DNA of 64,000 bases, taken from an uncultured archaeon (GTDB lineage Archaea > Thermoplasmatota > Penumbrarchaeia > JASLWR01). The notes beneath the pieces were generated by a model that was not told where the DNA came from, did no database searches, and worked only from the letters and a program-made list of their open reading frames with translations. The stretch's first letter is position 1. Each line of letters starts with the position of its first letter. This document shows, piece by piece, positions 1 to 64,000 of this stretch. Position numbers and translations under genes: made by a program. The stretch spans positions 211,849 through 275,848 of the forward strand of contig CAYFHS010000001.1 in NCBI GenBank assembly GCA_964342815.1. The letters are read 5' to 3'.

Positions 1-1339
1 TTTCAGTACATAATGTTATACTGTCCTCAACTTCAATAGTGTCCTCATTATTAATGTAAACCTCTTCCGGGGGTACGGAGACTAATTGTACGTTGATTAT
101 TTCAAAATCAATAAAATCATAATCCTTCTCCAGCATAATACGATATTTTCCGTTGCCGGTTACGATCTCAGTTACATCATATATAAAAGAAACATTATCG
201 GGTGATTTGTAAATCCTTAGTAAGTAATCCCCAATCGTTTGAAATTCACCTTCATCCTGATTCAGAAAGACCTCACCGGAAACTCTTCCATAATTATTCT
301 TTTTCATGGTTATTTCCACAAAATACTCATGTTCCTTTTTAAAATCATCCAAATACAGTGTAAATTGATTCTCCTTTTCAAAAGAAAAATTTAGCAATAA
401 TGGTTCCAAATCTATAGGTTCCGGGTTGTATGATTCTTCATTTATTGGGGGAATATCATCGATTGGAAGCAAAACCAAATCCCTGTTCTTTGTCCATACT
501 ATACTTATTTCATCATTTGAATTTATTAACATTTCCAATGAAAATTGTCCCGTTCTTTCGCGGTTGACCCCAATCGATTTTCCTCCAATAATTTTTCCCT
601 GAAGATCCGTTTCAATGATCTCTATGAACCAATTATTACTCAGTTCATCATTTCTATACCAGCTCATATAGATATTCCCATTAGGATCAATTATTATCGA
701 CGGATCGAAGGAATCGGGGTAACTAATAGTTTGAACCGGATACAGCGTCGAGCCAACACGATTTAATTTTAAATACTGTATTGTCGCGTGAGAATAATTC
801 AGTGCTGTCCAAACAATATGAAGATTGTCCTCAGGGTCCAATGCAATATCCGCATCTGTGGATTTATAGGAATTATTGCTTAATGTTTTTGGCTTTACAA
901 GGATTTTTCCTTCATTATTTTGTTTTGTGTAATATATTGTACTATCTATTTCGAAAACGATATGCACGTCATCCCTTTTATCCACAATGATATCTGGATC
1001 GAGCGTTCCACCACCAGTATTAAAACTGATTGGTTGTCTGATTTTCAAATCGTTCAAACCCCCGGTGGCAATTTTTTTATCATCTATTATCGTTTTTCCA
1101 TTTCCATTTAATTTTGTGTAATAAATATTAATTTGATTATCGTTAATACCCTCTTCAGCCCAAACCACATGAAGATTATTTTTGCTATCTCGGGCAATGT
1201 TTATACTTTCAGAATCCAATTGATAATCATGGTAAGGATCATCAATACAACCGCTGGAAGAAAGAATTACAAGGAATAAGAGAATAATTGAAATAATTAC
1301 TTTGTTGATATTTTTTGTAAAAACTTGTTTCTTTTTCAT
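1..1339 (-). CDS. Secreted lipoprotein with beta-propeller/BNR-like repeats (3'-partial, runs off the window start)
   Basis: Absent from the ORF track, so I translated it by hand. ATG at 1339 gives MKKKQVFTKNINKVIISIILLFLVILSSSGCIDD (lipobox-like SSGC). Repeats follow: D-x-x-N-N-L-H-V-V-W...IYYTK, DKRDDVHIVF...IYYTK, DPEDNLHIVW...IQYLK. The frame stays open to position 2. Confidence 0.8.
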   Translation of the reverse strand, partial: MKKKQVFTKNINKVIISIILLFLVILSSSGCIDDPYHDYQLDSESINIARDSKNNLHVVWAEEGINDNQINIYYTKLNGNGKTIIDDKKIATGGLNDLKIRQPISFNTGGGTLDPDIIVDKRDDVHIVFEIDSTIYYTKQNNEGKILVKPKTLSNNSYKSTDADIALDPEDNLHIVWTALNYSHATIQYLKLNRVGSTLYPVQTISYPDSFDPSIIIDPNGNIYMSWYRNDELSNNWFIEIIETDLQGKIIGGKSIGVNRERTGQFSLEMLINSNDEISIVWTKNRDLVLLPIDDIPPINEESYNPEPIDLEPLLLNFSFEKENQFTLYLDDFKKEHEYFVEITMKKNNYGRVSGEVFLNQDEGEFQTIGDYLLRIYKSPDNVSFIYDVTEIVTGNGKYRIMLEKDYDFIDFEIINVQLVSVPPEEVYINNEDTIEVEDSITLCTE

Positions 1340-1540
1340 TACCAAATATCTGGTTTTATTATTTTTAATCATGATATCATATACTTTCTTCTTGCCGATA
1401 TATAAAATTTTTGTGTTATTATACAATGGAGACTTGGAATGGAATTTTTTTTCGATAGGTAATAAGTGTGTCTCGTTAGTAAATGGAAAGAGGGACATCG
1501 TTTTTTACGAATGAAAATTGGGTAAATAATCGGTTTTTCT

Positions 1541-2023
1541 TCACGGATTTTTATCTACATTGTTCAATATCATTTCCAGTTTTTGAAAAAAATCATCAAC
1601 CGTCCCCTCCAATAACTCCACCATCCTCTTGTAATGTCCTCTCCCCATCCCGTAGGGGTCCTCCACTTCCTTTCCGTTTGTCCCGTATACCCAATCAAGA
1701 TATGTATGAGTATTCTCATGCGGGTAAATGTGAAGAATACCTTTCATCTCGTAGATTCCCATGGGCAGTATCAGGTCGTTTTCCTTCATCATTCCCGGAG
1801 AGGCCACTCTCGATCTATGTTCGTGGATGGAGGAGATACACATTTCCCCTTCAAGTATATTTCGTACCGTCCCGGCAGCCCGGTTTCCGGGATTTATGAG
1901 GCCTGCAGAAGAAATTTTTATCAATTTTTCCAAAGGATGTCCATTAAGACGATGGAGTATCAGATGCTCGGCAGCAGGCGACCGACAAATGTTACCCAGG
2001 CAGGTAATCAAAATTTTGTACAT
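1541..2023 (-). CDS. Low-molecular-weight protein-tyrosine phosphatase (LMW-PTP/ArsC fold)
   Basis: P-loop CLGNICRSPAAE near the N-terminus and the general-acid motif DPYG near the C-terminus; 160 aa. Confidence 0.9.
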   Translation of the reverse strand: MYKILITCLGNICRSPAAEHLILHRLNGHPLEKLIKISSAGLINPGNRAAGTVRNILEGEMCISSIHEHRSRVASPGMMKENDLILPMGIYEMKGILHIYPHENTHTYLDWVYGTNGKEVEDPYGMGRGHYKRMVELLEGTVDDFFQKLEMILNNVDKNP

Positions 2024-2210
2024 AATGCAACCTCTAACGCTGAGGTATTGGTCATCCTGCTATATAAGAAATGTTCATTTTCAATGAAGATTCACATTAA
2101 TACCCTTTGATAATTGTCACCATAAAGGTAATAAAGGGGTAGTCGATAGAGGAGGAACACAAATTTCTCCTTGATAATCCCCTAAACCAGTAGGATTCAA
2201 ACGTTCCTAG

Positions 2211-2840
2211 ATGTTCCATAAGGAAGGTGATGTGTTGGCCTGGTTAGAAACCATAATGCAATGGTTCTCCGAGGAAGATGTCGGTGGCGACCGGATCATC
2301 GATGAAAAATGGCAAATGCTAGAACTGAACGGAGATCCGTCCCGTTTTGCAGTTTCTAATGCTAATCTTCCATTTGAGATAGGTATCTATATCAATGAAG
2401 AGTTTGCTCATTTGAATGTTTTCACGAACCTTGAGACCATGGATTGGGAAGTGAAGGACCAGCGTGATATTTATCACGATCTTCTAGTCCAGAATAATAA
2501 AAACCTTTTCGTCAAATTTTATCTTTCAGGTGAGAAAGATACGGTAGCACTCCGGACCGAGCTTGACCTTGCCTATCTCAATAAGAGAGAGTTCAATGAC
2601 GCTCTTCAAGCTGTAATAGTTGGCACAATGTGGCTTATGAAGAAAATGGGGCTTCTGGATGAGAAATCCTGTGACCCAGATTCAGATGAAGAGATCATGG
2701 ATATTATATTGAATATGTTCAAAAAGGGTGTTTCCAAACACGAGATCATAAACCACCTGATAAATGACTGCGGTATTAATGCGGAAGAGGCCACGGAAAA
2801 GGTTTTCTCTATTGCCAAGAATGGTAATAATTCGGGCTAG
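2211..2840 (+). CDS. YbjN-like (T3SS-chaperone fold) domain protein with a small C-terminal helical domain
   Basis: The pattern LLVQNNKNLFVKFYLSGEKDTVALRTELDLAYLNKREFNDALQAV resembles the YbjN/sensory-transduction-regulator family. The exact start is uncertain. Confidence 0.55.
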   Translation: MFHKEGDVLAWLETIMQWFSEEDVGGDRIIDEKWQMLELNGDPSRFAVSNANLPFEIGIYINEEFAHLNVFTNLETMDWEVKDQRDIYHDLLVQNNKNLFVKFYLSGEKDTVALRTELDLAYLNKREFNDALQAVIVGTMWLMKKMGLLDEKSCDPDSDEEIMDIILNMFKKGVSKHEIINHLINDCGINAEEATEKVFSIAKNGNNSG

Positions 2841-2923
2841 ATTTCTGAATACCGAGGATGAACTTTATATAATATGGCAAAATGGTTCCAAATCCTTAAT
2901 ATAATTCTGAAAACCATAATCGT

Positions 2924-4783
2924 TTGAATAGCATGGGATCATTTCGCAAACTTATCCTGGGAACTATATTTATCGTTTTTATAATTGGCCCAGCGTTCAT
3001 TTTATTGGCGCCCCTAGCCTCCGCTTCGGTAGCAAAGGTCACCCTCGCCATGGATTCACCAACATCCAAGGTAGCGGAGATGGGATACGGTGTGAAGACC
3101 GAAGTGGATTTCACAGGAAAGTTAACCACCACCACGGTAGGAAATGATGGGATCGTGGTCACGCTGGAAGCTGTTGGTACGGTTCCAGAGGACGTGACGG
3201 TGGAATTTCACCCGTCGGTTTTTACCATTACCCAGTCCGGTACTCATACTTCAGTATTCTCCGTCCTCGTAATGGTAGGTTATCAGGTCGAAGGTGGGGA
3301 TCCATTTGTAATTAGCCTCAGGGGCAAATGGCACAGTGTGGGAAGTACCACCCTTTTCACCACGAACACCGAACATGTGGAAATCAATCCAAGCATATAT
3401 TATGGGATCGCTGCTGCACCTCGAACATTAATCAGCTCTGCCCCGGTTGACGACCCCCTCACTTTTCCCGTAACACTCGAGAGTCGATCCAATATCGATT
3501 TCGATTTTTCAGTAGGTCTGGACCACTTGATTTATGATACCTACGGTTCCATGCATTTAATTGATGCCGCTTCCCGTCCGGAAGGCTTGATCTCCATCAC
3601 ACAGCAGAGACAGAACTTGCCCCGACTATCCACTGACACCGTGGAGGTAATGGTGGACGGTACCGAATATCCTGATGAATGGAGTGTTCTGGAAATCGGA
3701 CTCAATATCTCCATAAAGGGAACTGAAATTGTTGAGCAGTTTTCTCTTCATGCCCAGCCTATCGGCGGTCATTTTGTATTGTTCGTTCCTGGAACGAGCT
3801 TCCTGGTAGCACAGGCTGCACCCTCGGGGATCGTGCCGGCCCTTGAAGACATAACTCTCCCTGAAAGCTGGACTCCAGATAGAAATTGGGTGAGTGATTA
3901 CCGACCTGGAATCCTTGGCAGCGGAAGAACTTTTTCTCTTACGTTGGCGGTATTACTGATCGGCGAAGAAAAAGAGGTAGTGCTTGATAGTGAAATACCT
4001 CAAGGATATGGGTTGGTCTACGAACCAAATTCACTAAAACTGGGAAACCTCGATGTTGGATTCTTCAATATCACACTCAACAGAGAAAGTACCCGCGGTG
4101 GGATGCTCGGATCCGGTGAGCTCGTCACCATCATCCCAACAGCACCCGATTCTCATTCAACCAAGGTATTCATTGTGGTACCGCCCCTTGCAAAGAGCGG
4201 GTCCGACGGATTGTCAAACATGGAAATAGGAGCGATTGCTGGCGGGATATTCATTCTAACCGTTCTGGGATTTGGAAAGATGGAGTTCTCGAGATATCAC
4301 CTTTTATGGCTTTTTTTCATTCCTCTTTACACTTATATACACGAGGAGAATGCATTGGACCACTTCACCCGTGGCAGGATCTACCAGTATATCAAGGACA
4401 ATCCTGGTGCATATTACTCGATAATAAAGAGGGAATTGGGTCTCAATAACGGGGTTCTGTCTTACCATCTCCAGACATTGAAACGTGTAGAACTGATCCG
4501 ATCCAGGCGATCGGGGATCCGAAAGATGTTTTTCATAACCGGAACGCCGCTTCCGCGGGAAATTACTGCTAAACTAAACTACATGGAGACCTCCATCAGA
4601 TCATTGGTATGTGAGAATCCGGGCATCACTCACAGTGAGATTGGGGAGAAGTTTCCAGACAAGAGCAGAAGGACTATTTCCCATTACGTGAAAAAGCTAT
4701 CGAGGAAGGATTATATCTACCTTGTTAAGGAAGGGAAATGCTCCAGATGCTACCCGAAGGAAAAACCCATCCCGGCGGGATAA
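2924..4783 (+). CDS. Membrane-anchored transcriptional regulator: signal/TM, beta-rich ectodomain, TM, cytoplasmic tandem winged-HTH
   Basis: N-terminal hydrophobic segment, ~400 aa Ig-like ectodomain, TM IGAIAGGIFILTVLGF. Two wHTH units follow: LDHFTRGRIYQYIKDNPGAYYSIIKRELGLNNGVLSYHLQTL and IRSLVCENPGITHSEIGEKF...TISHYVKKL. Confidence 0.8.
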   Translation: MNSMGSFRKLILGTIFIVFIIGPAFILLAPLASASVAKVTLAMDSPTSKVAEMGYGVKTEVDFTGKLTTTTVGNDGIVVTLEAVGTVPEDVTVEFHPSVFTITQSGTHTSVFSVLVMVGYQVEGGDPFVISLRGKWHSVGSTTLFTTNTEHVEINPSIYYGIAAAPRTLISSAPVDDPLTFPVTLESRSNIDFDFSVGLDHLIYDTYGSMHLIDAASRPEGLISITQQRQNLPRLSTDTVEVMVDGTEYPDEWSVLEIGLNISIKGTEIVEQFSLHAQPIGGHFVLFVPGTSFLVAQAAPSGIVPALEDITLPESWTPDRNWVSDYRPGILGSGRTFSLTLAVLLIGEEKEVVLDSEIPQGYGLVYEPNSLKLGNLDVGFFNITLNRESTRGGMLGSGELVTIIPTAPDSHSTKVFIVVPPLAKSGSDGLSNMEIGAIAGGIFILTVLGFGKMEFSRYHLLWLFFIPLYTYIHEENALDHFTRGRIYQYIKDNPGAYYSIIKRELGLNNGVLSYHLQTLKRVELIRSRRSGIRKMFFITGTPLPREITAKLNYMETSIRSLVCENPGITHSEIGEKFPDKSRRTISHYVKKLSRKDYIYLVKEGKCSRCYPKEKPIPAG

Positions 4784-4795
4784 TGCACTTCAATC

Positions 4796-7700
4796 TCATT
4801 CGAGGATTATGTGTTCATCCTCGTGAGACGTCTCCTCGTTCACGCGGAAACCAAATTTCTCAGCCACACTTTTAATTTCCCGGTTTTCCTCCATAAGCAA
4901 TTCGGCCTGTTTCAGAGCTTCAGCGGTATTGATGGATATAAGAGCTTTCAATGCAGCCCGCCTATCTTCTCTCTCCACGGAGCTTTTCAACATCTTAACC
5001 AACGAAGGGATCACACGTTCGTCCTTCAATTCTCCCAGTACTTTCAAAACAGTTGGTCGTGTTCCCTTTGGAACTGTAAAAAGGATACCGGCCAGGGCGG
5101 GGGCCGTGTAGCTGTTCACGACATTACTCAAACGGCTAAGGGTTGCCGCTGCCTCAATTTTTGATTGATATAAAATATTTTCAAGATTAGGTTTCGTGAT
5201 CAGCTCGAATATGCATTCCTTCAATGGAGAACGGGATATATGCTGTAATAAAAAATATTTTATGTCACTTTCCGGAGGATCTGCGAGATGAATTCTTGAT
5301 CTGGTACTAATGCAGGCACTCGATAATACCTTTCCGGGAATTGTGTTTTCTAGGAATGAATTCAAATCATAATCCACTATGAATCTTTTCACATCCTTAG
5401 GTTCCATTTCCACTAAGGTCGAGACCAGCCCCTTGAAGGTATTGACCGGCCTGTTTCCCGGAAGAATGATCTCGTCTTTCTTCCCTGTAAAGTGCTTGGA
5501 GACCTCTTTTACCAGGATTGAGGTAATTTCTGTTGATATTGATCTCGCTTCCGTGGAATCCGCAGTTTTATCCATTAAATCGGAAAGAAGATCTTTGGCT
5601 TGGGGTCTTACTGGAATGAACACTCGTTTTTCAGAGCCTGACCTTTTCACTCCAGGCATTTCCTGAAGTATTTTTATGTAAACCGACAAGACCCTTGCAG
5701 CTGTAACACGATGTTTGCTTGCTTCGGGAAGCAGTCCCCGGGGGCTTTCCATCAGTGTCTCATGGATTTCTTTCGACGTGGCAAAGCGTATGTAGTGGGA
5801 CACTACTGTGCGCAACCTTAAAAAACCACCCTTCACTGCTACATCGGACAGTTTGAACAGCTTCGATTCTTTCAAGATATCATAGAGTTTCTTCCTGTGC
5901 ATCCCCATCTTTTTGGCTGTGTCATCCAAGAGTAGTTCCTTTTCCACTTTATATCCTATTGACTCCTTGCCAATTTCTGCATAACGTCCGGGCCTTATCA
6001 GCGCGCCTGCGATATGTTTTATAATGTTCTCGTCCAGGAGAACGCTTCCAATTTCCGTGTGTGGATCCGCTTTTTTTGTCCACTCCGTGAAGCTCGAATC
6101 CATCGATCCATAGGCAGGCGTATTATCACGGGCTACGAGATTACCTTTTCTTGGATGAGCGAGGATTTTGATCTCCGGCAAATGATCCGGCAATGATGTT
6201 GGGAGTTCGATCCTGAAAGGAATGTTATTTGTACCTGGCGCCAGGCGAAATCCCTCTATATAGTTGTTCTCCCCAATGGTCTTGGCGGGAGGCCAGTGGA
6301 CATTGTAGTCTTTTCCAGGTAGAATTATGCTGTAATCCATCAATATGTCCTTTTTTGCATCACTTATGGCGGATATTGGTATCTCCAGAAGAGTCCCCTC
6401 TGCTCCCTCCGACCTGTCATAGTCAGATTGAATCTGAACATTGCTTCGAAATTCGGCCACTTTTTTCCTGATTTTCATATTCTTTTTATAATCCGAAAGG
6501 AATTTCAGTGTCTCATCAATTATCCTTGAATGGTTTCTGGTATTGCTTCGAAGACAATCTCTTAACCAAGTGCATGCCTTCACACACTTTGACTCCTGAG
6601 ACGGTATCACGAAACTTATTGTGGAAAAGAATAGATACAGATGAAGATAGCTCATGTTGAAATTGTAGATATGGGCCGCCAATCCCTCAGGCTCCATCTC
6701 CCCTCCGGAGAAAAAATCTTTTATACCTTTTGATACTTTTTTCAGAAAATACACCGACATGAAGCCTAGTGCTATGGGATAAATCTTTTCGTGACCCGGA
6801 TCATACTCTGGGTTGGCGGAATCCATTTTTCTTATTAGATTTTCTTTGAATGACCCCGAATCGAGCAGTGTAATGAGGTAATCCACGTTCTTGTTGAAAA
6901 ATGAAGCATAATCGAGGTCGAGTTGTTTGAGTCTCTCCGCTGCCATTTCCGTGTTCTTCAGTGATCTATTGCTTTTTTTTAATTCGTCACCGAGAGGATG
7001 GAAATGTTCAAACAAGGCCGATGTATCGAGTCTTTCGGATCCGCTTTTTTTCGATATTCTTTTTATAAGATTTTCCAGAACATAGACATCAGACCGTACT
7101 TTTTTTGCATACGTCAGCCTTTTTCTGCCCTTGGGCAGGCATCCGATCTTTTTTTGTAACGCTCTTCTGTGCCCATTAATCATTTTCACCGTATAGCTGC
7201 CGCGAGTTTCCAATGCAGGTCTGTTCTTATCCGGTACCTGTAATAAAGAAAAGTCCTCCCGATATGAATAAATGATGGACTCAACCAGGAAGGTCGTACG
7301 GTCTATATTGTGTCTCAGTTTCTCAAGATAATACCTATCGAACCCCATATTGGCCGCAGTTCTTGCGAGGACGGCTGAATTTATAATTTTCATTTCATCC
7401 GGTTCGGCTATCACCTTTCCTTGGTGAAGGTTCAGGTATGTTCCATTATCCAGCTTGATGGTGGAAAATTTTTTATCATGGACTGTGTCAGCCACCTTTT
7501 CCCCGTGGAACAAATAATTTCTGATTTCCCTTTTCAGGTCCTCCGGAAGCCCAGCTCCTATATCAACGGGCGCCTTTTCCTTTACGACTTTAACGGAAAA
7601 CTGCCGGGTCCCCTTAATCGAGAACATATATGGAAGCCTGAGAACGCTTAGTTGAGTATTATCCGGCTCGACGAATATTTCGAAGGTCACATTCATGTAC

Positions 7701-8977
7701 CCGGATGATATTTTATCGTCTAGGTATACTACCCATTCCACTTCTCCGCTATCCTTCGGTTCTTCCCGATTTATGTCCAAAACTTCATCTGAAGTATGAA
7801 CTATCTTTCCTTTTACCGATTTTGCGGTGACCCTCGCAGTGAATCTTTCATCCCGTAACCGCCCTCCGATCCGGTAAAGGGCTGTAAGATGTACGGATTC
7901 TCCTGAACAATAAGAATATTTATCCGTGGTTGCACCGAATAATTCGATCTCCGTTCCGCCGGTCACTTCGATGCCCCCTTTCTCGGAGGTTTCAACATCG
8001 CCCATTATCTCCAGCAGTAAATCATATTTTCCAGGGGACAGTTCTTGTGTCTCCTCCACGATGAAACGGTATTCTTTGGGAATGATCTTTCTGTCGCTGT
8101 TCGGTTCCAATATCATTTTCCCTAAAGGTACCGATAAAATGTCTTCCCCGTTTTTTCTGAGGCGAAGTCTTGCGGAAATGTCGAGGGGTTCGATACCAAT
8201 GTTTGCAATCCCCGCAGTGACCGTCATTACGTTGCCGGCGAGAATGGAGCGGGGTTCGATATCGGTTATGGAGAGTGAAATATCTTTTTGGTCCACGAGG
8301 CGCAATACATTATCAAAACGTTTTGAAGTTTTTATACCATAATGGAGGAGGAATATCTCGACCCCCATTTCACCCTTATTTCCGTTATCCGGGATACTGG
8401 CCAGAAATGTTTCGGTGTGCTCTCCCGAAAATGTTACTCTTTTTCTGTTGAAATCAATTATTTTTTTTCCTTCAGCGTCGATGATATTTCCACTTAGATC
8501 AACAGTACTCTCATTTCCTGGAGCCTCCAGGGTGATTTTCACCTCCACGGGCTCTCCCGCCAATACTCTGTATTTACAGGTATCGGCCCTTTTGATCGTG
8601 ACCTCCTGCGGTGTGCATGAGTATGTTCTAATCATATCGGGAAGGATCGTGGTGTAGTATACGCCATGTTTCAGGACAACTTTCAGCTCATGCTCTGACG
8701 TATCGGAAAATAATGTGTCCAGTATCATTCTGTGTTCAAATTCCTTGGATTCCGGTACAACCGTAGATTTTTCGGGTGATTTAACCGGTCCCGAAATGTT
8801 GATCTCAATTTTTTTAGGAATATCGTTTTCAGGAAATGATAATAAAAGATCCATGGTTACGGGCTCTCCCGGAGGTCCCGCAGTAAGTTTCACCTCTCCA
8901 GTGATGTCTGGTTTTGCACTGTTTGTGAAAATATCAAGATTGATTACAATTCTTTCGGCCCCTTTTCCCTTTAGCAT
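4796..8977 (-). CDS. Large cytoplasmic hypothetical protein: Ig/MG2-like beta-sandwiches, helical core, C-terminal HEAT-like repeats
   Basis: 1393 aa with no signal peptide or TM. The beta-rich N-terminal ~480 aa includes TDKYSYCSGESV (MG2-like). C-terminal VLKVLGELKDERVIPSLVKML...RRAALKALISI is PBS-lyase HEAT-like. Confidence 0.75.
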   Translation of the reverse strand: MLKGKGAERIVINLDIFTNSAKPDITGEVKLTAGPPGEPVTMDLLLSFPENDIPKKIEINISGPVKSPEKSTVVPESKEFEHRMILDTLFSDTSEHELKVVLKHGVYYTTILPDMIRTYSCTPQEVTIKRADTCKYRVLAGEPVEVKITLEAPGNESTVDLSGNIIDAEGKKIIDFNRKRVTFSGEHTETFLASIPDNGNKGEMGVEIFLLHYGIKTSKRFDNVLRLVDQKDISLSITDIEPRSILAGNVMTVTAGIANIGIEPLDISARLRLRKNGEDILSVPLGKMILEPNSDRKIIPKEYRFIVEETQELSPGKYDLLLEIMGDVETSEKGGIEVTGGTEIELFGATTDKYSYCSGESVHLTALYRIGGRLRDERFTARVTAKSVKGKIVHTSDEVLDINREEPKDSGEVEWVVYLDDKISSGYMNVTFEIFVEPDNTQLSVLRLPYMFSIKGTRQFSVKVVKEKAPVDIGAGLPEDLKREIRNYLFHGEKVADTVHDKKFSTIKLDNGTYLNLHQGKVIAEPDEMKIINSAVLARTAANMGFDRYYLEKLRHNIDRTTFLVESIIYSYREDFSLLQVPDKNRPALETRGSYTVKMINGHRRALQKKIGCLPKGRKRLTYAKKVRSDVYVLENLIKRISKKSGSERLDTSALFEHFHPLGDELKKSNRSLKNTEMAAERLKQLDLDYASFFNKNVDYLITLLDSGSFKENLIRKMDSANPEYDPGHEKIYPIALGFMSVYFLKKVSKGIKDFFSGGEMEPEGLAAHIYNFNMSYLHLYLFFSTISFVIPSQESKCVKACTWLRDCLRSNTRNHSRIIDETLKFLSDYKKNMKIRKKVAEFRSNVQIQSDYDRSEGAEGTLLEIPISAISDAKKDILMDYSIILPGKDYNVHWPPAKTIGENNYIEGFRLAPGTNNIPFRIELPTSLPDHLPEIKILAHPRKGNLVARDNTPAYGSMDSSFTEWTKKADPHTEIGSVLLDENIIKHIAGALIRPGRYAEIGKESIGYKVEKELLLDDTAKKMGMHRKKLYDILKESKLFKLSDVAVKGGFLRLRTVVSHYIRFATSKEIHETLMESPRGLLPEASKHRVTAARVLSVYIKILQEMPGVKRSGSEKRVFIPVRPQAKDLLSDLMDKTADSTEARSISTEITSILVKEVSKHFTGKKDEIILPGNRPVNTFKGLVSTLVEMEPKDVKRFIVDYDLNSFLENTIPGKVLSSACISTRSRIHLADPPESDIKYFLLQHISRSPLKECIFELITKPNLENILYQSKIEAAATLSRLSNVVNSYTAPALAGILFTVPKGTRPTVLKVLGELKDERVIPSLVKMLKSSVEREDRRAALKALISINTAEALKQAELLMEENREIKSVAEKFGFRVNEETSHEDEHIILE

Positions 8978-9022
8978 GGCCTCAATCCCTTTTACTTTTA
9001 TTTTATCGGACCGTGAAGTTGT

Positions 9023-9829
9023 TTAGGTTCCGATCCATACCCCTGATACGATATTACGAAGCGTTGCGATTCCCGAGAGACCTGCGAGATAACTGGTCTT
9101 GGGATTGCTGATGGCGGGGAAGTTCTTCAGTTTTACCGAAAAACTACCGAATCTTCCTGATACAGAGAGATAATGGTGGTTCCTGGTGGCTCCCGGATCG
9201 GCAATGATCTTCACGGTTGTTTTATCGAATCCTATTCCGGCAAGCGAAACTGCGGCTGCAACATTGACATTCTTGGGGAACTGTTTTACCGCTTCCCGGG
9301 CGCTCCCTTCATATATAACTTCAGCTTCCTTAAGCTCATAAAGATTTATACCCTTTTTGTGAATGTATTCGGCACCTTCGAGGCTGGGTATGGATTTTAT
9401 AGTTGTCAGTTCGACTTTGTCCAGGTTTGCCACATTGGCTGATTTCAGACCGTCGATACCGGCGATTGCTCCTGAAGGGAGGTATAGATGACTGGAATGC
9501 ACCTTGGTCAGTTCTTTCAATTTATCGAAAAGAGCGTCGTTATTGAAGGCGCCAATACTCAATACCATCAGGTCTTTACCCTTGCCAAGGATCATGGGAC
9601 CAAAATGTTCAACCGCTTCATGGGATGCCGCTTCAATTACGAGGCTGGACTGGTCGATCAATTCAATGCAGTCATCCATGATTTGAGCTTTTGGGATTCG
9701 GGAGGCCAGTTGTCTGCACTTGGACTGTATCACATCGTACAGAAAAACATTTGAAATGTCGTCGATATCGTCGCATGCTTTTGCAAGCATGGAGCCTATG
9801 AATCCACAGCCGATTATCCCGATGTCCAT
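9023..9829 (-). CDS. nadX: L-aspartate dehydrogenase (NAD biosynthesis)
   Basis: Rossmann IGIIGCGFIG, VIEAAS, LPSGAIAGID, FPKNVNVAAA, DP...NHH and NPKTSYLA motifs; 268 aa. Confidence 0.92.
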   Translation of the reverse strand: MDIGIIGCGFIGSMLAKACDDIDDISNVFLYDVIQSKCRQLASRIPKAQIMDDCIELIDQSSLVIEAASHEAVEHFGPMILGKGKDLMVLSIGAFNNDALFDKLKELTKVHSSHLYLPSGAIAGIDGLKSANVANLDKVELTTIKSIPSLEGAEYIHKKGINLYELKEAEVIYEGSAREAVKQFPKNVNVAAAVSLAGIGFDKTTVKIIADPGATRNHHYLSVSGRFGSFSVKLKNFPAISNPKTSYLAGLSGIATLRNIVSGVWIGT

Positions 9830-9961
9830 CCTATCACTTATTCTAATTTTTATGTACCTTTTTTAGGTTTGAAACGGTCCCGGGCGTGGTAAATTGTCTG
9901 TTCGATTATATACTTTCCTGTCTGTTTGCTGTGATCGAGAGCATCATTAGTAGATTATTTT

Positions 9962-10423
9962 TCAGAAGGATGGGCCGATTGAAATTGTTGAGTTTAGATA
10001 TCTGGTTTTGTTATTTTCATTTCTTTTAATCGATATCGACACTATAGCTAAACGGTATTGTTTCATTCTATCCTTTATGGCAAGCCCTGCCCTTATTATT
10101 CTTTCTTTGCACATATCAGCAAATCCCTTTACAAGGAAAAATAAGGTCCAGTTATCGGATTCCGATTTCCAGCGATCGATTGCCCCAATTGCCGCCATGG
10201 ATTTTAACACACTAGCAGTTCTTTTATTACCCCAGTGATACTTTGACGACATGTAGGAATTTATCAAATGTTGCTGACGTGCAAAACCATCGAAATAATA
10301 AATGAGAACGTGAAGCAATAATTTGGCCTCGTCTCTAGAAATTTTGTCTTTTAATTTTCTTTCGATGACCTTTACTTGTTTTCGGTATTCCTTTTGTTTC
10401 TGTTTTATCCTTCGTTTTTTCAT
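9962..10423 (-). CDS. Orphan basic winged-helix-like DNA-binding protein
   Basis: Likely start is ATG 10423 (MKKRRIKQKQKEYRK), with a GGGGTTGA RBS-like sequence upstream. The segment ISRDEAKLLLHVL...KRTASVLKSMAAIGAIDRWKS...TLFFL follows a wHTH helix-helix-wing pattern. Confidence 0.55.
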   Translation of the reverse strand: MKKRRIKQKQKEYRKQVKVIERKLKDKISRDEAKLLLHVLIYYFDGFARQQHLINSYMSSKYHWGNKRTASVLKSMAAIGAIDRWKSESDNWTLFFLVKGFADMCKERIIRAGLAIKDRMKQYRLAIVSISIKRNENNKTRYLNSTISIGPSF

Positions 10424-10486
10424 GGTATCAACCCCGTTATTCTTTTTCAAATGGGTCACGGACAACGGAAATTCTGTGACCTGATG

Positions 10487-10709
10487 GACAAATGTTCAGA
10501 AAGTATATAATAGTATATGGAGGGGAGGGGGGTGAGTGAAAGTAAAATTATTTCGGTACTGGTCATTGATAAAAACGAGTGAAAGTAAAATGGGATTTCT
10601 TGGGGTCCGATAATGAGGTTGTTGGGGACATTTGTTGGGTGCTTTTAGGGACATTTATCAAGTGGTATAGTGAACATTTGTCAGCGTTAGTAGTCAACAT
10701 TTATCGCAT
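10487..10709. repeat. Iteron-like repeat region: four 23-bp-phased ACATTT units, a 15-bp direct repeat and a 12-bp inverted repeat
   Basis: ACATTT at 10628, 10651, 10674 and 10697 (23 bp period). GAGTGAAAGTAAAAT at 10534-10548 and 10577-10591. GACAAATGTTCA (10487-10498) is the exact reverse complement of TGAACATTTGTC (10671-10682). G-rich run at 10519-10534. Confidence 0.7.
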
Positions 10710-10805
10710 GGATTTGTCGAAACGCAGCTCACTGCGAAAAGTTGAATAGCCATCGGGTCATTAAGGAACCTCTCCTATCTCTCAGTGCGGATCGAGGTTA
10801 CAGTA

Positions 10806-11462
10806 ATGTCATTCCCATTGAAAGCAAAGGCAGGTAAGATTTTAGACATACTTCAAGAACTCTACCCTGACGTCAAGGTGGGATTTCATTATACCAATCC
10901 TTTCAAGATTCTCATTGTCACTATGCTTTCGGCCCAGTCCACGGACCGGCAGACCGGGCCGGCGGCTGAACTTCTGTTCCAGGCTTATGACACTCCGGCG
11001 AAACTCTCTGGGGCACCTATAAGTGAAATAGAGACGAGAATAAAATCCGTTGGGATATACAAGAACAAGGCAAAGCACATCCGGAAAACTTCGGAAATTC
11101 TGCTTGGACGATTCTCAGGCAAGGTTCCGGATACTATGGACGGACTTCTAACGTTACCCGGAGTGGGCCGAAAGACCGCTAATATAGTCCTGTCCAAGGC
11201 CTTTGGATTGAACGTGGGGATCGCGGTTGATACGCACGTTTATCGTCTGGCCCACAGGCTGGGACTTGCCAGCGAAAAAGTGCGGGACCGCGTCGAGGAA
11301 GAACTGGTTTCTCTGTATCCACCGTCCCGGTATATGGATATCAACAGCCTTTTGATACACCATGGAAGGGTCGTTTGCAAGGCGAGGAAACCGTTGTGCG
11401 CGGAATGCGCGATTTCCGGTCTTTGCGAGTATTTTGCGGAAACGGATTCGTCGAAGAATTGA
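10806..11462 (+). CDS. nth: Endonuclease III (DNA glycosylase/AP lyase)
   Basis: LSAQSTD, HhH motif LPGVGRKTANIVL, IAVDTHVYR and the FeS motif CKARKPLCAECAISGLC. ATG 10806 is preferred over GTG 10785. Confidence 0.95.
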   Translation: MSFPLKAKAGKILDILQELYPDVKVGFHYTNPFKILIVTMLSAQSTDRQTGPAAELLFQAYDTPAKLSGAPISEIETRIKSVGIYKNKAKHIRKTSEILLGRFSGKVPDTMDGLLTLPGVGRKTANIVLSKAFGLNVGIAVDTHVYRLAHRLGLASEKVRDRVEEELVSLYPPSRYMDINSLLIHHGRVVCKARKPLCAECAISGLCEYFAETDSSKN

Positions 11463-11562
11463 GATGCAGACGTTTCTATCTGAACCTTTTAGGTGTGCTT
11501 CTTGGGCTAAAAGGATTGACGATGTGGAGCAGAAAATTTCTATTTCCGATTGAGAATACTCA

Positions 11563-12270
11563 TTATTCTGATTTCCGTTTTCTTCGTTTTCGCTTTTTTA
11601 CAAGGTGAATTATGATAGTAATTCCCAAGATTGCAAGAATCGATGCGACCCCTGCGAATATGAGAATCCCATAGCTGTAATTTTCGTGCCAACTGTAGAT
11701 ATTCGTCTCATTTTCTAGAGGCCCTATCTCGTTCATTTTCCAGAAATAAGTGGTAATTTGAATGGTATCGCTCTGTTGTTCAATACTCTCAACCTGGCCC
11801 GGACCAAAACTATACGATCCATGTAGGGTCCAGATTATTTTAGTTCGATTTGAAGCGTAATCCTGATATCCTATGGTTAAGTTAAAAATATCCTGATGAT
11901 TTCCATAACCTGAAAATACAAAGGTGGAATCTGAAACGGAAGCAAAAACATGGTCTTTATTGGAATTCGCCTGAAAGTACAAATCAACTCTGCATTCGGA
12001 GTATGGGCCGGTAATATTACAAAATATGATCCCCTCACCATATATTAAATCGTTTTCTAGCGACCACGTGAATTCATTTGGCATATCTACGCTCAGTTCC
12101 ACGGTTGCACGTTGATCTCTGTTACCAGAATTCGACGGGGTTTGAAATAATCCGCCGGGTGAGATATCAGCCTTGAACTTATGGCGGACCGGTGGTTCGT
12201 AATGACTGGCTGCTATCAGACCGAAGATTAGCATTACTATAAGGTATATCAGAACAGTTTTGGCAGACAT
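11563..12270 (-). CDS. Small type-I membrane/surface protein with a beta-sandwich ectodomain
   Basis: N-terminal signal, one beta-rich domain resembling the N-terminal domain of the 2924-4783 protein, C-terminal TM followed by KKRKRRKRK. Confidence 0.7.
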   Translation of the reverse strand: MSAKTVLIYLIVMLIFGLIAASHYEPPVRHKFKADISPGGLFQTPSNSGNRDQRATVELSVDMPNEFTWSLENDLIYGEGIIFCNITGPYSECRVDLYFQANSNKDHVFASVSDSTFVFSGYGNHQDIFNLTIGYQDYASNRTKIIWTLHGSYSFGPGQVESIEQQSDTIQITTYFWKMNEIGPLENETNIYSWHENYSYGILIFAGVASILAILGITIIIHLVKKRKRRKRKSE

Positions 12271-12424
12271 AATTGGATTCCTCTTTTATATTGAAACTTA
12301 GTAATAGATGAGTTTGAATTGATATAAAATTTTCTTTTCCTTCGCAAACTGTATTTACGAATAAGCATGAGTCCCTGAAAATTCCAGAGGAGTAACAGTC
12401 GAGGCTAAATTTAAAAAGTAATTA

Positions 12425-12526
12425 GGCCCGGTATCTACCGGGCCAGAGGGCTTTTGCCCTTTTTTTTTTTATTTTTATGTTATTATTTTTATATCGGGCC
12501 GACGTTCGCCTAAGGGCCGTCGGCCC
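12425..12526 (+). terminator. Three GC-rich hairpins with a U-tract (intrinsic-terminator-like, or structured RNA)
   Basis: GGCCCGGT-ATCT-ACCGGGCC (12425-12444); AGGGC-TTTT-GCCCT (12447-12460) followed by a T-run to 12470; GGGCCGACG-n13-CGTCGGCCC (12496-12526). Confidence 0.55.
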
Positions 12527-12624
12527 TCTATAGCAAGAATTGTTCATCGATTTTACCTCGATCATTTTTCTGCAAACCAGGCCCCGCTCATGGATAAGGA
12601 TTGAATTAATCGTGAGATATCACT

Positions 12625-14661
12625 ATGAACGATACCGAAAACGACGCTGAACCTGTTAACGATGATGATGACGACGTGACTGCGCCGGTACGTAAAGATT
12701 ATATCTCGTCCGTGGTCATGGCGTTGATATTTACCATAGCAATCATCCTGGGATTGGCTCTTTCTCCCGTATATACTTCACAAGGAATGAAAGCCTTTAA
12801 AAACGAGGATGCGGTTGTCAATCCTCTTCTCTACATTATTTTTATTATAGTTTTTACGATAATAGTCCTCTTTGTAGTAAAAAGGGGCAAGCGGAGCTGG
12901 ATCAAGTATTTTTTCCTGGGAGCTATCTTTTTTACCATCATAAACGTGGTTTCACCGGTGCTGGACGGAGCGGTTTATGGGATCGGTGAGAAATGGGATA
13001 AGAGGAGCTATGGAGATGAAGTGGAGGCTTGGGATATATCTATTCTAAACGGGAACGAATACGAATTTTCCGTTTTCACAAACGGACGCTTTGCAGTTTA
13101 CGTTGATGGTGGGGAATTATTTTCCCGTAATGTGGGAATCCCACCAAATGGTCGTGCGGAAATAGATGTTTTTCCGTTATCACCCTCCGGTGGAGATGAC
13201 GCCGCGGCGGTAGCCGTCAAGGGTAGTTCCATCCAATTGTTCACACTTGAAAAACAGAATAAAATAATTCATCGTTATTCCGTTGCCGGGAATGTTTCTT
13301 CCTATCTTTTCGATTCCCATGGTAGCGACAATAAGACGTTCACCTCTTGCGTTATAGAAAATTCCAAGAATAATCTTGTTCTCAACCTGAGCAGCATTGA
13401 CCTGGGTATGAACTCCACCGGGAAAATTACCGTATCCTCCCCCCTTGTGACGGAATATTTGCTGGATTACGTTACGTGCTCGGATGGGAAACAAACCCGG
13501 ATAGGTTCTGTAAACGTCACAACAACATTATTGATTCCCGGAAAGGACAGCGAATTGAAGATCAGTCTATCCAATAATGACTTTACTTATATATTGGATT
13601 TTTCGGACCCGGGCAACTGTTCAAAGGTGGAATTCCCCACGCCTCTTGGCTCAACGTTCATATCAGGAGTTGGCGGGCATAATGAGCTGGTTCTATACAA
13701 TAGTGAAAAGTTCGAGGTTTTTTCTCTGAACGATGACGGTGCGCTATCCTCAGCAAAAAAAGTGATTGATGAAAAGATAGACGATCTTGAAGTGGCAAAG
13801 GGGATAAAGGGAGACGACACCGAAGCGGTTTATGTTCTAAGCCATGGCCGGGTACATCTTTTTGGCCCAAGGGATTGGAAAGAGGGGTATGGATATACCG
13901 AGGAGCGGCAGGAAGGTGCAAGCAGGCTATCTGTGGGTGACGCGGACGGTGACCGCCAAATGGAGATAGCTCTTGTCACCGGTTTCAGCGTGAGGAAATA
14001 CGAAATATCCCCGGTGGAAAGACACATCTGGGTATGGGCCATCGGTACCGTGGTCGCACTTGCCCTGGTGGGGGCAATCCGCTTCTACCCGGAATGGTTC
14101 GTGGTGGACAGCGTGGGAATTCTCGTTGCTGTGGGCGCAATGGCGCTGATAGGAATATCACTTGCCATTCTACCTTCCCTGGTCCTCCTGGCAGTGTTGG
14201 CCGTTTACGACGCCATATCCGTATACAAGACAAAACACATGATCGATCTTGCTGACGGCGTTATGGAAATGAGACTCCCGGTGCTTCTCGTGATACCAAA
14301 GGACGGCAAATATTCCTTCAGAAAACAGAAAAGATTAACCGAACAGCTGGATACAGGCGAGCCGCGTGGCGCCATGTTCATGGGCCTAGGAGATATTATC
14401 ATACCTGGTATCCTGGTGATATCCGCTTTTACATACCTTCCCGACGGTGTTCTATTTGGGGTGGGCAAAGCACTTATCGTCGCGCTGGGTGCTCTCGTGG
14501 GCGGTCTGGTGGGCTTTGTCGCATTGATGAGATTTGTGTTGAAGGGAAATCCCCAGGCCGGGCTGCCTCTCCTGAACAGTGGTACGATACTTGGGTTTCT
14601 GATCACTTATTTGATCGTTTATGGTGATTTCGGTTTTGGCCTGACTTTCAGCCTTTTTTGA
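12625..14661 (+). CDS. Presenilin/signal-peptide-peptidase family (A22, GxGD) intramembrane aspartyl protease with a large inserted ectodomain
   Basis: Catalytic YD (14206-14211) and GLGD (14383-14394), YPEWFVVD, KTKHMIDLA and the PAL-equivalent PQAGLPLLN. A ~345 aa soluble insert lies between TM3 and TM4. Confidence 0.92.
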   Translation: MNDTENDAEPVNDDDDDVTAPVRKDYISSVVMALIFTIAIILGLALSPVYTSQGMKAFKNEDAVVNPLLYIIFIIVFTIIVLFVVKRGKRSWIKYFFLGAIFFTIINVVSPVLDGAVYGIGEKWDKRSYGDEVEAWDISILNGNEYEFSVFTNGRFAVYVDGGELFSRNVGIPPNGRAEIDVFPLSPSGGDDAAAVAVKGSSIQLFTLEKQNKIIHRYSVAGNVSSYLFDSHGSDNKTFTSCVIENSKNNLVLNLSSIDLGMNSTGKITVSSPLVTEYLLDYVTCSDGKQTRIGSVNVTTTLLIPGKDSELKISLSNNDFTYILDFSDPGNCSKVEFPTPLGSTFISGVGGHNELVLYNSEKFEVFSLNDDGALSSAKKVIDEKIDDLEVAKGIKGDDTEAVYVLSHGRVHLFGPRDWKEGYGYTEERQEGASRLSVGDADGDRQMEIALVTGFSVRKYEISPVERHIWVWAIGTVVALALVGAIRFYPEWFVVDSVGILVAVGAMALIGISLAILPSLVLLAVLAVYDAISVYKTKHMIDLADGVMEMRLPVLLVIPKDGKYSFRKQKRLTEQLDTGEPRGAMFMGLGDIIIPGILVISAFTYLPDGVLFGVGKALIVALGALVGGLVGFVALMRFVLKGNPQAGLPLLNSGTILGFLITYLIVYGDFGFGLTFSLF

Positions 14662-14754
14662 TAAATAAAAGGAAACTCCTGGGTTTTCCTTCAAAGGTAA
14701 AGACAAATAATTATATGGAAACAGTAAAAAAGGGTAAGCAGTTTATTTAGGTAT

Positions 14755-15093
14755 ATGCCATCTCTGGTAAATGCATCCTCGGGCCAAATTCTAGGACTGG
14801 AACCCACAATCTTCTGGGCAGCACTCTTATTTATACTGGTGTTGGTTGCGGCATCCGTCATTATCGTCTACAAGTATCTTTTACGGAAAAAAAGGCGTTT
14901 GCTGGAAGATCCGGATGAAGACCCATTTGAAAGGGAAATCGGGCCTTACGGGATATATGACGACAAAGCTCTGATCTCGAGAAAAGTGGACCGCACCACA
15001 AAAAAGATGCAGAGACTGCTGAGTTCCGGGGCCACGAAAGATGCAAGGTTCCTGAAAATGAACGCCCAGAAGAGGAAATTGCGACGAAAATGA
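14755..15093 (+). CDS. Small single-TM hypothetical protein
   Basis: One hydrophobic helix (IFWAALLFILVLVAASVIIVY) followed by a charged/basic tail; GGTAT upstream of the ATG. Confidence 0.55.
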   Translation: MPSLVNASSGQILGLEPTIFWAALLFILVLVAASVIIVYKYLLRKKRRLLEDPDEDPFEREIGPYGIYDDKALISRKVDRTTKKMQRLLSSGATKDARFLKMNAQKRKLRRK

Positions 15094-15168
15094 ACATTTT
15101 CTTCATACGGCATCACACAATACAACTGACATGACTGCATAAATATCTATCATCAACGAGGAATACAA

Positions 15169-16050
15169 ATGGCGCTGATCCCCCTTTTCTTTCCGGACTG
15201 CGTGGTTGCCATTGGAGTGGGCGACGATGCGAGCAAGCGAGAATGGAAAGCCTCCGGTTTCCTATACGGTCATCTGTCCGAGGTAAACGGCTCCGGAGAA
15301 AAAAAATACCGGATCTATCTCATCACGAACCGATATGTTATCGATGATATTAGAGAATCTCATATATATCTCAGGTTCAACCCTCAGGAAATAGACGAAC
15401 CGGTGCACGACTACAATCTTCCGTTCTATGACAAGGAGGGAAAGAGTGTCTGGGTCGCACATCCGGATTCCGATATCGACGTTGCCGTTACCAATATCAA
15501 CTACATGATGCTCCGCGAGCATGCAATGCAGGTGAATTTCTTCAGAAGCGATGTGCATGCGGCGGGTATAGAAAAGCTCGTCAAACTTGGGACAATGGAG
15601 GGTGACTTCTGTTACGTGCTCGGTTTCCCAATGGGGCTCGTGAGCAATCGAAGGAACACTGTAATAGTCCGCAACGGGACCATAGCCCGCATCCGGGGTA
15701 CCTTACTTAAGAGAACCCCTAATCCTGAATATCTCATCGACTCTTTCGTATTTCCTGGAAACAGCGGCGGGCCTCTGGTATCCAAACCGGAATCCATTGC
15801 TATCAAGGGAACAAAATCGCAGAGCTCGGCTTATCTGATTGGAATAATAACATCCTCCGTCAGGTACCGGGATGCCGCTGTGAGTACCCAAACCAAGAGG
15901 GTTCGGATCATTTTCGAGGAGAATTCAGGACTTGCCGGGGTGCACCCTGTGGATTACATTGACGAGGCTATCGAAGAACACATTAGACGTTTCGGAGACC
16001 GTGGGCGTAAAACAGAGGTCTACCATGACCGACATGCTAAGGTAAGTTAA
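15169..16050 (+). CDS. Trypsin-like (S1) serine protease homolog; catalytic His appears replaced by Tyr
   Basis: SGF...ITNRYV (normally TNxHV), DIDVAV and PGNSGGP motifs; no signal peptide. Confidence 0.8.
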   Translation: MALIPLFFPDCVVAIGVGDDASKREWKASGFLYGHLSEVNGSGEKKYRIYLITNRYVIDDIRESHIYLRFNPQEIDEPVHDYNLPFYDKEGKSVWVAHPDSDIDVAVTNINYMMLREHAMQVNFFRSDVHAAGIEKLVKLGTMEGDFCYVLGFPMGLVSNRRNTVIVRNGTIARIRGTLLKRTPNPEYLIDSFVFPGNSGGPLVSKPESIAIKGTKSQSSAYLIGIITSSVRYRDAAVSTQTKRVRIIFEENSGLAGVHPVDYIDEAIEEHIRRFGDRGRKTEVYHDRHAKVS

Positions 16051-16604
16051 TCCTTTTCCCGCCGATTTACCCTATCTCCGGACCGAGTTGGCAGATCTTC
16101 AAGCTGCATCAACGCCCCGTCTATCACTCTTAGCTGAAGGGTATGATCCCTTTTTAGGTCCGAGTATATCTTTCCTGTTAAAAGTCCGTCCTTTCGCTGT
16201 TCCTCTATTTCCTCCAGGAACCTGATGTTCTCCTCACGCTTCTCCCTCATCCGCTCCACAGCCATTTTGCGTTTTTTCTCCACCATCTCCGGCGGCATCC
16301 ATGAATTGTAAACCGGACCTTGTATGGGTGCTGACGGGTTAATCTTTCTAATTCTTAACCTGTTGAAAAAGAATGCAAGCGCAAGAAAGATCAGCGAAAC
16401 GGTCATCGCTGGAATGAGACAGAAGAAAACCGGCATCTGCTTCGATATCACTCGTTCGTAGTATTTATACCCTAAAAGCCCGATCAGTATGAAAAGAATC
16501 GAAAGGAAAAGTAGAATGATCATTATTAATGCCGAGGGTTTCCGAATCTGCCCCATTGGGCCTATTTGAATTTCCTGGGAAAGTGGTATTTTTCTCGCGG
16601 ACAA
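16047..16604 (-). CDS. Two-TM membrane protein with a SHOCT-like C-terminal helix
   Basis: Two hydrophobic helices, then FLEEIEEQRKDGLLTGKIYSDLKRDH. TTG start; follows the upstream gene closely. Confidence 0.6.
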   Translation of the reverse strand: MSARKIPLSQEIQIGPMGQIRKPSALIMIILLFLSILFILIGLLGYKYYERVISKQMPVFFCLIPAMTVSLIFLALAFFFNRLRIRKINPSAPIQGPVYNSWMPPEMVEKKRKMAVERMREKREENIRFLEEIEEQRKDGLLTGKIYSDLKRDHTLQLRVIDGALMQLEDLPTRSGDRVNRREKD

Positions 16605-16626
16605 AACGGCCAGCCCCCGTGATGAA

Positions 16627-19600
16627 TCAGATACTTACGAGTTTTTCCATCAGGTTTGAGGCGCTTTCCTTTGCCAGTTCTATGGCTTTTTGATATTCCC
16701 CGTCCTTGATGGTATTTCTCGCCTCCTCAAGCATGCCTTCCGCCTCGCTTGAATCGGTGCCTATTGCCTTTGCATCGGATAACTTGGCCCAGGTAAGTCT
16801 CAGAAGACGGATGGCTTCATTGTGGAGTTTTGTCAGGTTCTCTATGGTATCGAGAACACCGTCCGCCTCTTTCTGGGCCAATTCGTAATCCCCCTCGTCC
16901 ATGAGGCGTCCCACTTTTTTGAAAGATGCCAGCACATGGGTGACGTTAGTCCCCCTCTGCCTAGCTTCGGTCATTCTGTTCTGGGCGATCCCTATAAGCT
17001 CCATCAGGTAATCGTATTTCTGCTCAACGTGTTCTGACTCCCGGACGGCACCATTGGCCAGCTCAATAGCTCTATCGAAATCGTTTTCATCCATACAGGG
17101 GATTATATCGTTGAATATCTTTTCGGCTCTTTTGAGAACCGCCCCCCTGCCTTTAAGAGAGAAAATCATTTCCTGAGCTTTTTGCACGTGTTCGATCATC
17201 CTCTTGTAACCGGAGCTTATCCCATCGGCGGATTCCTGAGCCAGTTTTATGTTTCTATTCACATCATCCAATCGGTTTTCGTCGAGGGCGGTCTTGATAA
17301 GTTTGAAAAATTCCAAGGGCTCTTCAACACTGGCCCCTAGATTTCTAGCCATATTGATTTTGGATTGGGTTACCTGTATAGCTCCCAGCATTTTCTGGAA
17401 ATTTCTCTTTAAATTTTTAGTTTCCTCAAGACAGATATTAGCCAGTTCCAGCCCTTCGCCGTACCGCCCCTCGTTCACAGCTGCAATTGCATTTTCATTG
17501 TTTTCTTCGAGCTTTTTTGTGTCGCCCCCGATGGCCCTGACATTCTCCATCAGCTCTCCGGCTTCCTTCAGAAGTGTGGTGGCGGAAACGTAATCCTCGA
17601 GACTCTTCTCGGATAAGGTAACGCATTTTTTACCCAGGCCCTCGGCCTGGTCCATTTCCCTCCGCTCGAAGCTGCCTGTCAATTCGTCGAAAAGTGCATC
17701 CACCTCGTCGGTATTGCATCCGTAGTCCGCCATTTTCGAAATATAATATTGGGCCCTTTGTATAAGAGTGATCACCGCAGGATATTCTTCGCGAAGGTCG
17801 TCGATTTCCGCGGAAATTCCTTCCAATTTCTCCTTTGCTTCATTCTCTCCCTCTTCGTCGGGTATGCCAATGTCTTCAAGAACGGCCTCATACCGGGAGA
17901 CATCCATGCCCACGTCCTTTAACTCCTCGATACTCTCCCGAATTCGGTCTAAAAATGCCGTAAAGGCACCTTTCCGAACGATTTCCTCACACATTTCTCT
18001 GGTCTTGCCAATTATACTCTGAACCGCCTCGTAATTATTGGCCTCCAGTTCATTTCTCGCCATAAGCATGGTCTCGTGAGCTTCACTCATATCGTACCCA
18101 TCATCCGCCATCTTTCTCATTTCGTCTCTTGCTTCCATGATGGCTTGAACACAGTGTTTATGCTGTATCGCGTCGTTAATGTCGGTTTCGGTTTTGTTTA
18201 AAATATCTACAGAACTTGAGTACTCACCCTTTTCAGCTAGAGCCTGGCTCTTGATGATATCTTCTCGGTATCCCTCGATATCAATTTCATCGTCCTGCGC
18301 ATCCACCATCAGTCCCTTCAATCTTGCCATTACCGAGATGTAATAGAACGGATAAATCCTTTCCTTGATCTCTATCGATTTTTCCAAGGCCAGTGTGAAA
18401 TCCCCCTGATCCAGTGCCTTAAGCCCTTCCGCCAGGACCTCATCTGCATCCCCTATGTCCTCCCCACCGGCTTTTGCCTGGGCGAGAATTTCTTCGCTTT
18501 CCTTGATTTCTCTCCGCGCCTCGTTCCCCCTGTACTCGATTAATTTCTTGTCGGCCTCTTCCCGAATGATCTCGATCTCTGTGATTAGTTCATTGTATTT
18601 TCTTTCCCGGAGAAGTTCCTGGGTTTCCCGGAATCTGTCTTCGAGTAGAGATATGTCAATCCCCTTGTTCTTCAGGTCAGAAAGTTCCTTCCGCGTATTA
18701 AGTAGTGCAATAAGAGATTTATCATATTCCTTCCATATTTCGCCCGATTCTTTTATCTTCTCGATAATCCGTTCAATATCCTCATGATCATCGTTCTCGA
18801 ATTTCGACGCCAGCATATCGTAGAGTTCCCATGTCTCCCCGATATCTATGCCGCTGTTCTCCAGTACCGCGAGGTAATTTTGAAGATCTATTATCTTTTC
18901 CCGGACCTCTTCCTTTCGTTCGTTGAATGCCGTCAACTTCCCCTCTATCTCATCCACGATCTTCGGAACCATATCCACCACTTGTGAATACTCCTTCTGC
19001 TGATAGAGATTTTTTGCCTCGGTGTAGATTTTTTTCTCTTCGCCCATGGCCAGCTGAGATCTACTTTCCTTGAGTATCGCTTTCACCCATATTAAAGTAG
19101 CAAAGGCCGCAGCCCTTTCCTCCTCCTGCTTCAATTTATTTTGTGCAATTATTTCTTCCTCTTTCACCTTGGTCTTTTCGTCGGACTCGCTCTCTTCCGT
19201 CTCGGCATCGCTTGCCGATACCTCGTCTTCAGCTATGATCTCCAGACTGATGACAGGCTCTGTTTCCTCTTCTGTTTCTTCCCCAGCATCTCCCTCGCTT
19301 TCAGCGTCAGCGGCTTCTGCGCCCCCTTCAATTTCAGCCAGCGCTCCTTTCTCCTCGGTTTCCTCTTCCTCGATCAGTTCCACCCGTTCGCTTTCCTCAG
19401 CCTCTTCTTCTGACTGTTCCTTTTCATCATCCTTATCTTTCTCTTCCTCCACTTCCTTTTCTTCGTCATCCGTTATCTCGCTGCTTTCTTCTTTTTGCTC
19501 GCTTTTTTCAGGTTCAGCCGCTTCGGTCTCGATTGCTTTCTCTTCCTCTGTATCTTTCTTTTTTTCATCTGCCTCTTTGCTTTGATCCTTGTCGGTCTCT

Positions 19601-19845
19601 TTCCACGCTTTTATACTTTCCACCAGTTTCTTCTTTGATCTGGCTGCAAGCATCTTGGCACGTTTTATATCATTGGATTCAAGTGCCTCCCTTGCCTGAG
19701 AAAGCAGTTCGCTTGATTCACCAACATCAATTCCCTTCTTCTCTGCCGACCGTAGTTTCTTTTCCATTAGATTAAGAATGTTTTCCAGCTTATTCTTCAT
19801 CTTCTCGATCTTCTTGCCTTTTGATGTCGAGGGCTCTTTAGCCAT
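16627..19845 (-). CDS. Large acidic alpha-helical repeat protein (~13 repeats of ~60 aa) with a Glu-rich low-complexity insert
   Basis: Recurrent G-x-D/N-x-x-x-x-E-x-L-x-x-A-x-x-x-L-x-x-x-D/E-Y/F units, e.g. GIDVGESSELLSQAREALESNDI and GTDSSEAEGMLEEARNTIKDGEY. ATG 19845 has a GGGGAG RBS; the alternative start is 19872. Confidence 0.85.
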   Translation of the reverse strand: MAKEPSTSKGKKIEKMKNKLENILNLMEKKLRSAEKKGIDVGESSELLSQAREALESNDIKRAKMLAARSKKKLVESIKAWKETDKDQSKEADEKKKDTEEEKAIETEAAEPEKSEQKEESSEITDDEEKEVEEEKDKDDEKEQSEEEAEESERVELIEEEETEEKGALAEIEGGAEAADAESEGDAGEETEEETEPVISLEIIAEDEVSASDAETEESESDEKTKVKEEEIIAQNKLKQEEERAAAFATLIWVKAILKESRSQLAMGEEKKIYTEAKNLYQQKEYSQVVDMVPKIVDEIEGKLTAFNERKEEVREKIIDLQNYLAVLENSGIDIGETWELYDMLASKFENDDHEDIERIIEKIKESGEIWKEYDKSLIALLNTRKELSDLKNKGIDISLLEDRFRETQELLRERKYNELITEIEIIREEADKKLIEYRGNEARREIKESEEILAQAKAGGEDIGDADEVLAEGLKALDQGDFTLALEKSIEIKERIYPFYYISVMARLKGLMVDAQDDEIDIEGYREDIIKSQALAEKGEYSSSVDILNKTETDINDAIQHKHCVQAIMEARDEMRKMADDGYDMSEAHETMLMARNELEANNYEAVQSIIGKTREMCEEIVRKGAFTAFLDRIRESIEELKDVGMDVSRYEAVLEDIGIPDEEGENEAKEKLEGISAEIDDLREEYPAVITLIQRAQYYISKMADYGCNTDEVDALFDELTGSFERREMDQAEGLGKKCVTLSEKSLEDYVSATTLLKEAGELMENVRAIGGDTKKLEENNENAIAAVNEGRYGEGLELANICLEETKNLKRNFQKMLGAIQVTQSKINMARNLGASVEEPLEFFKLIKTALDENRLDDVNRNIKLAQESADGISSGYKRMIEHVQKAQEMIFSLKGRGAVLKRAEKIFNDIIPCMDENDFDRAIELANGAVRESEHVEQKYDYLMELIGIAQNRMTEARQRGTNVTHVLASFKKVGRLMDEGDYELAQKEADGVLDTIENLTKLHNEAIRLLRLTWAKLSDAKAIGTDSSEAEGMLEEARNTIKDGEYQKAIELAKESASNLMEKLVSI

Positions 19846-19866
19846 GATATTCTCCCCAAAATTATT

Positions 19867-19951
19867 TGACAATCTAGTGAATCAAACGGAACATATTGTC
19901 AAAAGAGTGAAACTCGACAAAATGTCGAAGTTTGACCTTGTGACAATGTTC
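19867..19951. promoter_or_regulatory. Nested imperfect inverted repeat upstream of the helical-repeat gene
   Basis: GAAC..ATTGTCA..AAACT-CGACA-AAA-TGTCG-A-AGTTT..TGACAAT-GTTC (19889-19951), plus an extra TGACAAT at 19867-19873. Confidence 0.5.
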
Positions 19952-20031
19952 GCGGAATCGCAACCACGAAGGGGACCGATTCCGTTGAATCTATTAATGT
20001 ATTTTTATTTAATACCTTTTCTCTTGATAAT

Positions 20032-21339
20032 CTATAACATTATCTGAATTATCTTCGCCGCAGCGAGGTACGTACCCACTACGGAACCGATATTTGCGAA
20101 GGCCGCAACCATGAGAACTCTAACCAGTCTGTTATTGAAAAAGTCTCTGATACGCTCGAAAGTGGCCAGCTCTTCAAGGTCAGCCACTCGTGGGGTCCTG
20201 ATATTCGCCTCCACCATGCCTGCGAACCATCCTGCCGCCAGCAGAGGATTCAAAGAAGTTAGTGGGGCCGCGGCAAAGGCCGTAATAATGGAAAGAATAT
20301 GTCCCCTGGCGGCAATGGCACCCAGTGCCGAGCAAACGCCGTTGATGAGGAGCCACCACAGAAAAATATCACCTAATTTGGAATAATCCCCCTGGTATAT
20401 GAGATATCCCACGAGGAATAGAAGAAGAAGCGGTACCGCATATCCCAGACACTTTCCCACGGAAAAGCGTTTCTTTTTAATATTGTTGAGCCTATTGAGC
20501 TCTTCCCCCTGTGATTTTCCTTGGTATTTATTGACATTCTTCTCGATGCCATCCAGGTGACCGGCTCCCACTATCCCAAGAACCGTTCTTGAATTTTTTC
20601 GTTCCCCACCGTTCTGAATTTTATGACGCGCCGCCTTTTCCTTTCTTCTTTCTGTTGGTAAGCCGTCTTTTTCCCTGTTTTTAAGTACCCTTAACTTTGG
20701 TCCGGTTTGTTTCATGGGTTGTTCCGTCTCATCACGCAAAGCCATCAGCTTGAGGGCGATGAACGTGTCCCTCTCATCGATGAAAGCTTTCCCGATTCCC
20801 GGCGCCACTTCTTTGAGTTCCCCGATCATCACAGTTATAACATCGTCTTTCATCATCTTTTCTATCTCAAGCTTGTCAAGCTCTTCATCGCTTCCTCCGA
20901 AAATGGCCATGGTTCCGTACCAGAAAAGCCGGACCTTCTCGAAGAATCCCATGCAATGCCACCCTCTCTTGAAGGTGACGGTTATATCTCGATCCACAAG
21001 AGCTACTGGTATCCCTTTCTTTCGGGCTGTATTGATCGCCGCGATCATCTCAGCTCCGGGACGCATCTTTTCTTTTAAGCCAAGCTTTTTCTGGATGGTG
21101 CCGAGAATTATCTGGACTAGCATAAGGCTGGCCCTGCCTGAGCGGATTACCTTTAAAAGTGAGGTTTTCTCCCAACGCCGCTGTCTAGTAATGGCCAGAT
21201 ATCGCTTCTCATCCAGCTCCACCGCAACTATGGACGGCCTGATATCCTCAATGGCCTTTGCCACTTCCCTTGCGCTTTTTTCGGATATGTGGGCCGTGCC
21301 AACGAGGGTGATGTCGTCATCGATCTTCCGTAACATCAT
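20032..21339 (-). CDS. traB: TraB/GumN (pheromone-shutdown PrgY-like) family membrane protein
   Basis: LVGTAHIS, VAVELD, PGAEM..A, LVDRDI, IDERD and VGAGH motifs; C-terminal TMs with AAPLTSLNP and ANIGS. Confidence 0.9.
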   Translation of the reverse strand: MMLRKIDDDITLVGTAHISEKSAREVAKAIEDIRPSIVAVELDEKRYLAITRQRRWEKTSLLKVIRSGRASLMLVQIILGTIQKKLGLKEKMRPGAEMIAAINTARKKGIPVALVDRDITVTFKRGWHCMGFFEKVRLFWYGTMAIFGGSDEELDKLEIEKMMKDDVITVMIGELKEVAPGIGKAFIDERDTFIALKLMALRDETEQPMKQTGPKLRVLKNREKDGLPTERRKEKAARHKIQNGGERKNSRTVLGIVGAGHLDGIEKNVNKYQGKSQGEELNRLNNIKKKRFSVGKCLGYAVPLLLLFLVGYLIYQGDYSKLGDIFLWWLLINGVCSALGAIAARGHILSIITAFAAAPLTSLNPLLAAGWFAGMVEANIRTPRVADLEELATFERIRDFFNNRLVRVLMVAAFANIGSVVGTYLAAAKIIQIML

Positions 21340-21473
21340 ATCAACTGCTTGGTTGCGGGATTATTATGGAACGGGCGAAAAAATATTAATCCTTTTCCTG
21401 AAATATTGCTTAATAAAAAAACGGTCCCGGATTTCAGCCGTAATAAACGGATCTCAGTTAGTTTGCAAGATTA

Positions 21474-21887
21474 TTAATCCATCCTCTTGCCGAAGAGCTT
21501 TCTTTCCTGAGCCCTGATCTCGCTCAACGTCTTCAGGAGTTTGGCGGTGTCCGTTCCAAGCTCGAGACGCTTTGCCCTGCCGTCCATCTCATCCATGGTA
21601 TGCAGTATTTTCTTGGTAAGAATGCTGCTGTCCAGGCTGATGGCGTCTATTTTGTCCCTCTCGCCGTCTGTGGGAACCCGGGCACTGGTCTTCAGATCGT
21701 CGATCATCATCCTCTTTGCCATCAGCTCGAGTTTCTTACGTTCGAGGTCCAGTTCGGCCATCTTGATGGTACTGCCTCTGGACCGTATCTTGCTCACCGA
21801 GGTAATGATTATCAGTGCAAGTGCCAATAGCGCTATCCCTGTAAGTATCCAGAATAGCGGTGCGGTTACAATTCCCTCCAATGCCAT
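21474..21887 (-). CDS. Single-TM coiled-coil hypothetical protein
   Basis: N-terminal TM followed by a heptad-rich charged tail; GGAGG overlaps the start region. Confidence 0.65.
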   Translation of the reverse strand: MALEGIVTAPLFWILTGIALLALALIIITSVSKIRSRGSTIKMAELDLERKKLELMAKRMMIDDLKTSARVPTDGERDKIDAISLDSSILTKKILHTMDEMDGRAKRLELGTDTAKLLKTLSEIRAQERKLFGKRMD

Positions 21888-22147
21888 ATTATCCGTATCT
21901 ATGTTATGTTTTTATAAATAGTTTGCCTTCAAAGAATTAGTGTAGTTATCTGAATGAGGAACTGGTTTTTCATTCGGATTATGATTACAACCAACTGCCC
22001 CACGCTAAGAAATGTCAATCCAAGAGATGAAAACAAATCTTTAAATATACTCTGTACTCTATAGTTTATACATATTTTTCAAAGCTCATTACTACAAATC
22101 GCAGGAATGGCGATCTCATCTATTTTTATTGAATCGGGGGAACCAAG

Positions 22148-23953
22148 ATGATTAAAGGAAATAAGAGAGAAATTCTGACAGTATTCGTAACGATAACAAT
22201 GATCTTTGTTGCAGGCTCGGGGCTGTTTCCACACTGTCTTGTCAGCGCCCGATCTTCAACTGATCCTATCCGCTTTAATATTATTTTAAGGGACTTTTAT
22301 AGGGTGGGAGAACAAGATATCATTACGCTACAGGTATACGATGCTGATGATAATATGGTTGAAAATTACACCGGGACGGTGCTAATTTCCGTCATAAAGG
22401 GAAATATGGCCGTGGATGACGCAAACCCTTATAATTTTACTCTGGAAGACAAAGGAATGCATACGTTCATCGTCACCCCTTTGACCTTTGGAGAAAATTC
22501 AACGACGCTGCTATTCGAAGACCAAGCGGCGGGGATCAGGGAAAACGTTACGTTGAGCGTCATTGCCGGTCCCGTTAAAACTCTTGCCGCGAAACTGGAT
22601 TGGGATGCTATGGATTATGATGGATCGAACAAAATTTATTATGCTGGTGACGATCTTTTCTTAACGGTATACGGAATGGACGGTATGGGGAACCCATCTT
22701 CCACATATGACGCGCCGATAATCGTCACTCACAATTTTGAAACGGATGAGGAATATCTGGAGCCTGAACCCTGGCAGAGCAGTGTCGGTAACATTATACT
22801 GAACATGGTGGACGGTGTCGCGTCGAACTACCCCGATCTGCCCATCAAGCTTTTTGGAACCGGAGAGGTGAACCTTACTTTCTTCTCGCAGGTCAATTAT
22901 GGAATGAATGGCAGCATGATAGTAAACGTGAATCCAAGCTACCTTTACCATATCGAAGCAGTTCCCGGCGGTTCGGATACAAATCCTGTTACCGTGGACG
23001 TAAAAGCGGGTGCGACACAATTTTTTTCGGTCATTGGTTTCGATGAGTACGACAACCCTCTGGAGATGGAGAGCGTCACATGGCGCGTTGACCCGAACAT
23101 AAAGGCGATGGATACTCAGGACATCTTGGTTGACGGTGAGTTCAAAGCTATCGAGTTTTTCGGCTTAGGTGATATTGGTGTCGTTTACAACCATGACATA
23201 GATTATTCTTCGATGAATGGGACGGTTGAGGTTACTGCAATGTGCCCACGAGATGGCCACGAGGTAAAAGAGCTTATCTCCGTACGCGTTCTGAACGATA
23301 AAGACGTTTGGCTGAACGAAGATCAGATCGAACCTTATCAAATTCTGCTGGGCTATGACATGGAATTTCAGGCTAATATATACTATGATATGCCTGTAAT
23401 CGATTCAGGAACCGAAGATCAAAGTTCTGCCCTTGGAGAAATATTCGAGGTCACTGTCATAGCCTCTCTGGTGGACAAGGACGGCAATAAGCTCGTAGAA
23501 CTCGTAAACGAACAGGTGAGATTGGAAGACTTGAATTCAAAACCTTATGGTATCAGGATCATAAATGCAATAGTACCCTGGGAGAATATTAGCGAATACA
23601 TCAAGAAATGGGAGGCTGGCAACGACGACACGAAGAACTTTATAAGACTTGAGATAAAAGATGTTCTCGGGGGTACCGATTTGTCGGATTTCGAGAAATC
23701 GGGGGATAACAATGAGGTAATATCGGAATTATATGGTGTGGCTCAGCCCAATGTTCAAGACCCTCCAAAAACCGTCGTTTTGGAAGAAGGATTGCTGAAT
23801 TCGAGTATGGTTAGATTCCTTTTCATTCCTATTGGAATTCTACTTTTTCTCATAATTCTCGGGGTTATCTTGGCTATCATCTTTAAAAAAGAACCAGCGA
23901 CTGGTAATAAAGAAGAAAAATGCCTCGATATCGATAGACCAAAAGATCTATAA
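22148..23953 (+). CDS. Type-I membrane surface protein with Ig-like domains
   Basis: Signal peptide, acidic beta-rich ectodomain and C-terminal TM (FLFIPIGILLFLIILGVILAIIF); GGGGG RBS. Confidence 0.8.
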   Translation: MIKGNKREILTVFVTITMIFVAGSGLFPHCLVSARSSTDPIRFNIILRDFYRVGEQDIITLQVYDADDNMVENYTGTVLISVIKGNMAVDDANPYNFTLEDKGMHTFIVTPLTFGENSTTLLFEDQAAGIRENVTLSVIAGPVKTLAAKLDWDAMDYDGSNKIYYAGDDLFLTVYGMDGMGNPSSTYDAPIIVTHNFETDEEYLEPEPWQSSVGNIILNMVDGVASNYPDLPIKLFGTGEVNLTFFSQVNYGMNGSMIVNVNPSYLYHIEAVPGGSDTNPVTVDVKAGATQFFSVIGFDEYDNPLEMESVTWRVDPNIKAMDTQDILVDGEFKAIEFFGLGDIGVVYNHDIDYSSMNGTVEVTAMCPRDGHEVKELISVRVLNDKDVWLNEDQIEPYQILLGYDMEFQANIYYDMPVIDSGTEDQSSALGEIFEVTVIASLVDKDGNKLVELVNEQVRLEDLNSKPYGIRIINAIVPWENISEYIKKWEAGNDDTKNFIRLEIKDVLGGTDLSDFEKSGDNNEVISELYGVAQPNVQDPPKTVVLEEGLLNSSMVRFLFIPIGILLFLIILGVILAIIFKKEPATGNKEEKCLDIDRPKDL

Positions 23954-24104
23954 ACCTATGGTCTCAATACCGGCATGGTAAATGAAAATAGTGTAAAACA
24001 ACAAATTAATAGACTACTTGGGAGGGCCTCCGTTCCCTCTTGTACCCTTTTGCTTGAAGTTTCTTACTTTCGTCCCCAGACTACTAATATTCCATATTTC
24101 AATC

Positions 24105-24590
24105 TTATTTGATCTGTTCTTCGAAGAGTAACCTTTCCCCAGCCCTCAGCTCGAAGAAGAAACCCGGCTCAGCAAATCCCGGTGAATCAGTGCTACCGTC
24201 GTCATCCACGTGCTCGAAACTTTTTATTATGAAACGATCTCCCATTGATAATTTACCATCATTGTCCGCGTCCCTGAATGAGATAAAATTCTTGTTGTTT
24301 ATCGGCTTTCCATAAATATTTACTACCTTATGAACGCCATTGGACATATCACGGCGGTCTGGACTGTAAAGCGTGAAAAGAAGGTCCTCTAAAGAAAGAT
24401 ATTCTTCACCTGTGCTCTCCACCTTCAGAACATAGTCCTTATTCAATGTTCTAGTATCTGGCTCTACATTCGTCAGACAAGGAGTGACTTCAATTTCGTT
24501 GATGGTTACCTCTGAATCGAAACAGCCCATCACTATCGTGAACGCTAAAGTGAAAAATATAATTAAAGAAACAATAGGTGTTGCCCTCAT
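24105..24590 (-). CDS. Lipoprotein with a pilin-head-like globular domain
   Basis: Signal peptide ending in VMGC; motif ISFRDADNDGKLSMGDRFII; AGGTGA RBS. Confidence 0.65.
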   Translation of the reverse strand: MRATPIVSLIIFFTLAFTIVMGCFDSEVTINEIEVTPCLTNVEPDTRTLNKDYVLKVESTGEEYLSLEDLLFTLYSPDRRDMSNGVHKVVNIYGKPINNKNFISFRDADNDGKLSMGDRFIIKSFEHVDDDGSTDSPGFAEPGFFFELRAGERLLFEEQIK

Positions 24591-24765
24591 TTACTCACCT
24601 TAGTACTCTATTATACGAAAAATTATATATTTGTTTCCACATAGAAAAACGAATCTTTAAATATCTACGAACCTCTAATGATTATACATATTTCAACCGG
24701 GTCATTGCCGAAAATGGTAACATGATGGTGATCTAATCACATATCATCGAATTGGGGGAGCATAG

Positions 24766-25626
24766 ATGATTATTGGGAATAAGAGGGAATTATTGACATT
24801 TGTTACGCTGATAATGTTCCTTGTGGCAGGTCCGGCTCTCTCCACAGAGTATGGTACGATGGTAGTCGTCACGATACGCTCCCAAAGCAGTTGTGAGTTG
24901 ATACGTGATATCCCCTTGCGCGTGAGGAACGATAATGATGTGTGGCTTAATGCTAGCGGTATCGAACCGGATCATTTCCTTTTGGGCCATGACCTAAATC
25001 TGCAGGTGGACATCTATTACAATATACCCGTGACCCACAATGGAACCGATAATAAAAGTTCCGTGATTGGTGATATATTGGAGGTGTGTGTCATTGTTTC
25101 CATGGTGGAGAAGGACGGAACGGAACGGCTAGAATTCGTAAACGAAACGGTACGACTTGAGGAATTGAATACACGGCCAAAAGGAATCAAAATATTCAAT
25201 TACGTTGCCCCTTGGGAGAGTTTTGCTGATTCTCTCTTGAGATGGGAAGCTGGCAACAACGATACGATGAATTTCATGAAGGTAGAGATAAGAGATATTC
25301 CTGGTGGGGCTAATATGTCGTATTTCGAGGAATCCGAGGATAATAACGTCATAATTGTGGAATTATTTGCGGTCCCCCAAATCAATCAGGGTAGCCCAGG
25401 CGGGGGCCCCAACAACCAAGAAACGCCCAATCGAATCATTATTCTTTTTGTTGGCGTCGGGTTAATACTCTTTTTCTTTATTCCATGGTTCATAATGGTG
25501 ATCATCCCTAAATTTAAGCCCGGAATTAGTAACAAAGAGGAACCTCCTGATAAGCCAAGTCCCACAGATCCTTCAATCTACAAGGTTGATCCCGAAATTG
25601 AAAATGAAGGCAATCGCAAAAATTAG
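24766..25626 (+). CDS. Internally shortened paralog of the 22148-23953 surface protein
   Basis: MIIGNKRELLT vs MIKGNKREILT; RVRNDNDVWLN..IEP..LLG vs RVLNDKDVWLN..IEP..LLG; WEAGNNDT vs WEAGNDDT; C-terminal TM present. Confidence 0.8.
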   Translation: MIIGNKRELLTFVTLIMFLVAGPALSTEYGTMVVVTIRSQSSCELIRDIPLRVRNDNDVWLNASGIEPDHFLLGHDLNLQVDIYYNIPVTHNGTDNKSSVIGDILEVCVIVSMVEKDGTERLEFVNETVRLEELNTRPKGIKIFNYVAPWESFADSLLRWEAGNNDTMNFMKVEIRDIPGGANMSYFEESEDNNVIIVELFAVPQINQGSPGGGPNNQETPNRIIILFVGVGLILFFFIPWFIMVIIPKFKPGISNKEEPPDKPSPTDPSIYKVDPEIENEGNRKN

Positions 25627-25719
25627 AATAATAGGTATATTCCTGAAGTGGCAGATTGTACGGCAGAAAAGCCTCACATGAAAATTATTTTTTCCGACCT
25701 GGACTATTAGGTTTATACA

Positions 25720-25983
25720 TTATCTATATCCTCTTCCCCTCTTAAATACCTCGATAACCCTCACCATAGTTTTCTCAATTAGATATATGATTCTATAATC
25801 CCCGATCCTCAGCCGATATTTCTGCGGTTTAGTGTCCTTAAGGGATTTAATATCCATACCCGGACGTGCTTCGTATGGATTCTTCTCCAGCTCTTTTAAG
25901 GCTGACCTGATGCGTAGCTGGAGATTGGTATCCAGAGTATTAAATTGCTTTTGAAAAGTATGAGATACAAGTACCGTATACAT
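25720..25983 (-). CDS. relE: RelE/ParE-family type II toxin
   Basis: 87 aa; FQKQFNTLD...IRSALKEL..NP, KYRLRIGDYRIIY and C-terminal KRGRGYR. Coupled to the antitoxin by a TAATG overlap. Confidence 0.9.
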   Translation of the reverse strand: MYTVLVSHTFQKQFNTLDTNLQLRIRSALKELEKNPYEARPGMDIKSLKDTKPQKYRLRIGDYRIIYLIEKTMVRVIEVFKRGRGYR

Positions 25984-26168
25984 TATAACTCATCCAGGGA
26001 TATGAACTCGTCTTCTTCAAGTATTCTATTCCATCGTTCATCTAACTTCTTCCATGCGGCTTTCTTGATCAGCTTTTGAATTATTTTGTCATAGCTGTCT
26101 CCTTTGTTACCTAGCTGACACAGAATCTCTTTTGTTTCAAGTGACACAGCGATTGTAGTTGTTGACAT
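25983..26168 (-). CDS. Archaeal RHH-type antitoxin (RelB-like)
   Basis: 61 aa; TTIAVSLETKEIL..LG.KGDSYD.II.KL at the N-terminus and an acidic C-terminus (EEDEFISLDEL); directly upstream of relE. Confidence 0.85.
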   Translation of the reverse strand: MSTTTIAVSLETKEILCQLGNKGDSYDKIIQKLIKKAAWKKLDERWNRILEEDEFISLDEL

Positions 26169-26177
26169 TTATATTAC

Positions 26178-26192
26178 CTATAACTATTATAG
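26178..26192. promoter_or_regulatory. Palindromic operator of the TA module
   Basis: CTATAA-CTA-TTATAG, 10-24 bp upstream of the antitoxin ATG, in the AT-rich promoter region. Confidence 0.5.
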
Positions 26193-26326
26193 ATTTCATA
26201 ATGTTTATAAGTTCTGCACAAAATCGGAGAAAACACAAATATCATTAAAATTTTTATCCTCAAAAGGGTTTCATTTTTCCAAAATTTTGATTCATAAAAC
26301 AATAGCCGGAACTACAACGGATACTT

Positions 26327-26920
26327 CTACCCGTCGAACGGATTATAAAAGAACCTCCGCTGATAGATCAGAAGACCTATTATCACAAAGGATATGGGAA
26401 AGAAATACAGTGAGAAGACGGCACCGCCAATGGCGAGAGAGAAATATTTTCTTTTGGAAACGAAGAACATGGAGATAGCCTGGCAGATGGAGGATATGAA
26501 GAATAGGATCATCATCAAAATGAAGCCTCCCAACATTCTCCCGGATAGCGAGGACATGAAAACCACCAGGATGATGGGCAGCGATAACGATATGGCAAGC
26601 GTCACTATCAATGAAATGAGCTGGAGAACGAACAGTACAGTTTTGTAGTCCTTCTCCTTTGCAGGCGGCAGCAGCACCGGCTGCTTTGGGAAAAACTCCC
26701 ACGAAAATTTATCGTCCGCAGGAATCCCCTTCGATAGCCGCCACCGTTTAGTGGTGGAGGAGAAGGGGAAGCATTTTTCTGCGTTTCCGAGGATGAAGCC
26801 CGCAGATTTATCCGTAGAAAACCCGTCTCGGGTTTTCGAGGATGCAGATGCATCTTTTGATGCATCGGAACGTATGTGGGCATCTGTGGGTGATTCATCC
26901 TCGACGTCAGGTTCGGTCAT
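26327..26920 (-). CDS. Small multi-TM membrane protein, last gene of the adhesin operon
   Basis: Hydrophilic N-terminus, then 3-4 hydrophobic helices; ATGA overlap with the upstream stop. Confidence 0.65.
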   Translation of the reverse strand: MTEPDVEDESPTDAHIRSDASKDASASSKTRDGFSTDKSAGFILGNAEKCFPFSSTTKRWRLSKGIPADDKFSWEFFPKQPVLLPPAKEKDYKTVLFVLQLISLIVTLAISLSLPIILVVFMSSLSGRMLGGFILMMILFFISSICQAISMFFVSKRKYFSLAIGGAVFSLYFFPISFVIIGLLIYQRRFFYNPFDG

Positions 26921-29900
26921 TTTCTCTTCTCCAGCCTTGACAGAGCCCTGTTCACGGCGTTTCCCACTGCATTGCAGTAATCGAATATCTTAAGGTAATC
27001 TTTCGCGGTACTGGCTTCATCGAATTTTTCTTCTAACTCTACCAGCAGCTTACCGGCATCGGCTGTGTCGGCCCCTTCAGCTTCGGCGGCTCTTTCAAGT
27101 GAAAGCACGTAAGCGTAATACTCGCGGGCTCCCCTGCGGTACTCCTCCAGAGGCACCTGGTATGATCCGTACCCGTACTGCTGAATGTATGGATATTGTG
27201 AAAGGGCGGAGAATCGATACGGATTTTGCTCGTAAACGGGATACTGGTCACCGCCGCTTGCGTATGGACTCTTTTTGGGACTTGGGTCTTTTTGTTCCTT
27301 TTTTTTCTTGGTTAAAAGCTCTTTTGCCAGGGACGGTTCTTTCACAGGCGGCATAGCCTCCACTATGATCTCGGTCCCGTCTCTCAGCGAGTACGCCAGT
27401 GCAGGTGCGTCGCCCCGACCAGTGCTTTTTTCCAATAATTCCTCTTCTTCCTCGTATGCCAGGAACCTTGCCCTTCTTCGGGTAATTACCACGAAGAGGA
27501 CCAATGCCATCACGAGAATAACGAGGATCATGGGAATTACCCAGAAGTTGCTTTGAGCCGCATTCCCGCTCTCAATTCGTTCATCCTTTTCTTGAACCTC
27601 GCAAATTATGTCGAGTCCCTTACTGGCTTCTTCGTCACCCGAGAGAGCCGTTATTGTCACAGTGAATGTCCCTGCCTGGAAGTTCTCTGGTATCTGCATG
27701 TTCACGTGAACTGTAACATGTGATGCCGCAAAACCCGCCGGTTGAAGGATGAAGGACTCTCTTGAGAAGACCAGATTGCCGATTATACCCGGGTGTCCCA
27801 CCGCTACGAGGTCGATACGGCGTTTCACGGGCAGCAGGTTCCGCAGGGTTATATTGAATATTTTCTGACCACCTGGATAAACGATCAATCTTGCTTCAGT
27901 ATCCGCCGAACCTTCGAAAAGTATTTCCACGGGAAAAATATCCTCCGCGCCGTACAGCTGTCTGAACGAGTAGACTCCCGAGAGACATTCCCCCTGTATC
28001 TTCCCCGCCCTGGGTATTACCATCCAGTAATAGATCGTATCATTCTCGAGACCATTTATGGCCACGTAGTCCTCCGTTAGGTCGCTCAAATATACATGGG
28101 CTGTCGTATTTTTCTCATAAAGCAGTATATCGTAACTTACAGGTAGTTTTCCAGGGTAATCACATGACCATGATAGAGTTACGCGAGAGGATCCGACGGT
28201 AGCCCCGTCCTCCGGAAAAAGAAGAGTCACCTTTGGTACGTCCACATCCAGATCCACGTCGAAACTGTGTATTCCATCAATACACGTTCCAATTTCGAAA
28301 CGGTCGTGCGGGATCACCTGCCAGTAATAGGTAGCATCGTCTAGGATTCCGTCGATTATAATCGAGGTCTCTTTGTACCCTGTCCGATAGAATTTATCAC
28401 CCGATCTGCTGCGCGAAAAATACACATCATAGCTTATCCCGTCGCCATCGCTGTCGTTCCCCTCCCACATGAGAGTAACCGAGCTTGTAGGTATAATTAC
28501 ACCGTCATTTGGTATCAGAAGCGATGCAGTTGGAGGATTGTTCTTGGCCCTTACGAATATCTCGAAATCCCCTCTCACCTTGTACTCCCCGTCCCAAACG
28601 GAAATCACCACATGGCAGCTTCCCTCGAAGTTCTCACGTATTATGTTTATATCCACAAAATTGTTCCAATCAATTACAATCTCGAAGTTTTCTTCATCAC
28701 TGATATTCTCCACTTCGTAGATAAGTTCATCCGGGGGCGTATCCACATCCGTCACGTAATCAAAAATGTTGAATGCATCATTCAGGTCCTCGTTCATTGA
28801 CATATACACGTCGTCCATCTGTCTTAGTTGGGGTGGATCGTTGACGTTCCTTATGGTGACGAGTATCTTCTGGAAAACAAAATTCGCGTCCTTTCCCGGA
28901 GTGTTGACGTCCGCATCGTCATCGGCGAATATCCAGATGGGGACGTTTGAACAGGTTCCGTTATCCGTGGTGCTTAACCGGATCATCTCCCCGTCAATTG
29001 ATACCGTGAAATCGAGATTTTCCTCTATTTCCCCCAGGGGGTCGATCATTACGTCGTAATAGAGGAAATCTCCGTCTCCATCCACGAAATATCTCTCTTC
29101 CGTAATTGAAAACGCATGGTCCACGCTCTCGTATAATGAGATGTCGGGGATCGTCACGTCCGGGGCAGGTTCGTCGTTGACATTCATGATGTTAATGGTG
29201 AAGGGATCGGAAAGCACAGAAAGGTTCGAGGTATCTCGCGCTTCCACAACCAGTTCTATTGAACCTGTGTAATTGTCGTTCAGATTTCCCGTGAGAGCGT
29301 CAAGGACCAGATGATGACCGCCCTGCACATAGCAGTTGATAATGCCATCAAGAGAGTTTTCCACGACCTGGTAGCTCATCTCGTCTGCCCTGTCAATATC
29401 GTCGTAGAAGTATTCTGAAAGGTCCATCAATTCCAGCTCAAGAGAATCTTCATTTACGGAAAATATCGACGGAATGCCGTAGCACCCGGGGGCTATGGTA
29501 AATTCGAATCTCGGTTTTGTCAAGTATAAGCGGCCGGAGCCGGTGGATCTTATGTCTATAGGTATCGATAGATTACCCTGACGGTTTTCCTCACTCTCAA
29601 TATAATCATTCACAACGGATTCGATGCCCCCCAATCTCAAACGATTACCCATATTGGGGCAGAATAAATTCTCTTGGATGGTGGCCACGGCCAGGTCGGG
29701 ATACGCGTCGCTGTCGGCACGCGACACGGCAATTCGCGATACACTTGTATTGAGATCAAGGGCGCTGTCCAGGATAAATCCGCCGGCCCCGTCACCCTTG
29801 TACATCTCGATGATACCGTCGAAAGAGGCCATTAAAATATCGTAATTCCCATCGAGGTTGTAATCCACAGCTTCCATGGATTCTGCATCGAGATGTCCCA

Positions 29901-31944
29901 GAACATCCTCCTGTGAGAAACTTCCCCCGATATTCCGATAGAGAGCGTTTCGGTCCGCCTTGTGGCTGATCGCCAGGTCCAGGTCACCATCATTGTCGAA
30001 ATCGGCCCACGACATTGCGTTAACGGGTCGATTGCCAAAGGCGTCTGTCTCCTGGAAATTCTCCCCGTTCATGTTGCGGAACAGCTTGTTTGGTTCGCGG
30101 GAAAATTTACCCACCGCAATGTCCTGATCCCCATCACCGTCATAGTCCCCCACAGCGTAAGCTATGGAAGAACCGGTCCCAAAGGCGTCTATTTTTTCAA
30201 AATAAAGACCTTGATTAAGATACAGTTTGCCTTGGGAACCGTGATTTATCACAATCATGTCCAGGCGGCCGTCGATGTTAACGTCGACCCATTTCATTCC
30301 AATCGTGTGGTTTGTCCCGAATTCACTGCGCTGGTCAAAACTTGATCCGGTTCTCGTGAACAGGTGATTCTGTCCGTTATTACCTACTGCCAGATCGAGG
30401 TCACCATCATTATCGTAATCGCCCCAATCCATCACCAGAGGCATACCGCTGGAGAACTTCTGGGTGAGAACAAATGAAGCATTGCCGTCATTGGTACAAA
30501 TAAAGTTCTGTCCACCGTAATTGCCCAATGCCAGATCCATGTCGCCGTCGTTGTCGTAATCACCCCATGCCAGAGCGGTGGTGTTCAGCACTCCGAACTC
30601 GGACCTGAACATATCTTCCGGAAAATTATTTGCGAGATGAGCCTCATTGATACCGTCAGCACCCACATCAATATCAAAACGTACATTGGAATTATATTTT
30701 GATCGGTACAGAATAACATTCTCATTGGAATTGGCTGCCAGAACATCTGCGTCGCCATCTCCGTCGAAATCCCCCGGTATAAGCGAGCGTGTATTACCGG
30801 CTCCAAGTCCTCCCGCCGCCGGGATGAAAGCTCCGTATCCGTCATTTATCAGCAAACGGTTATCTCCATCACGGTTCCCTTCCACGAGATCTGGGAATCC
30901 ATCCAGATCCATATCCGCGGAAATCATCGAATAAGTGGATTGTGAACCTGGTATGTCGTCCTTTTTAAAGGTTCCACCGGTCTGGTAGTGGAAAATGTGG
31001 TTGGGCCCATCCTCACCGGTTATGATCTCCAAGGTCCCATCGCTATCAATATCGGCGAGATTGATCGAATTGGTATTCCCGGAACTGGAGAGCAGTACCT
31101 GTATGAAATGACCCGTGCCGAGATTGCGGAAGAAATAGTCCGGACCGTGATTTCCCGTCACAAGGTCAGGTAGTCCATCGTTGTTGACATCACCGCATTT
31201 GATGGCGTGTGTTTCGAAACTGCCTGTGAGGTCTAATCTTTCGAAACCGCTGCCGGTATTTATAAAAAGCTGGTTCACCCCGTCATTTCCCACTGCAGCG
31301 TCCAGCAGTCCGTCGTTGTTAATATCGCTCCAGTCTACGCAATAAGAGGATAGGTTGCCAAAATATTCCACGACCTGAAATGAACCGCCGTCTGTAATAA
31401 AGAGGTAATTCTGCCCTCCTGTCATCAACGCAAGATCCAGATCGCCGTCGTTGTCGTAATCACCCCATGCACCTCCCGTGGTGGCGATGGAGCCCTGTAG
31501 CGGGATTATCCCAAAATTTCCGCTGCCATCGTTATTGAGAACCACGTTTGCTTCGTTCCCGGAAGTGAAAAACACAATGTCGAGGTCACCATCGTTATCG
31601 TAATCCCCCGGTGCCGCGCCGGAGACGGCGGGAGCAGGAGCGATCACAGAGTTGGTGAATGCCAGTTCAGGCACTTTCTCGAGGAGGAAATGAGAGTCTA
31701 TGAGCCTGGTGTTAGGAGGAATGTCGAAGGCAATCTGCTGTGTGGAGGGACCGTTGAAAATCAGCTCAAGTTCTCTTTCACCGCCTGAGAATTCCTCCAC
31801 GGTACCGTTTCCCGGAACCAATTGTGACAGATCCATGGGATTGGCGGAGAAAATGACCAAAAGGCATAATATTAACAAAACAAAAAATCTGGGTCCGTTA
31901 ATTCGATGAGTGATGATAGTACCACACTCGATTATGTCTTTCAC
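26917..31944 (-). CDS. Giant type-I surface protein: 14 FG-GAP/VCBS repeats, cadherin-like and FN3-like domains, TM, cytoplasmic tail
   Basis: Two blocks of seven D-x-D-x-D-G-x-x-D repeats; cadherin-like xNVNDxP motifs; FN3-like VTLxWxxxD..YDV..YYWxVIP; TM FWVIPMILVILVMALVLFVVI. GTG start overlaps the upstream TGA. Confidence 0.88.
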   Translation of the reverse strand: MKDIIECGTIITHRINGPRFFVLLILCLLVIFSANPMDLSQLVPGNGTVEEFSGGERELELIFNGPSTQQIAFDIPPNTRLIDSHFLLEKVPELAFTNSVIAPAPAVSGAAPGDYDNDGDLDIVFFTSGNEANVVLNNDGSGNFGIIPLQGSIATTGGAWGDYDNDGDLDLALMTGGQNYLFITDGGSFQVVEYFGNLSSYCVDWSDINNDGLLDAAVGNDGVNQLFINTGSGFERLDLTGSFETHAIKCGDVNNDGLPDLVTGNHGPDYFFRNLGTGHFIQVLLSSSGNTNSINLADIDSDGTLEIITGEDGPNHIFHYQTGGTFKKDDIPGSQSTYSMISADMDLDGFPDLVEGNRDGDNRLLINDGYGAFIPAAGGLGAGNTRSLIPGDFDGDGDADVLAANSNENVILYRSKYNSNVRFDIDVGADGINEAHLANNFPEDMFRSEFGVLNTTALAWGDYDNDGDMDLALGNYGGQNFICTNDGNASFVLTQKFSSGMPLVMDWGDYDNDGDLDLAVGNNGQNHLFTRTGSSFDQRSEFGTNHTIGMKWVDVNIDGRLDMIVINHGSQGKLYLNQGLYFEKIDAFGTGSSIAYAVGDYDGDGDQDIAVGKFSREPNKLFRNMNGENFQETDAFGNRPVNAMSWADFDNDGDLDLAISHKADRNALYRNIGGSFSQEDVLGHLDAESMEAVDYNLDGNYDILMASFDGIIEMYKGDGAGGFILDSALDLNTSVSRIAVSRADSDAYPDLAVATIQENLFCPNMGNRLRLGGIESVVNDYIESEENRQGNLSIPIDIRSTGSGRLYLTKPRFEFTIAPGCYGIPSIFSVNEDSLELELMDLSEYFYDDIDRADEMSYQVVENSLDGIINCYVQGGHHLVLDALTGNLNDNYTGSIELVVEARDTSNLSVLSDPFTINIMNVNDEPAPDVTIPDISLYESVDHAFSITEERYFVDGDGDFLYYDVMIDPLGEIEENLDFTVSIDGEMIRLSTTDNGTCSNVPIWIFADDDADVNTPGKDANFVFQKILVTIRNVNDPPQLRQMDDVYMSMNEDLNDAFNIFDYVTDVDTPPDELIYEVENISDEENFEIVIDWNNFVDINIIRENFEGSCHVVISVWDGEYKVRGDFEIFVRAKNNPPTASLLIPNDGVIIPTSSVTLMWEGNDSDGDGISYDVYFSRSRSGDKFYRTGYKETSIIIDGILDDATYYWQVIPHDRFEIGTCIDGIHSFDVDLDVDVPKVTLLFPEDGATVGSSRVTLSWSCDYPGKLPVSYDILLYEKNTTAHVYLSDLTEDYVAINGLENDTIYYWMVIPRAGKIQGECLSGVYSFRQLYGAEDIFPVEILFEGSADTEARLIVYPGGQKIFNITLRNLLPVKRRIDLVAVGHPGIIGNLVFSRESFILQPAGFAASHVTVHVNMQIPENFQAGTFTVTITALSGDEEASKGLDIICEVQEKDERIESGNAAQSNFWVIPMILVILVMALVLFVVITRRRARFLAYEEEEELLEKSTGRGDAPALAYSLRDGTEIIVEAMPPVKEPSLAKELLTKKKKEQKDPSPKKSPYASGGDQYPVYEQNPYRFSALSQYPYIQQYGYGSYQVPLEEYRRGAREYYAYVLSLERAAEAEGADTADAGKLLVELEEKFDEASTAKDYLKIFDYCNAVGNAVNRALSRLEKRK

Positions 31945-34900
31945 GGAGGAGTTGGTGGAACCGGAGGCAAAGGTGGGGTTTGTATTGGCCCCCCCCCCGT
32001 TCCTGCTTGTAATTGAGGGCCTTGCACCGGTCCTCCGGGGCCCCCTTGTTGTGGGGGGGGCAGAGGTGCTCCAGGCGGAATAAGGACGGCTCCGGGTTGT
32101 TGATCCGTTTGTGGGGGTGCATTGGGTGGTGGTGATGGTGGGAGTTGCGGCCCGGACCCCGGTACGGGACCAGGAGGAGGGGATGGGGGAAGTTGTTGGT
32201 CCGCCGAGATGGGCAGTGCAGAACCCATTGCGGGAGCGCCTGGTTGAACGGGAGATGAAGCTGCATTCCCGGGAATGAAGCTATCCCCCGAGATTCCAAA
32301 AAAGGTATCCACTTCGTTCGTGTCCTGATGATCCACGGTTGGAGGACGGTATGCAGCCATTGCCTTGATCCTTGCATTTTCCACTTCGTAGTTCTGGGTA
32401 ACGGCTTCTATCCTTCTGCGCTCCTCTTCCTCCTTCTCTTTTTTCTCCTTTTCCAGTATAGTATATTTGGCCTTGGAAGTGATGAATACGAATCCGATTA
32501 TAACCATCATTAGGAAAACCGCGCAAATAATGATGATCAGAAAGGGAACCTCCGTCTCGGTCACAATTATTCCTCCTCCGTTATTCACTATGACATCAGG
32601 CGTTTTCCACACAGATATGTTGCTGTAAATCGTCTGAAAACTGCCGTTGAATTTCTTACCGTCGTGGTCCCGTATCATGAGAAGGACGGTGTATTCGCCT
32701 TCCTTTATGAACGAATACTTTGAATAATCGGTTCCATTTCGGCTCTGTTGGCTCCAGATCACATCCGAACTAGCGCCGCTGGCGAAAGGAGGTGTGCCCT
32801 TCTCGTATACCACCCATGCGAATTTAACATCATCGCCATCCACATCCCTGGTGGCGTTACTTTCTATGACAATTTTCTTCTGCGTCCTATCCCGGACGTA
32901 GAACCTGTAGTCATAATTGTCGATCTTGGCTGTATCTTTATCCTTGTCCTCGCTCTCGATCCAGATCTCCCAAATTTTTATAATGGGTTCGTCGTTCATC
33001 GGCCTCGCATTGAATATAATCGTCTTCGAAATGGTCACTTCGCCGTCTGTGAGGCTCAATTTGATCGTTTCTTCCCCGTTATAATCCCTGACAGGAGAAT
33101 ATCTGATTCTAGCTGCTGAATCGTTTATCTTTTCGATATTAATACGGTCCGGATCAAAGTCAATGAGGTTAAAGGTAAGTATCTCTTCACCATGGATGAA
33201 ATCGGGATCCGTGGCGGTTATTATTACATCGGCGCTCTCATCCTCGTCGATATCAAACCTGATGGGGTCGACATGTCCGGCAATCTTCGCACCGCCTTCC
33301 ATTAAAAAAGAGCCAAACGAGGGGGCATCGTTAGTATTTGTTATCTTCAACGTGAAATTCTTTTCGAGGACTACCGGTAATGAAGGTGAAGAGGCCGCAT
33401 CGTCATCGAATATGCTTATATTTATTGGATACTCACCAACCATTTCGTTCGTCGGGGTGAACGTGAACGTGAAAGTGTAGAGGTTTGTATCATCATTGGA
33501 CGTGCTTTCTTCGATTACAAGATCCGGTAGAACATCGGCAAAGTCGCTGGTAAGATCCAGGGTATCCTCCATGTCATTAGAGTCTACCGCCTGAATGGTT
33601 ATGCTGTATTCGGAGTCCTCTTGGGCTGTGATCCTTGGGAGGAAATGGACTATCTCAGGTGGGTCATTCACGCTCATAATGCTAAAATTTATCGTATAGG
33701 TTATGAATCCGATGATATCGGTTGCCTTGAAGGTCAGGCTCTCGTAGATGGATGCCGCCATGTAAGTGTTGGTTTTGGTTGTAACCCTGAAAGACATGTT
33801 CTTGATGAAAGATCCGGTAAGGTTATTGCTCTCGAACTTCAGCCCCCAGCTTCCATTTGAGTCGGCAACTCTGAAGTCTATATCATCCTCCTCGAGGTCA
33901 TAGAAAACGTTGTTGAGATCGAGATACGTGGCATTGCTGTCCTCATAGAGCACAATGAGCGATGGTGCGCTTTCGTTTATACGGGGTGCCGTATTCACAT
34001 CGATGACCCATATGAGAATATCTCTTATCATGGTGAAGGCGAAGTGGTTTCCCCAAATGTCGAAAACGTGCATCATAATCGGGTACATACCTGCTTCGGT
34101 TCCATGGGGAATAATGAACTCTGCAGTGTAATTTCGATCCCCTGGGACCACGTCGCCATTAGTTCCGTCATCCTTGAACTCCACCGGCAGCGGCATGTCG
34201 ATACTCGTGAAGTTGCCCAACACATATTCAACACTGAATATCTCATCGTTATCCTTTACCCAAAGTTCTATCTTTCCCACCGAAGTCCCGTCTGCCATGA
34301 TGTTGTTCGCACCGTCTGGATATATCACGAAGGAACCTTCCTGAAAAGGTATCGAATCCTGCTCCGTTATCTCCATTGGCTGAGCGGGCCATTCACCCGG
34401 CATGGCAGTCCCGTTAATGTGGGGTTCCTGGCCAGTGACATCGGTAACCACCAGTTCCTGACCTCCGGGATTTGCGAAATCCAACTGATACCATCCTAGC
34501 TCATCTGGAAACTCGGAATTTCCGAAAAGGGCTCCGGCAGTGTATTTTTCCCCCGTCATATCATTCAGGTCAGTCACACGAACGAAAAGGTTGAGAACGG
34601 TTGTGGGTGATGGTGATATCCCGAAATAAGAGGCGTTTATTTCAACTTCGAATATCTTATGACCGTCTCGAACCCCAGGGACGAATGTGAAGTTGAAAGT
34701 TTCGTTGTTCTCGATGGGATCGATCATGAGATTGTCGAGCCTGCTGTCCTCGTCCCGGTCCTCTCCTCCCGTGTCCTTTACCAGATAACCGAACTTGTCC
34801 ACCTCATAAGGGATAAAATCCCATCCTGCAAAAGCCAGCATGCCAAAGTCCTTTACTTGTCCTCTCGGAGCGTTGAAATCCTTCAAGGCCCCATCCGCGT

Positions 34901-35174
34901 CTCCGTCGATATATATGGCAAGAGAATCGGTATTGTCATTCCATACGGAGGTGTCATTACTCACATCCACGTAAAAGAACAGATGTGTCGAATTGTAACC
35001 TACGGTGAGATTGCAAGGTTTATCTGCCCGGGTGGAGGTATACTGCAGGTCCATTTCACCCTTCTCGATGTCAGAATTGGTATTGGTTGACGAACAAAAG
35101 ATAACTCCAGGTATGATCAGGATGGCGGTTATTGTGAAAAGAATTATTTTTTTAGTGAGATTCGACCAAAGCAC
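31941..35174 (-). CDS. Type-I surface protein: DOMON/CBM9-like domain, DDG-type anchor-like domain, cadherin-like repeats, TM, proline-rich cytoplasmic tail
   Basis: GYNSTHLFFYVDVSND...DSLAIYIDGD; FKDDGTNGDVVPGDRNYTAEF; repeated VNxxP/NDAP/NDEP; TM; ~100 aa Pro/Gly/Gln tail. GTG start with an AGGTGA RBS. Confidence 0.85.
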   Translation of the reverse strand: MLWSNLTKKIILFTITAILIIPGVIFCSSTNTNSDIEKGEMDLQYTSTRADKPCNLTVGYNSTHLFFYVDVSNDTSVWNDNTDSLAIYIDGDADGALKDFNAPRGQVKDFGMLAFAGWDFIPYEVDKFGYLVKDTGGEDRDEDSRLDNLMIDPIENNETFNFTFVPGVRDGHKIFEVEINASYFGISPSPTTVLNLFVRVTDLNDMTGEKYTAGALFGNSEFPDELGWYQLDFANPGGQELVVTDVTGQEPHINGTAMPGEWPAQPMEITEQDSIPFQEGSFVIYPDGANNIMADGTSVGKIELWVKDNDEIFSVEYVLGNFTSIDMPLPVEFKDDGTNGDVVPGDRNYTAEFIIPHGTEAGMYPIMMHVFDIWGNHFAFTMIRDILIWVIDVNTAPRINESAPSLIVLYEDSNATYLDLNNVFYDLEEDDIDFRVADSNGSWGLKFESNNLTGSFIKNMSFRVTTKTNTYMAASIYESLTFKATDIIGFITYTINFSIMSVNDPPEIVHFLPRITAQEDSEYSITIQAVDSNDMEDTLDLTSDFADVLPDLVIEESTSNDDTNLYTFTFTFTPTNEMVGEYPINISIFDDDAASSPSLPVVLEKNFTLKITNTNDAPSFGSFLMEGGAKIAGHVDPIRFDIDEDESADVIITATDPDFIHGEEILTFNLIDFDPDRINIEKINDSAARIRYSPVRDYNGEETIKLSLTDGEVTISKTIIFNARPMNDEPIIKIWEIWIESEDKDKDTAKIDNYDYRFYVRDRTQKKIVIESNATRDVDGDDVKFAWVVYEKGTPPFASGASSDVIWSQQSRNGTDYSKYSFIKEGEYTVLLMIRDHDGKKFNGSFQTIYSNISVWKTPDVIVNNGGGIIVTETEVPFLIIIICAVFLMMVIIGFVFITSKAKYTILEKEKKEKEEEERRRIEAVTQNYEVENARIKAMAAYRPPTVDHQDTNEVDTFFGISGDSFIPGNAASSPVQPGAPAMGSALPISADQQLPPSPPPGPVPGSGPQLPPSPPPNAPPQTDQQPGAVLIPPGAPLPPPQQGGPGGPVQGPQLQAGTGGGPIQTPPLPPVPPTPP

Positions 35175-35426
35175 GATATCACCTGCTAAACCGTTCCATC
35201 CAATTTCTTTATCAGGTAAATAATACTCCCCTGATCAATGGGACAGAACATTCAATCATGGGATATGGCAAATATTATACTTCTATATTATGGTTTTTCA
35301 AATATTTTGAAATGGCGGATAATCTCTGCGTTATCCATAACTTACGCTTAACGGTGGAATGAGAATATTTCTTATTGGGGGGTCCAGCGTTTCCCACCAT
35401 GAAAATAATTATATCTCTATGGGTTT

Positions 35427-36428
35427 TTATTCTATTGGCTCGGCCTTACTGGCTGCGATCAGCACGGTTCCCACGTTCATTGGAAACGAAGCGATCTCGT
35501 TCTTTTTGAGATTGTAGGTATTGCCGTCCTCCGACATGAAATCTCCGGTGTCCTCGATTATCCTCACCATTATCGAGGCCGCCCTTCCCGGATTAAGGTT
35601 GTTTTCCACAATGTTGGGGGTAGAATCCCGTGGTAACGATTCGTGATCTTTTGCCAATGACGGACTCCCGTTTTCATGCACATTGGCCAAATCGTTCACC
35701 TCGATCTCCGGGGCAGAAGGCATCTCGTCAGGCTCAACGGGATCCGGCCCTACTTCTATGTCACCTTCACCCAGTTGTTCCTTTTCTGCGTATTCCTCAT
35801 AGGGTTCGATAAAACTATTGTCCCGGGCTTCATCGTTCTCCTCGGGAGCTACCGCTTTTTCCTTAGTTCGTCCCCCCTCAAAAAAATCCGGGGGAAACTC
35901 TTCATCCAATTCCGACGGCATATCAATATCGCCCATGGCCGAGGAAGGCTCCATTACGTAGGCAGCTCCCCTGATGCTGTCTCCGATTGTTAAAAGGTTC
36001 TTTCCCTCGGGATCAGTCTCCATAAGATCGATAATCTCCTTCATCATTCCGGAATCCACTTCGGATTGATTCATTATTGTTCTTTTGGATTTAAGGACGA
36101 GAAAGACCATTGCCGAATACAGATTCCTCTCCTCCGGGACTAGGCGTGCAAGGTTCGGCTCGCGACCGTCGACCTTGTGGTTTACAAGGGTAAGAATCTT
36201 CCGCAGACGGCTTAAAAAAATATCCGACAAGCTGGCTTTGGCCGTTTTCCACTTCCGGTAGCTCCTCTCTACCTCTACTTCGCCCCGTTGTTTTCCCTGC
36301 CATAAACCCTCGAGCATGTCAAGGTGCCGCTTCGCTGATGTGAAAAAATCGTCTTCGAGCTTTGCCAGGGTCCGGTCGGACTTCTCCTTGCTGAGAGTAT
36401 CCCGGATGTCTTTTTCGACCTTGGTCAT
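35427..36428 (-). CDS. gins: GINS complex subunit (Gins51-like) with a long acidic linker
   Basis: A-domain LAKLEDDFF...IFLSRLRKILTL...LVPEERNLY; C-terminal B-domain VRIIEDTGDFMSEDGNTYNLKKNEIASFPMNVGTVLI. Confidence 0.8.
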   Translation of the reverse strand: MTKVEKDIRDTLSKEKSDRTLAKLEDDFFTSAKRHLDMLEGLWQGKQRGEVEVERSYRKWKTAKASLSDIFLSRLRKILTLVNHKVDGREPNLARLVPEERNLYSAMVFLVLKSKRTIMNQSEVDSGMMKEIIDLMETDPEGKNLLTIGDSIRGAAYVMEPSSAMGDIDMPSELDEEFPPDFFEGGRTKEKAVAPEENDEARDNSFIEPYEEYAEKEQLGEGDIEVGPDPVEPDEMPSAPEIEVNDLANVHENGSPSLAKDHESLPRDSTPNIVENNLNPGRAASIMVRIIEDTGDFMSEDGNTYNLKKNEIASFPMNVGTVLIAASKAEPIE

Positions 36429-36524
36429 TATCTCAATTATTTCGACTTCGATAAATTAAATTTGTTGTTAAATTAATGATAATTGGAATTGCGTTTTCTG
36501 TGTTCGTTGGTCCACTGTAATAGA

Positions 36525-37448
36525 TCAAATCACGGGTCTCGGCAGAAGTCCCGCCCTCTCCGCTATCTCCGGTACCTTCTCCTCCCACATGATGGCCATG
36601 ATATGGGCTCCCGCCACGCCCTCGATCTTCTGTAGCCGCTCCAGCGTTTCGATAGCAATATTGAGACCTTCCGCCTTTTTGTCGCTTGCCGCCTTGAGCC
36701 TTTCTATTATCTCGTTCGGGACGTCCACTCCGGATACGAACCTCTGCATGTATCTCGCGGCGCCAACGGATTTGACCGGGATGACCCCTGCCATTATCTT
36801 CGCCTTCTTATGGAGCCCCGCCGCCCTTACCTCTTTCATCTTGTCCTCGAACTTGTCTATGTCGAATATCCCCTGGGTCTGGATGAAATCCGCACCTGCA
36901 ACGATCTTCTTCGCCAATCGTGGGATCCTCACGTCAATCGGTTCGCTGAATGGGCTCCAGACTGCGCCGATATGGAGTTTCGGAGAAATCTTTATCTCAT
37001 CCCCGTTGCAGAATTTGCCCTCGTCCCGCATGTTCTTGACCATCTGGAGAAGCTGCATGGAATCCAGGTCATAGACTCCCTTTGATCCGGGATGGTTCCC
37101 CAGGGTCTGGTGATCTCCGGTAAGGCATAACAGGTTCGGCACTCCAAGCGCACCGGCGCCAAGTATATCGCTCTGCATCGCAATGCGGTTTCGGTCCCGG
37201 ACCGTCATTTGCATCACCGGCTCCAGTCCTTCTCGTATCAGTAAAGCGGCCGTAGCTAGAGAGGAAATCCGGACTACCGCGGTCTGGTTGTCGGTGATGT
37301 TTGCTGCGTCTACGGCTCCCTTCAAGTGCCCGATATTTTTTATCACTCCCTCTATTCCGCAGTGTTTCGGCGGTCCCAGTTCACCGGTCACAGCGAAGTT
37401 ACCTTTGGCCATTACCTTTTCCAACCGTCCATCAGAATTGAACACCAT
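36525..37448 (-). CDS. metF: 5,10-methylenetetrahydrofolate reductase, catalytic subunit
   Basis: VTGELGPPK, DAANITDN, PVMQMTVRDRNRIAMQSDILGA, LCLTGDH, AGADFIQTQ, GAHIMA. Confidence 0.95.
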   Translation of the reverse strand: MVFNSDGRLEKVMAKGNFAVTGELGPPKHCGIEGVIKNIGHLKGAVDAANITDNQTAVVRISSLATAALLIREGLEPVMQMTVRDRNRIAMQSDILGAGALGVPNLLCLTGDHQTLGNHPGSKGVYDLDSMQLLQMVKNMRDEGKFCNGDEIKISPKLHIGAVWSPFSEPIDVRIPRLAKKIVAGADFIQTQGIFDIDKFEDKMKEVRAAGLHKKAKIMAGVIPVKSVGAARYMQRFVSGVDVPNEIIERLKAASDKKAEGLNIAIETLERLQKIEGVAGAHIMAIMWEEKVPEIAERAGLLPRPVI

Positions 37449-38137
37449 TACGCATCACCCTCCTGCTCTATTACGAGATCTTCCCTGACTATCTTTCGGG
37501 GTCCTTTATGACCGGCCGCTCGCCAATCGTTAGGGGGTTGGATCTCCTCAAACTTCTTCTCATCCCCACGTTCCCTGAGTCTTTCGAATATAAGATACCA
37601 GGCGCAGTCTATGTCCTTGTCCACCTCACATTTCCCGTCGGACGTAGTTCCTCCGCACGGGCCATTGAGTAGGCTCTTGGAACACCTCGCCACCGGGCAT
37701 ATACCACCGGTGAGATGTAAACGACAACTACCGCAGGCACGACAGTTCTCCACCCATATCCCCTGTTCTTCCGGCATTCCCATGAATGTCGTGTTCAGGG
37801 CCGGGACGATAATGTTGTCAGGGAACATGCCAGCAATAGTCTGTACGCCTATGCCGCAGGCCATGGATAATACCACGTCATGGGATTCGATTTCTGTTTT
37901 TATTGCATCCACGAACTCCTTCTCGCACTGCCTTTCTATGGTATTCTCATCGAAAGTCATTTCCGCATCATCCATTTTGCATTTTATTCGCAGTGCTGAA
38001 GATAGAATACCTACTTCTTTTTCACCACCTGTAGAACATACTGTAACGCAGGTTCCACATCCCAAGACCAGGACCTTTTCATACTTCTCAAGCATGTTCA
38101 TTATCTCTTCTACAGGTTTTCTTTCCGCTACTATCAA
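37448..38137 (-). CDS. metV: MetV (MTHFR C-terminal-domain-like FeS/Zn subunit)
   Basis: LGCGTCVTVC...ERQCE...ACGIG and CRACGSC...GICPVARCSKSLLNGPCGG...CEV...CAW. TTG start with an AGGTGA RBS; coupled to metF. Confidence 0.9.
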   Translation of the reverse strand: MIVAERKPVEEIMNMLEKYEKVLVLGCGTCVTVCSTGGEKEVGILSSALRIKCKMDDAEMTFDENTIERQCEKEFVDAIKTEIESHDVVLSMACGIGVQTIAGMFPDNIIVPALNTTFMGMPEEQGIWVENCRACGSCRLHLTGGICPVARCSKSLLNGPCGGTTSDGKCEVDKDIDCAWYLIFERLRERGDEKKFEEIQPPNDWRAAGHKGPRKIVREDLVIEQEGDA

Positions 38138-38568
38138 TTTTTCACCTTACCTTTTAGATTAATGGGGGAAGGACCTAGTTGTTTTATCTTCTCCGTCATC
38201 TCTAACGCTACTTGGGCGAACCTGGGACCAGCCGAGGTAGACATGTTGTACATCTCCAAACGATCACCTCCGATCCCAAGCTCTTCCAATAATTTCTTCG
38301 CGTATTGTACCCGTTTTTTAGCACGATAGTTACCCTCGATAAAATGACAACTCCCCTCTTCACATCCTGCTACATAAACGCCGTCCGCACCGTCTTCGAA
38401 CGCTCTCAATAGGTAGAGAATATCTATCTTTCCACTGCATGGTAACCGAATTATCTTGATATTGGCCGGATATTTCAATCTCATAGTACCCGCAGTATCC
38501 GCGGCCCCGTAAGCGCAGTAGTGACAGCAGTAAGCAATGATCTTGGGCTCGAAGTCCTTACCGCTCAT
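38134..38568 (-). CDS. mvhD: MvhD-type [2Fe-2S] protein (copy 1)
   Basis: CCHYCAYGAAD, LPCSGK, GADGVYVAGCEEGSCHF and GN..A motifs; ATG 38568 overlaps the hdrL stop. Confidence 0.93.
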   Translation of the reverse strand: MSGKDFEPKIIAYCCHYCAYGAADTAGTMRLKYPANIKIIRLPCSGKIDILYLLRAFEDGADGVYVAGCEEGSCHFIEGNYRAKKRVQYAKKLLEELGIGGDRLEMYNMSTSAGPRFAQVALEMTEKIKQLGPSPINLKGKVKN

Positions 38569-41500
38569 TTTATCCCCTCCGCCAGGATTCCGTCGCATTG
38601 GGCCAATATCTGGTTATCCTTATAGTGTTGTAATTGAATGGCCTTGGCTGGGCACTCGCCTACACAGATGCCGCATCCCTGACATTCTGCAGCAATGATC
38701 TGTGCAACACCCTCTTCATTGATGCTCGGCACATTATATGGGCACACTCGGACGCATGTTAGGCATCCTGCGCACAGATCTTTTTCTACAACGGTAATCG
38801 AGCCACCTATTTCCAGGTTATCTTTGGATAGTATGGATCCCACTCTTGCTGCGGCACCACTTGCCTGAGCCACCGTATCGGGTATGTCCTTGGGTCCCTG
38901 ACAGCAACCTGCAAGGAAAATACCACTGGTAAACGTATCGATAGGTCTTAATTTCGGATGGGCCTCCATCATAAACCCGTCCGCACTTCGTGATATCCTG
39001 AGGAGGTTTGCCATTTCTCCCGAGCCCTCACGGGGTACAATACCTGAAGCCAGCACTACCAGGTCCGCCTCGATATCAGATTGTCCTGCGGCCTTGACCA
39101 CAAGTTTACCATTATCTTTTATAACTTCAATCTCGTCGGACAATTGCCTTCTCCTATAATGAACTCCCTCCTCTTGAACCCTGACGTAAAACTCCTCGAA
39201 ACCCTTGCCAAAGGCACGCACGTCAGTATAATAAATCGTAACATCGGAATCGGGCATTTTTTCTCTCACGAGGTGTGCCTGTTTTGCCGTGTACATACAG
39301 CACACCCTGGAACAATGCTCATTTCCCGCCCCATCCCTGTCTCTCGACCCTACACATTGTATGAAAACCACTTTTTCGGGCTCCTTCCCGTTAATTTCTA
39401 TGTGTCCGCCTGTGGGGCCGGAAGCGGATACTAACCGTTCAAACTCGATGCCGGATATCACATTCTTGAGCTGATCGTATCCATATTCGGGTAACGATGC
39501 GGCATCGAAGAGATCAAACCCTGTTGCAACTACAATCGATCCCACATCAACCTCAATCATCTCTTCATTCATATTATGGTCAATCGCATCAGCCTCGCAG
39601 ACGGCTACACATTCATAACATTCCACGCAACCACCGCAATCCAAGCACCTTCTTGCTTCTTTAATGGCCTCTTCCAGGGAATAACCCAGCTCAACCTCCT
39701 GGAAATTGTTCTTCCTTTTATTGAGGGGAAGCATTCTCATTGGGATTTTCTTCCTCTTTTTTACATTTTCCACGGGAGGTTTGAAAACTGGCAGCATCTT
39801 ATCCCTGCCTTCTGTCAAATCAATTCCGTTGATATACCTATCGATGGATTCTGCCACTCTTTTTCCTGCCCCTATCGCTTCAATGATCGTGCCTGAACCC
39901 AATATTGCATCTCCGCCGGAAAAGACTCCCTTTACACTCGTCTCCAATGTAACCGGATCTACCTTTATAATACCTGTACGGGTTGTTTCAATTTTGAAAT
40001 CATCGGAAATCTCATCAAGAGCCACCTCCTGACCGATGGCATATATCAGAGAATCAACTTCCATAGTATATTCAGAGCCAGGTATCGGTAGTGGTTTTCT
40101 TCTACCGGTTTTATCTACATCCCCCAATTCCATTTTTACGCATTCGATAGCCTTGATCCGTCCATTTTCACTGATAAATTTTGTGGGGACAGTTAAAAAT
40201 TCCAATTTTACGCCTTCCTCAATGGTTTCATCAATTTCCCATTCGGGCTCGGCAGGCATTTCTTCTCTAGAACGACGATAGAGGATTTTAACATCTCCAG
40301 AGCCCAATCTCAAACATGATCTAGCGGTATCCAGGGCTGCGTTACCTCCTCCTATAACAGCCACTCTATTACCTATCTTGGGATAGGCTTCTTTTAATCC
40401 GCTCAACTTTATGGCACCCACAGGACATATCGCTGCACATTTGCCGCACCCTCTACACAATTCTTCCAAAATGTATGGGTTTTTCTTTCTGTCCGGTTTG
40501 ACGTCATTATCAGGTCTCCTCATATCAACAATCGTTTCATAGGGACACTCTTCCATACATAATCCGCAACCAAAACAGATTTCCGAACTTATTGATGCTA
40601 TCGGAGTTGTTTTTATTACCCCTAGATTAAGGTCTTTTAAAAATTCAATCGACTGGAATACTCCTTCCAATGACTCGGTCTCCAGGCCCGATTTTTTACC
40701 TTTTTGTGCACCTATAGCTAGGAAAACTGCCCTGTACCCTCTTTCCATGATCTCTTTGATGGTAATCTCTCTACCCACCTTCATATTCAGAAATATTCGA
40801 ATTCCAAGATTGGTTACATCGGTGATTTCTTTTTCAAGTATTTCCTTGGGCAATCTGAAGGTAGGAATTCCAAATCTCATCATGCCGCCCAGGACGGGCA
40901 TTTCCTCGAATATCGATACGTGGTATCCCAAAAGGGCCAAATCATTAGCGGCTGTAAGCCCTGCAGGTCCTCCACCTATTATGGCCACCTTCTCCGCCCG
41001 AGTATCGATTGGAGGGGTCTTGGCAATAGGAATCTCAAGTTCGAAATCCCCAACAAATCTTTTTATTTGAGCGATTCCTACCGGTTCGTCTATTTCTTTC
41101 CTGGTGCAGGCATTCTCACATGGCCTGTGGCAGACTCTTCCGCAAATCGATGGGAAGGGTAAATGTTCTTTTATTACCTTTAGGGCCTGATAGAACTTGC
41201 CTCTACTAACCAATGATACATACCCGGGGGCCCCGATTTGCGCCGGACATACACTCTTGCAGGGTTGTAAACCTTCCCTACTAATGGTATATTTTAATGG
41301 CACGGCCTGAGGAAATGGAACCGATATTGCATTTCTGTCATCCAAACCGAAATTAAACTCATTAGGAATGGCCACCGGACAGACCTTGGAACATTCTCCG
41401 CAGCCTATACACTTTTCCCAATCTACGTAAGTGGGTTTTTTCCTGATCTTTACATGGAAGTTACCTACATAACCATCGACGTTTTCAACCTCTGCACAGG

Positions 41501-42134
41501 TTATAAGTTCAATGTTAGGGTGCCTCCCCACATCCACCATTTTCGGAGTCAGAATACAAGCAGAACAATCTAGTGTTGGGAAGGTTTTATCCAACTGCGA
41601 CATTCTTCCACCCACACTGGGAGTTTTTTCCACCAAATATGTTTTATAGCCCATGTCCGCAATGTCCAACGCTGTCTGGATACCGGCGATTCCACCTCCG
41701 ATCACCAGCGCATTCGATGTCACACCAACCGATGTCATTTCCAGGGGCTCCAGATGGATTGCGCGGGCTACCGCGCCCCTGATCAGCTCAATTGCTTTTT
41801 CGGTCCCTATGGACTTGTCCCCGTGTACCCAGGAGCACTGTTCTCGGATATTGGCCATCTCGAATTGAAATGGATTCATTCCTGCCTCCTTACAGAGAGC
41901 ACGGAACGTAGGCTCATGCATCCTTGGGGAACACGAGGCTACGACGACACGATCCAGTTTCTCCTCACTAATGTCTTTTTTGATCATCTCCTGACCTGGA
42001 TCTGAGCACATGTACTTGTATTCCCTGCACAGCACCACTTTAGACAATGTACCTATCTCATTAACTACCTTGGGCACGTCGACCGTAGATGTGATATTGA
42101 TACCGCAGTCGCAGACATATACGCCAACCTTCAT
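38565..42134 (-). CDS. hdrL: HdrL-type protein: HdrA with an inserted GltD/NfnB-like NAD(P)H-flavin module and an extra ferredoxin insert
   Basis: HdrA motifs GVYVCDCG, GGGIAG, DCSACILTPK, FIQCVGSRD and CSRVCC. GltD module CGRVCHRPCE, GGGPAG, GGGNAALD, YRRS. Several CxxCxxCxxxCP clusters. Confidence 0.9.
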   Translation of the reverse strand: MKVGVYVCDCGINITSTVDVPKVVNEIGTLSKVVLCREYKYMCSDPGQEMIKKDISEEKLDRVVVASCSPRMHEPTFRALCKEAGMNPFQFEMANIREQCSWVHGDKSIGTEKAIELIRGAVARAIHLEPLEMTSVGVTSNALVIGGGIAGIQTALDIADMGYKTYLVEKTPSVGGRMSQLDKTFPTLDCSACILTPKMVDVGRHPNIELITCAEVENVDGYVGNFHVKIRKKPTYVDWEKCIGCGECSKVCPVAIPNEFNFGLDDRNAISVPFPQAVPLKYTISREGLQPCKSVCPAQIGAPGYVSLVSRGKFYQALKVIKEHLPFPSICGRVCHRPCENACTRKEIDEPVGIAQIKRFVGDFELEIPIAKTPPIDTRAEKVAIIGGGPAGLTAANDLALLGYHVSIFEEMPVLGGMMRFGIPTFRLPKEILEKEITDVTNLGIRIFLNMKVGREITIKEIMERGYRAVFLAIGAQKGKKSGLETESLEGVFQSIEFLKDLNLGVIKTTPIASISSEICFGCGLCMEECPYETIVDMRRPDNDVKPDRKKNPYILEELCRGCGKCAAICPVGAIKLSGLKEAYPKIGNRVAVIGGGNAALDTARSCLRLGSGDVKILYRRSREEMPAEPEWEIDETIEEGVKLEFLTVPTKFISENGRIKAIECVKMELGDVDKTGRRKPLPIPGSEYTMEVDSLIYAIGQEVALDEISDDFKIETTRTGIIKVDPVTLETSVKGVFSGGDAILGSGTIIEAIGAGKRVAESIDRYINGIDLTEGRDKMLPVFKPPVENVKKRKKIPMRMLPLNKRKNNFQEVELGYSLEEAIKEARRCLDCGGCVECYECVAVCEADAIDHNMNEEMIEVDVGSIVVATGFDLFDAASLPEYGYDQLKNVISGIEFERLVSASGPTGGHIEINGKEPEKVVFIQCVGSRDRDGAGNEHCSRVCCMYTAKQAHLVREKMPDSDVTIYYTDVRAFGKGFEEFYVRVQEEGVHYRRRQLSDEIEVIKDNGKLVVKAAGQSDIEADLVVLASGIVPREGSGEMANLLRISRSADGFMMEAHPKLRPIDTFTSGIFLAGCCQGPKDIPDTVAQASGAAARVGSILSKDNLEIGGSITVVEKDLCAGCLTCVRVCPYNVPSINEEGVAQIIAAECQGCGICVGECPAKAIQLQHYKDNQILAQCDGILAEGIK

Positions 42135-44159
42135 CTAGACCACCTCCAAGGCTGCTCCGACCATGGCTTTCAATTGTTCCAGCTTGAATCCTTTGACAAC
42201 GATGCCTTCTTTCGGGCATGTCGCCTGACATACCCCGCATCCCTGACAGGCCACTTCGGTAACTTCAACAGTTTTCTTTATCTCCCTGTTCCTAATGTAT
42301 TCGATCAAAGTAAGTGCATTATAAGGACACGGGTCGATACAATAAGCGCATCCGTCACAGTTCTTGTCAATTACAAATGAAATATGTGGTGCTAATTCCA
42401 CTTTGCCCTGGTCAAGAGGTATCAACGCCCTTGCTGCGGCTCCGGATGCCTGGGCCACCGTGTCCGGTATGTCCTTTGGCGATTGGGCACATCCTGCTAA
42501 AAATAAGCCAGGCGATATCGTATCCACTGGACGCAGTTTGGGATGGGCCTCCAGTAAGAAACCATCGGCACTCTGGGACAGTTTCAACACCTTGGCAACA
42601 CCCTCACTTGTGCTCAGTCGGGGGATAATGGCTGTCGCAAGGACCACGAGATCCGCTTCCAAGGGGGGAGTGTCTCCGCTTTTCACAATGAGCGGACCGT
42701 TTTCAGCACCGGGCGTTTTAGGCACGACCTCAAGGGGATCCTCCAGTTCCCTATGGATATAGACAACGCCTTCATCCTTGACCCGATTGTAAAATTCTTC
42801 AAAACCTTTTCCGAAGGCCCTGACATCCGTATATAGCACCGTTGTATCCGCATCCTGCAACCTCTCTCGAACAAGATGGGCATGCTTTGCAGTGTACATG
42901 CAGCATACTCTTGAACAGTATGAATTGCCCCCTTCGCACCTTTCTCTGGAGCCCACACATTGGATGAACACCACCTTTTCCGGGCGTTTCCCATCAATCA
43001 GTATCTCTCCCCCGGTTGGGCCGGAAGAAGAACAAATACGCTCGAACTCCAATCCCGTTATCACATTTTTATTAGAACCATATCCATACTGTAGATTTTG
43101 AGAGGGATCGTAAAGGTCAAAACCAGTAGCTACGATAATAGTCCCTACATCCAGTTCGATCTCTTCGTCTTTCAGATTGAAATCGATAGCATTTGTGGGA
43201 CAGGCTTCCTGGCATTTGGGTGCCTTTCCGCATTTGCCTCTCGTTACCATCAAACAACGATCTTTATCTATGGTAAATTTCAAAGGAACGGCCTGGGGAA
43301 ACGGTAGATAGGCCGAACCTCGCATACCGATATTCGCATCAAATTCGTTCGGAATCCTTCCCTTGAGGCGGCACGCTTCCGCACATTCTCCGCAACCGAC
43401 ACATTTCTCAATATCGATGTATCTCGATTTCTTTTTTATTTTAACAATAAAGTTGCCTATGTATCCCCCCACTTCCGTTACTTCAGCATAAGTGAGAAGT
43501 TCGATATTCGGGTGTCGGGCCGCATCAACCATTTTCGGGGTCAATATACATGCGGAACAATCCAGTGTTGGGAATGTTTTGTCCAGTTGCGCCATTCTCC
43601 CGCCTATGGACGGGGATTGTTCTACCAAATATACTTTAAAACCGTTTTCAGCAATATCAAGCGCGACCTGGATGCCAGCAATCCCGCCACCAATAACCAA
43701 AGCATTGGGTATGACCTCCACTTCTTTCTTCTCTAACGGCTCCAGTAACCGTGCTTTGGCCACTGCCATCCGTATTAAATCTTCAGCTTTTTCGGTAGCC
43801 TCTCGAGGCGTCTTATTGTGTACCCAGGAACAGTGCTCACGGATGTTAGTCATCTCGAAAAGATATGGATTAAGGCCTGCTTCCGACAGTGTGATTCTAA
43901 ATGTGGGCTCATGCATCCTGGGGGAGCACGAGGCTACAATAACCCGAGTCAAATCCATTTCTTTGATATCATCCTTTATTAGTTTTTGGCCTGGCTCGGA
44001 GCACATGTATTTATAAAAACGGCTCACGGCAACATCAGGAAGAGTTCCCGTATATTCCGCGACCTTTTTCACATCGACAACCGCCCCGATGTTTATGCCA
44101 CATTCACATACATAGACCCCAATTCTCACTCTGCTTGCGTTGTTAGCTCCATCCGACAT
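42135..44159 (-). CDS. hdrA: Heterodisulfide reductase subunit A (canonical size)
   Basis: All HdrA motifs (GVYVCECG, GGGIAG, DCSACILTPK, QCVGSR, CSRVCC, C-terminal 2x[4Fe-4S]). ATG 44159 preferred; the ORF extends to 44189. Confidence 0.95.
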   Translation of the reverse strand: MSDGANNASRVRIGVYVCECGINIGAVVDVKKVAEYTGTLPDVAVSRFYKYMCSEPGQKLIKDDIKEMDLTRVIVASCSPRMHEPTFRITLSEAGLNPYLFEMTNIREHCSWVHNKTPREATEKAEDLIRMAVAKARLLEPLEKKEVEVIPNALVIGGGIAGIQVALDIAENGFKVYLVEQSPSIGGRMAQLDKTFPTLDCSACILTPKMVDAARHPNIELLTYAEVTEVGGYIGNFIVKIKKKSRYIDIEKCVGCGECAEACRLKGRIPNEFDANIGMRGSAYLPFPQAVPLKFTIDKDRCLMVTRGKCGKAPKCQEACPTNAIDFNLKDEEIELDVGTIIVATGFDLYDPSQNLQYGYGSNKNVITGLEFERICSSSGPTGGEILIDGKRPEKVVFIQCVGSRERCEGGNSYCSRVCCMYTAKHAHLVRERLQDADTTVLYTDVRAFGKGFEEFYNRVKDEGVVYIHRELEDPLEVVPKTPGAENGPLIVKSGDTPPLEADLVVLATAIIPRLSTSEGVAKVLKLSQSADGFLLEAHPKLRPVDTISPGLFLAGCAQSPKDIPDTVAQASGAAARALIPLDQGKVELAPHISFVIDKNCDGCAYCIDPCPYNALTLIEYIRNREIKKTVEVTEVACQGCGVCQATCPKEGIVVKGFKLEQLKAMVGAALEVV

Positions 44160-44310
44160 CAGGATACCTTCATGATTAGGAGTTTCCACTCATCATTGTA
44201 ATAAAGCTTCAGTAGGCAAATATTACATCATCGACCGGGGGTCTTATGTTCCCTACTTACATATTATCCCCGAGAATTATGTATTAAGTGCCATAATTTT
44301 TGTCAGAAAT

Positions 44311-44342
44311 TATACAATAATCCAGAATCTGGTTGTTGTATA
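44311..44342. promoter_or_regulatory. Near-perfect palindrome upstream of the hdrA-hdrL-mvhD-metVF operon
   Basis: TATACAATAATCCAGA-A-TCTGGTTGTTGTATA; the arms differ by one mismatch and one indel. Confidence 0.5.
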
Positions 44343-44495
44343 TCTGATCACCAATCACAATACTATTAATTCTATTAATATCTTTTGAGATTTTTATTTT
44401 CTCACTTCGTTAGGGTGAAAAACGTTTTAAGAGAGGAAGAATGAGGTAAAAAATTGACTAGAGGTTCAATGAACTTAGATTAAAGAAGAACTTTA

Positions 44496-44668
44496 TCAAA
44501 ATGCTGCGTAAGACCTAGGGCCCCACATCTTCAGGGCTCCAACCATTTCATTCACTATTTTGGTAAACTTCGGCCTCTAGACTGCTGACACCAATTCCAC
44601 CCTGAATCTCTCACGCTAAGGGCTAAAATCCTTCAGCATCAGTTACATGGTCTCCGTCTGTTGTGTAC
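44496..44668 (-). pseudogene. mvhD: Decayed C-terminal remnant of a third mvhD
   Basis: Hand translation: ETM*LMLKDFSP*RERFRVELVSAV*RPKFTKIVNEMVGALKMWGP. This matches the MvhD C-terminus (..ERxRLEWVSAxEGxKFxxxVxEMxxxxKxLGP) but carries three in-frame stops and lacks the N-terminus. Confidence 0.75.
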
Positions 44669-45094
44669 TCATCTTTCCTTATTACTTACAGGTGAAGGAC
44701 CCAATTTTCTGATTTTCTCGGTCATATCCACAGCTACTTTTGCAAACTTGGGTCCCGAAGATGTGGAAATATAATGCATTTCTATCCTCTCGCTTTCCAA
44801 GCCGATTTCCACTAATAATTTTTTTAGATGTTCAACACGCCTTTTCGCCCGGAAATTGCCCTCTATAAAGTGGCAACTACCTTCCTCACATCCCGCCACA
44901 TAAACGCCGTCCGCACCATCCTCGAATGCTTTCAAAATATAGAGGATGTCTATTTTTCCGCTGCACGGTATCCTTATTATCTTGACATTGGTGGGATATT
45001 GTATCCTCATTGTGCCCGCCATATCTGCAGCTCCGTATGCGCAATAATGACAGCAGAAGGCAATAATCTTTGGCTCGAATCCCGAATCCGTCAT
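44669..45094 (-). CDS. mvhD: MvhD-type [2Fe-2S] protein (copy 2)
   Basis: CCHYCAYGAAD, IPCSGK, AGCEEGSCHF; very similar to copy 1; ATGA overlap with hdrL2. Confidence 0.93.
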   Translation of the reverse strand: MTDSGFEPKIIAFCCHYCAYGAADMAGTMRIQYPTNVKIIRIPCSGKIDILYILKAFEDGADGVYVAGCEEGSCHFIEGNFRAKRRVEHLKKLLVEIGLESERIEMHYISTSSGPKFAKVAVDMTEKIRKLGPSPVSNKER

Positions 45095-48000
45095 TCTCCA
45101 ACCTCTTTCAGTATAGCATTACATTGACCTAATAATTGATCATCTCGAAAATGCTGCAATTGAATTGCTTTGGCCGGACATTCACTTACACATATGCCAC
45201 ATCCCTGACATTCCGCCTCATCTATCCGGGCGACTCCTTCCTTCGAGATCTTCGGTGCGGAGTAAGGGCATACTCTTATACAAGTAAGGCAAGTAGCACA
45301 TTTATCCGGATCGACCACTGAAATAGTACCGCCTATTTCCAGCGACTCTTTGGAGAGAATCGTACCTGCCCTTGCTGCCGCGGCACTCGCCTGGGCGATG
45401 CTCTCATCAATGAACTTTGGAGAATGGGCCAAACCCGCGAGGAAGACACCGGGGGTAGCAAAGTCCACAGGGCGTAATTTCACATGGGCCTCTAAAAAGA
45501 ATCCGTCCTTCGTCATGGGCAGTTTCAACATCTGGGAGAGTTCTATTGCTCCATCCTGAGGGAGTATTGCATTACTTAACACTAACAGGTCCGGTATAAG
45601 TGTTATCTCTCTATTAAGTATTGGTTCACGAATAGATACCTGCAATCCTTCATCATCGCTCACTATAGGAAGGTTCTCATCATCATAACGTATGAAAATG
45701 ATACCCTTTTCAGCTGCTTCCCTGTAATATTTTTCTCTGAATCCATAGGTTCGAATATCCTTGTAGAGCACGTAGATGTTGGTGTCGGGACTCTGTTCCT
45801 TGATCTTCAACGCATTCTTTATGGCACCGCTGCAACATACCCTGCTGCAGTAGGTTCTCTCCTCTGTGCGTGAACCCACACATTGGATCATGACCACATT
45901 TTCTGAGTTAAATGTATTTTTTACTAGTTTCTCTTCGAGTTCCTTCCTCGTACAGACATTTTTATTTACTCCATAGAGATATTCGCTGGGAATATATTCT
46001 TTTCCTCCGATTGCTAAGATAATTATACCATGATCGAATTCGTTCTCCGCCGCATCATTTTGAATGATAGTTGTCTTAAAGTTACCAATAACACCATCGA
46101 TATTTTTTATCTTTACCCCTGTGGAAACATGGATCAATTCGTTCTCATGTACACGGGAAATTATATTTCGTAAAAACTCTTGGGGATCTTCACCACCTAA
46201 CATGTAATGTGTATTTAGTGCTGCACCCCCCAACTCATTTTCTCGTTCAATTAGAAATGTTTCATATCCCTGTGCCGATAATTCCAGAGCAGCAGTCATA
46301 CCGGTTATGCCGCCCCCGATAACCAATCCTCTTGGGACAATGTCAATTTTTCTTTTCATTAGGGGATGATTTAATAAGGATTTTGAAACTGCAACTCTGA
46401 CGAGATCCATGGCTTTCCTTGTAGCCTCTTCCGGTTCGGTATTGTGTACCCAGGAACATTGTTCTCTTATATTCGCCATTTCAAATAAATAAGGGTTGAG
46501 ACCGGCTTCCTGAATCGTATTTTGAAATAACGGCTCGTGGGTTCGCGGAGTACACGCGGAAACGACGACTCGGTTCAGGTCATTTTCTTCAATAATATCC
46601 ATCATCTTTTTCTGTGTATCTTGGGAGCAGGTATAAATGAACTCCTCGGCCTTGACCACATTAGGTAACGTTTTTGCATATTCGACAACCGCAGGTACAT
46701 CTACCACCGAGCCGATATTGATTCCGCAATTACAAACGAAGACCCCTATCCGAGGCTTCTCGGCGGTGATATCCTTCTCGGGAGGGTATTCTTTAACAGA
46801 AACAAGGCTATTCCTTTCAGATGAAATAATACTCGATGCTTTGGCGGCGGCCCCGGAAGCTTCAATAACGGTCTCGGGAATATTCTTCGGACTCGAAAAA
46901 GCACCGCAAACATATATGCCTGGTCGAGAGCTTGTCATAGGAGAAAAATATTTAGTTGAGCAGAATCCGGACTCGTTCAGATCTATACCAAGTATATCGC
47001 TTATCGCGTCATTCGACCTCGGTGGTATCAATCCCGTTGACAGAACCACCATTTCAAAGACTTCTTGTTTCATCTCCTCGTTTTCCAAATAACTCAAAAT
47101 AAGATTGTTAGTGTGGGCATCTTCTTCGATGTTGGGAATCCTGCAGCGAGTAAACTTAATACCGTATTTTTCTTTTGCCCTGATGTAATAGTCATCGAAC
47201 TCCTTTCCGAAAGCTCTGATGTCCATGAAAAAGATATGTGTTTCAAGCCCCTCCACGTGTTCTTGAGCCAGAAGTGCTTCTTTCATCGCTGCCATGCAGC
47301 ATACGCTGGAACAGTATTCATTACTTCGTTCATCGCGCGAACCGACGCATTGTAAAAACGCAATTTTTCGAGGCTCCTTCTCATCCGACAGTCGTCGGAC
47401 CTTTCCCTGATATGGGCCTGAAGCGCTCAATATCCGTTCGAATTGAAGATTTGTGATCACATTCGGGAATCTTCTATAACCATATTCGTTATCTATATCC
47501 GGTTCGTAAAGGTCAAAACCAGTAGATACGACTATGGAACCAACATTCAGTTCCAGTTCCGTAGGGACCATCTCATGGTCAACGGCCTCCGCTTCGCAGC
47601 TCTTGACACATTCTAAACATTCCGAACAGATACCACAGCTCAAACAACGGTTTGCTTCGGCAATTGCCTCTTCTTCGGTTAATCCCAATTCTACTTCCTC
47701 AAAACTGGAAAGTCTTTCCTCCAGTGTGATGGTCCTTGCCTTCCTTCGTTTCTCGATTTGCACGTCTTCGATATCTACCTGACTGCTTATATCGGGTAAA
47801 TCCTCACTCTTCAAGCTCTCCTCCAAATTCTCAGCGCCCTGGAGGAATTTGTCTATGGTAATGGCCGCCCTTTCACCGGCTGCAATGGCATCAATGACCG
47901 TTGATGGACCGGTAATGAAATCCCCTCCTGCAAAAACTCCCGGCGTATTGGTCATGAGTGTTGTTGGATTCACTGCCAACCGTTCCCATTTAGTTATCTC

Positions 48001-49524
48001 GAATTGGGCCTCCTCGGGAAGGAACGATATATCGGGAGCCTGACTCACGGCCGATATAACCATATCAACATCCACCACGAATTCCGAGCCTTCAATTGGG
48101 ATTGGCCTTCTCCTTCCACTCTTATCCGGTTCCCCTAACTTCATTTTTATACATTCTATTTTGGACACTGTCTCTCCATTATCAGATAAGATCCGAGTGG
48201 GGCTGCATAGAAAATGGAACTTCACTCCTTCCTCACCGGCCTCTTCGACCTCCTTTGGATCCACAGGCATCTCATTTCTTGAGCGTCTATATAATAGAAA
48301 TACCTCATTAATCCCCATTCTCCTTGCGCTTCTGGCACAATCCATTGCAGTATTTCCCCCTCCTATCACCGCCACCCTGTCCTTTAGCTCGACGGGCTCC
48401 CCTAAATTAATCTTCCTCATGAATGTGACGCCGTGATATACTCCTTTCAAATCTTCCCCTTCAATTCCAAGTTTAAAGGGGTTGTGGGCTCCCGCTGCAA
48501 TAAAAATGGCATCGTAATCTTTTTGAAGTCCCTGAAGTTTGATCTTCTCCCCTATAGGCGTGTCCAACTTAACCTCCACACCCAGACTGATTATATTATC
48601 GATTTCCCTGCGAAGGACCTCCCTTGGTAGACGATAGGATGGAATTCCCACCCGCATCATGCCACCTAATACCGGAAGTGCTTCGAATACCGTTGTCTGG
48701 TAGCCTTCCACCGTGAGATTATATGCGGCGGTAAGACCTGCGGGACCACCGCCGATGACAGCTACCTTTTGAGGTTTCTTCTCCTTTTTTTTCGGGAGAA
48801 TGGGCTCGTCCTCGAAAGTTGGTTCCAAGTCCGCTAAAAAACGTTTTAATGCACTGATGGCCAAGGGATCGTCCACTTCCCCCCGTTTACAGTTCAGTTC
48901 ACAGGGATGGGTGCAAATCCTCCCGCATATCCCGGGAAAAGGATGGGCTTTCTTCACAAGTTCGAGAGCCTCACGGAACTTTCTCTCCCTGATTAAAGCT
49001 ACATAACCCTGTACGTTCGTCTTGGTGGGACAGGCAACTTTGCATGGGGATTTACCCCGCTTTTGGATGGTATATTTTAACGGGACCGCCTGAGGGAAGG
49101 GTACATAGATCGCGTTTTTATTGGCGAGTTCCATATCAAACTCACTGATGATTTCCACGGGACAGTTCTTAGCACACTCACCACATCCTATGCATCTACT
49201 CTCATCTACATAGCGGGGATGCCTTAAAACCGTCACTTTGAAATTGCCCTCTTTCCCTTCTACGCAACTAATTTCGGATAATGTGAGAAGTTCGATATTT
49301 GGGTGTCTTGCGACCTCAACGAGCTTTGGTGAGAGGATACACATGGAGCAGTCGTTTGTGGGGAAAGTCTTATCCAGCTGGGCCATTCTACCCCCGATGG
49401 CCGGTGATCTTTCAACGAGGAATACCTTAAAACCGCTATTAGCCAGGTCCAATGCGCTTTGCATTCCCCCGATACCCCCGCCGATAACTAGAACCGCACC
49501 TATCTTTTCATCCATTCTATGCAC
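45091..49524 (-). CDS. hdrL: Large HdrL-type fusion: HdrA-GltD/NfnB-like-HdrA (three predicted flavin sites)
   Basis: GGGIGG plus DCSMCILSPK; GltD module (CGRICTHPCE, GGGPAG, GGGNTAMD, YRRS); a second HdrA unit (GVFVCNCG, GGGITG, QCVGSR, CSRVCC) and a C-terminal ferredoxin. The start may be 49515. Confidence 0.9.
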   Translation of the reverse strand: MHRMDEKIGAVLVIGGGIGGMQSALDLANSGFKVFLVERSPAIGGRMAQLDKTFPTNDCSMCILSPKLVEVARHPNIELLTLSEISCVEGKEGNFKVTVLRHPRYVDESRCIGCGECAKNCPVEIISEFDMELANKNAIYVPFPQAVPLKYTIQKRGKSPCKVACPTKTNVQGYVALIRERKFREALELVKKAHPFPGICGRICTHPCELNCKRGEVDDPLAISALKRFLADLEPTFEDEPILPKKKEKKPQKVAVIGGGPAGLTAAYNLTVEGYQTTVFEALPVLGGMMRVGIPSYRLPREVLRREIDNIISLGVEVKLDTPIGEKIKLQGLQKDYDAIFIAAGAHNPFKLGIEGEDLKGVYHGVTFMRKINLGEPVELKDRVAVIGGGNTAMDCARSARRMGINEVFLLYRRSRNEMPVDPKEVEEAGEEGVKFHFLCSPTRILSDNGETVSKIECIKMKLGEPDKSGRRRPIPIEGSEFVVDVDMVISAVSQAPDISFLPEEAQFEITKWERLAVNPTTLMTNTPGVFAGGDFITGPSTVIDAIAAGERAAITIDKFLQGAENLEESLKSEDLPDISSQVDIEDVQIEKRRKARTITLEERLSSFEEVELGLTEEEAIAEANRCLSCGICSECLECVKSCEAEAVDHEMVPTELELNVGSIVVSTGFDLYEPDIDNEYGYRRFPNVITNLQFERILSASGPYQGKVRRLSDEKEPRKIAFLQCVGSRDERSNEYCSSVCCMAAMKEALLAQEHVEGLETHIFFMDIRAFGKEFDDYYIRAKEKYGIKFTRCRIPNIEEDAHTNNLILSYLENEEMKQEVFEMVVLSTGLIPPRSNDAISDILGIDLNESGFCSTKYFSPMTSSRPGIYVCGAFSSPKNIPETVIEASGAAAKASSIISSERNSLVSVKEYPPEKDITAEKPRIGVFVCNCGINIGSVVDVPAVVEYAKTLPNVVKAEEFIYTCSQDTQKKMMDIIEENDLNRVVVSACTPRTHEPLFQNTIQEAGLNPYLFEMANIREQCSWVHNTEPEEATRKAMDLVRVAVSKSLLNHPLMKRKIDIVPRGLVIGGGITGMTAALELSAQGYETFLIERENELGGAALNTHYMLGGEDPQEFLRNIISRVHENELIHVSTGVKIKNIDGVIGNFKTTIIQNDAAENEFDHGIIILAIGGKEYIPSEYLYGVNKNVCTRKELEEKLVKNTFNSENVVMIQCVGSRTEERTYCSRVCCSGAIKNALKIKEQSPDTNIYVLYKDIRTYGFREKYYREAAEKGIIFIRYDDENLPIVSDDEGLQVSIREPILNREITLIPDLLVLSNAILPQDGAIELSQMLKLPMTKDGFFLEAHVKLRPVDFATPGVFLAGLAHSPKFIDESIAQASAAAARAGTILSKESLEIGGTISVVDPDKCATCLTCIRVCPYSAPKISKEGVARIDEAECQGCGICVSECPAKAIQLQHFRDDQLLGQCNAILKEVGE

Positions 49525-50421
49525 TCACTTTCCTTAAGAACTCGATTTTACGAAATAATGGCTTCACTTTCACATGTTTCTTGTTGACTGCCAGATCCCT
49601 ACGCGGGTGAAATCCCATGACCAGACCCAGGAGTTAAGTATAATATAGAACTGGTATATCATATTTGACATCGGCCTTTGCACCGATGGCAGGGTGATAT
49701 TCGTAATAGATAATATCACCGAACGAGCGGATCACAATCATAACATCCGTATTTGCCGCCTTGACATGATCGAGCTTCTGTTTCACCATATTGGTGGACG
49801 TGTCCTCCAAAAACGCCAATATACCGCTGCAGCAGCACTGAAGTCTATCCCGGTAAGAGACAGGCTCGGCTCCGGTGATCTCGATGAGTTTGTCCAGGCT
49901 CTCGGGAAAGTAAGGACTGTCGAAATGATCGAACAAATAGGTTGGCTTGATGTAATGCCATCCGTAATGAGGGGCGATCTTAATACCTGCCAGGGGATGC
50001 GTGAGCGCCTCTTTCACCTTGTCGAAACCGATCTCCTTAAAAGGAAGCGGATAACATTCTTTACCTTCACATTACCCTTGGAAACATGCCCCAGGTCGGA
50101 CAATTCCTCGTTGACCTTCTTTAACTCCTCTTCGCGGTCTCCGTCCGAGTAGTGCTTTGCCACTTTCGTGAGGTGACCCGAGCAGGCTCTGCAGAGGGTC
50201 ACAAGCTATTCCGCTTCTGCGAGACCGAAATTGCGTGCCGCCACTGCCATGGCGGGATGATGATGTACGCCATCTATAGGAAAACCACGGTATGAAAAAC
50301 CGAGGATGTCCACGATTTCTATCCCCAGTTTCGAGGCGATTTTTCTTGTGGAAAGTTCATAGTTGGAATCCCTGACGGATACCGTACCCCTCAAGAAAAG
50401 GGCGATCCCGTGTTTAATCAT
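49517..50421 (-). pseudogene. hdrB: Heterodisulfide reductase subunit B pseudogene
   Basis: HdrB-like text (NYELSTRKIASKLGIE, AARN, VTLCRAC, APHYG, RLQCC, IPVLYY*LLGL.MG) is broken by TAG at 50206-50208, a frameshift near 50040 and TAA at 49634-49636. The CCG-motif cysteines are lost (FLRG, FSYRG, VIRSFG). Confidence 0.88.
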
Positions 50422-50640
50422 CGTTGCCAATCCCCTTGATCGCGTCATGAATGCCTGCTTTTTCATTACTTCCTTTGGTTCCGAGATCTTGAATTCAGGT
50501 TACGACATTCCTTTCTTTGCCCTTACAGTATTTTCGAACTCACTGACCTCTCGTATGCGGCCGAACTTTTCCAGCAGGTCAACGCCGGCTCCCATTGCCT
50601 TTGGTAGATATCCTTCCTTGGGGATGAACTTTATTATAAC
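50422..50640 (-). pseudogene. hdrC: C-terminal remnant of hdrC
   Basis: KEGYLPKAMGAGVDLLEKFGRIREVSEFENTVRAKKGMS*PEFK resembles an HdrC C-terminus. There is an in-frame TAA at 50500-50502, and the ferredoxin-bearing N-terminal part is absent. Confidence 0.65.
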
Positions 50641-50773
50641 GATATATTTTTCTATATAAGCGTGATTAGTGTGTTGGTTATCGGTTATATATTCAATATT
50701 CCTATTTTTAGAAGCTAAAGGTATTAACACGATTCGATTCAGGCATATATTTGCGCTAAAGGAGAATACATAG

Positions 50774-52102
50774 ATGAGGATAGTCATGCTCGCCCCCTTT
50801 GGTATACATCCCAAAGGGACCGTCCTTTCGCGGACGCTCCCCCTGGGATACGCTTTGGCCAAGAAGGGCAATGAAGTTGTCCTCGTAATACCCCAGGAAG
50901 AAGACGTCTCCATCACTACCAACGTCAGCAGGGGTTCCCTCCGGCTCTTAAACGTACCGACAGGTCCACGCGGGTATGCCATAGATGATCTCGTGGTATC
51001 GTACGAGATGATGCGTAAAACATCCTCCCTCGAACCCGAAATAATCCACGTTTTCAAACCCAAGGGATACGGAGGATTGGCGGGAATGCTCAAGTGGGCG
51101 GGCGACATATTGCGTAATGAAAAGAAACCGCTCGTTCTGGATGGGGACGACCATGAGGGGTTCGGCGGTATGAACGACGTCATACCCTATCCGGTGGCGT
51201 GGAAATTGTTTTTCCACTTCCAGGAAAGGTTATTACCCCGCATCTGCGACAGAATGACGCTGGCGAGCACGTATCTCATGGATTATTATTCCAGTTTTGG
51301 TGCCGAGCGAGAAAATATGATCCATCTGCCTAACGGCGTTAATCCGTTCATCCATTTTCCGGGGAATATAGATGAAGGACTGGAGGAGTTCGTTTCAAAA
51401 CGTCATATGGGAATGGAAGAGCTTAAGGGGATGAAAAATGAAGGTTCCAATGCATTTACGAATGGAAATATCAAGGATCAGGTCCCGGAGGAAACCATTT
51501 CCCTCTTTTCCCGTTTCAGGGACCACGGGACCGAAAGAGTGCTTAAAATATTCCGGGCGGTCCAGAACCTTGATCGCAGGGCAAAATTCCTGCTCGCGGG
51601 GGACTGGGCGGGTAACGAGACCGTAAGGCTGAGAAAGGGAATGAAAAAATATCTGAAAGAAGGGAGTTTTCAATTTACCGGGACATTCCCGTTCACTTCC
51701 ATGCAAGAGGTCTTTTCCCATTCGAACATTGCAATGGTGCCTGTGGACGATTCGAATATCACCAGGGCAAAGTGTTCAGCCAAGCTGGTGGATCTGATGG
51801 CCATGGGGAAAGCAGTGGTGGCAGATAATATTGGGGAGAACGGGAATTATATCGAAGATGGCGTTACCGGATGCTTGGTTGATAATATCGTTGGTGCCGG
51901 TATCCCTGAAAAAGATGATCATCATATAAGGGATAATGAAAAAGAGAACTTAAAGGAGTTCTCGGAAAGACTGATCTACCTTCTTGACAATCCCATGGAG
52001 GCAAACGAATTGGGACGTGAAGCCAGGAAAAGGGTCAACAGCGAGTTCTCTTGGAGAAAACTGGCCCGAGGTGTGGCTGATCTCTATCACCAGCTGGTGT
52101 GA
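50774..52102 (+). CDS. Glycosyltransferase family 4 (GT-B)
   Basis: MRIVMLAP, HLPNGV, KLVDLMAMGKAVVA..IGENGNYIEDGVTGCLV and LGREARKRVNSEFSW motifs. Confidence 0.9.
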   Translation: MRIVMLAPFGIHPKGTVLSRTLPLGYALAKKGNEVVLVIPQEEDVSITTNVSRGSLRLLNVPTGPRGYAIDDLVVSYEMMRKTSSLEPEIIHVFKPKGYGGLAGMLKWAGDILRNEKKPLVLDGDDHEGFGGMNDVIPYPVAWKLFFHFQERLLPRICDRMTLASTYLMDYYSSFGAERENMIHLPNGVNPFIHFPGNIDEGLEEFVSKRHMGMEELKGMKNEGSNAFTNGNIKDQVPEETISLFSRFRDHGTERVLKIFRAVQNLDRRAKFLLAGDWAGNETVRLRKGMKKYLKEGSFQFTGTFPFTSMQEVFSHSNIAMVPVDDSNITRAKCSAKLVDLMAMGKAVVADNIGENGNYIEDGVTGCLVDNIVGAGIPEKDDHHIRDNEKENLKEFSERLIYLLDNPMEANELGREARKRVNSEFSWRKLARGVADLYHQLV

Positions 52103-52140
52103 TAGGCGCGATACCCGCTACAGTACCGCCATGTTGATCT

Positions 52141-52893
52141 TCAGCCGGATAATTGGCATTCACCCATCTTGATCCCGGTTGGGATGTGGTACAGGTAGAA
52201 ATAATCACCTTCGACGGTGTTCAGCGGTTCGGATAATACCTTGAAATATTCATAGGCTTCCATGTAATCGTCCTGATTGACCCAATAACTCACGGAATCG
52301 TCCATTGAACTCTCATCGGCTTCCCGAACAGTACCGTTTATCAATTCTTCACCGGTCTCCGCAGAAACGATATGGTAAGAAATATTATCGATATTCGCAT
52401 CCCCCTCGGATATGTATTCTACCTCCACAATGTAGGTTATTCCATAAAATATATCCGAAATGCTATCGGAGGAAAGAAGGACATCCGGGGCTTCCTCCAG
52501 GATTATGACGGTCACGGCAAAATAGGCGATATCTTCATATTCACCGTCGAAGACTGTTAGGTTTACTTTGTGCGTGTCCTGTTCCAGCTCCCCGTAATAA
52601 ACTGTGAAAGTATGTTCCACCACTGGGCCGGTGGTATTACTACCGTCATCGAATTCCCAGAAATACGTCAGTTCATCCCCGTCATCGTCGTATGACCCCA
52701 CACCGCTAAATACCACTGGTTGAGAGAGAATCGCTTCCGAGGGTGCATTGATTACAGCATGGGGGCTATGATTTCCCTGACCGATGGTATCGTTTTCGTC
52801 CAACATCATATAAATAGCATATGCTGCAATAATCGTGAGAACACACGCAACTGCAATTATTATTTTTGTTCTCAGGATCAATTTCTTCGCCAC
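52141..52893 (-). CDS. Membrane-anchored PKD-domain protein with a C-terminal pilin-head-like domain
   Basis: N-terminal TM anchor; PKD signature VVFSGVGSYDDDGDELTYFWEFDDG...HTF...VNLTVFDG. Confidence 0.8.
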   Translation of the reverse strand: MAKKLILRTKIIIAVACVLTIIAAYAIYMMLDENDTIGQGNHSPHAVINAPSEAILSQPVVFSGVGSYDDDGDELTYFWEFDDGSNTTGPVVEHTFTVYYGELEQDTHKVNLTVFDGEYEDIAYFAVTVIILEEAPDVLLSSDSISDIFYGITYIVEVEYISEGDANIDNISYHIVSAETGEELINGTVREADESSMDDSVSYWVNQDDYMEAYEYFKVLSEPLNTVEGDYFYLYHIPTGIKMGECQLSG

Positions 52894-52918
52894 CGGAATT
52901 GTTTATATAAAAACCCGG

Positions 52919-54958
52919 TTAATATGCCGGCGGGGGCGGTATTCCCTGTCTGGGTCGTCCGCCAGAATCACCGGATGGTGGTGAAGGCCTCCTGTACGGA
53001 TCGTTATCATTGATCTGTGATTCGTAGTCATCGGAATCCGACGTTTTTGTCTTCTTACCTTTTATTACCAATACAATGACCAGCACCATTACGGTAAGGG
53101 CAACCAGAATTCCCAAGCCGATAAATATCCATTTCATATCGATCTTATCGTCATCCGAGCCGGATTTCTTATCGTTTATGTCGGCATAGAGGGTATTTCT
53201 CTCGGTCTTGAAACTCTCCACCTCACTCTCCGAGGCCAGAGTGGATTTGAAATTACTCTCTTGTGATATTGTGGGGGGCGTTACTCCAAACTCGTCGAAG
53301 ATCTCGCTGGGGATTTCGGGGGGTATTATCTCTGTCTGAACGATCATACCCAGCTCAGGAGCGTAATATAGGTTGATCTCCATTCCTTCCGGGCCCATTA
53401 TACCGTCGAAGATATCTTCGAAGGGATCAAAACTATCTTCCTCGTAATAATAATCGTCGTCATAGTAGTAACTATCATTATAGTAATAATCATCGTCGTA
53501 ATACTCGTCGTCGTAGTCATCATCGTAGGAATCGTTGTAATCATCTTCATCATCAGAGCGGCTTCCCGCCTGTTCCTGGTATACGATGGTATCCAAGTAG
53601 ACTATCTCTTGGCTCGGACCTTTAATCATGACTTCATAGACCTCTCCCTTTAAAATATCAATACCCATACTTTCCATGGGCATGTCGAAAGCGATATACT
53701 CTCCGTTGTTCCACATATGGTCTTCAAAATCATACGATGAATTTCGGTCACCTCCCAGGGCGGTTCCATTCAAATAGATGCGTTCGTTGAAATCAAGCTT
53801 CCTGGGTGAGTATCCTTGCCTTGCCACATAGAATGAATACATCGAGGGATCGATATCGACACCTTGCACTGCTCGTATGGTAAAGAAGCAGCCCTGTGTT
53901 TCATCAAAATTGTTTCCATCCCGCGATTCAAAGGCCATAATTATCACATCGTCCCAATCATCATCCCAATCATCGTCATCATAATATTCTTCCAACGCCT
54001 CAAAATCCGGGCTTATGGGTATGACTGGCGTTGTTGTGCCGTCAGCGAGAGTTATGGTGGTCTTCTTTCCGGATTTCAGGGCAAGCCAAATTTCATCGTC
54101 AAAGTCCTCCGGTCCCCCGCTCTCTTCTGCCAGATCAATAGTTTCGTCCTCGTGAATGTCGTCCTCTTCGGGGATTCCCGTAATGTCCGCTTTCGCGCGT
54201 ATCTTTCCAGATACGGATGCGGTCCCTGTGAAGCTGCCCTCGGGGGTCCATTCCTCGTTCTCCTCGATGGGTAGCTCAAAGATATCGAAGGGCTCATCGA
54301 AATCCAATGTGGCAGTTGCAACGATATTTTCGGTCTTTATGGAAGCGCCTCCCTTGATATCAAAATTCATGTTTTCGATACTACCTCTCACTGAGGCCGC
54401 GGCCTCGGCATTGAAAGAGGGTTTCAAAGACGCATCGATCCTGCTTAATGCAAGCTCATCGATGGTCATCCACATGTCTATGACGAGATCGAACTCAAAA
54501 TAATACTCCGCACTGCCGCTTCCTTTTATACTGTTACCCATACCGGCTATGTTGGCACTGGCTTCAACCCCCAGCCCGCTACCGAAATAGATTGTATTCC
54601 TTACCTGGTAGCACACCTCGCCGTTGACGTCGGCGTCGTCGGACAAGACCTCGGAGGTCATGTACAATCCCACGCCTCCGCCGTTAAAATCCACATTGAC
54701 ATCGAATGTTTGGACATCACCCGAAGCTTTCAATTCCTTGCCAGCTTCATCCAAGATTTTATCGATATCAAGGTCCGCGATCAGGTCATTCAAGTCCATG
54801 GATAGGGATTGGGACCATTTCTGGCCCTTTTCAAGAACCGGTGCTGAATTACCATTTTCCCGAACGTTGTCGTCCTCGGCATAGCTTATTGGTAATGCCG
54901 ATAATGTAAGGATCACCAATAAAGATAAACTTACTATTTTGATCATTATATTTTTCAT
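52919..54958 (-). CDS. Acidic type-I surface protein with Asp/Tyr-rich tracts and a Pro-rich tail ending PPPPAY
   Basis: Signal peptide, beta-rich ectodomain, DDEDDYNDSYDDDYDDEYYDDDYYY tract, TM WIFIGLGILVALTVMVLVIVLVI; GGAGG RBS. Confidence 0.82.
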   Translation of the reverse strand: MKNIMIKIVSLSLLVILTLSALPISYAEDDNVRENGNSAPVLEKGQKWSQSLSMDLNDLIADLDIDKILDEAGKELKASGDVQTFDVNVDFNGGGVGLYMTSEVLSDDADVNGEVCYQVRNTIYFGSGLGVEASANIAGMGNSIKGSGSAEYYFEFDLVIDMWMTIDELALSRIDASLKPSFNAEAAASVRGSIENMNFDIKGGASIKTENIVATATLDFDEPFDIFELPIEENEEWTPEGSFTGTASVSGKIRAKADITGIPEEDDIHEDETIDLAEESGGPEDFDDEIWLALKSGKKTTITLADGTTTPVIPISPDFEALEEYYDDDDWDDDWDDVIIMAFESRDGNNFDETQGCFFTIRAVQGVDIDPSMYSFYVARQGYSPRKLDFNERIYLNGTALGGDRNSSYDFEDHMWNNGEYIAFDMPMESMGIDILKGEVYEVMIKGPSQEIVYLDTIVYQEQAGSRSDDEDDYNDSYDDDYDDEYYDDDYYYNDSYYYDDDYYYEEDSFDPFEDIFDGIMGPEGMEINLYYAPELGMIVQTEIIPPEIPSEIFDEFGVTPPTISQESNFKSTLASESEVESFKTERNTLYADINDKKSGSDDDKIDMKWIFIGLGILVALTVMVLVIVLVIKGKKTKTSDSDDYESQINDNDPYRRPSPPSGDSGGRPRQGIPPPPAY

Positions 54959-55309
54959 TTTTCTACCTCCTTTGTCACCTTGTTTGATTTCAAGGCTATC
55001 AGTTCATTGCCCACTATCTCAATTCGGTAACAGTGCTGGGCACATATGCAGTAGAGAGGGGATTTGCGGGATTTATAGTTTACGTCTATTTTACAAATCT
55101 TCAAATGGTGATTTTGTAGATACCCAAATTGATTGATAAAGAAAAAATAGTAGTTCTTCTATAATACGATAAAGAAGGAAAAAACCATTCCTGTCCATTC
55201 CGACGAAATGCAGTCGTGTGGGTCATTATGTAATAAAAAAAAGTATAGCCGCGGAGGTCTATCGCTTCCTCTTTGAGCTAGCATATATATTTACATCGGG
55301 TGAACGTTC

Positions 55310-56080
55310 ATGAAAAAAAAACATGTCCGAAATGAAGAAAGGGGCCGGAATATATCGAACCGTAAAAAACTTCAATCAAAGATCGACAATACTGATATTA
55401 ATAATTTATATTATGAACCATACCAACATATTCTTCACCTGAAGCCCATGGAAGCCATTCAGGAACACGCAAAAGCCGTGCATAAAACGGTTCAGCTTAT
55501 GAAAAAGATGTTTGATGCATATATTGAAGAGGACTTCACAACTGCGGATGAATATCTTCCGAAAGTGAAAGAAGCCGAATTCAAAGCAGATAACATAAAA
55601 TCCATAATTAGAGACAAACTCCCAAGAAGTTTCTTTTCCAGCCTGACAAAAGATGACATGAATTCTTTTCTGAAAGAATTGGATTCCGTGGCCGACAGTG
55701 CGGAGGACGTAGCCGATTATTTGGCCGCAAGAAGAACCAAAATTCCGGAAGAGGTGAAAAAGGGCTTTAAAAAACATTCGGATATAGTAGCCCAGTCAAT
55801 GAATATCCTATTTGACGTCATCACGGACCTGGGCCGGGTAATGAAAAGTGTTTTTCGCAAGAAGGATGTGGATGAATTATTACAGAAACTGCACTGTGTT
55901 GCTATTGCGGAGCATGAGGCCGATAAGGTCAAAATGGAATTGAGAAAGATAATATTCAACCTAGAGGGTCACGATCCCATTGCAGTGTACCACATGCTGA
56001 AACTCTTGCAGTTCTCGGACTATGTGGCTGATCACGCCGAGAATGTCGAAGGTCGTATAAGGATAATCGTAAGCCATTGA
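55310..56080 (+). CDS. DUF47/TIGR00153 PhoU-like phosphate-transport regulator family protein
   Basis: AEFKADNIK..IRDKLP.SFF...LD.VAD.AEDVA and EHEADKV...VADHAENV duplicated helical motifs. The true start is uncertain. Confidence 0.85.
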   Translation: MKKKHVRNEERGRNISNRKKLQSKIDNTDINNLYYEPYQHILHLKPMEAIQEHAKAVHKTVQLMKKMFDAYIEEDFTTADEYLPKVKEAEFKADNIKSIIRDKLPRSFFSSLTKDDMNSFLKELDSVADSAEDVADYLAARRTKIPEEVKKGFKKHSDIVAQSMNILFDVITDLGRVMKSVFRKKDVDELLQKLHCVAIAEHEADKVKMELRKIIFNLEGHDPIAVYHMLKLLQFSDYVADHAENVEGRIRIIVSH

Positions 56081-56127
56081 AGGTGTCACGAACGGCAAAA
56101 AATATTTAATTCATTCCCCTTTTACAC

Positions 56128-56691
56128 TTGTATATGGGTATTTTGAAGGAGTCTAGCTTCTATAAATTAGTTAGGAAAAATATCGAAAAGATAAGAGAAC
56201 AGGGGGAACCTCCCCGGACCGATCTAAGTGCCTTCGATTCAATGGATAAGTACGTTTGCGACCTATGCAGAGCTTCTGTCAATCGGTCCGGTCTGTTACA
56301 ATGTTCTTTTTGTGGTAGGTGGGTCTGCCGAGATAATTGTTTTGACCGGGAGGATGTTTCTTGTATAAACTGTCACGGCGTTATTAGGCTTTTGCGCGAG
56401 TCACGGAAGATGGACATAATCTCCAAGAAGAAAGCAGTTCTGCTGGATGAGCAGAAGTCGGCTCTTCGTGACGAAATGAGCTATCAAAAGAAAATGGAAG
56501 AACTCGAAAAGAAGAAAAAGATGCAGGATCTGGAGTTCGAAAGTAAAAAATTAGAGCTGGAACGCAAAAAGAGTTTGCTTGAGATCGAAGCCGATATTAA
56601 ATCCCGGGATTCAGGTGGAGGGATGCTCAAGGCAATCAGGAAAATAAAAAAGATGAAGAATTCGAATGGTACTGGTAATGACAAAAGGTGA
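56128..56691 (+). CDS. Zinc-finger protein with a C-terminal coiled coil
   Basis: CDLC...CSFC...C...C...CINC cluster followed by a Lys/Glu heptad-rich tail. Confidence 0.7.
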   Translation: MYMGILKESSFYKLVRKNIEKIREQGEPPRTDLSAFDSMDKYVCDLCRASVNRSGLLQCSFCGRWVCRDNCFDREDVSCINCHGVIRLLRESRKMDIISKKKAVLLDEQKSALRDEMSYQKKMEELEKKKKMQDLEFESKKLELERKKSLLEIEADIKSRDSGGGMLKAIRKIKKMKNSNGTGNDKR

Positions 56692-56908
56692 TACCGTGGA
56701 TGAACTGAACGCCATGGCCAAAGACCTGGATTGGGCAGAAAGGCTCAAGAATACGGAAGATTATCTTAATCCCGATCGCTCGAAAAAGAAGGGTTTTCGC
56801 GGATGGTTGATATTAATTGCTTTCGTTTTAGGTCTGGGACTTTCCTCAATTATATTCTATTGGTGGGATCCCATTAATGAGTGGTTAAGCAGTTTACCTG
56901 GTCTATAA
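56678..56908 (+). CDS. Small single-TM protein
   Basis: ATG 56678 overlaps the end of the previous gene; basic residues followed by WLILIAFVLGLGLSSIIFYWW. Confidence 0.55.
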   Translation: MTKGDTVDELNAMAKDLDWAERLKNTEDYLNPDRSKKKGFRGWLILIAFVLGLGLSSIIFYWWDPINEWLSSLPGL

Positions 56909-56928
56909 TAATCCCCGAAGGTGTTCAT

Positions 56929-58575
56929 ATGAAGGCTAAGACAAAAATTCTGAGAGGGTTGATTGTACTTTTTGTAGTATTTTTCATGTTATTAATTCTG
57001 GCTCCAACTGGCCAGGCCGATAAGATCATTGTGAAGGAAATTCCCGGAGAGACTTATGAAAAAACCATCAGCACGGGAGAGGAAGCAACTTACATATGGG
57101 AGGTTAAGAATGAGGATCCGGTCTCCAAATACCATGTGATAATTGAACTGGGGGAAGAGAACGAAGATTGGCAGAGCGACATTTTTCCCTTCGATTTTGA
57201 CATAGAACCCAATGAGAATGTGACGGTGAAATTAACTGTAAGCACAGAATCACGTTTCGACGGAGATATGCAGGATCACAGGTTATACTTCAGGTTCTCA
57301 TCGGGAAAGAAGAACTCTACGGCAGATGCATATGCTAAAACGACCCAGGATATTCCCGAAAGCGAGAAGAAACTGACATTCAGCGGTATTGAAATCCCCC
57401 TTCCCGAGGCCCTCAACAACATGCTCGGTCGTTTCGCAGGCTCATTCCTGTTATGGGTTGCAATGGCACTGCTTTCGTGGTTCTTATTGAAAATAGTAAT
57501 GGCAAGGATTACAAAAAAGACTGTTACCGATCTTGATGATAAGGTCTTGGGCGTGGTGCAGACTCCGTTGATACTCCTGATAGTGCTCTATGGCGTGGTG
57601 GATTCCCTCGTATATCTGGAATTGACTCCGGCTACGATATCGCAGATAAAGACAGTATACGACTTCGGTTTAATGCTCATTACCATGTGGACTGCATTCC
57701 GCCTTTTCAGGATAGGATTGGAGTTCATAGCCGAGCGCTGGGTAAAAAAGAAGGAGTTTCATATAAAGTTCGTATTGATCCCGTTGATCGAAAAACTGGG
57801 CAAAGCTGTATTCTTTACAGTTCTCTTCATTCTTATTTTAGGTTTTTTCGGTGTGGATCTAACTGCCTTCGTGGCCGGGGCCGGGATACTGGGTCTAGTC
57901 GTCGCCTTCGCGGCACAGGATACCCTCGCCAATTTCTTTGCTGGTATATTCCTTATTATGGAGCCGAAGTTCAAGGTTAATGATACCATCACTTTTGAGA
58001 ACGAAGTTTATCTCGTTAGAACCATTGGCTTGCGCACGACCCAACTGTATGATATTTACCAGAACATGGATGTTATTGTGCCCAATCATACTCTTGCCAC
58101 CTCGAAGCTGGTAAACCTTGACGAGCCTGACAAGAAACTCAGGATAACACTTCACATTCCAGTGGCCTTTGCAACCGACATAGACAAGCTGGAAGAAGTG
58201 GTCCGGGATGTCTCTGACAGGCATCCGGATATTATCACCGACAACCCGACAAACGAACCGCTTTTGTATTTCAACGAGTTCGGCCCGTATTATCTGGATT
58301 TTGTTTTCATGTTCTGGATAGAGAATCTTGAGGACCGTTTTTTTATCCGACAGCGGGTTTTCAAATCGTTGTACAAGGGATTGAGGGATATGCAGATAGA
58401 AGTACCGCTGCCTCAGACCGTTTATTCGATTAGTGATGGTAAGCTGCATGATCACCCCTTGGTTGAGGGTATCGATGTTCAGGCCAAGCTCGATTCGTAC
58501 AAAGAAGGTGATCCGGTCCTTGATCGAAATAATAAGGCCCGGGTAAAAATGAAATTGGCAAAAAAACAGAAATGA
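56929..58575 (+). CDS. mscS: MscS-family mechanosensitive channel with an N-terminal extracellular Ig-like domain
   Basis: AGAGILGLVVAFAAQDTLANFFAGIFL...FKVND.I...IGLRTT...IVPN..L...LVN signature. Signal peptide and beta-rich domain before the TMs. ATG 56929 preferred. Confidence 0.9.
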   Translation: MKAKTKILRGLIVLFVVFFMLLILAPTGQADKIIVKEIPGETYEKTISTGEEATYIWEVKNEDPVSKYHVIIELGEENEDWQSDIFPFDFDIEPNENVTVKLTVSTESRFDGDMQDHRLYFRFSSGKKNSTADAYAKTTQDIPESEKKLTFSGIEIPLPEALNNMLGRFAGSFLLWVAMALLSWFLLKIVMARITKKTVTDLDDKVLGVVQTPLILLIVLYGVVDSLVYLELTPATISQIKTVYDFGLMLITMWTAFRLFRIGLEFIAERWVKKKEFHIKFVLIPLIEKLGKAVFFTVLFILILGFFGVDLTAFVAGAGILGLVVAFAAQDTLANFFAGIFLIMEPKFKVNDTITFENEVYLVRTIGLRTTQLYDIYQNMDVIVPNHTLATSKLVNLDEPDKKLRITLHIPVAFATDIDKLEEVVRDVSDRHPDIITDNPTNEPLLYFNEFGPYYLDFVFMFWIENLEDRFFIRQRVFKSLYKGLRDMQIEVPLPQTVYSISDGKLHDHPLVEGIDVQAKLDSYKEGDPVLDRNNKARVKMKLAKKQK

Positions 58576-58687
58576 GCATTAATGGGGCAAATGTCTCTGT
58601 GTAATCTGAGATAATATTGTATCGTTTCATGTTTTATCATCCACATAGCAAAATTTTTTATTTTAGGAGAAATATATATGTGGGAAC

Positions 58688-59734
58688 ATGGCAAAAACAC
58701 GATTACCGGAAGGTGCAAAGAGCTTGACGGCAAAGGTGTCCGTCATACCAAGGGACGCTATTTGCACAAATTGTATGAAGACTATTCGCACTGGAGAATG
58801 GGTGGTGGAATGTGGATGCGGAAGGAAATATAATATGGATTGCGCATTTGAGCTGATGACCTGTTCTTTCTGCGGAGCCGATTTCTACGATATGGACCTT
58901 TCAACCGAAAAAGAGAAAGTACCCATAGGACAGTTTTTAAACCACGTGGATCGCTATTACGAACGCTTGACCGATTCAAGAAAAGAACCAATTCTCACCG
59001 TACCGGTGCCGAGTGTAAAGCTGACGACCCCGGTGCGCACTAAACCCCTTCCATTCGTTTCTGCGAATATCCTTGGTAAGGGTACGGCAGCTTCGCATTT
59101 GCAGATGGAGCAGTACTGTGCCCGTGCGATAGGCATCCAGAACTCATTTATAACTGAAGCGACAAAGGCCCGTATAAACACAACCAAAGCCGTGAACAGT
59201 CTAACTCGGGCCAGAACCGCCCTGAAAGTGCATGATATAACAAACTCGCTTTCATTTCTCAAACAGGCAGACCAGGAGATAAAGAACAAGATAATCCATA
59301 CAATAAACATATCATCTCAGTTGATGAAGGATATCGAGAATGAGGGAGCCAACATACGTATAATAAGGAATCTTATAATAATGGGTTTCAATTCCCTGGA
59401 GGAAGGGAAGATTCTTGCATCATTGTATTACCTGCGTAGAGTGAACGAGGAGGTGGAGCGGATGAAAGCATCAGGTGATCCGGCTCACTATTTCGAGGGG
59501 GAGGATTTCTATTCATTGATCGGAGTCGAGAAAGATGCCGATTTTGGCACTATACGCAAAGCTTATCGAACTCAGATAACGGAACTTCACCCCGACAGGC
59601 ATGCAGAATCCGATGAAAAAACAAGAACGGCGGCCGAAGATAAGGCAAAAAGTCTCAACAGGGCATACAATACGCTGAAACGGTCCCAGGAAAGACGTCT
59701 TTACGATATAGCCATGGGTTTTTGTAAATATTGA
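58688..59734 (+). CDS. RING-like Zn-finger, helical repeats and C-terminal DnaJ (J) domain protein
   Basis: CTNC-x12-CGC-x4-N-x2-C-x6-CSFC; J-domain DFYSLIGV...IRKAYR...HPDRH...LNRAYNTL...RRLYD with an intact HPD. Confidence 0.85.
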   Translation: MAKTRLPEGAKSLTAKVSVIPRDAICTNCMKTIRTGEWVVECGCGRKYNMDCAFELMTCSFCGADFYDMDLSTEKEKVPIGQFLNHVDRYYERLTDSRKEPILTVPVPSVKLTTPVRTKPLPFVSANILGKGTAASHLQMEQYCARAIGIQNSFITEATKARINTTKAVNSLTRARTALKVHDITNSLSFLKQADQEIKNKIIHTINISSQLMKDIENEGANIRIIRNLIIMGFNSLEEGKILASLYYLRRVNEEVERMKASGDPAHYFEGEDFYSLIGVEKDADFGTIRKAYRTQITELHPDRHAESDEKTRTAAEDKAKSLNRAYNTLKRSQERRLYDIAMGFCKY

Positions 59735-59872
59735 ATCTTCCTTTATCCTATAGAGCTCCCCACTGTTCGAATATCGTCCTATAAAGTTTATATATTTACA
59801 ATGAGATACTTGGATTACTGTAAGGTAGGAATGGAACCAAATATTATTGAGCTTATGTGAGGGAAATATCGA

Positions 59873-61138
59873 ATGATCGCAGGTAAATATTCACGGATGG
59901 CCGTTGCAGCGATGCTCATTATGGGTCTCCTTATGGTATTGCCAGGACCCGCGGCGGGAGCCAGTATAGTTGTAAGGGGTGTCGACGATAGTGGCGAGGA
60001 CATAGGGGAGGATGGAATTTTCGATTTTCTTATCATAACGGTACAGCTTAACGTCGAAAACGGGGGTGACTATACCATCTACGGGACCATTGAACAAATC
60101 AACTCGGATCCGATAATGGCTCACAACATGTCACAGCTATCCATGGGCGACGGAATTCTCTCTGTGAAGATTCCGGGAGCAAAGATATTCGAATTAAACC
60201 GGAACGGACCCTACGATGTCACCCTGAGGATCATCAATAATAAGGATCATATTTCCCATGCGCATAAGACGAAAAGGTATTCCTACGAGGACTTCAACCC
60301 ATCGAGCGAACTGGATGTCCCCGTCCTACCGTTGGATAACGAGAACATCACACTGGACTTTGCATCCATCATGCGTAAACCGCACATAGAATTCTACCCA
60401 ACGCTACAGAAAGAAAAATATAAATTTTCCGTTTCCTTTGATCATATAATCGGTTTTGCGGATGACGGAGATAAGGTATATGGCCCGAATGATGATGTAT
60501 TGTTCAGGGGTGATCTCTCGCAGATTATATGGTTTCCCATGATATCATCGAAGGATAACACCTTCCGCCTGAGCATGAGCAATACGATAAAATTGCTTCC
60601 TCTGAAGGAAACGAACACTCCGGTGAACGTAACTGTGGAATTCATATTCAGTACTAACGTTCAGGGAACATACAAGAAGTTCGATATAGATCTGATACTG
60701 AACGAACCTGTGGAAGGGATCGATTTTTTCGCTCTCGAGCATCATCTTGAAGACCTCAAAGATATGACAGAGTTCAACTTCGTCGATAATGAAAGAACGG
60801 CAAGGGTACAATTCGTCAACGGCGGTCGTGAAGAGACTGCCTATTATGAATGGATCAAGGAGGCCGATAGCTATTCAGCAGCTGGTGAACAGACCGTCGA
60901 ACTCACCCATTCTTACAGCATCGACGGTTCGGTCATGAGCTTGTACATCAACTATCCCAATGAAGCCACGACCGACAGGATATTCCACGATCCCGTGCTG
61001 GGGATCAAGATGAAGCCCGCGGATCCGAACGGAGAGGTGAGCAAAAGCGGGCACAGCCCAGTACTTTTTGTGATAGCGGTTGTGGTAGGCGGTCTTTTCA
61101 TTCTTTATACTATTCATTCCCAGAGAAAAAGGGAATGA
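59873..61138 (+). CDS. Type-I surface protein, two beta-rich domains
   Basis: Signal peptide, DDSGEDIGEDGIFDFLIITVQLNV domain, second domain ending IFHDPVLGI, C-terminal TM followed by RKRE. Confidence 0.78.
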   Translation: MIAGKYSRMAVAAMLIMGLLMVLPGPAAGASIVVRGVDDSGEDIGEDGIFDFLIITVQLNVENGGDYTIYGTIEQINSDPIMAHNMSQLSMGDGILSVKIPGAKIFELNRNGPYDVTLRIINNKDHISHAHKTKRYSYEDFNPSSELDVPVLPLDNENITLDFASIMRKPHIEFYPTLQKEKYKFSVSFDHIIGFADDGDKVYGPNDDVLFRGDLSQIIWFPMISSKDNTFRLSMSNTIKLLPLKETNTPVNVTVEFIFSTNVQGTYKKFDIDLILNEPVEGIDFFALEHHLEDLKDMTEFNFVDNERTARVQFVNGGREETAYYEWIKEADSYSAAGEQTVELTHSYSIDGSVMSLYINYPNEATTDRIFHDPVLGIKMKPADPNGEVSKSGHSPVLFVIAVVVGGLFILYTIHSQRKRE

Positions 61139-61173
61139 AGGATCAGAATAGTTTTGGCACTTGGTAATAAAAA

Positions 61174-63270
61174 TCATACGAGCAGCATATTGGCTACCAC
61201 TACCGTTAAGGTGAATACCACCAGTGTCACCGGCAGTGTTCTCGCGAATGCGACCTTCACCTCAACTTTGTCGTCCCCGTACCTTATGTTCGTGCAGAAA
61301 TATATGATTATAAGTGCCGTGAAAAGAAGATATATGCCGATTATGAGTGAAAATATCTCCGCCGGTATGGGCGCGCTGTCTCCGAATCCCAGCTCAAAAG
61401 CTCCGATACCTGCCATGCTTGCAGTTTCATTGCTGGTTATGGGACCAATATCACCTATATTCTCCGTGAGCATGAGATAGAGGGCCGTGGTTATTCCCAT
61501 GATCAACGGACCGAAGACGGAGCCGGTGGTAAGCATCATGCTTCTTATTCCCGACAGATTGTTATCGATCTCTTTTTCAACACTTTTCAGATCGCGGAGG
61601 TATCGGGATATCTTGATAATCGTTGCCCCGGCCGTTGATGCATCCTTCTTTATGGATTCGATGACGGTTCCCATTGTAGCCCGGATTGTCCTCGATGGCA
61701 GGTCCGACAGGATTCCCATGGGGCCGAACAGTGCATCTTTGAGAGTGCTCCTTACTACCTGCAGGTTGTAGAACATCTGTCGGTACAATCGTCCGATATG
61801 GGTGCCTTCCAGGGTCTTCGAAGTGGATCGGAGTGAATCTTCGAACGCCTTTCCTTCTGCAATCCGGCTTCCAAGATGATAGAGCGCATCGGGAAATTCG
61901 TCCTCCATCTTCATTACTACCTCTCTTTTTCGCTTCTGGTGCTTACTGGTGCGGTGCGAGTAATTCACAACGGCCATGCCAGCACCCCATATGACCGGAA
62001 GCGGTGTCAGCGATCGGATAAGAGCATCCGAATCCTCAGTGAGCGACCGCATCCACAATATACTGAGGATCAATCCCAGTACGAAAATGGAAATGGAAGT
62101 GGCAATTATAAGGTTGCTCTTTTTTCTTGAAAGCGGATTTGGGATCATGGGGGGTACCGAGGTCCCCGGCCTGTTTCCCAGTATGTGGAATGCATAAAGA
62201 AAGGTCACCCCGGGGAACAGGATATCCATTAAAATTATTATCATTGGCAGCGAATTTGCCCCCACCTGCAGTAACGGAAGAAGTGCTCCTACGATCATGG
62301 GAAGCATTATTCCGAGAGAGAACAGCACCATTGTGGGACCGGTAAGTGAATTGGCAAATCCTTCCATCTGGCGTTTCGTCCCCTCAAGAATAACGTCATT
62401 TGCCGTGTCAAGCGCGCGATGTATTCCCTCTTTTGTTTTCTCTATGGCTGCGTTCCTTATGTTATAGAGAGCTCTTTTGAACTCTTCGGAGAACTCCCCG
62501 CAAAAGAAGGCAAAATCAAGAAATGATTCCTCGATGCTGTCGAATTCCCTGATGTACACGTTCCAGAGTATCTTTTTCAGGTTCGTAGATAACGGTTCGT
62601 CCACATTGTCCGAGGCGAATTCGATGGCCGTATTCAATGACGGATTGAGATACATGGACATTGACATGTAATTGATGGTCTCGGGAAGCCTCCCCAAGGT
62701 TTTCACCTGCACCTTTCGGGCTTTGTTCATTGGATATCGAAGTATCATACTGGCGATTATCGGAGGTGTCAGCAGTGTTACAAGAGCAATAACGAACATT
62801 ATTAGATTGCTGATCTCATATCCCAAGAAATTCAGCAATGCCAAAATTACCGAATCAATGAATAATAGAAAAGGGAATAGGACCATCAACGCGAAGTTCG
62901 AAAAGATCGGGACCTGATACGGCTCGATATCGTATCGAAGATATTTCAGTGAAAAGTTCAATTCATGCTTTTCGTACTTGATCTTGGCAGCTATAAATAT
63001 GTCCTGACAGAGATTGAAGCGGTTCTCCTCGTCCCAGTAAAGTTCATCGGTCTTCTGGAACTTTTTCTTTGCCTCTTTGAATTTAGCCTTGGCTTTTTCG
63101 AATTTTTTCTTAGCGCTTTCAAACTCCTTGTCGCGTTTTTCATCATACTGTGTTTTTTTCTTTCCCCTGTCCTTTCCGATCAATTTCGTTGCCAGTTCGC
63201 ACCCGTGTGTAAACCAGTTTCTATTGTAGAAACCTGCGCCAGATTTCATGGATTGACCGCTACTGGGCAT
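61174..63270 (-). CDS. Type II secretion/Tad (T2SSF, TadC/FlaJ-like) platform membrane protein
   Basis: Two T2SSF-like domains (LPETINYMSMSMYLNPSLNTAIEF; FPDALYHLGSRIAEGKAFEDSL) separated by TM bundles. Start 63270 or 63249 preferred over 63327. Confidence 0.85.
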   Translation of the reverse strand: MPSSGQSMKSGAGFYNRNWFTHGCELATKLIGKDRGKKKTQYDEKRDKEFESAKKKFEKAKAKFKEAKKKFQKTDELYWDEENRFNLCQDIFIAAKIKYEKHELNFSLKYLRYDIEPYQVPIFSNFALMVLFPFLLFIDSVILALLNFLGYEISNLIMFVIALVTLLTPPIIASMILRYPMNKARKVQVKTLGRLPETINYMSMSMYLNPSLNTAIEFASDNVDEPLSTNLKKILWNVYIREFDSIEESFLDFAFFCGEFSEEFKRALYNIRNAAIEKTKEGIHRALDTANDVILEGTKRQMEGFANSLTGPTMVLFSLGIMLPMIVGALLPLLQVGANSLPMIIILMDILFPGVTFLYAFHILGNRPGTSVPPMIPNPLSRKKSNLIIATSISIFVLGLILSILWMRSLTEDSDALIRSLTPLPVIWGAGMAVVNYSHRTSKHQKRKREVVMKMEDEFPDALYHLGSRIAEGKAFEDSLRSTSKTLEGTHIGRLYRQMFYNLQVVRSTLKDALFGPMGILSDLPSRTIRATMGTVIESIKKDASTAGATIIKISRYLRDLKSVEKEIDNNLSGIRSMMLTTGSVFGPLIMGITTALYLMLTENIGDIGPITSNETASMAGIGAFELGFGDSAPIPAEIFSLIIGIYLLFTALIIIYFCTNIRYGDDKVEVKVAFARTLPVTLVVFTLTVVVANMLLV

Positions 63271-64000
63271 ATAGAACGCGCCTCTCGAAGATATTGAGCC
63301 ATTCGTCGTAAAGGGTGCTGTAGTCAATTTTCTTGAAACTCACGTAATGCCGTTGTATCACATTCCAGAATATATTGTTGGCAGTGCTCACCGCCTCGAT
63401 TCCGAGTAGCTTAGGCTCGTTGAGTTCGTGTGATTTCTGGACCAGTGTTTGCTTGATCTTTGCCCGGATGTTGATATTCTTCATGACCTCTTCCATGGAC
63501 ATGCTCCAGTTCGAAGCAATGTTCTGCAGCAGCTCGCTTTTGAAATTGAAACCCTTGGTGGGTTCAACCATGTCCTTATCTGGATTATAGCTCATGAGAT
63601 CCATGAACATCTCGTCCTTATCGAGAGAGATGTCTTTCCGTACCTCTGCGATCTGGGTAACTCGTTTTATGGAATCCTGTATCCCGCTGGGTCTTGTGAG
63701 ACCCGCAACCACAATCACATCCGTGGCAGTGAAGGATTCCCTGTTGATGCCCATATCATAGACGATCCTCTCGAATACAGCTTTTGCGGAGTTCGCATGA
63801 AAGGTCCCCAGCACCGAACTGCCTGCAGTCCCTGCCCGCATTGCCTCGTACAGGGTCTTCGCTTCCTCGCCCCGGACCTCACCCATAACGATGGCCGATT
63901 CACCAAGCCGCAGTGATACCTTCAAGGCATCAACTGCGCTTCTCTCGCCCATGGACCCGATAGTGGACTGTATGAAAAGCGACTGGACCTTGTAACCCAT
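63260..64000 (-). CDS. Type II/IV secretion (VirB11/TadA/FlaI-like) ATPase, C-terminal part (5'-partial)
   Basis: ALKVSLRLGESAIVMGEVRGEEA (Walker B/Asp box region) and GTFHANSA (His box). The ORF continues beyond 64000. Confidence 0.9.
   Translation of the reverse strand: MGYKVQSLFIQSTIGSMGERSAVDALKVSLRLGESAIVMGEVRGEEAKTLYEAMRAGTAGSSVLGTFHANSAKAVFERIVYDMGINRESFTATDVIVVAGLTRPSGIQDSIKRVTQIAEVRKDISLDKDEMFMDLMSYNPDKDMVEPTKGFNFKSELLQNIASNWSMSMEEVMKNINIRAKIKQTLVQKSHELNEPKLLGIEAVSTANNIFWNVIQRHYVSFKKIDYSTLYDEWLNIFERRVLYAQ

What the first reader, a model, noticed from the sequence alone, without database searches (positions are those of the whole stretch)
36525..50640. Possible HdrBC-independent, NAD(P)H-fed electron-bifurcating methylene-THF reductase (HdrA/HdrL-MvhD-MetVF)
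Seen in sequence: hdrA, hdrL1, mvhD1, metV and metF are abutting or overlapping on one strand. Upstream, hdrL2-mvhD2 is intact while hdrC and hdrB are pseudogenes. Established: acetogens such as Moorella have an HdrCBA-MvhD-MetVF MTHFR complex, and HdrL is HdrA with a GltD-like NAD(P)H module. Inference: electrons enter through the HdrL module (YRRS motif suggests NADPH), bifurcate at the HdrA flavin to ferredoxin and pass via MvhD-MetV-MetF to methylene-THF. MetVF would replace HdrBC as the high-potential sink, which would explain why hdrBC is dispensable. The complex could also run in reverse during methyl oxidation. This would be a notable C1/energy-conservation route in a non-methanogenic Thermoplasmatota.
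Basis: partly seen in the sequence, partly recalled or inferred. Interest (0 to 1): 0.8.

Follow-up and report, generated by a model that had tools for sequence, protein, structure and literature searches.

The report
HdrBC-less NADPH-linked methylene-folate reductase operon
An uncultured marine Thermoplasmatota archaeon has its only folate one-carbon reductase (MetVF) in one tight operon with electron-splitting HdrA-type flavoproteins that carry a built-in NADPH module and no HdrBC, an untested variant of an enzyme type known from acetate-forming bacteria.

Summary
Observation confirmed. hdrA, hdrL1, mvhD1, metV and metF abut or overlap on the minus strand (36525-44189). Upstream, hdrL2-mvhD2 is intact. 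hdrB is a true pseudogene and only the tail of hdrC remains.

Interpretation partly supported. metF is the genome's only MTHFR, in a folate-type Wood-Ljungdahl pathway with Rnf. HdrL1 is a complete HdrA with an NfnB/GltD-type NADPH module inserted into its ferredoxin domain. The HdrA-HdrL-MvhD trio recurs in metagenomic relatives without HdrBC. There it sits in front of either MetVF or a GlcD-like dehydrogenase, so it looks like a portable module.

The dead hdrCB does not belong to the metVF unit. It belongs to a separate unit, hdrC-hdrB-hdrL2-mvhD2, which is intact in relatives. So "MetVF replaced HdrBC" does not explain its decay.

Three intact hdrCB pairs lie elsewhere in the genome. In the closest bacterial loci with an NfnB-type HdrA, hdrB lies in the cluster in 20 of 30.

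Bifurcation to ferredoxin is inference only.

This scan has noted similar HdrB-less MetVF clusters before on other DNA. Verdict: new variant of a known kind, moderate interest.

The parts
36525..37448 (-). metF, methylene-THF reductase catalytic subunit (307 aa). It is the only MTHFR-family gene in the genome.
   Evidence: Pfam PF02219, E 7e-38. Single match in the own genome. Distant match to Thermus MTHFR 1v93. 84% identical to the same-genus ortholog.
37448..38137 (-). metV, Fe-S/Zn subunit of MetVF (229 aa, TTG start).
   Evidence: Pfam PF12225, E 3e-36. 11 cysteines are invariant across 23 orthologs. No solved relative.
38134..38598 (-). mvhD1, [2Fe-2S] adaptor protein (154 aa; likely start at the second Met, 38568).
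   Evidence: Pfam FlpD, E 9e-50. Four conserved Cys. Weak modelled contact with MetV.
38565..42134 (-). hdrL1 (1189 aa): a complete HdrA (N-terminal domain, FAD domain, Cys197-type pair, both ferredoxin domains) with a 542-aa NfnB/GltD-like insertion.
   Evidence: PDB matches: residues 2-287 and 832-1187 to HdrA 5odc/7bkb; residues 289-830 to NfnB 4ylf_B, 5jca_L and GltD. Cysteine table.
39645..41270 (-). NfnB/GltD-like NADPH-FAD-2[4Fe-4S] module inside hdrL1, with an extra 2x[4Fe-4S] ferredoxin-like insert (HdrL1 residues about 515-575).
   Evidence: Alignment to T. maritima NfnB, Stn and 9bov, including the YRRSREEMPA motif. Pfam Fer4_20, Pyr_redox_2 and Fer4 dicluster.
42135..44189 (-). hdrA, canonical full-length HdrA (684 aa; the true start may be the Met at residue 11).
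   Evidence: 772 bits over its full length to methanogen HdrA 8rvu/5odc. All cluster cysteines present. 73% identical to the paralog on C15.
44190..44668 (.). 479-bp AT-rich spacer with T-runs after mvhD2 and TATA-like stretches before hdrA. Probable boundary between two transcription units.
   Evidence: Sequence read directly. Inference only; not tested with RNA.
44669..45094 (-). mvhD2 (141 aa), 73% identical to MvhD1.
   Evidence: Pfam FlpD, E 1.5e-52. Pairwise identity.
45091..49524 (-). hdrL2 (1477 aa), a fused pseudo-dimer. The first half is an HdrA without N-terminal domain that has the Cys197-type pair and an NfnB-like insert. The second half is an HdrA with N-terminal domain and C-terminal ferredoxin domain but without Cys197 or inserted ferredoxin.
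   Evidence: PDB matches in four stretches. Cysteine table. 49% identical over 1497 aa to the C41 paralog that still has hdrCB.
49532..50448 (-). hdrB pseudogene.
   Evidence: tblastn with intact HdrB of C4 and C41: two in-frame stops, one frameshift, lost cysteines. Weak CCG hit on one fragment. 80% nt identity to C4 hdrCB.
50449..50640 (-). hdrC remnant: only the C-terminal third, with an in-frame stop. The Fe-S-binding N-terminal part is gone.
   Evidence: tblastn with HdrC of C4 (65% over 71 aa) and of C41. A divergent glycosyltransferase gene starts at 50774.

Best explanation
hdrA-hdrL1-mvhD1-metV-metF is one operon. It encodes the only methylene-tetrahydrofolate reductase of a folate-type Wood-Ljungdahl pathway.

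Proposed wiring. MetF (flavin, folate site) and MetV (Fe-S) connect through the [2Fe-2S] protein MvhD to a pair of HdrA-type flavoproteins. One is a canonical HdrA. The other is HdrL1, a complete HdrA whose inserted ferredoxin domain is interrupted by an NfnB/GltD-type NADPH-FAD-2[4Fe-4S] module.

Most likely mechanism. NADPH is oxidised on that module. The electrons reach an HdrA flavin and are split. One path goes downhill via MvhD, MetV and MetF to methylene-THF (about -200 mV). The other goes uphill through the intact ferredoxin domain of the canonical HdrA to ferredoxin, which feeds Rnf. The reaction (2 NADPH + Fd_ox + CH2-THF) lies near equilibrium, so it could also run backwards in methyl oxidation. 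This unit needs no HdrBC.

What is shown: gene content, domain and cysteine integrity, recurrence of the layout, and the pathway context. What is inferred: complex formation, the NADPH preference, the coupling to ferredoxin, and which flavin splits the electrons.

The upstream psi-hdrC, psi-hdrB, hdrL2, mvhD2 stretch is a separate unit. It is a formerly HdrBC-containing NADPH-linked Hdr that has lost its disulfide-reducing subunits.

My odds: MetVF forms a complex with MvhD and the HdrA-type proteins, 0.8. NAD(P)H is a substrate, 0.75. The complex works without HdrBC, 0.6. It is coupled to ferredoxin, 0.5.
For: Operon: five co-directional genes with touching or overlapping ends.

Pathway context: a single MTHFR in the genome. 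fhs, folD, a fused CODH/ACS, Pterin_bind proteins and Rnf are present. Mch, McrA and complex-I/Ech-type genes were not found.

Domain integrity: HdrA and HdrL1 keep every HdrA cluster cysteine and the FAD motif. The HdrL1 insert aligns to NADPH-dependent NfnB and Stn, including YRR(S/T)xxEMPA.

Synteny in Thermoplasmatota relatives: HdrA-type, MvhD, MetV, MetF in G001, G006, G010 and G014, with no hdrCB next to them; in G005 the same genes in a looser order, metF not seen on the short contig. The closest HdrL1 homolog (67% identity) sits in HdrA-MvhD-HdrL-MvhD-MetV-MetF without HdrBC.

Portability: the same HdrA(about 650 aa)-HdrL(about 1190-1212 aa) gene pair, with MvhD genes nearby, lies in clusters with a GlcD-like flavoprotein (directly in front of it in two of the four contigs seen) on other contigs. 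That fits a module serving substrates near -200 mV. The donor module in front of MetVF is swapped for a [NiFe] hydrogenase in a same-family genome, while MetF stays 83% identical.

MvhD1-MetV model: weak support. ipSAE 0.43 against a best control of 0.23. That mark was reached by 58 of 80 solved complexes and 2 of 110 mismatched pairs, but at 0.60 or under by only 7 of those 80 and by both mismatches. The runs agree in at least 85% of contacts, and the partner's pLDDT is at least 78. My own alignments were used.

Literature: type IV MetFV-HdrCBA-MvhD enzymes oxidise NADH at HdrA (PMC8760232, PMC5861303). HdrA with an NfnB insert and MetFV-HdrA-MvhD clusters in archaea are noted in PMC9012536.
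Against: Among the closest bacterial MetV loci with an NfnB-type HdrA, 20 of 30 also carry hdrB in the cluster, so HdrBC is the rule there. Three intact hdrCB pairs exist elsewhere in this genome and could in principle be borrowed.

The Moorella enzyme has never been shown to reduce ferredoxin (PMC8760232).

The NfnB module occupies the arm that is the ferredoxin exit in solved HdrA (PMC9012536). The electron path is therefore not the canonical one, and a plain non-bifurcating wire is possible.

The same-genus relative uses a fused tandem HdrL in place of HdrA plus HdrL1, so the exact subunit set is not conserved.

The interface model gives only weak support.
Confidence: 0.55

Rival explanations
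1. The complex is a regular type IV enzyme that borrows HdrBC encoded elsewhere (contig C4, C41 or the hdrACB-frd cluster just upstream of the window). It uses an unknown disulfide, possibly a lipoyl protein, as co-substrate in place of ferredoxin.
For: Three intact hdrC-hdrB pairs in the genome. hdrB is inside the cluster in 20 of 30 bacterial NfnB-type loci. Tandem HdrL homologs in relatives are preceded by hdrCB and often lie near LplA/GcvH-like genes.
Against: Each intact hdrCB sits in a tight operon with its own HdrA-type gene. The closest archaeal contexts of both MetV and HdrL1 lack hdrCB. The only hdrCB near metVF has been allowed to decay.
Confidence: 0.2
2. The proteins form a non-bifurcating NADPH:methylene-THF oxidoreductase. 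The HdrA-type flavins and clusters act only as a wire, which makes it functionally like the RnfC2-MetVF (type III) enzyme of Acetobacterium woodii.
For: NADPH to methylene-THF is exergonic on its own (PMC8760232). The NfnB-like flavin has only one Fe-S exit here, as in GltD. The same-genus fused HdrL offers a single linear path.
Against: A linear wire would not need two complete HdrA cores with all six clusters each, nor an intact ferredoxin domain on the separate HdrA. The HdrA-HdrL pair is conserved as a pair. Known HdrA enzymes are bifurcating (PMC5861303).
Confidence: 0.15
3. MetVF works alone (type II, reduced ferredoxin as donor), and the neighbouring Hdr genes serve another function. 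Alternatively, the locus is in decay like its hdrCB.
For: MetVF alone reduces methylene-THF with reduced ferredoxin in vitro in several acetogens (PMC8760232, PMC8515935). There are pseudogenes in the region.
Against: Overlapping gene ends. HdrA-type and MvhD genes lie directly upstream of MetV in 41 of 47 well-flanked bacterial loci and in most relatives. All seven genes are intact with their ligands. metF is the only MTHFR of an otherwise complete pathway.
Confidence: 0.07

Closest known systems
Type IV (Hdr-type) methylene-THF reductase MetFV-HdrCBA-MvhD of Moorella thermoacetica and Sporomusa ovata (Mock et al. 2014 as described in PMC8760232, PMC5861303, PMC9430772)
   Same: MetF, MetV, MvhD and HdrA-type flavoprotein genes in one cluster. 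It lies in a Wood-Ljungdahl pathway. A pyridine nucleotide is thought to be oxidised on the HdrA-type subunit. A second redox partner is suspected.
   Different: No HdrB or HdrC in the unit. There are two separate HdrA-type proteins, one with an NfnB-type NADPH module, where Moorella has one fused double HdrA. The host is an archaeon.
HdrL of Desulfobacterium autotrophicum (PMC2702500) and the NfnB-inserted HdrA9-11 of ANME-1 (PMC9012536)
   Same: An HdrA with a roughly 500-aa GltD/NfnB-like insertion in the inserted ferredoxin domain, followed by mvhD.
   Different: Those were described next to dsr genes or alone, not next to metVF. Here Cys replaces the selenocysteine of the bacterial forms. 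HdrL1 also carries an extra 2x[4Fe-4S] insert.
MetFV-HdrA-MvhD gene clusters of 'Ca. Syntrophoarchaeum' (mentioned in PMC9012536)
   Same: Archaeal MetFV next to HdrA and MvhD, discussed as a possible bifurcating or confurcating unit.
   Different: Those organisms use methanopterin, and no NfnB-type module is described in the cluster. This genome has a folate pathway (fhs, folD).
MvhAGD-HdrABC of methanogens (PDB 5odc, 8rvu, 7bkb)
   Same: The HdrA core is about 60% identical with all clusters present. MvhD acts as [2Fe-2S] adaptor on the C-terminal ferredoxin domain.
   Different: No hydrogenase and no HdrBC. MvhD would lead out to MetVF instead of leading in from MvhAG.
NfnAB transhydrogenase (PDB 4ylf, 5jca) and GltD
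   Same: The insert has the NfnB fold elements: two [4Fe-4S], an FAD site and an NADPH site with the YRR motif.
   Different: No NfnA partner. The two clusters merge into HdrA's ferredoxin domain, so the flavin has a single Fe-S exit, as in GltD.
Type III RnfC2-MetVF of Acetobacterium woodii (PMC8760232)
   Same: MetVF is given a dedicated pyridine-nucleotide-oxidising subunit encoded next to it.
   Different: The donor module is of HdrA/NfnB type, not RnfC type. The A. woodii enzyme is not bifurcating.

Membership tests
Type IV MTHFR (MetFV-HdrCBA-MvhD) | Adjacent metF (PF02219) and metV (PF12225) | tested here: met
Type IV MTHFR (MetFV-HdrCBA-MvhD) | mvhD and an HdrA-type flavoprotein gene in the same cluster | tested here: met
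Type IV MTHFR (MetFV-HdrCBA-MvhD) | Functional hdrB and hdrC in the cluster | tested here: not met
   The only nearby copies are a pseudogene and a fragment, and they belong to the upstream unit.
Type IV MTHFR (MetFV-HdrCBA-MvhD) | NADH:viologen and viologen:methylene-THF activities of the purified complex | not testable with these tools
   Needs biochemistry.
HdrL / NfnB-inserted HdrA | Complete HdrA core (FAD motif, N-terminal, TrxR-domain and ferredoxin-domain cysteines) | tested here: met
HdrL / NfnB-inserted HdrA | A roughly 500-aa GltD/NfnB-like insertion inside the inserted ferredoxin domain | tested here: met
   HdrL1 residues 289-830 lie between HdrA positions about 291 and 304. HdrL2 residues 158-640.
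HdrL / NfnB-inserted HdrA | mvhD directly downstream | tested here: met
NfnB-type bifurcating NADPH module | Two [4Fe-4S] motifs, an FAD Rossmann motif, and an NADPH Rossmann motif with YRR(S/T) | tested here: met
   Alignment to 4ylf_B, 8oh5_C and 9bov_A.
NfnB-type bifurcating NADPH module | An NfnA-type partner ([2Fe-2S], second FAD, NAD site) providing the second exit | tested here: not met
   No such gene among the cluster's Pfam assignments. The rest of the genome was not searched for NfnA.
Canonical MvhAGD-HdrABC | mvhA/mvhG hydrogenase genes and hdrBC alongside hdrA | tested here: not met
   The only [NiFe] large subunit is on contig C15. No hdrBC in the unit.
Type III MTHFR (RnfC2-MetVF) | An RnfC-like NADH subunit gene next to metVF | tested here: not met
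   The neighbours are MvhD and HdrA-type genes only.
Type II MTHFR (stand-alone MetVF) | metVF without further redox subunit genes in the operon | tested here: not met
   Three redox genes lie immediately upstream with overlapping ends.

The most novel reading that the evidence does not exclude
HdrA plus HdrL (NfnB-inserted HdrA) plus MvhD is a portable, HdrBC-free NADPH/ferredoxin electron-bifurcating cassette. In it, two flavins are joined through what are normally their low-potential arms. MvhD plugs the cassette into interchangeable two-electron enzymes working near -200 mV, namely MetVF here and GlcD-type 2-hydroxyacid dehydrogenases in relatives. That would define a fifth MTHFR type and a general new class of HdrA-based bifurcating enzymes. 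It would also supply the long-sought ferredoxin-coupled MTHFR of the Wood-Ljungdahl pathway.
Probability: 0.35. Interest if true: 0.75.

Novelty: new variant of a known kind. Interest (0 to 1): 0.5.

Why it matters
Which electron partners drive the methylene-THF reductase step has been an open point in Wood-Ljungdahl bioenergetics since the 1970s. The Hdr-type enzyme of Moorella still has an unknown second acceptor (PMC8760232, PMC5861303). This variant has no HdrBC and has a built-in NADPH site, which leaves few candidates for the third substrate. It offers a five-subunit target in which NADPH-, ferredoxin- and folate-dependence can be tested directly. Homologs of its HdrL subunit are very abundant in sediment metagenomes: more than 6,500 proteins at E <= 1e-50 among the 8,000 candidates scored. 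The answer would therefore bear on carbon and energy budgets of common benthic archaea (MBG-D/Thermoprofundales-like) and of Chloroflexota and Desulfobacterota. The apparent portability of the HdrA-HdrL-MvhD module would also be a useful rule for reading the many unexplained Hdr paralogs.

Tried and rejected
Nothing can be said about RNA.
- Solved structures: no relative of MetV in the PDB, so the MvhD-MetV contact cannot be judged by homology.
- MetV tree (quick search, SH-aLRT only): Thermoplasmatota rows interleave with bacteria near the base of a Chloroflexota-rich clade. Many forks are open and several branches are long. Neither a single origin nor a direction of transfer can be claimed.
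- Upstream context in the same-genus genome G001: the contig ends 130 bp before its hdrL, so the presence of hdrCB there is unknown. Its HdrB hits lie on other contigs or 40 kb away.
- G051 locus (L013): my ORF picking did not recover MetV, and I left it out.
- Methyl-oxidation idea: no MttB-family methyltransferase was found in an 89%-complete genome. This gives no specific support for methylotrophy. Other methyltransferase families were not searched.
- 'Sequencing error' as the cause of the broken hdrB: rejected. Essential cysteines are substituted and protein identity has fallen much further than DNA identity.
- One 14-kb operon from psi-hdrC to metF: judged less likely because of the 479-bp AT-rich spacer with T-runs. 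Not tested with RNA.
- The sigma-70 promoter scan was not used, because the host is an archaeon.


Full report
WHAT IS THERE

On the minus strand of the window, Pfam and PDB sequence searches identify the following genes in transcription order:
- hdrA, 44189-42135, 684 aa.
- hdrL1, 42134-38565, 1189 aa.
- mvhD1, 38598-38134.
- metV, 38137-37448.
- metF, 37448-36525.

The gene ends touch or overlap. The hdrA stop is adjacent to the hdrL1 start, mvhD1 and metV overlap by 4 nt, and metV and metF share one base.

Upstream lies a 479-bp AT-rich spacer with T-runs. Beyond it are hdrL2 (49524-45091, 1477 aa) and mvhD2 (45094-44669). Before them lie a broken hdrB and the tail of hdrC.

THE PSEUDOGENES

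Intact HdrB proteins from contigs C4 and C41 align along the whole stretch 50448-49532. The alignment crosses two in-frame stops, a frameshift and a 2-aa deletion. The cysteines that hold the non-cubane clusters are replaced: CCG to YRG, HYGC to HYGW, CPFC to RSFG.

Only about the last 65 residues of HdrC remain, with a stop. The Fe-S part is gone, and a divergent glycosyltransferase gene begins at 50774.

The remnant is 80% identical in DNA to the C4 hdrCB but only 65-70% in protein. That is the signature of relaxed selection, not of assembly error.

DOMAIN ANATOMY

HdrA is a canonical full-length HdrA. It scores 772 bits over its whole length against methanogen HdrA 8rvu and has all cluster cysteines.

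HdrL1 is also a complete HdrA. [quoted passage not shown]
- Between the two halves of its inserted ferredoxin domain sits a 542-aa module. This module aligns to T. maritima NfnB (E 4e-104), P. furiosus NfnI-L, the Stn subunit and GltD.
- The alignment includes the Fe-S motifs, both Rossmann motifs and the segment YRRSREEMPA. NADPH-using NfnB and Stn have the same segment as YRRT..EMPA. There is no acidic residue at the end of the second strand, which by general Rossmann-fold knowledge favours NADPH. This is a probable preference, not a proven one.
- HdrL1 carries an extra 2x[4Fe-4S] insert (residues about 515-575) that HdrL2 lacks.

HdrL2 is a fused pseudo-dimer.
[quoted passage not shown] - This is the 'complementary loss' that Chadwick et al. 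describe for fused or tandem HdrA, including the Moorella enzyme. The same paper describes NfnB inserts in ANME-1 HdrA9-11 (PMC9012536). The name HdrL comes from Desulfobacterium autotrophicum (PMC2702500).

GENOME CONTEXT

The genome is 4.35 Mb and 88.9% complete.

Found:
- A single MTHFR, which is this metF.
- fhs and folD.
- A CdhC/ACS domain in a 1384-aa frame.
- Two Pterin_bind proteins.
- Rnf.
- One [NiFe] hydrogenase on C15.
- Seven MvhD domains.

Not found: Mch, McrA, MttB, and a complex-I 49-kDa/Ech-type subunit.

This is a folate-type Wood-Ljungdahl organism with Rnf, and this operon supplies its reductase step. Names given by sources to HdrL1 homologs point to MBG-D/Thermoprofundales-like Thermoplasmatota: Thermoplasmatales SCGC AB-539-N05 and Thermoplasmata M8B2D.

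IS HdrBC REALLY DISPENSABLE?

Three intact hdrC-hdrB pairs exist elsewhere:
- On C4, in front of a split-HdrA/Flx cluster.
- On C41, in front of a 1630-aa HdrL::MvhD fusion that is 49% identical to HdrL2.
- On C1, in an hdrACB-fumarate-reductase cluster ending about 0.65 kb upstream of the window start.

Each pair has its own HdrA-type gene. Borrowing is not excluded, but nothing suggests it.

More important is the context of the tandem HdrL2-type homologs (1538-1581 aa) on metagenome contigs. They are regularly preceded by hdrC and hdrB and followed by mvhD, often beside LplA or GcvH-like genes and with no metVF. The window's psi-hdrC, psi-hdrB, hdrL2, mvhD2 stretch is therefore the decayed form of that separate unit.

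The metVF unit, by contrast, has no hdrCB in its closest homologous contexts:
- The nearest HdrL1 homolog (67% identity) lies in HdrA(664)-MvhD-HdrL(1184)-MvhD-MetV-MetF. That contig repeats with a period of 8240 bp, perhaps an assembly artefact.
- Thermoplasmatota relatives G001, G006, G010 and G014 show HdrA-type, MvhD, MetV, MetF with nothing Hdr-like downstream, and G005 has the same genes in a looser order on a short contig that ends before any metF.

The narrower claim, that the metVF unit has no HdrBC of its own, holds.

HOW COMMON IS THE LAYOUT?

A scan of one genome per species returned 80 bacterial loci with the closest MetV, mostly Chloroflexota/Anaerolineae and Desulfobacterota. 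Of these, 47 have at least 7 kb upstream and 4 kb downstream:
- 41 have HdrA-type and MvhD genes directly upstream of MetV.
- 30 of those carry an NfnB-like insert in a tandem HdrA.
- 20 of these 30 also have hdrB in the cluster, and 10 do not within the limits used.

The NfnB-type HdrA-MvhD-MetVF layout is thus the dominant bacterial form, usually with HdrCB, and HdrB-less versions recur. Marine Chloroflexi clusters of this kind were published as hdrABC-mvhD-metVF (PMC5736913).

This scan's own earlier notes list many such clusters in other genomes: 243 notes in at least 218 genomes contain the search words. I treat them as leads only.

In 61 Thermoplasmatota genomes searched, MetV was found in 10.

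MODULARITY

The same-genus genome has a single fused tandem HdrL (1543 aa, with the extra ferredoxin insert) in place of HdrA plus HdrL1.

A same-family genome has a [NiFe] hydrogenase small subunit, large subunit and HycI directly in front of a different MetV and an 83%-identical MetF.

On other contigs, the pair HdrA(about 650 aa)-HdrL(about 1190-1212 aa) stands in clusters with a GlcD-like FAD oxidase, directly in front of MvhD and that oxidase in two contigs, often with Flx-like and Mvh genes nearby.

Two conclusions follow. First, genes upstream of MetVF encode its exchangeable electron partner. Second, HdrA-HdrL-MvhD is a portable module. By textbook redox potentials, methylene/methyl-THF (about -200 mV, PMC8760232) and pyruvate/lactate-type couples (about -190 mV) are nearly the same. 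That fits one module serving both substrates.

MECHANISM

The proposal is NADPH to the NfnB-like FAD, then Fe-S clusters to an HdrA flavin. From there one branch runs through MvhD [2Fe-2S], MetV and MetF to methylene-THF. The other runs to ferredoxin through the intact inserted ferredoxin domain of the canonical HdrA.

The sum, 2 NADPH + Fd_ox + CH2-THF, is close to equilibrium and hence reversible. The ferredoxin would feed Rnf.

Caveats:
- In solved Mvh-Hdr, MvhD is on the input arm and the inserted ferredoxin domain is the low-potential exit (PMC9012536). Here the NADPH module is spliced into that exit arm, and MvhD would lead out to MetVF. The arms have changed roles.
- The NfnB-like flavin has only one Fe-S exit (no NfnA), as in GltD. 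It is therefore more likely a feeder than the splitting site.
- The fused form in the sister genome offers a single linear path. A non-bifurcating NADPH:methylene-THF wire therefore remains a real rival.

A model of MetV with MvhD1 gave weak support only. The ipSAE was 0.43 against a best control of 0.23. That mark was reached by 58 of 80 solved complexes and 2 of 110 mismatched pairs, but at 0.60 or under by only 7 of the 80 and by both mismatches. The runs agree in at least 85% of contacts, and the partner's pLDDT is at least 78. My own alignments were used.

COMPARISON WITH WHAT IS KNOWN, AND VERDICT

The closest described system is the type IV MetFV-HdrCBA-MvhD reductase. This locus meets the MetF, MetV, MvhD and HdrA features and fails the HdrBC feature. 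It should therefore be filed as a variant that probably works like type IV, not as a member.

Its parts have each been described separately in the papers I could search:
- NfnB-inserted HdrA (HdrL).
- Archaeal MetFV-HdrA-MvhD clusters.
- A folate Wood-Ljungdahl pathway with MetVF in Thermoplasmatota (PMC11287216).

I did not find the combination described: a canonical HdrA plus HdrL1 plus MvhD plus MetVF without HdrBC. I also did not find the portability of the HdrA-HdrL pair described. No biochemistry exists for any HdrBC-less form.

I rate it a new variant of a known kind, with interest 0.5.

Noticed in passing
own genome, contig C41:7100-13368 (outside the window): hdrC (171 aa), hdrB (304 aa) and a 1630-aa HdrL with MvhD fused to its C-terminus. 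This is the intact paralog of the window's psi-hdrC, psi-hdrB, hdrL2, mvhD2 unit (49% identity to HdrL2).
   Followed up: partly
L014:4624-9431 (genome G003, same family): [NiFe] hydrogenase small subunit, large subunit and HycI protease lie directly upstream of a divergent MetV (42% identity) and a MetF 83% identical to this one. This looks like a hydrogenase-linked MetVF in a close relative. A second MetF-like gene lies at 10326-11294.
   Followed up: partly
L098, L099, L100 (metagenome contigs), genes at about 6045-11639 and upstream: The HdrA(about 648 aa)-HdrL(1212 aa) pair is conserved next to Flx-like genes, several MvhD genes and a GlcD-like FAD oxidase, not metVF. In other contigs MvhD-GlcD-like-CCG protein follows the pair, with LplA nearby.
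   Followed up: partly
L101:4417-11617 and two further contigs: Tandem HdrL2-type genes preceded by hdrC and hdrB often sit beside lipoate-protein ligase (LplA) and GcvH-like genes. This hints that a lipoyl protein may be the disulfide substrate of those HdrBC.
   Followed up: no
L018-L097 (bacterial loci), MvhD genes just upstream of MetV: In 43 of 71 bacterial MvhD genes next to MetV, an in-frame TGA stands at the position of a conserved cysteine (VAG-U-xxGxCH or CCxx-U-AY). This is probably selenocysteine. The archaeal MvhD1 and MvhD2 have Cys there.
   Followed up: partly
metagenome contig carrying P0002: A 15.4-kb contig repeats the block HdrA-MvhD-HdrL-MvhD-MetV-MetF with a period of 8240 bp. 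It is either a tandem duplication or a circular or collapsed assembly artefact.
   Followed up: no
window 26917-31944 and 31941-35174, minus strand: Two very large overlapping-end ORFs: a 1675-aa protein with at least 10 FG-GAP repeats, and a 1077-aa protein with no Pfam match. PKD-domain and probable surface proteins also lie at 52141-54958.
   Followed up: no
window 50774-52102, plus strand: A GT4-family glycosyltransferase gene starts where the N-terminal two thirds of hdrC should be. The deletion that truncated hdrC may be tied to this junction. A 227-aa minus-strand ORF (50500-51183) overlapping it has no family match and is probably spurious.
   Followed up: no
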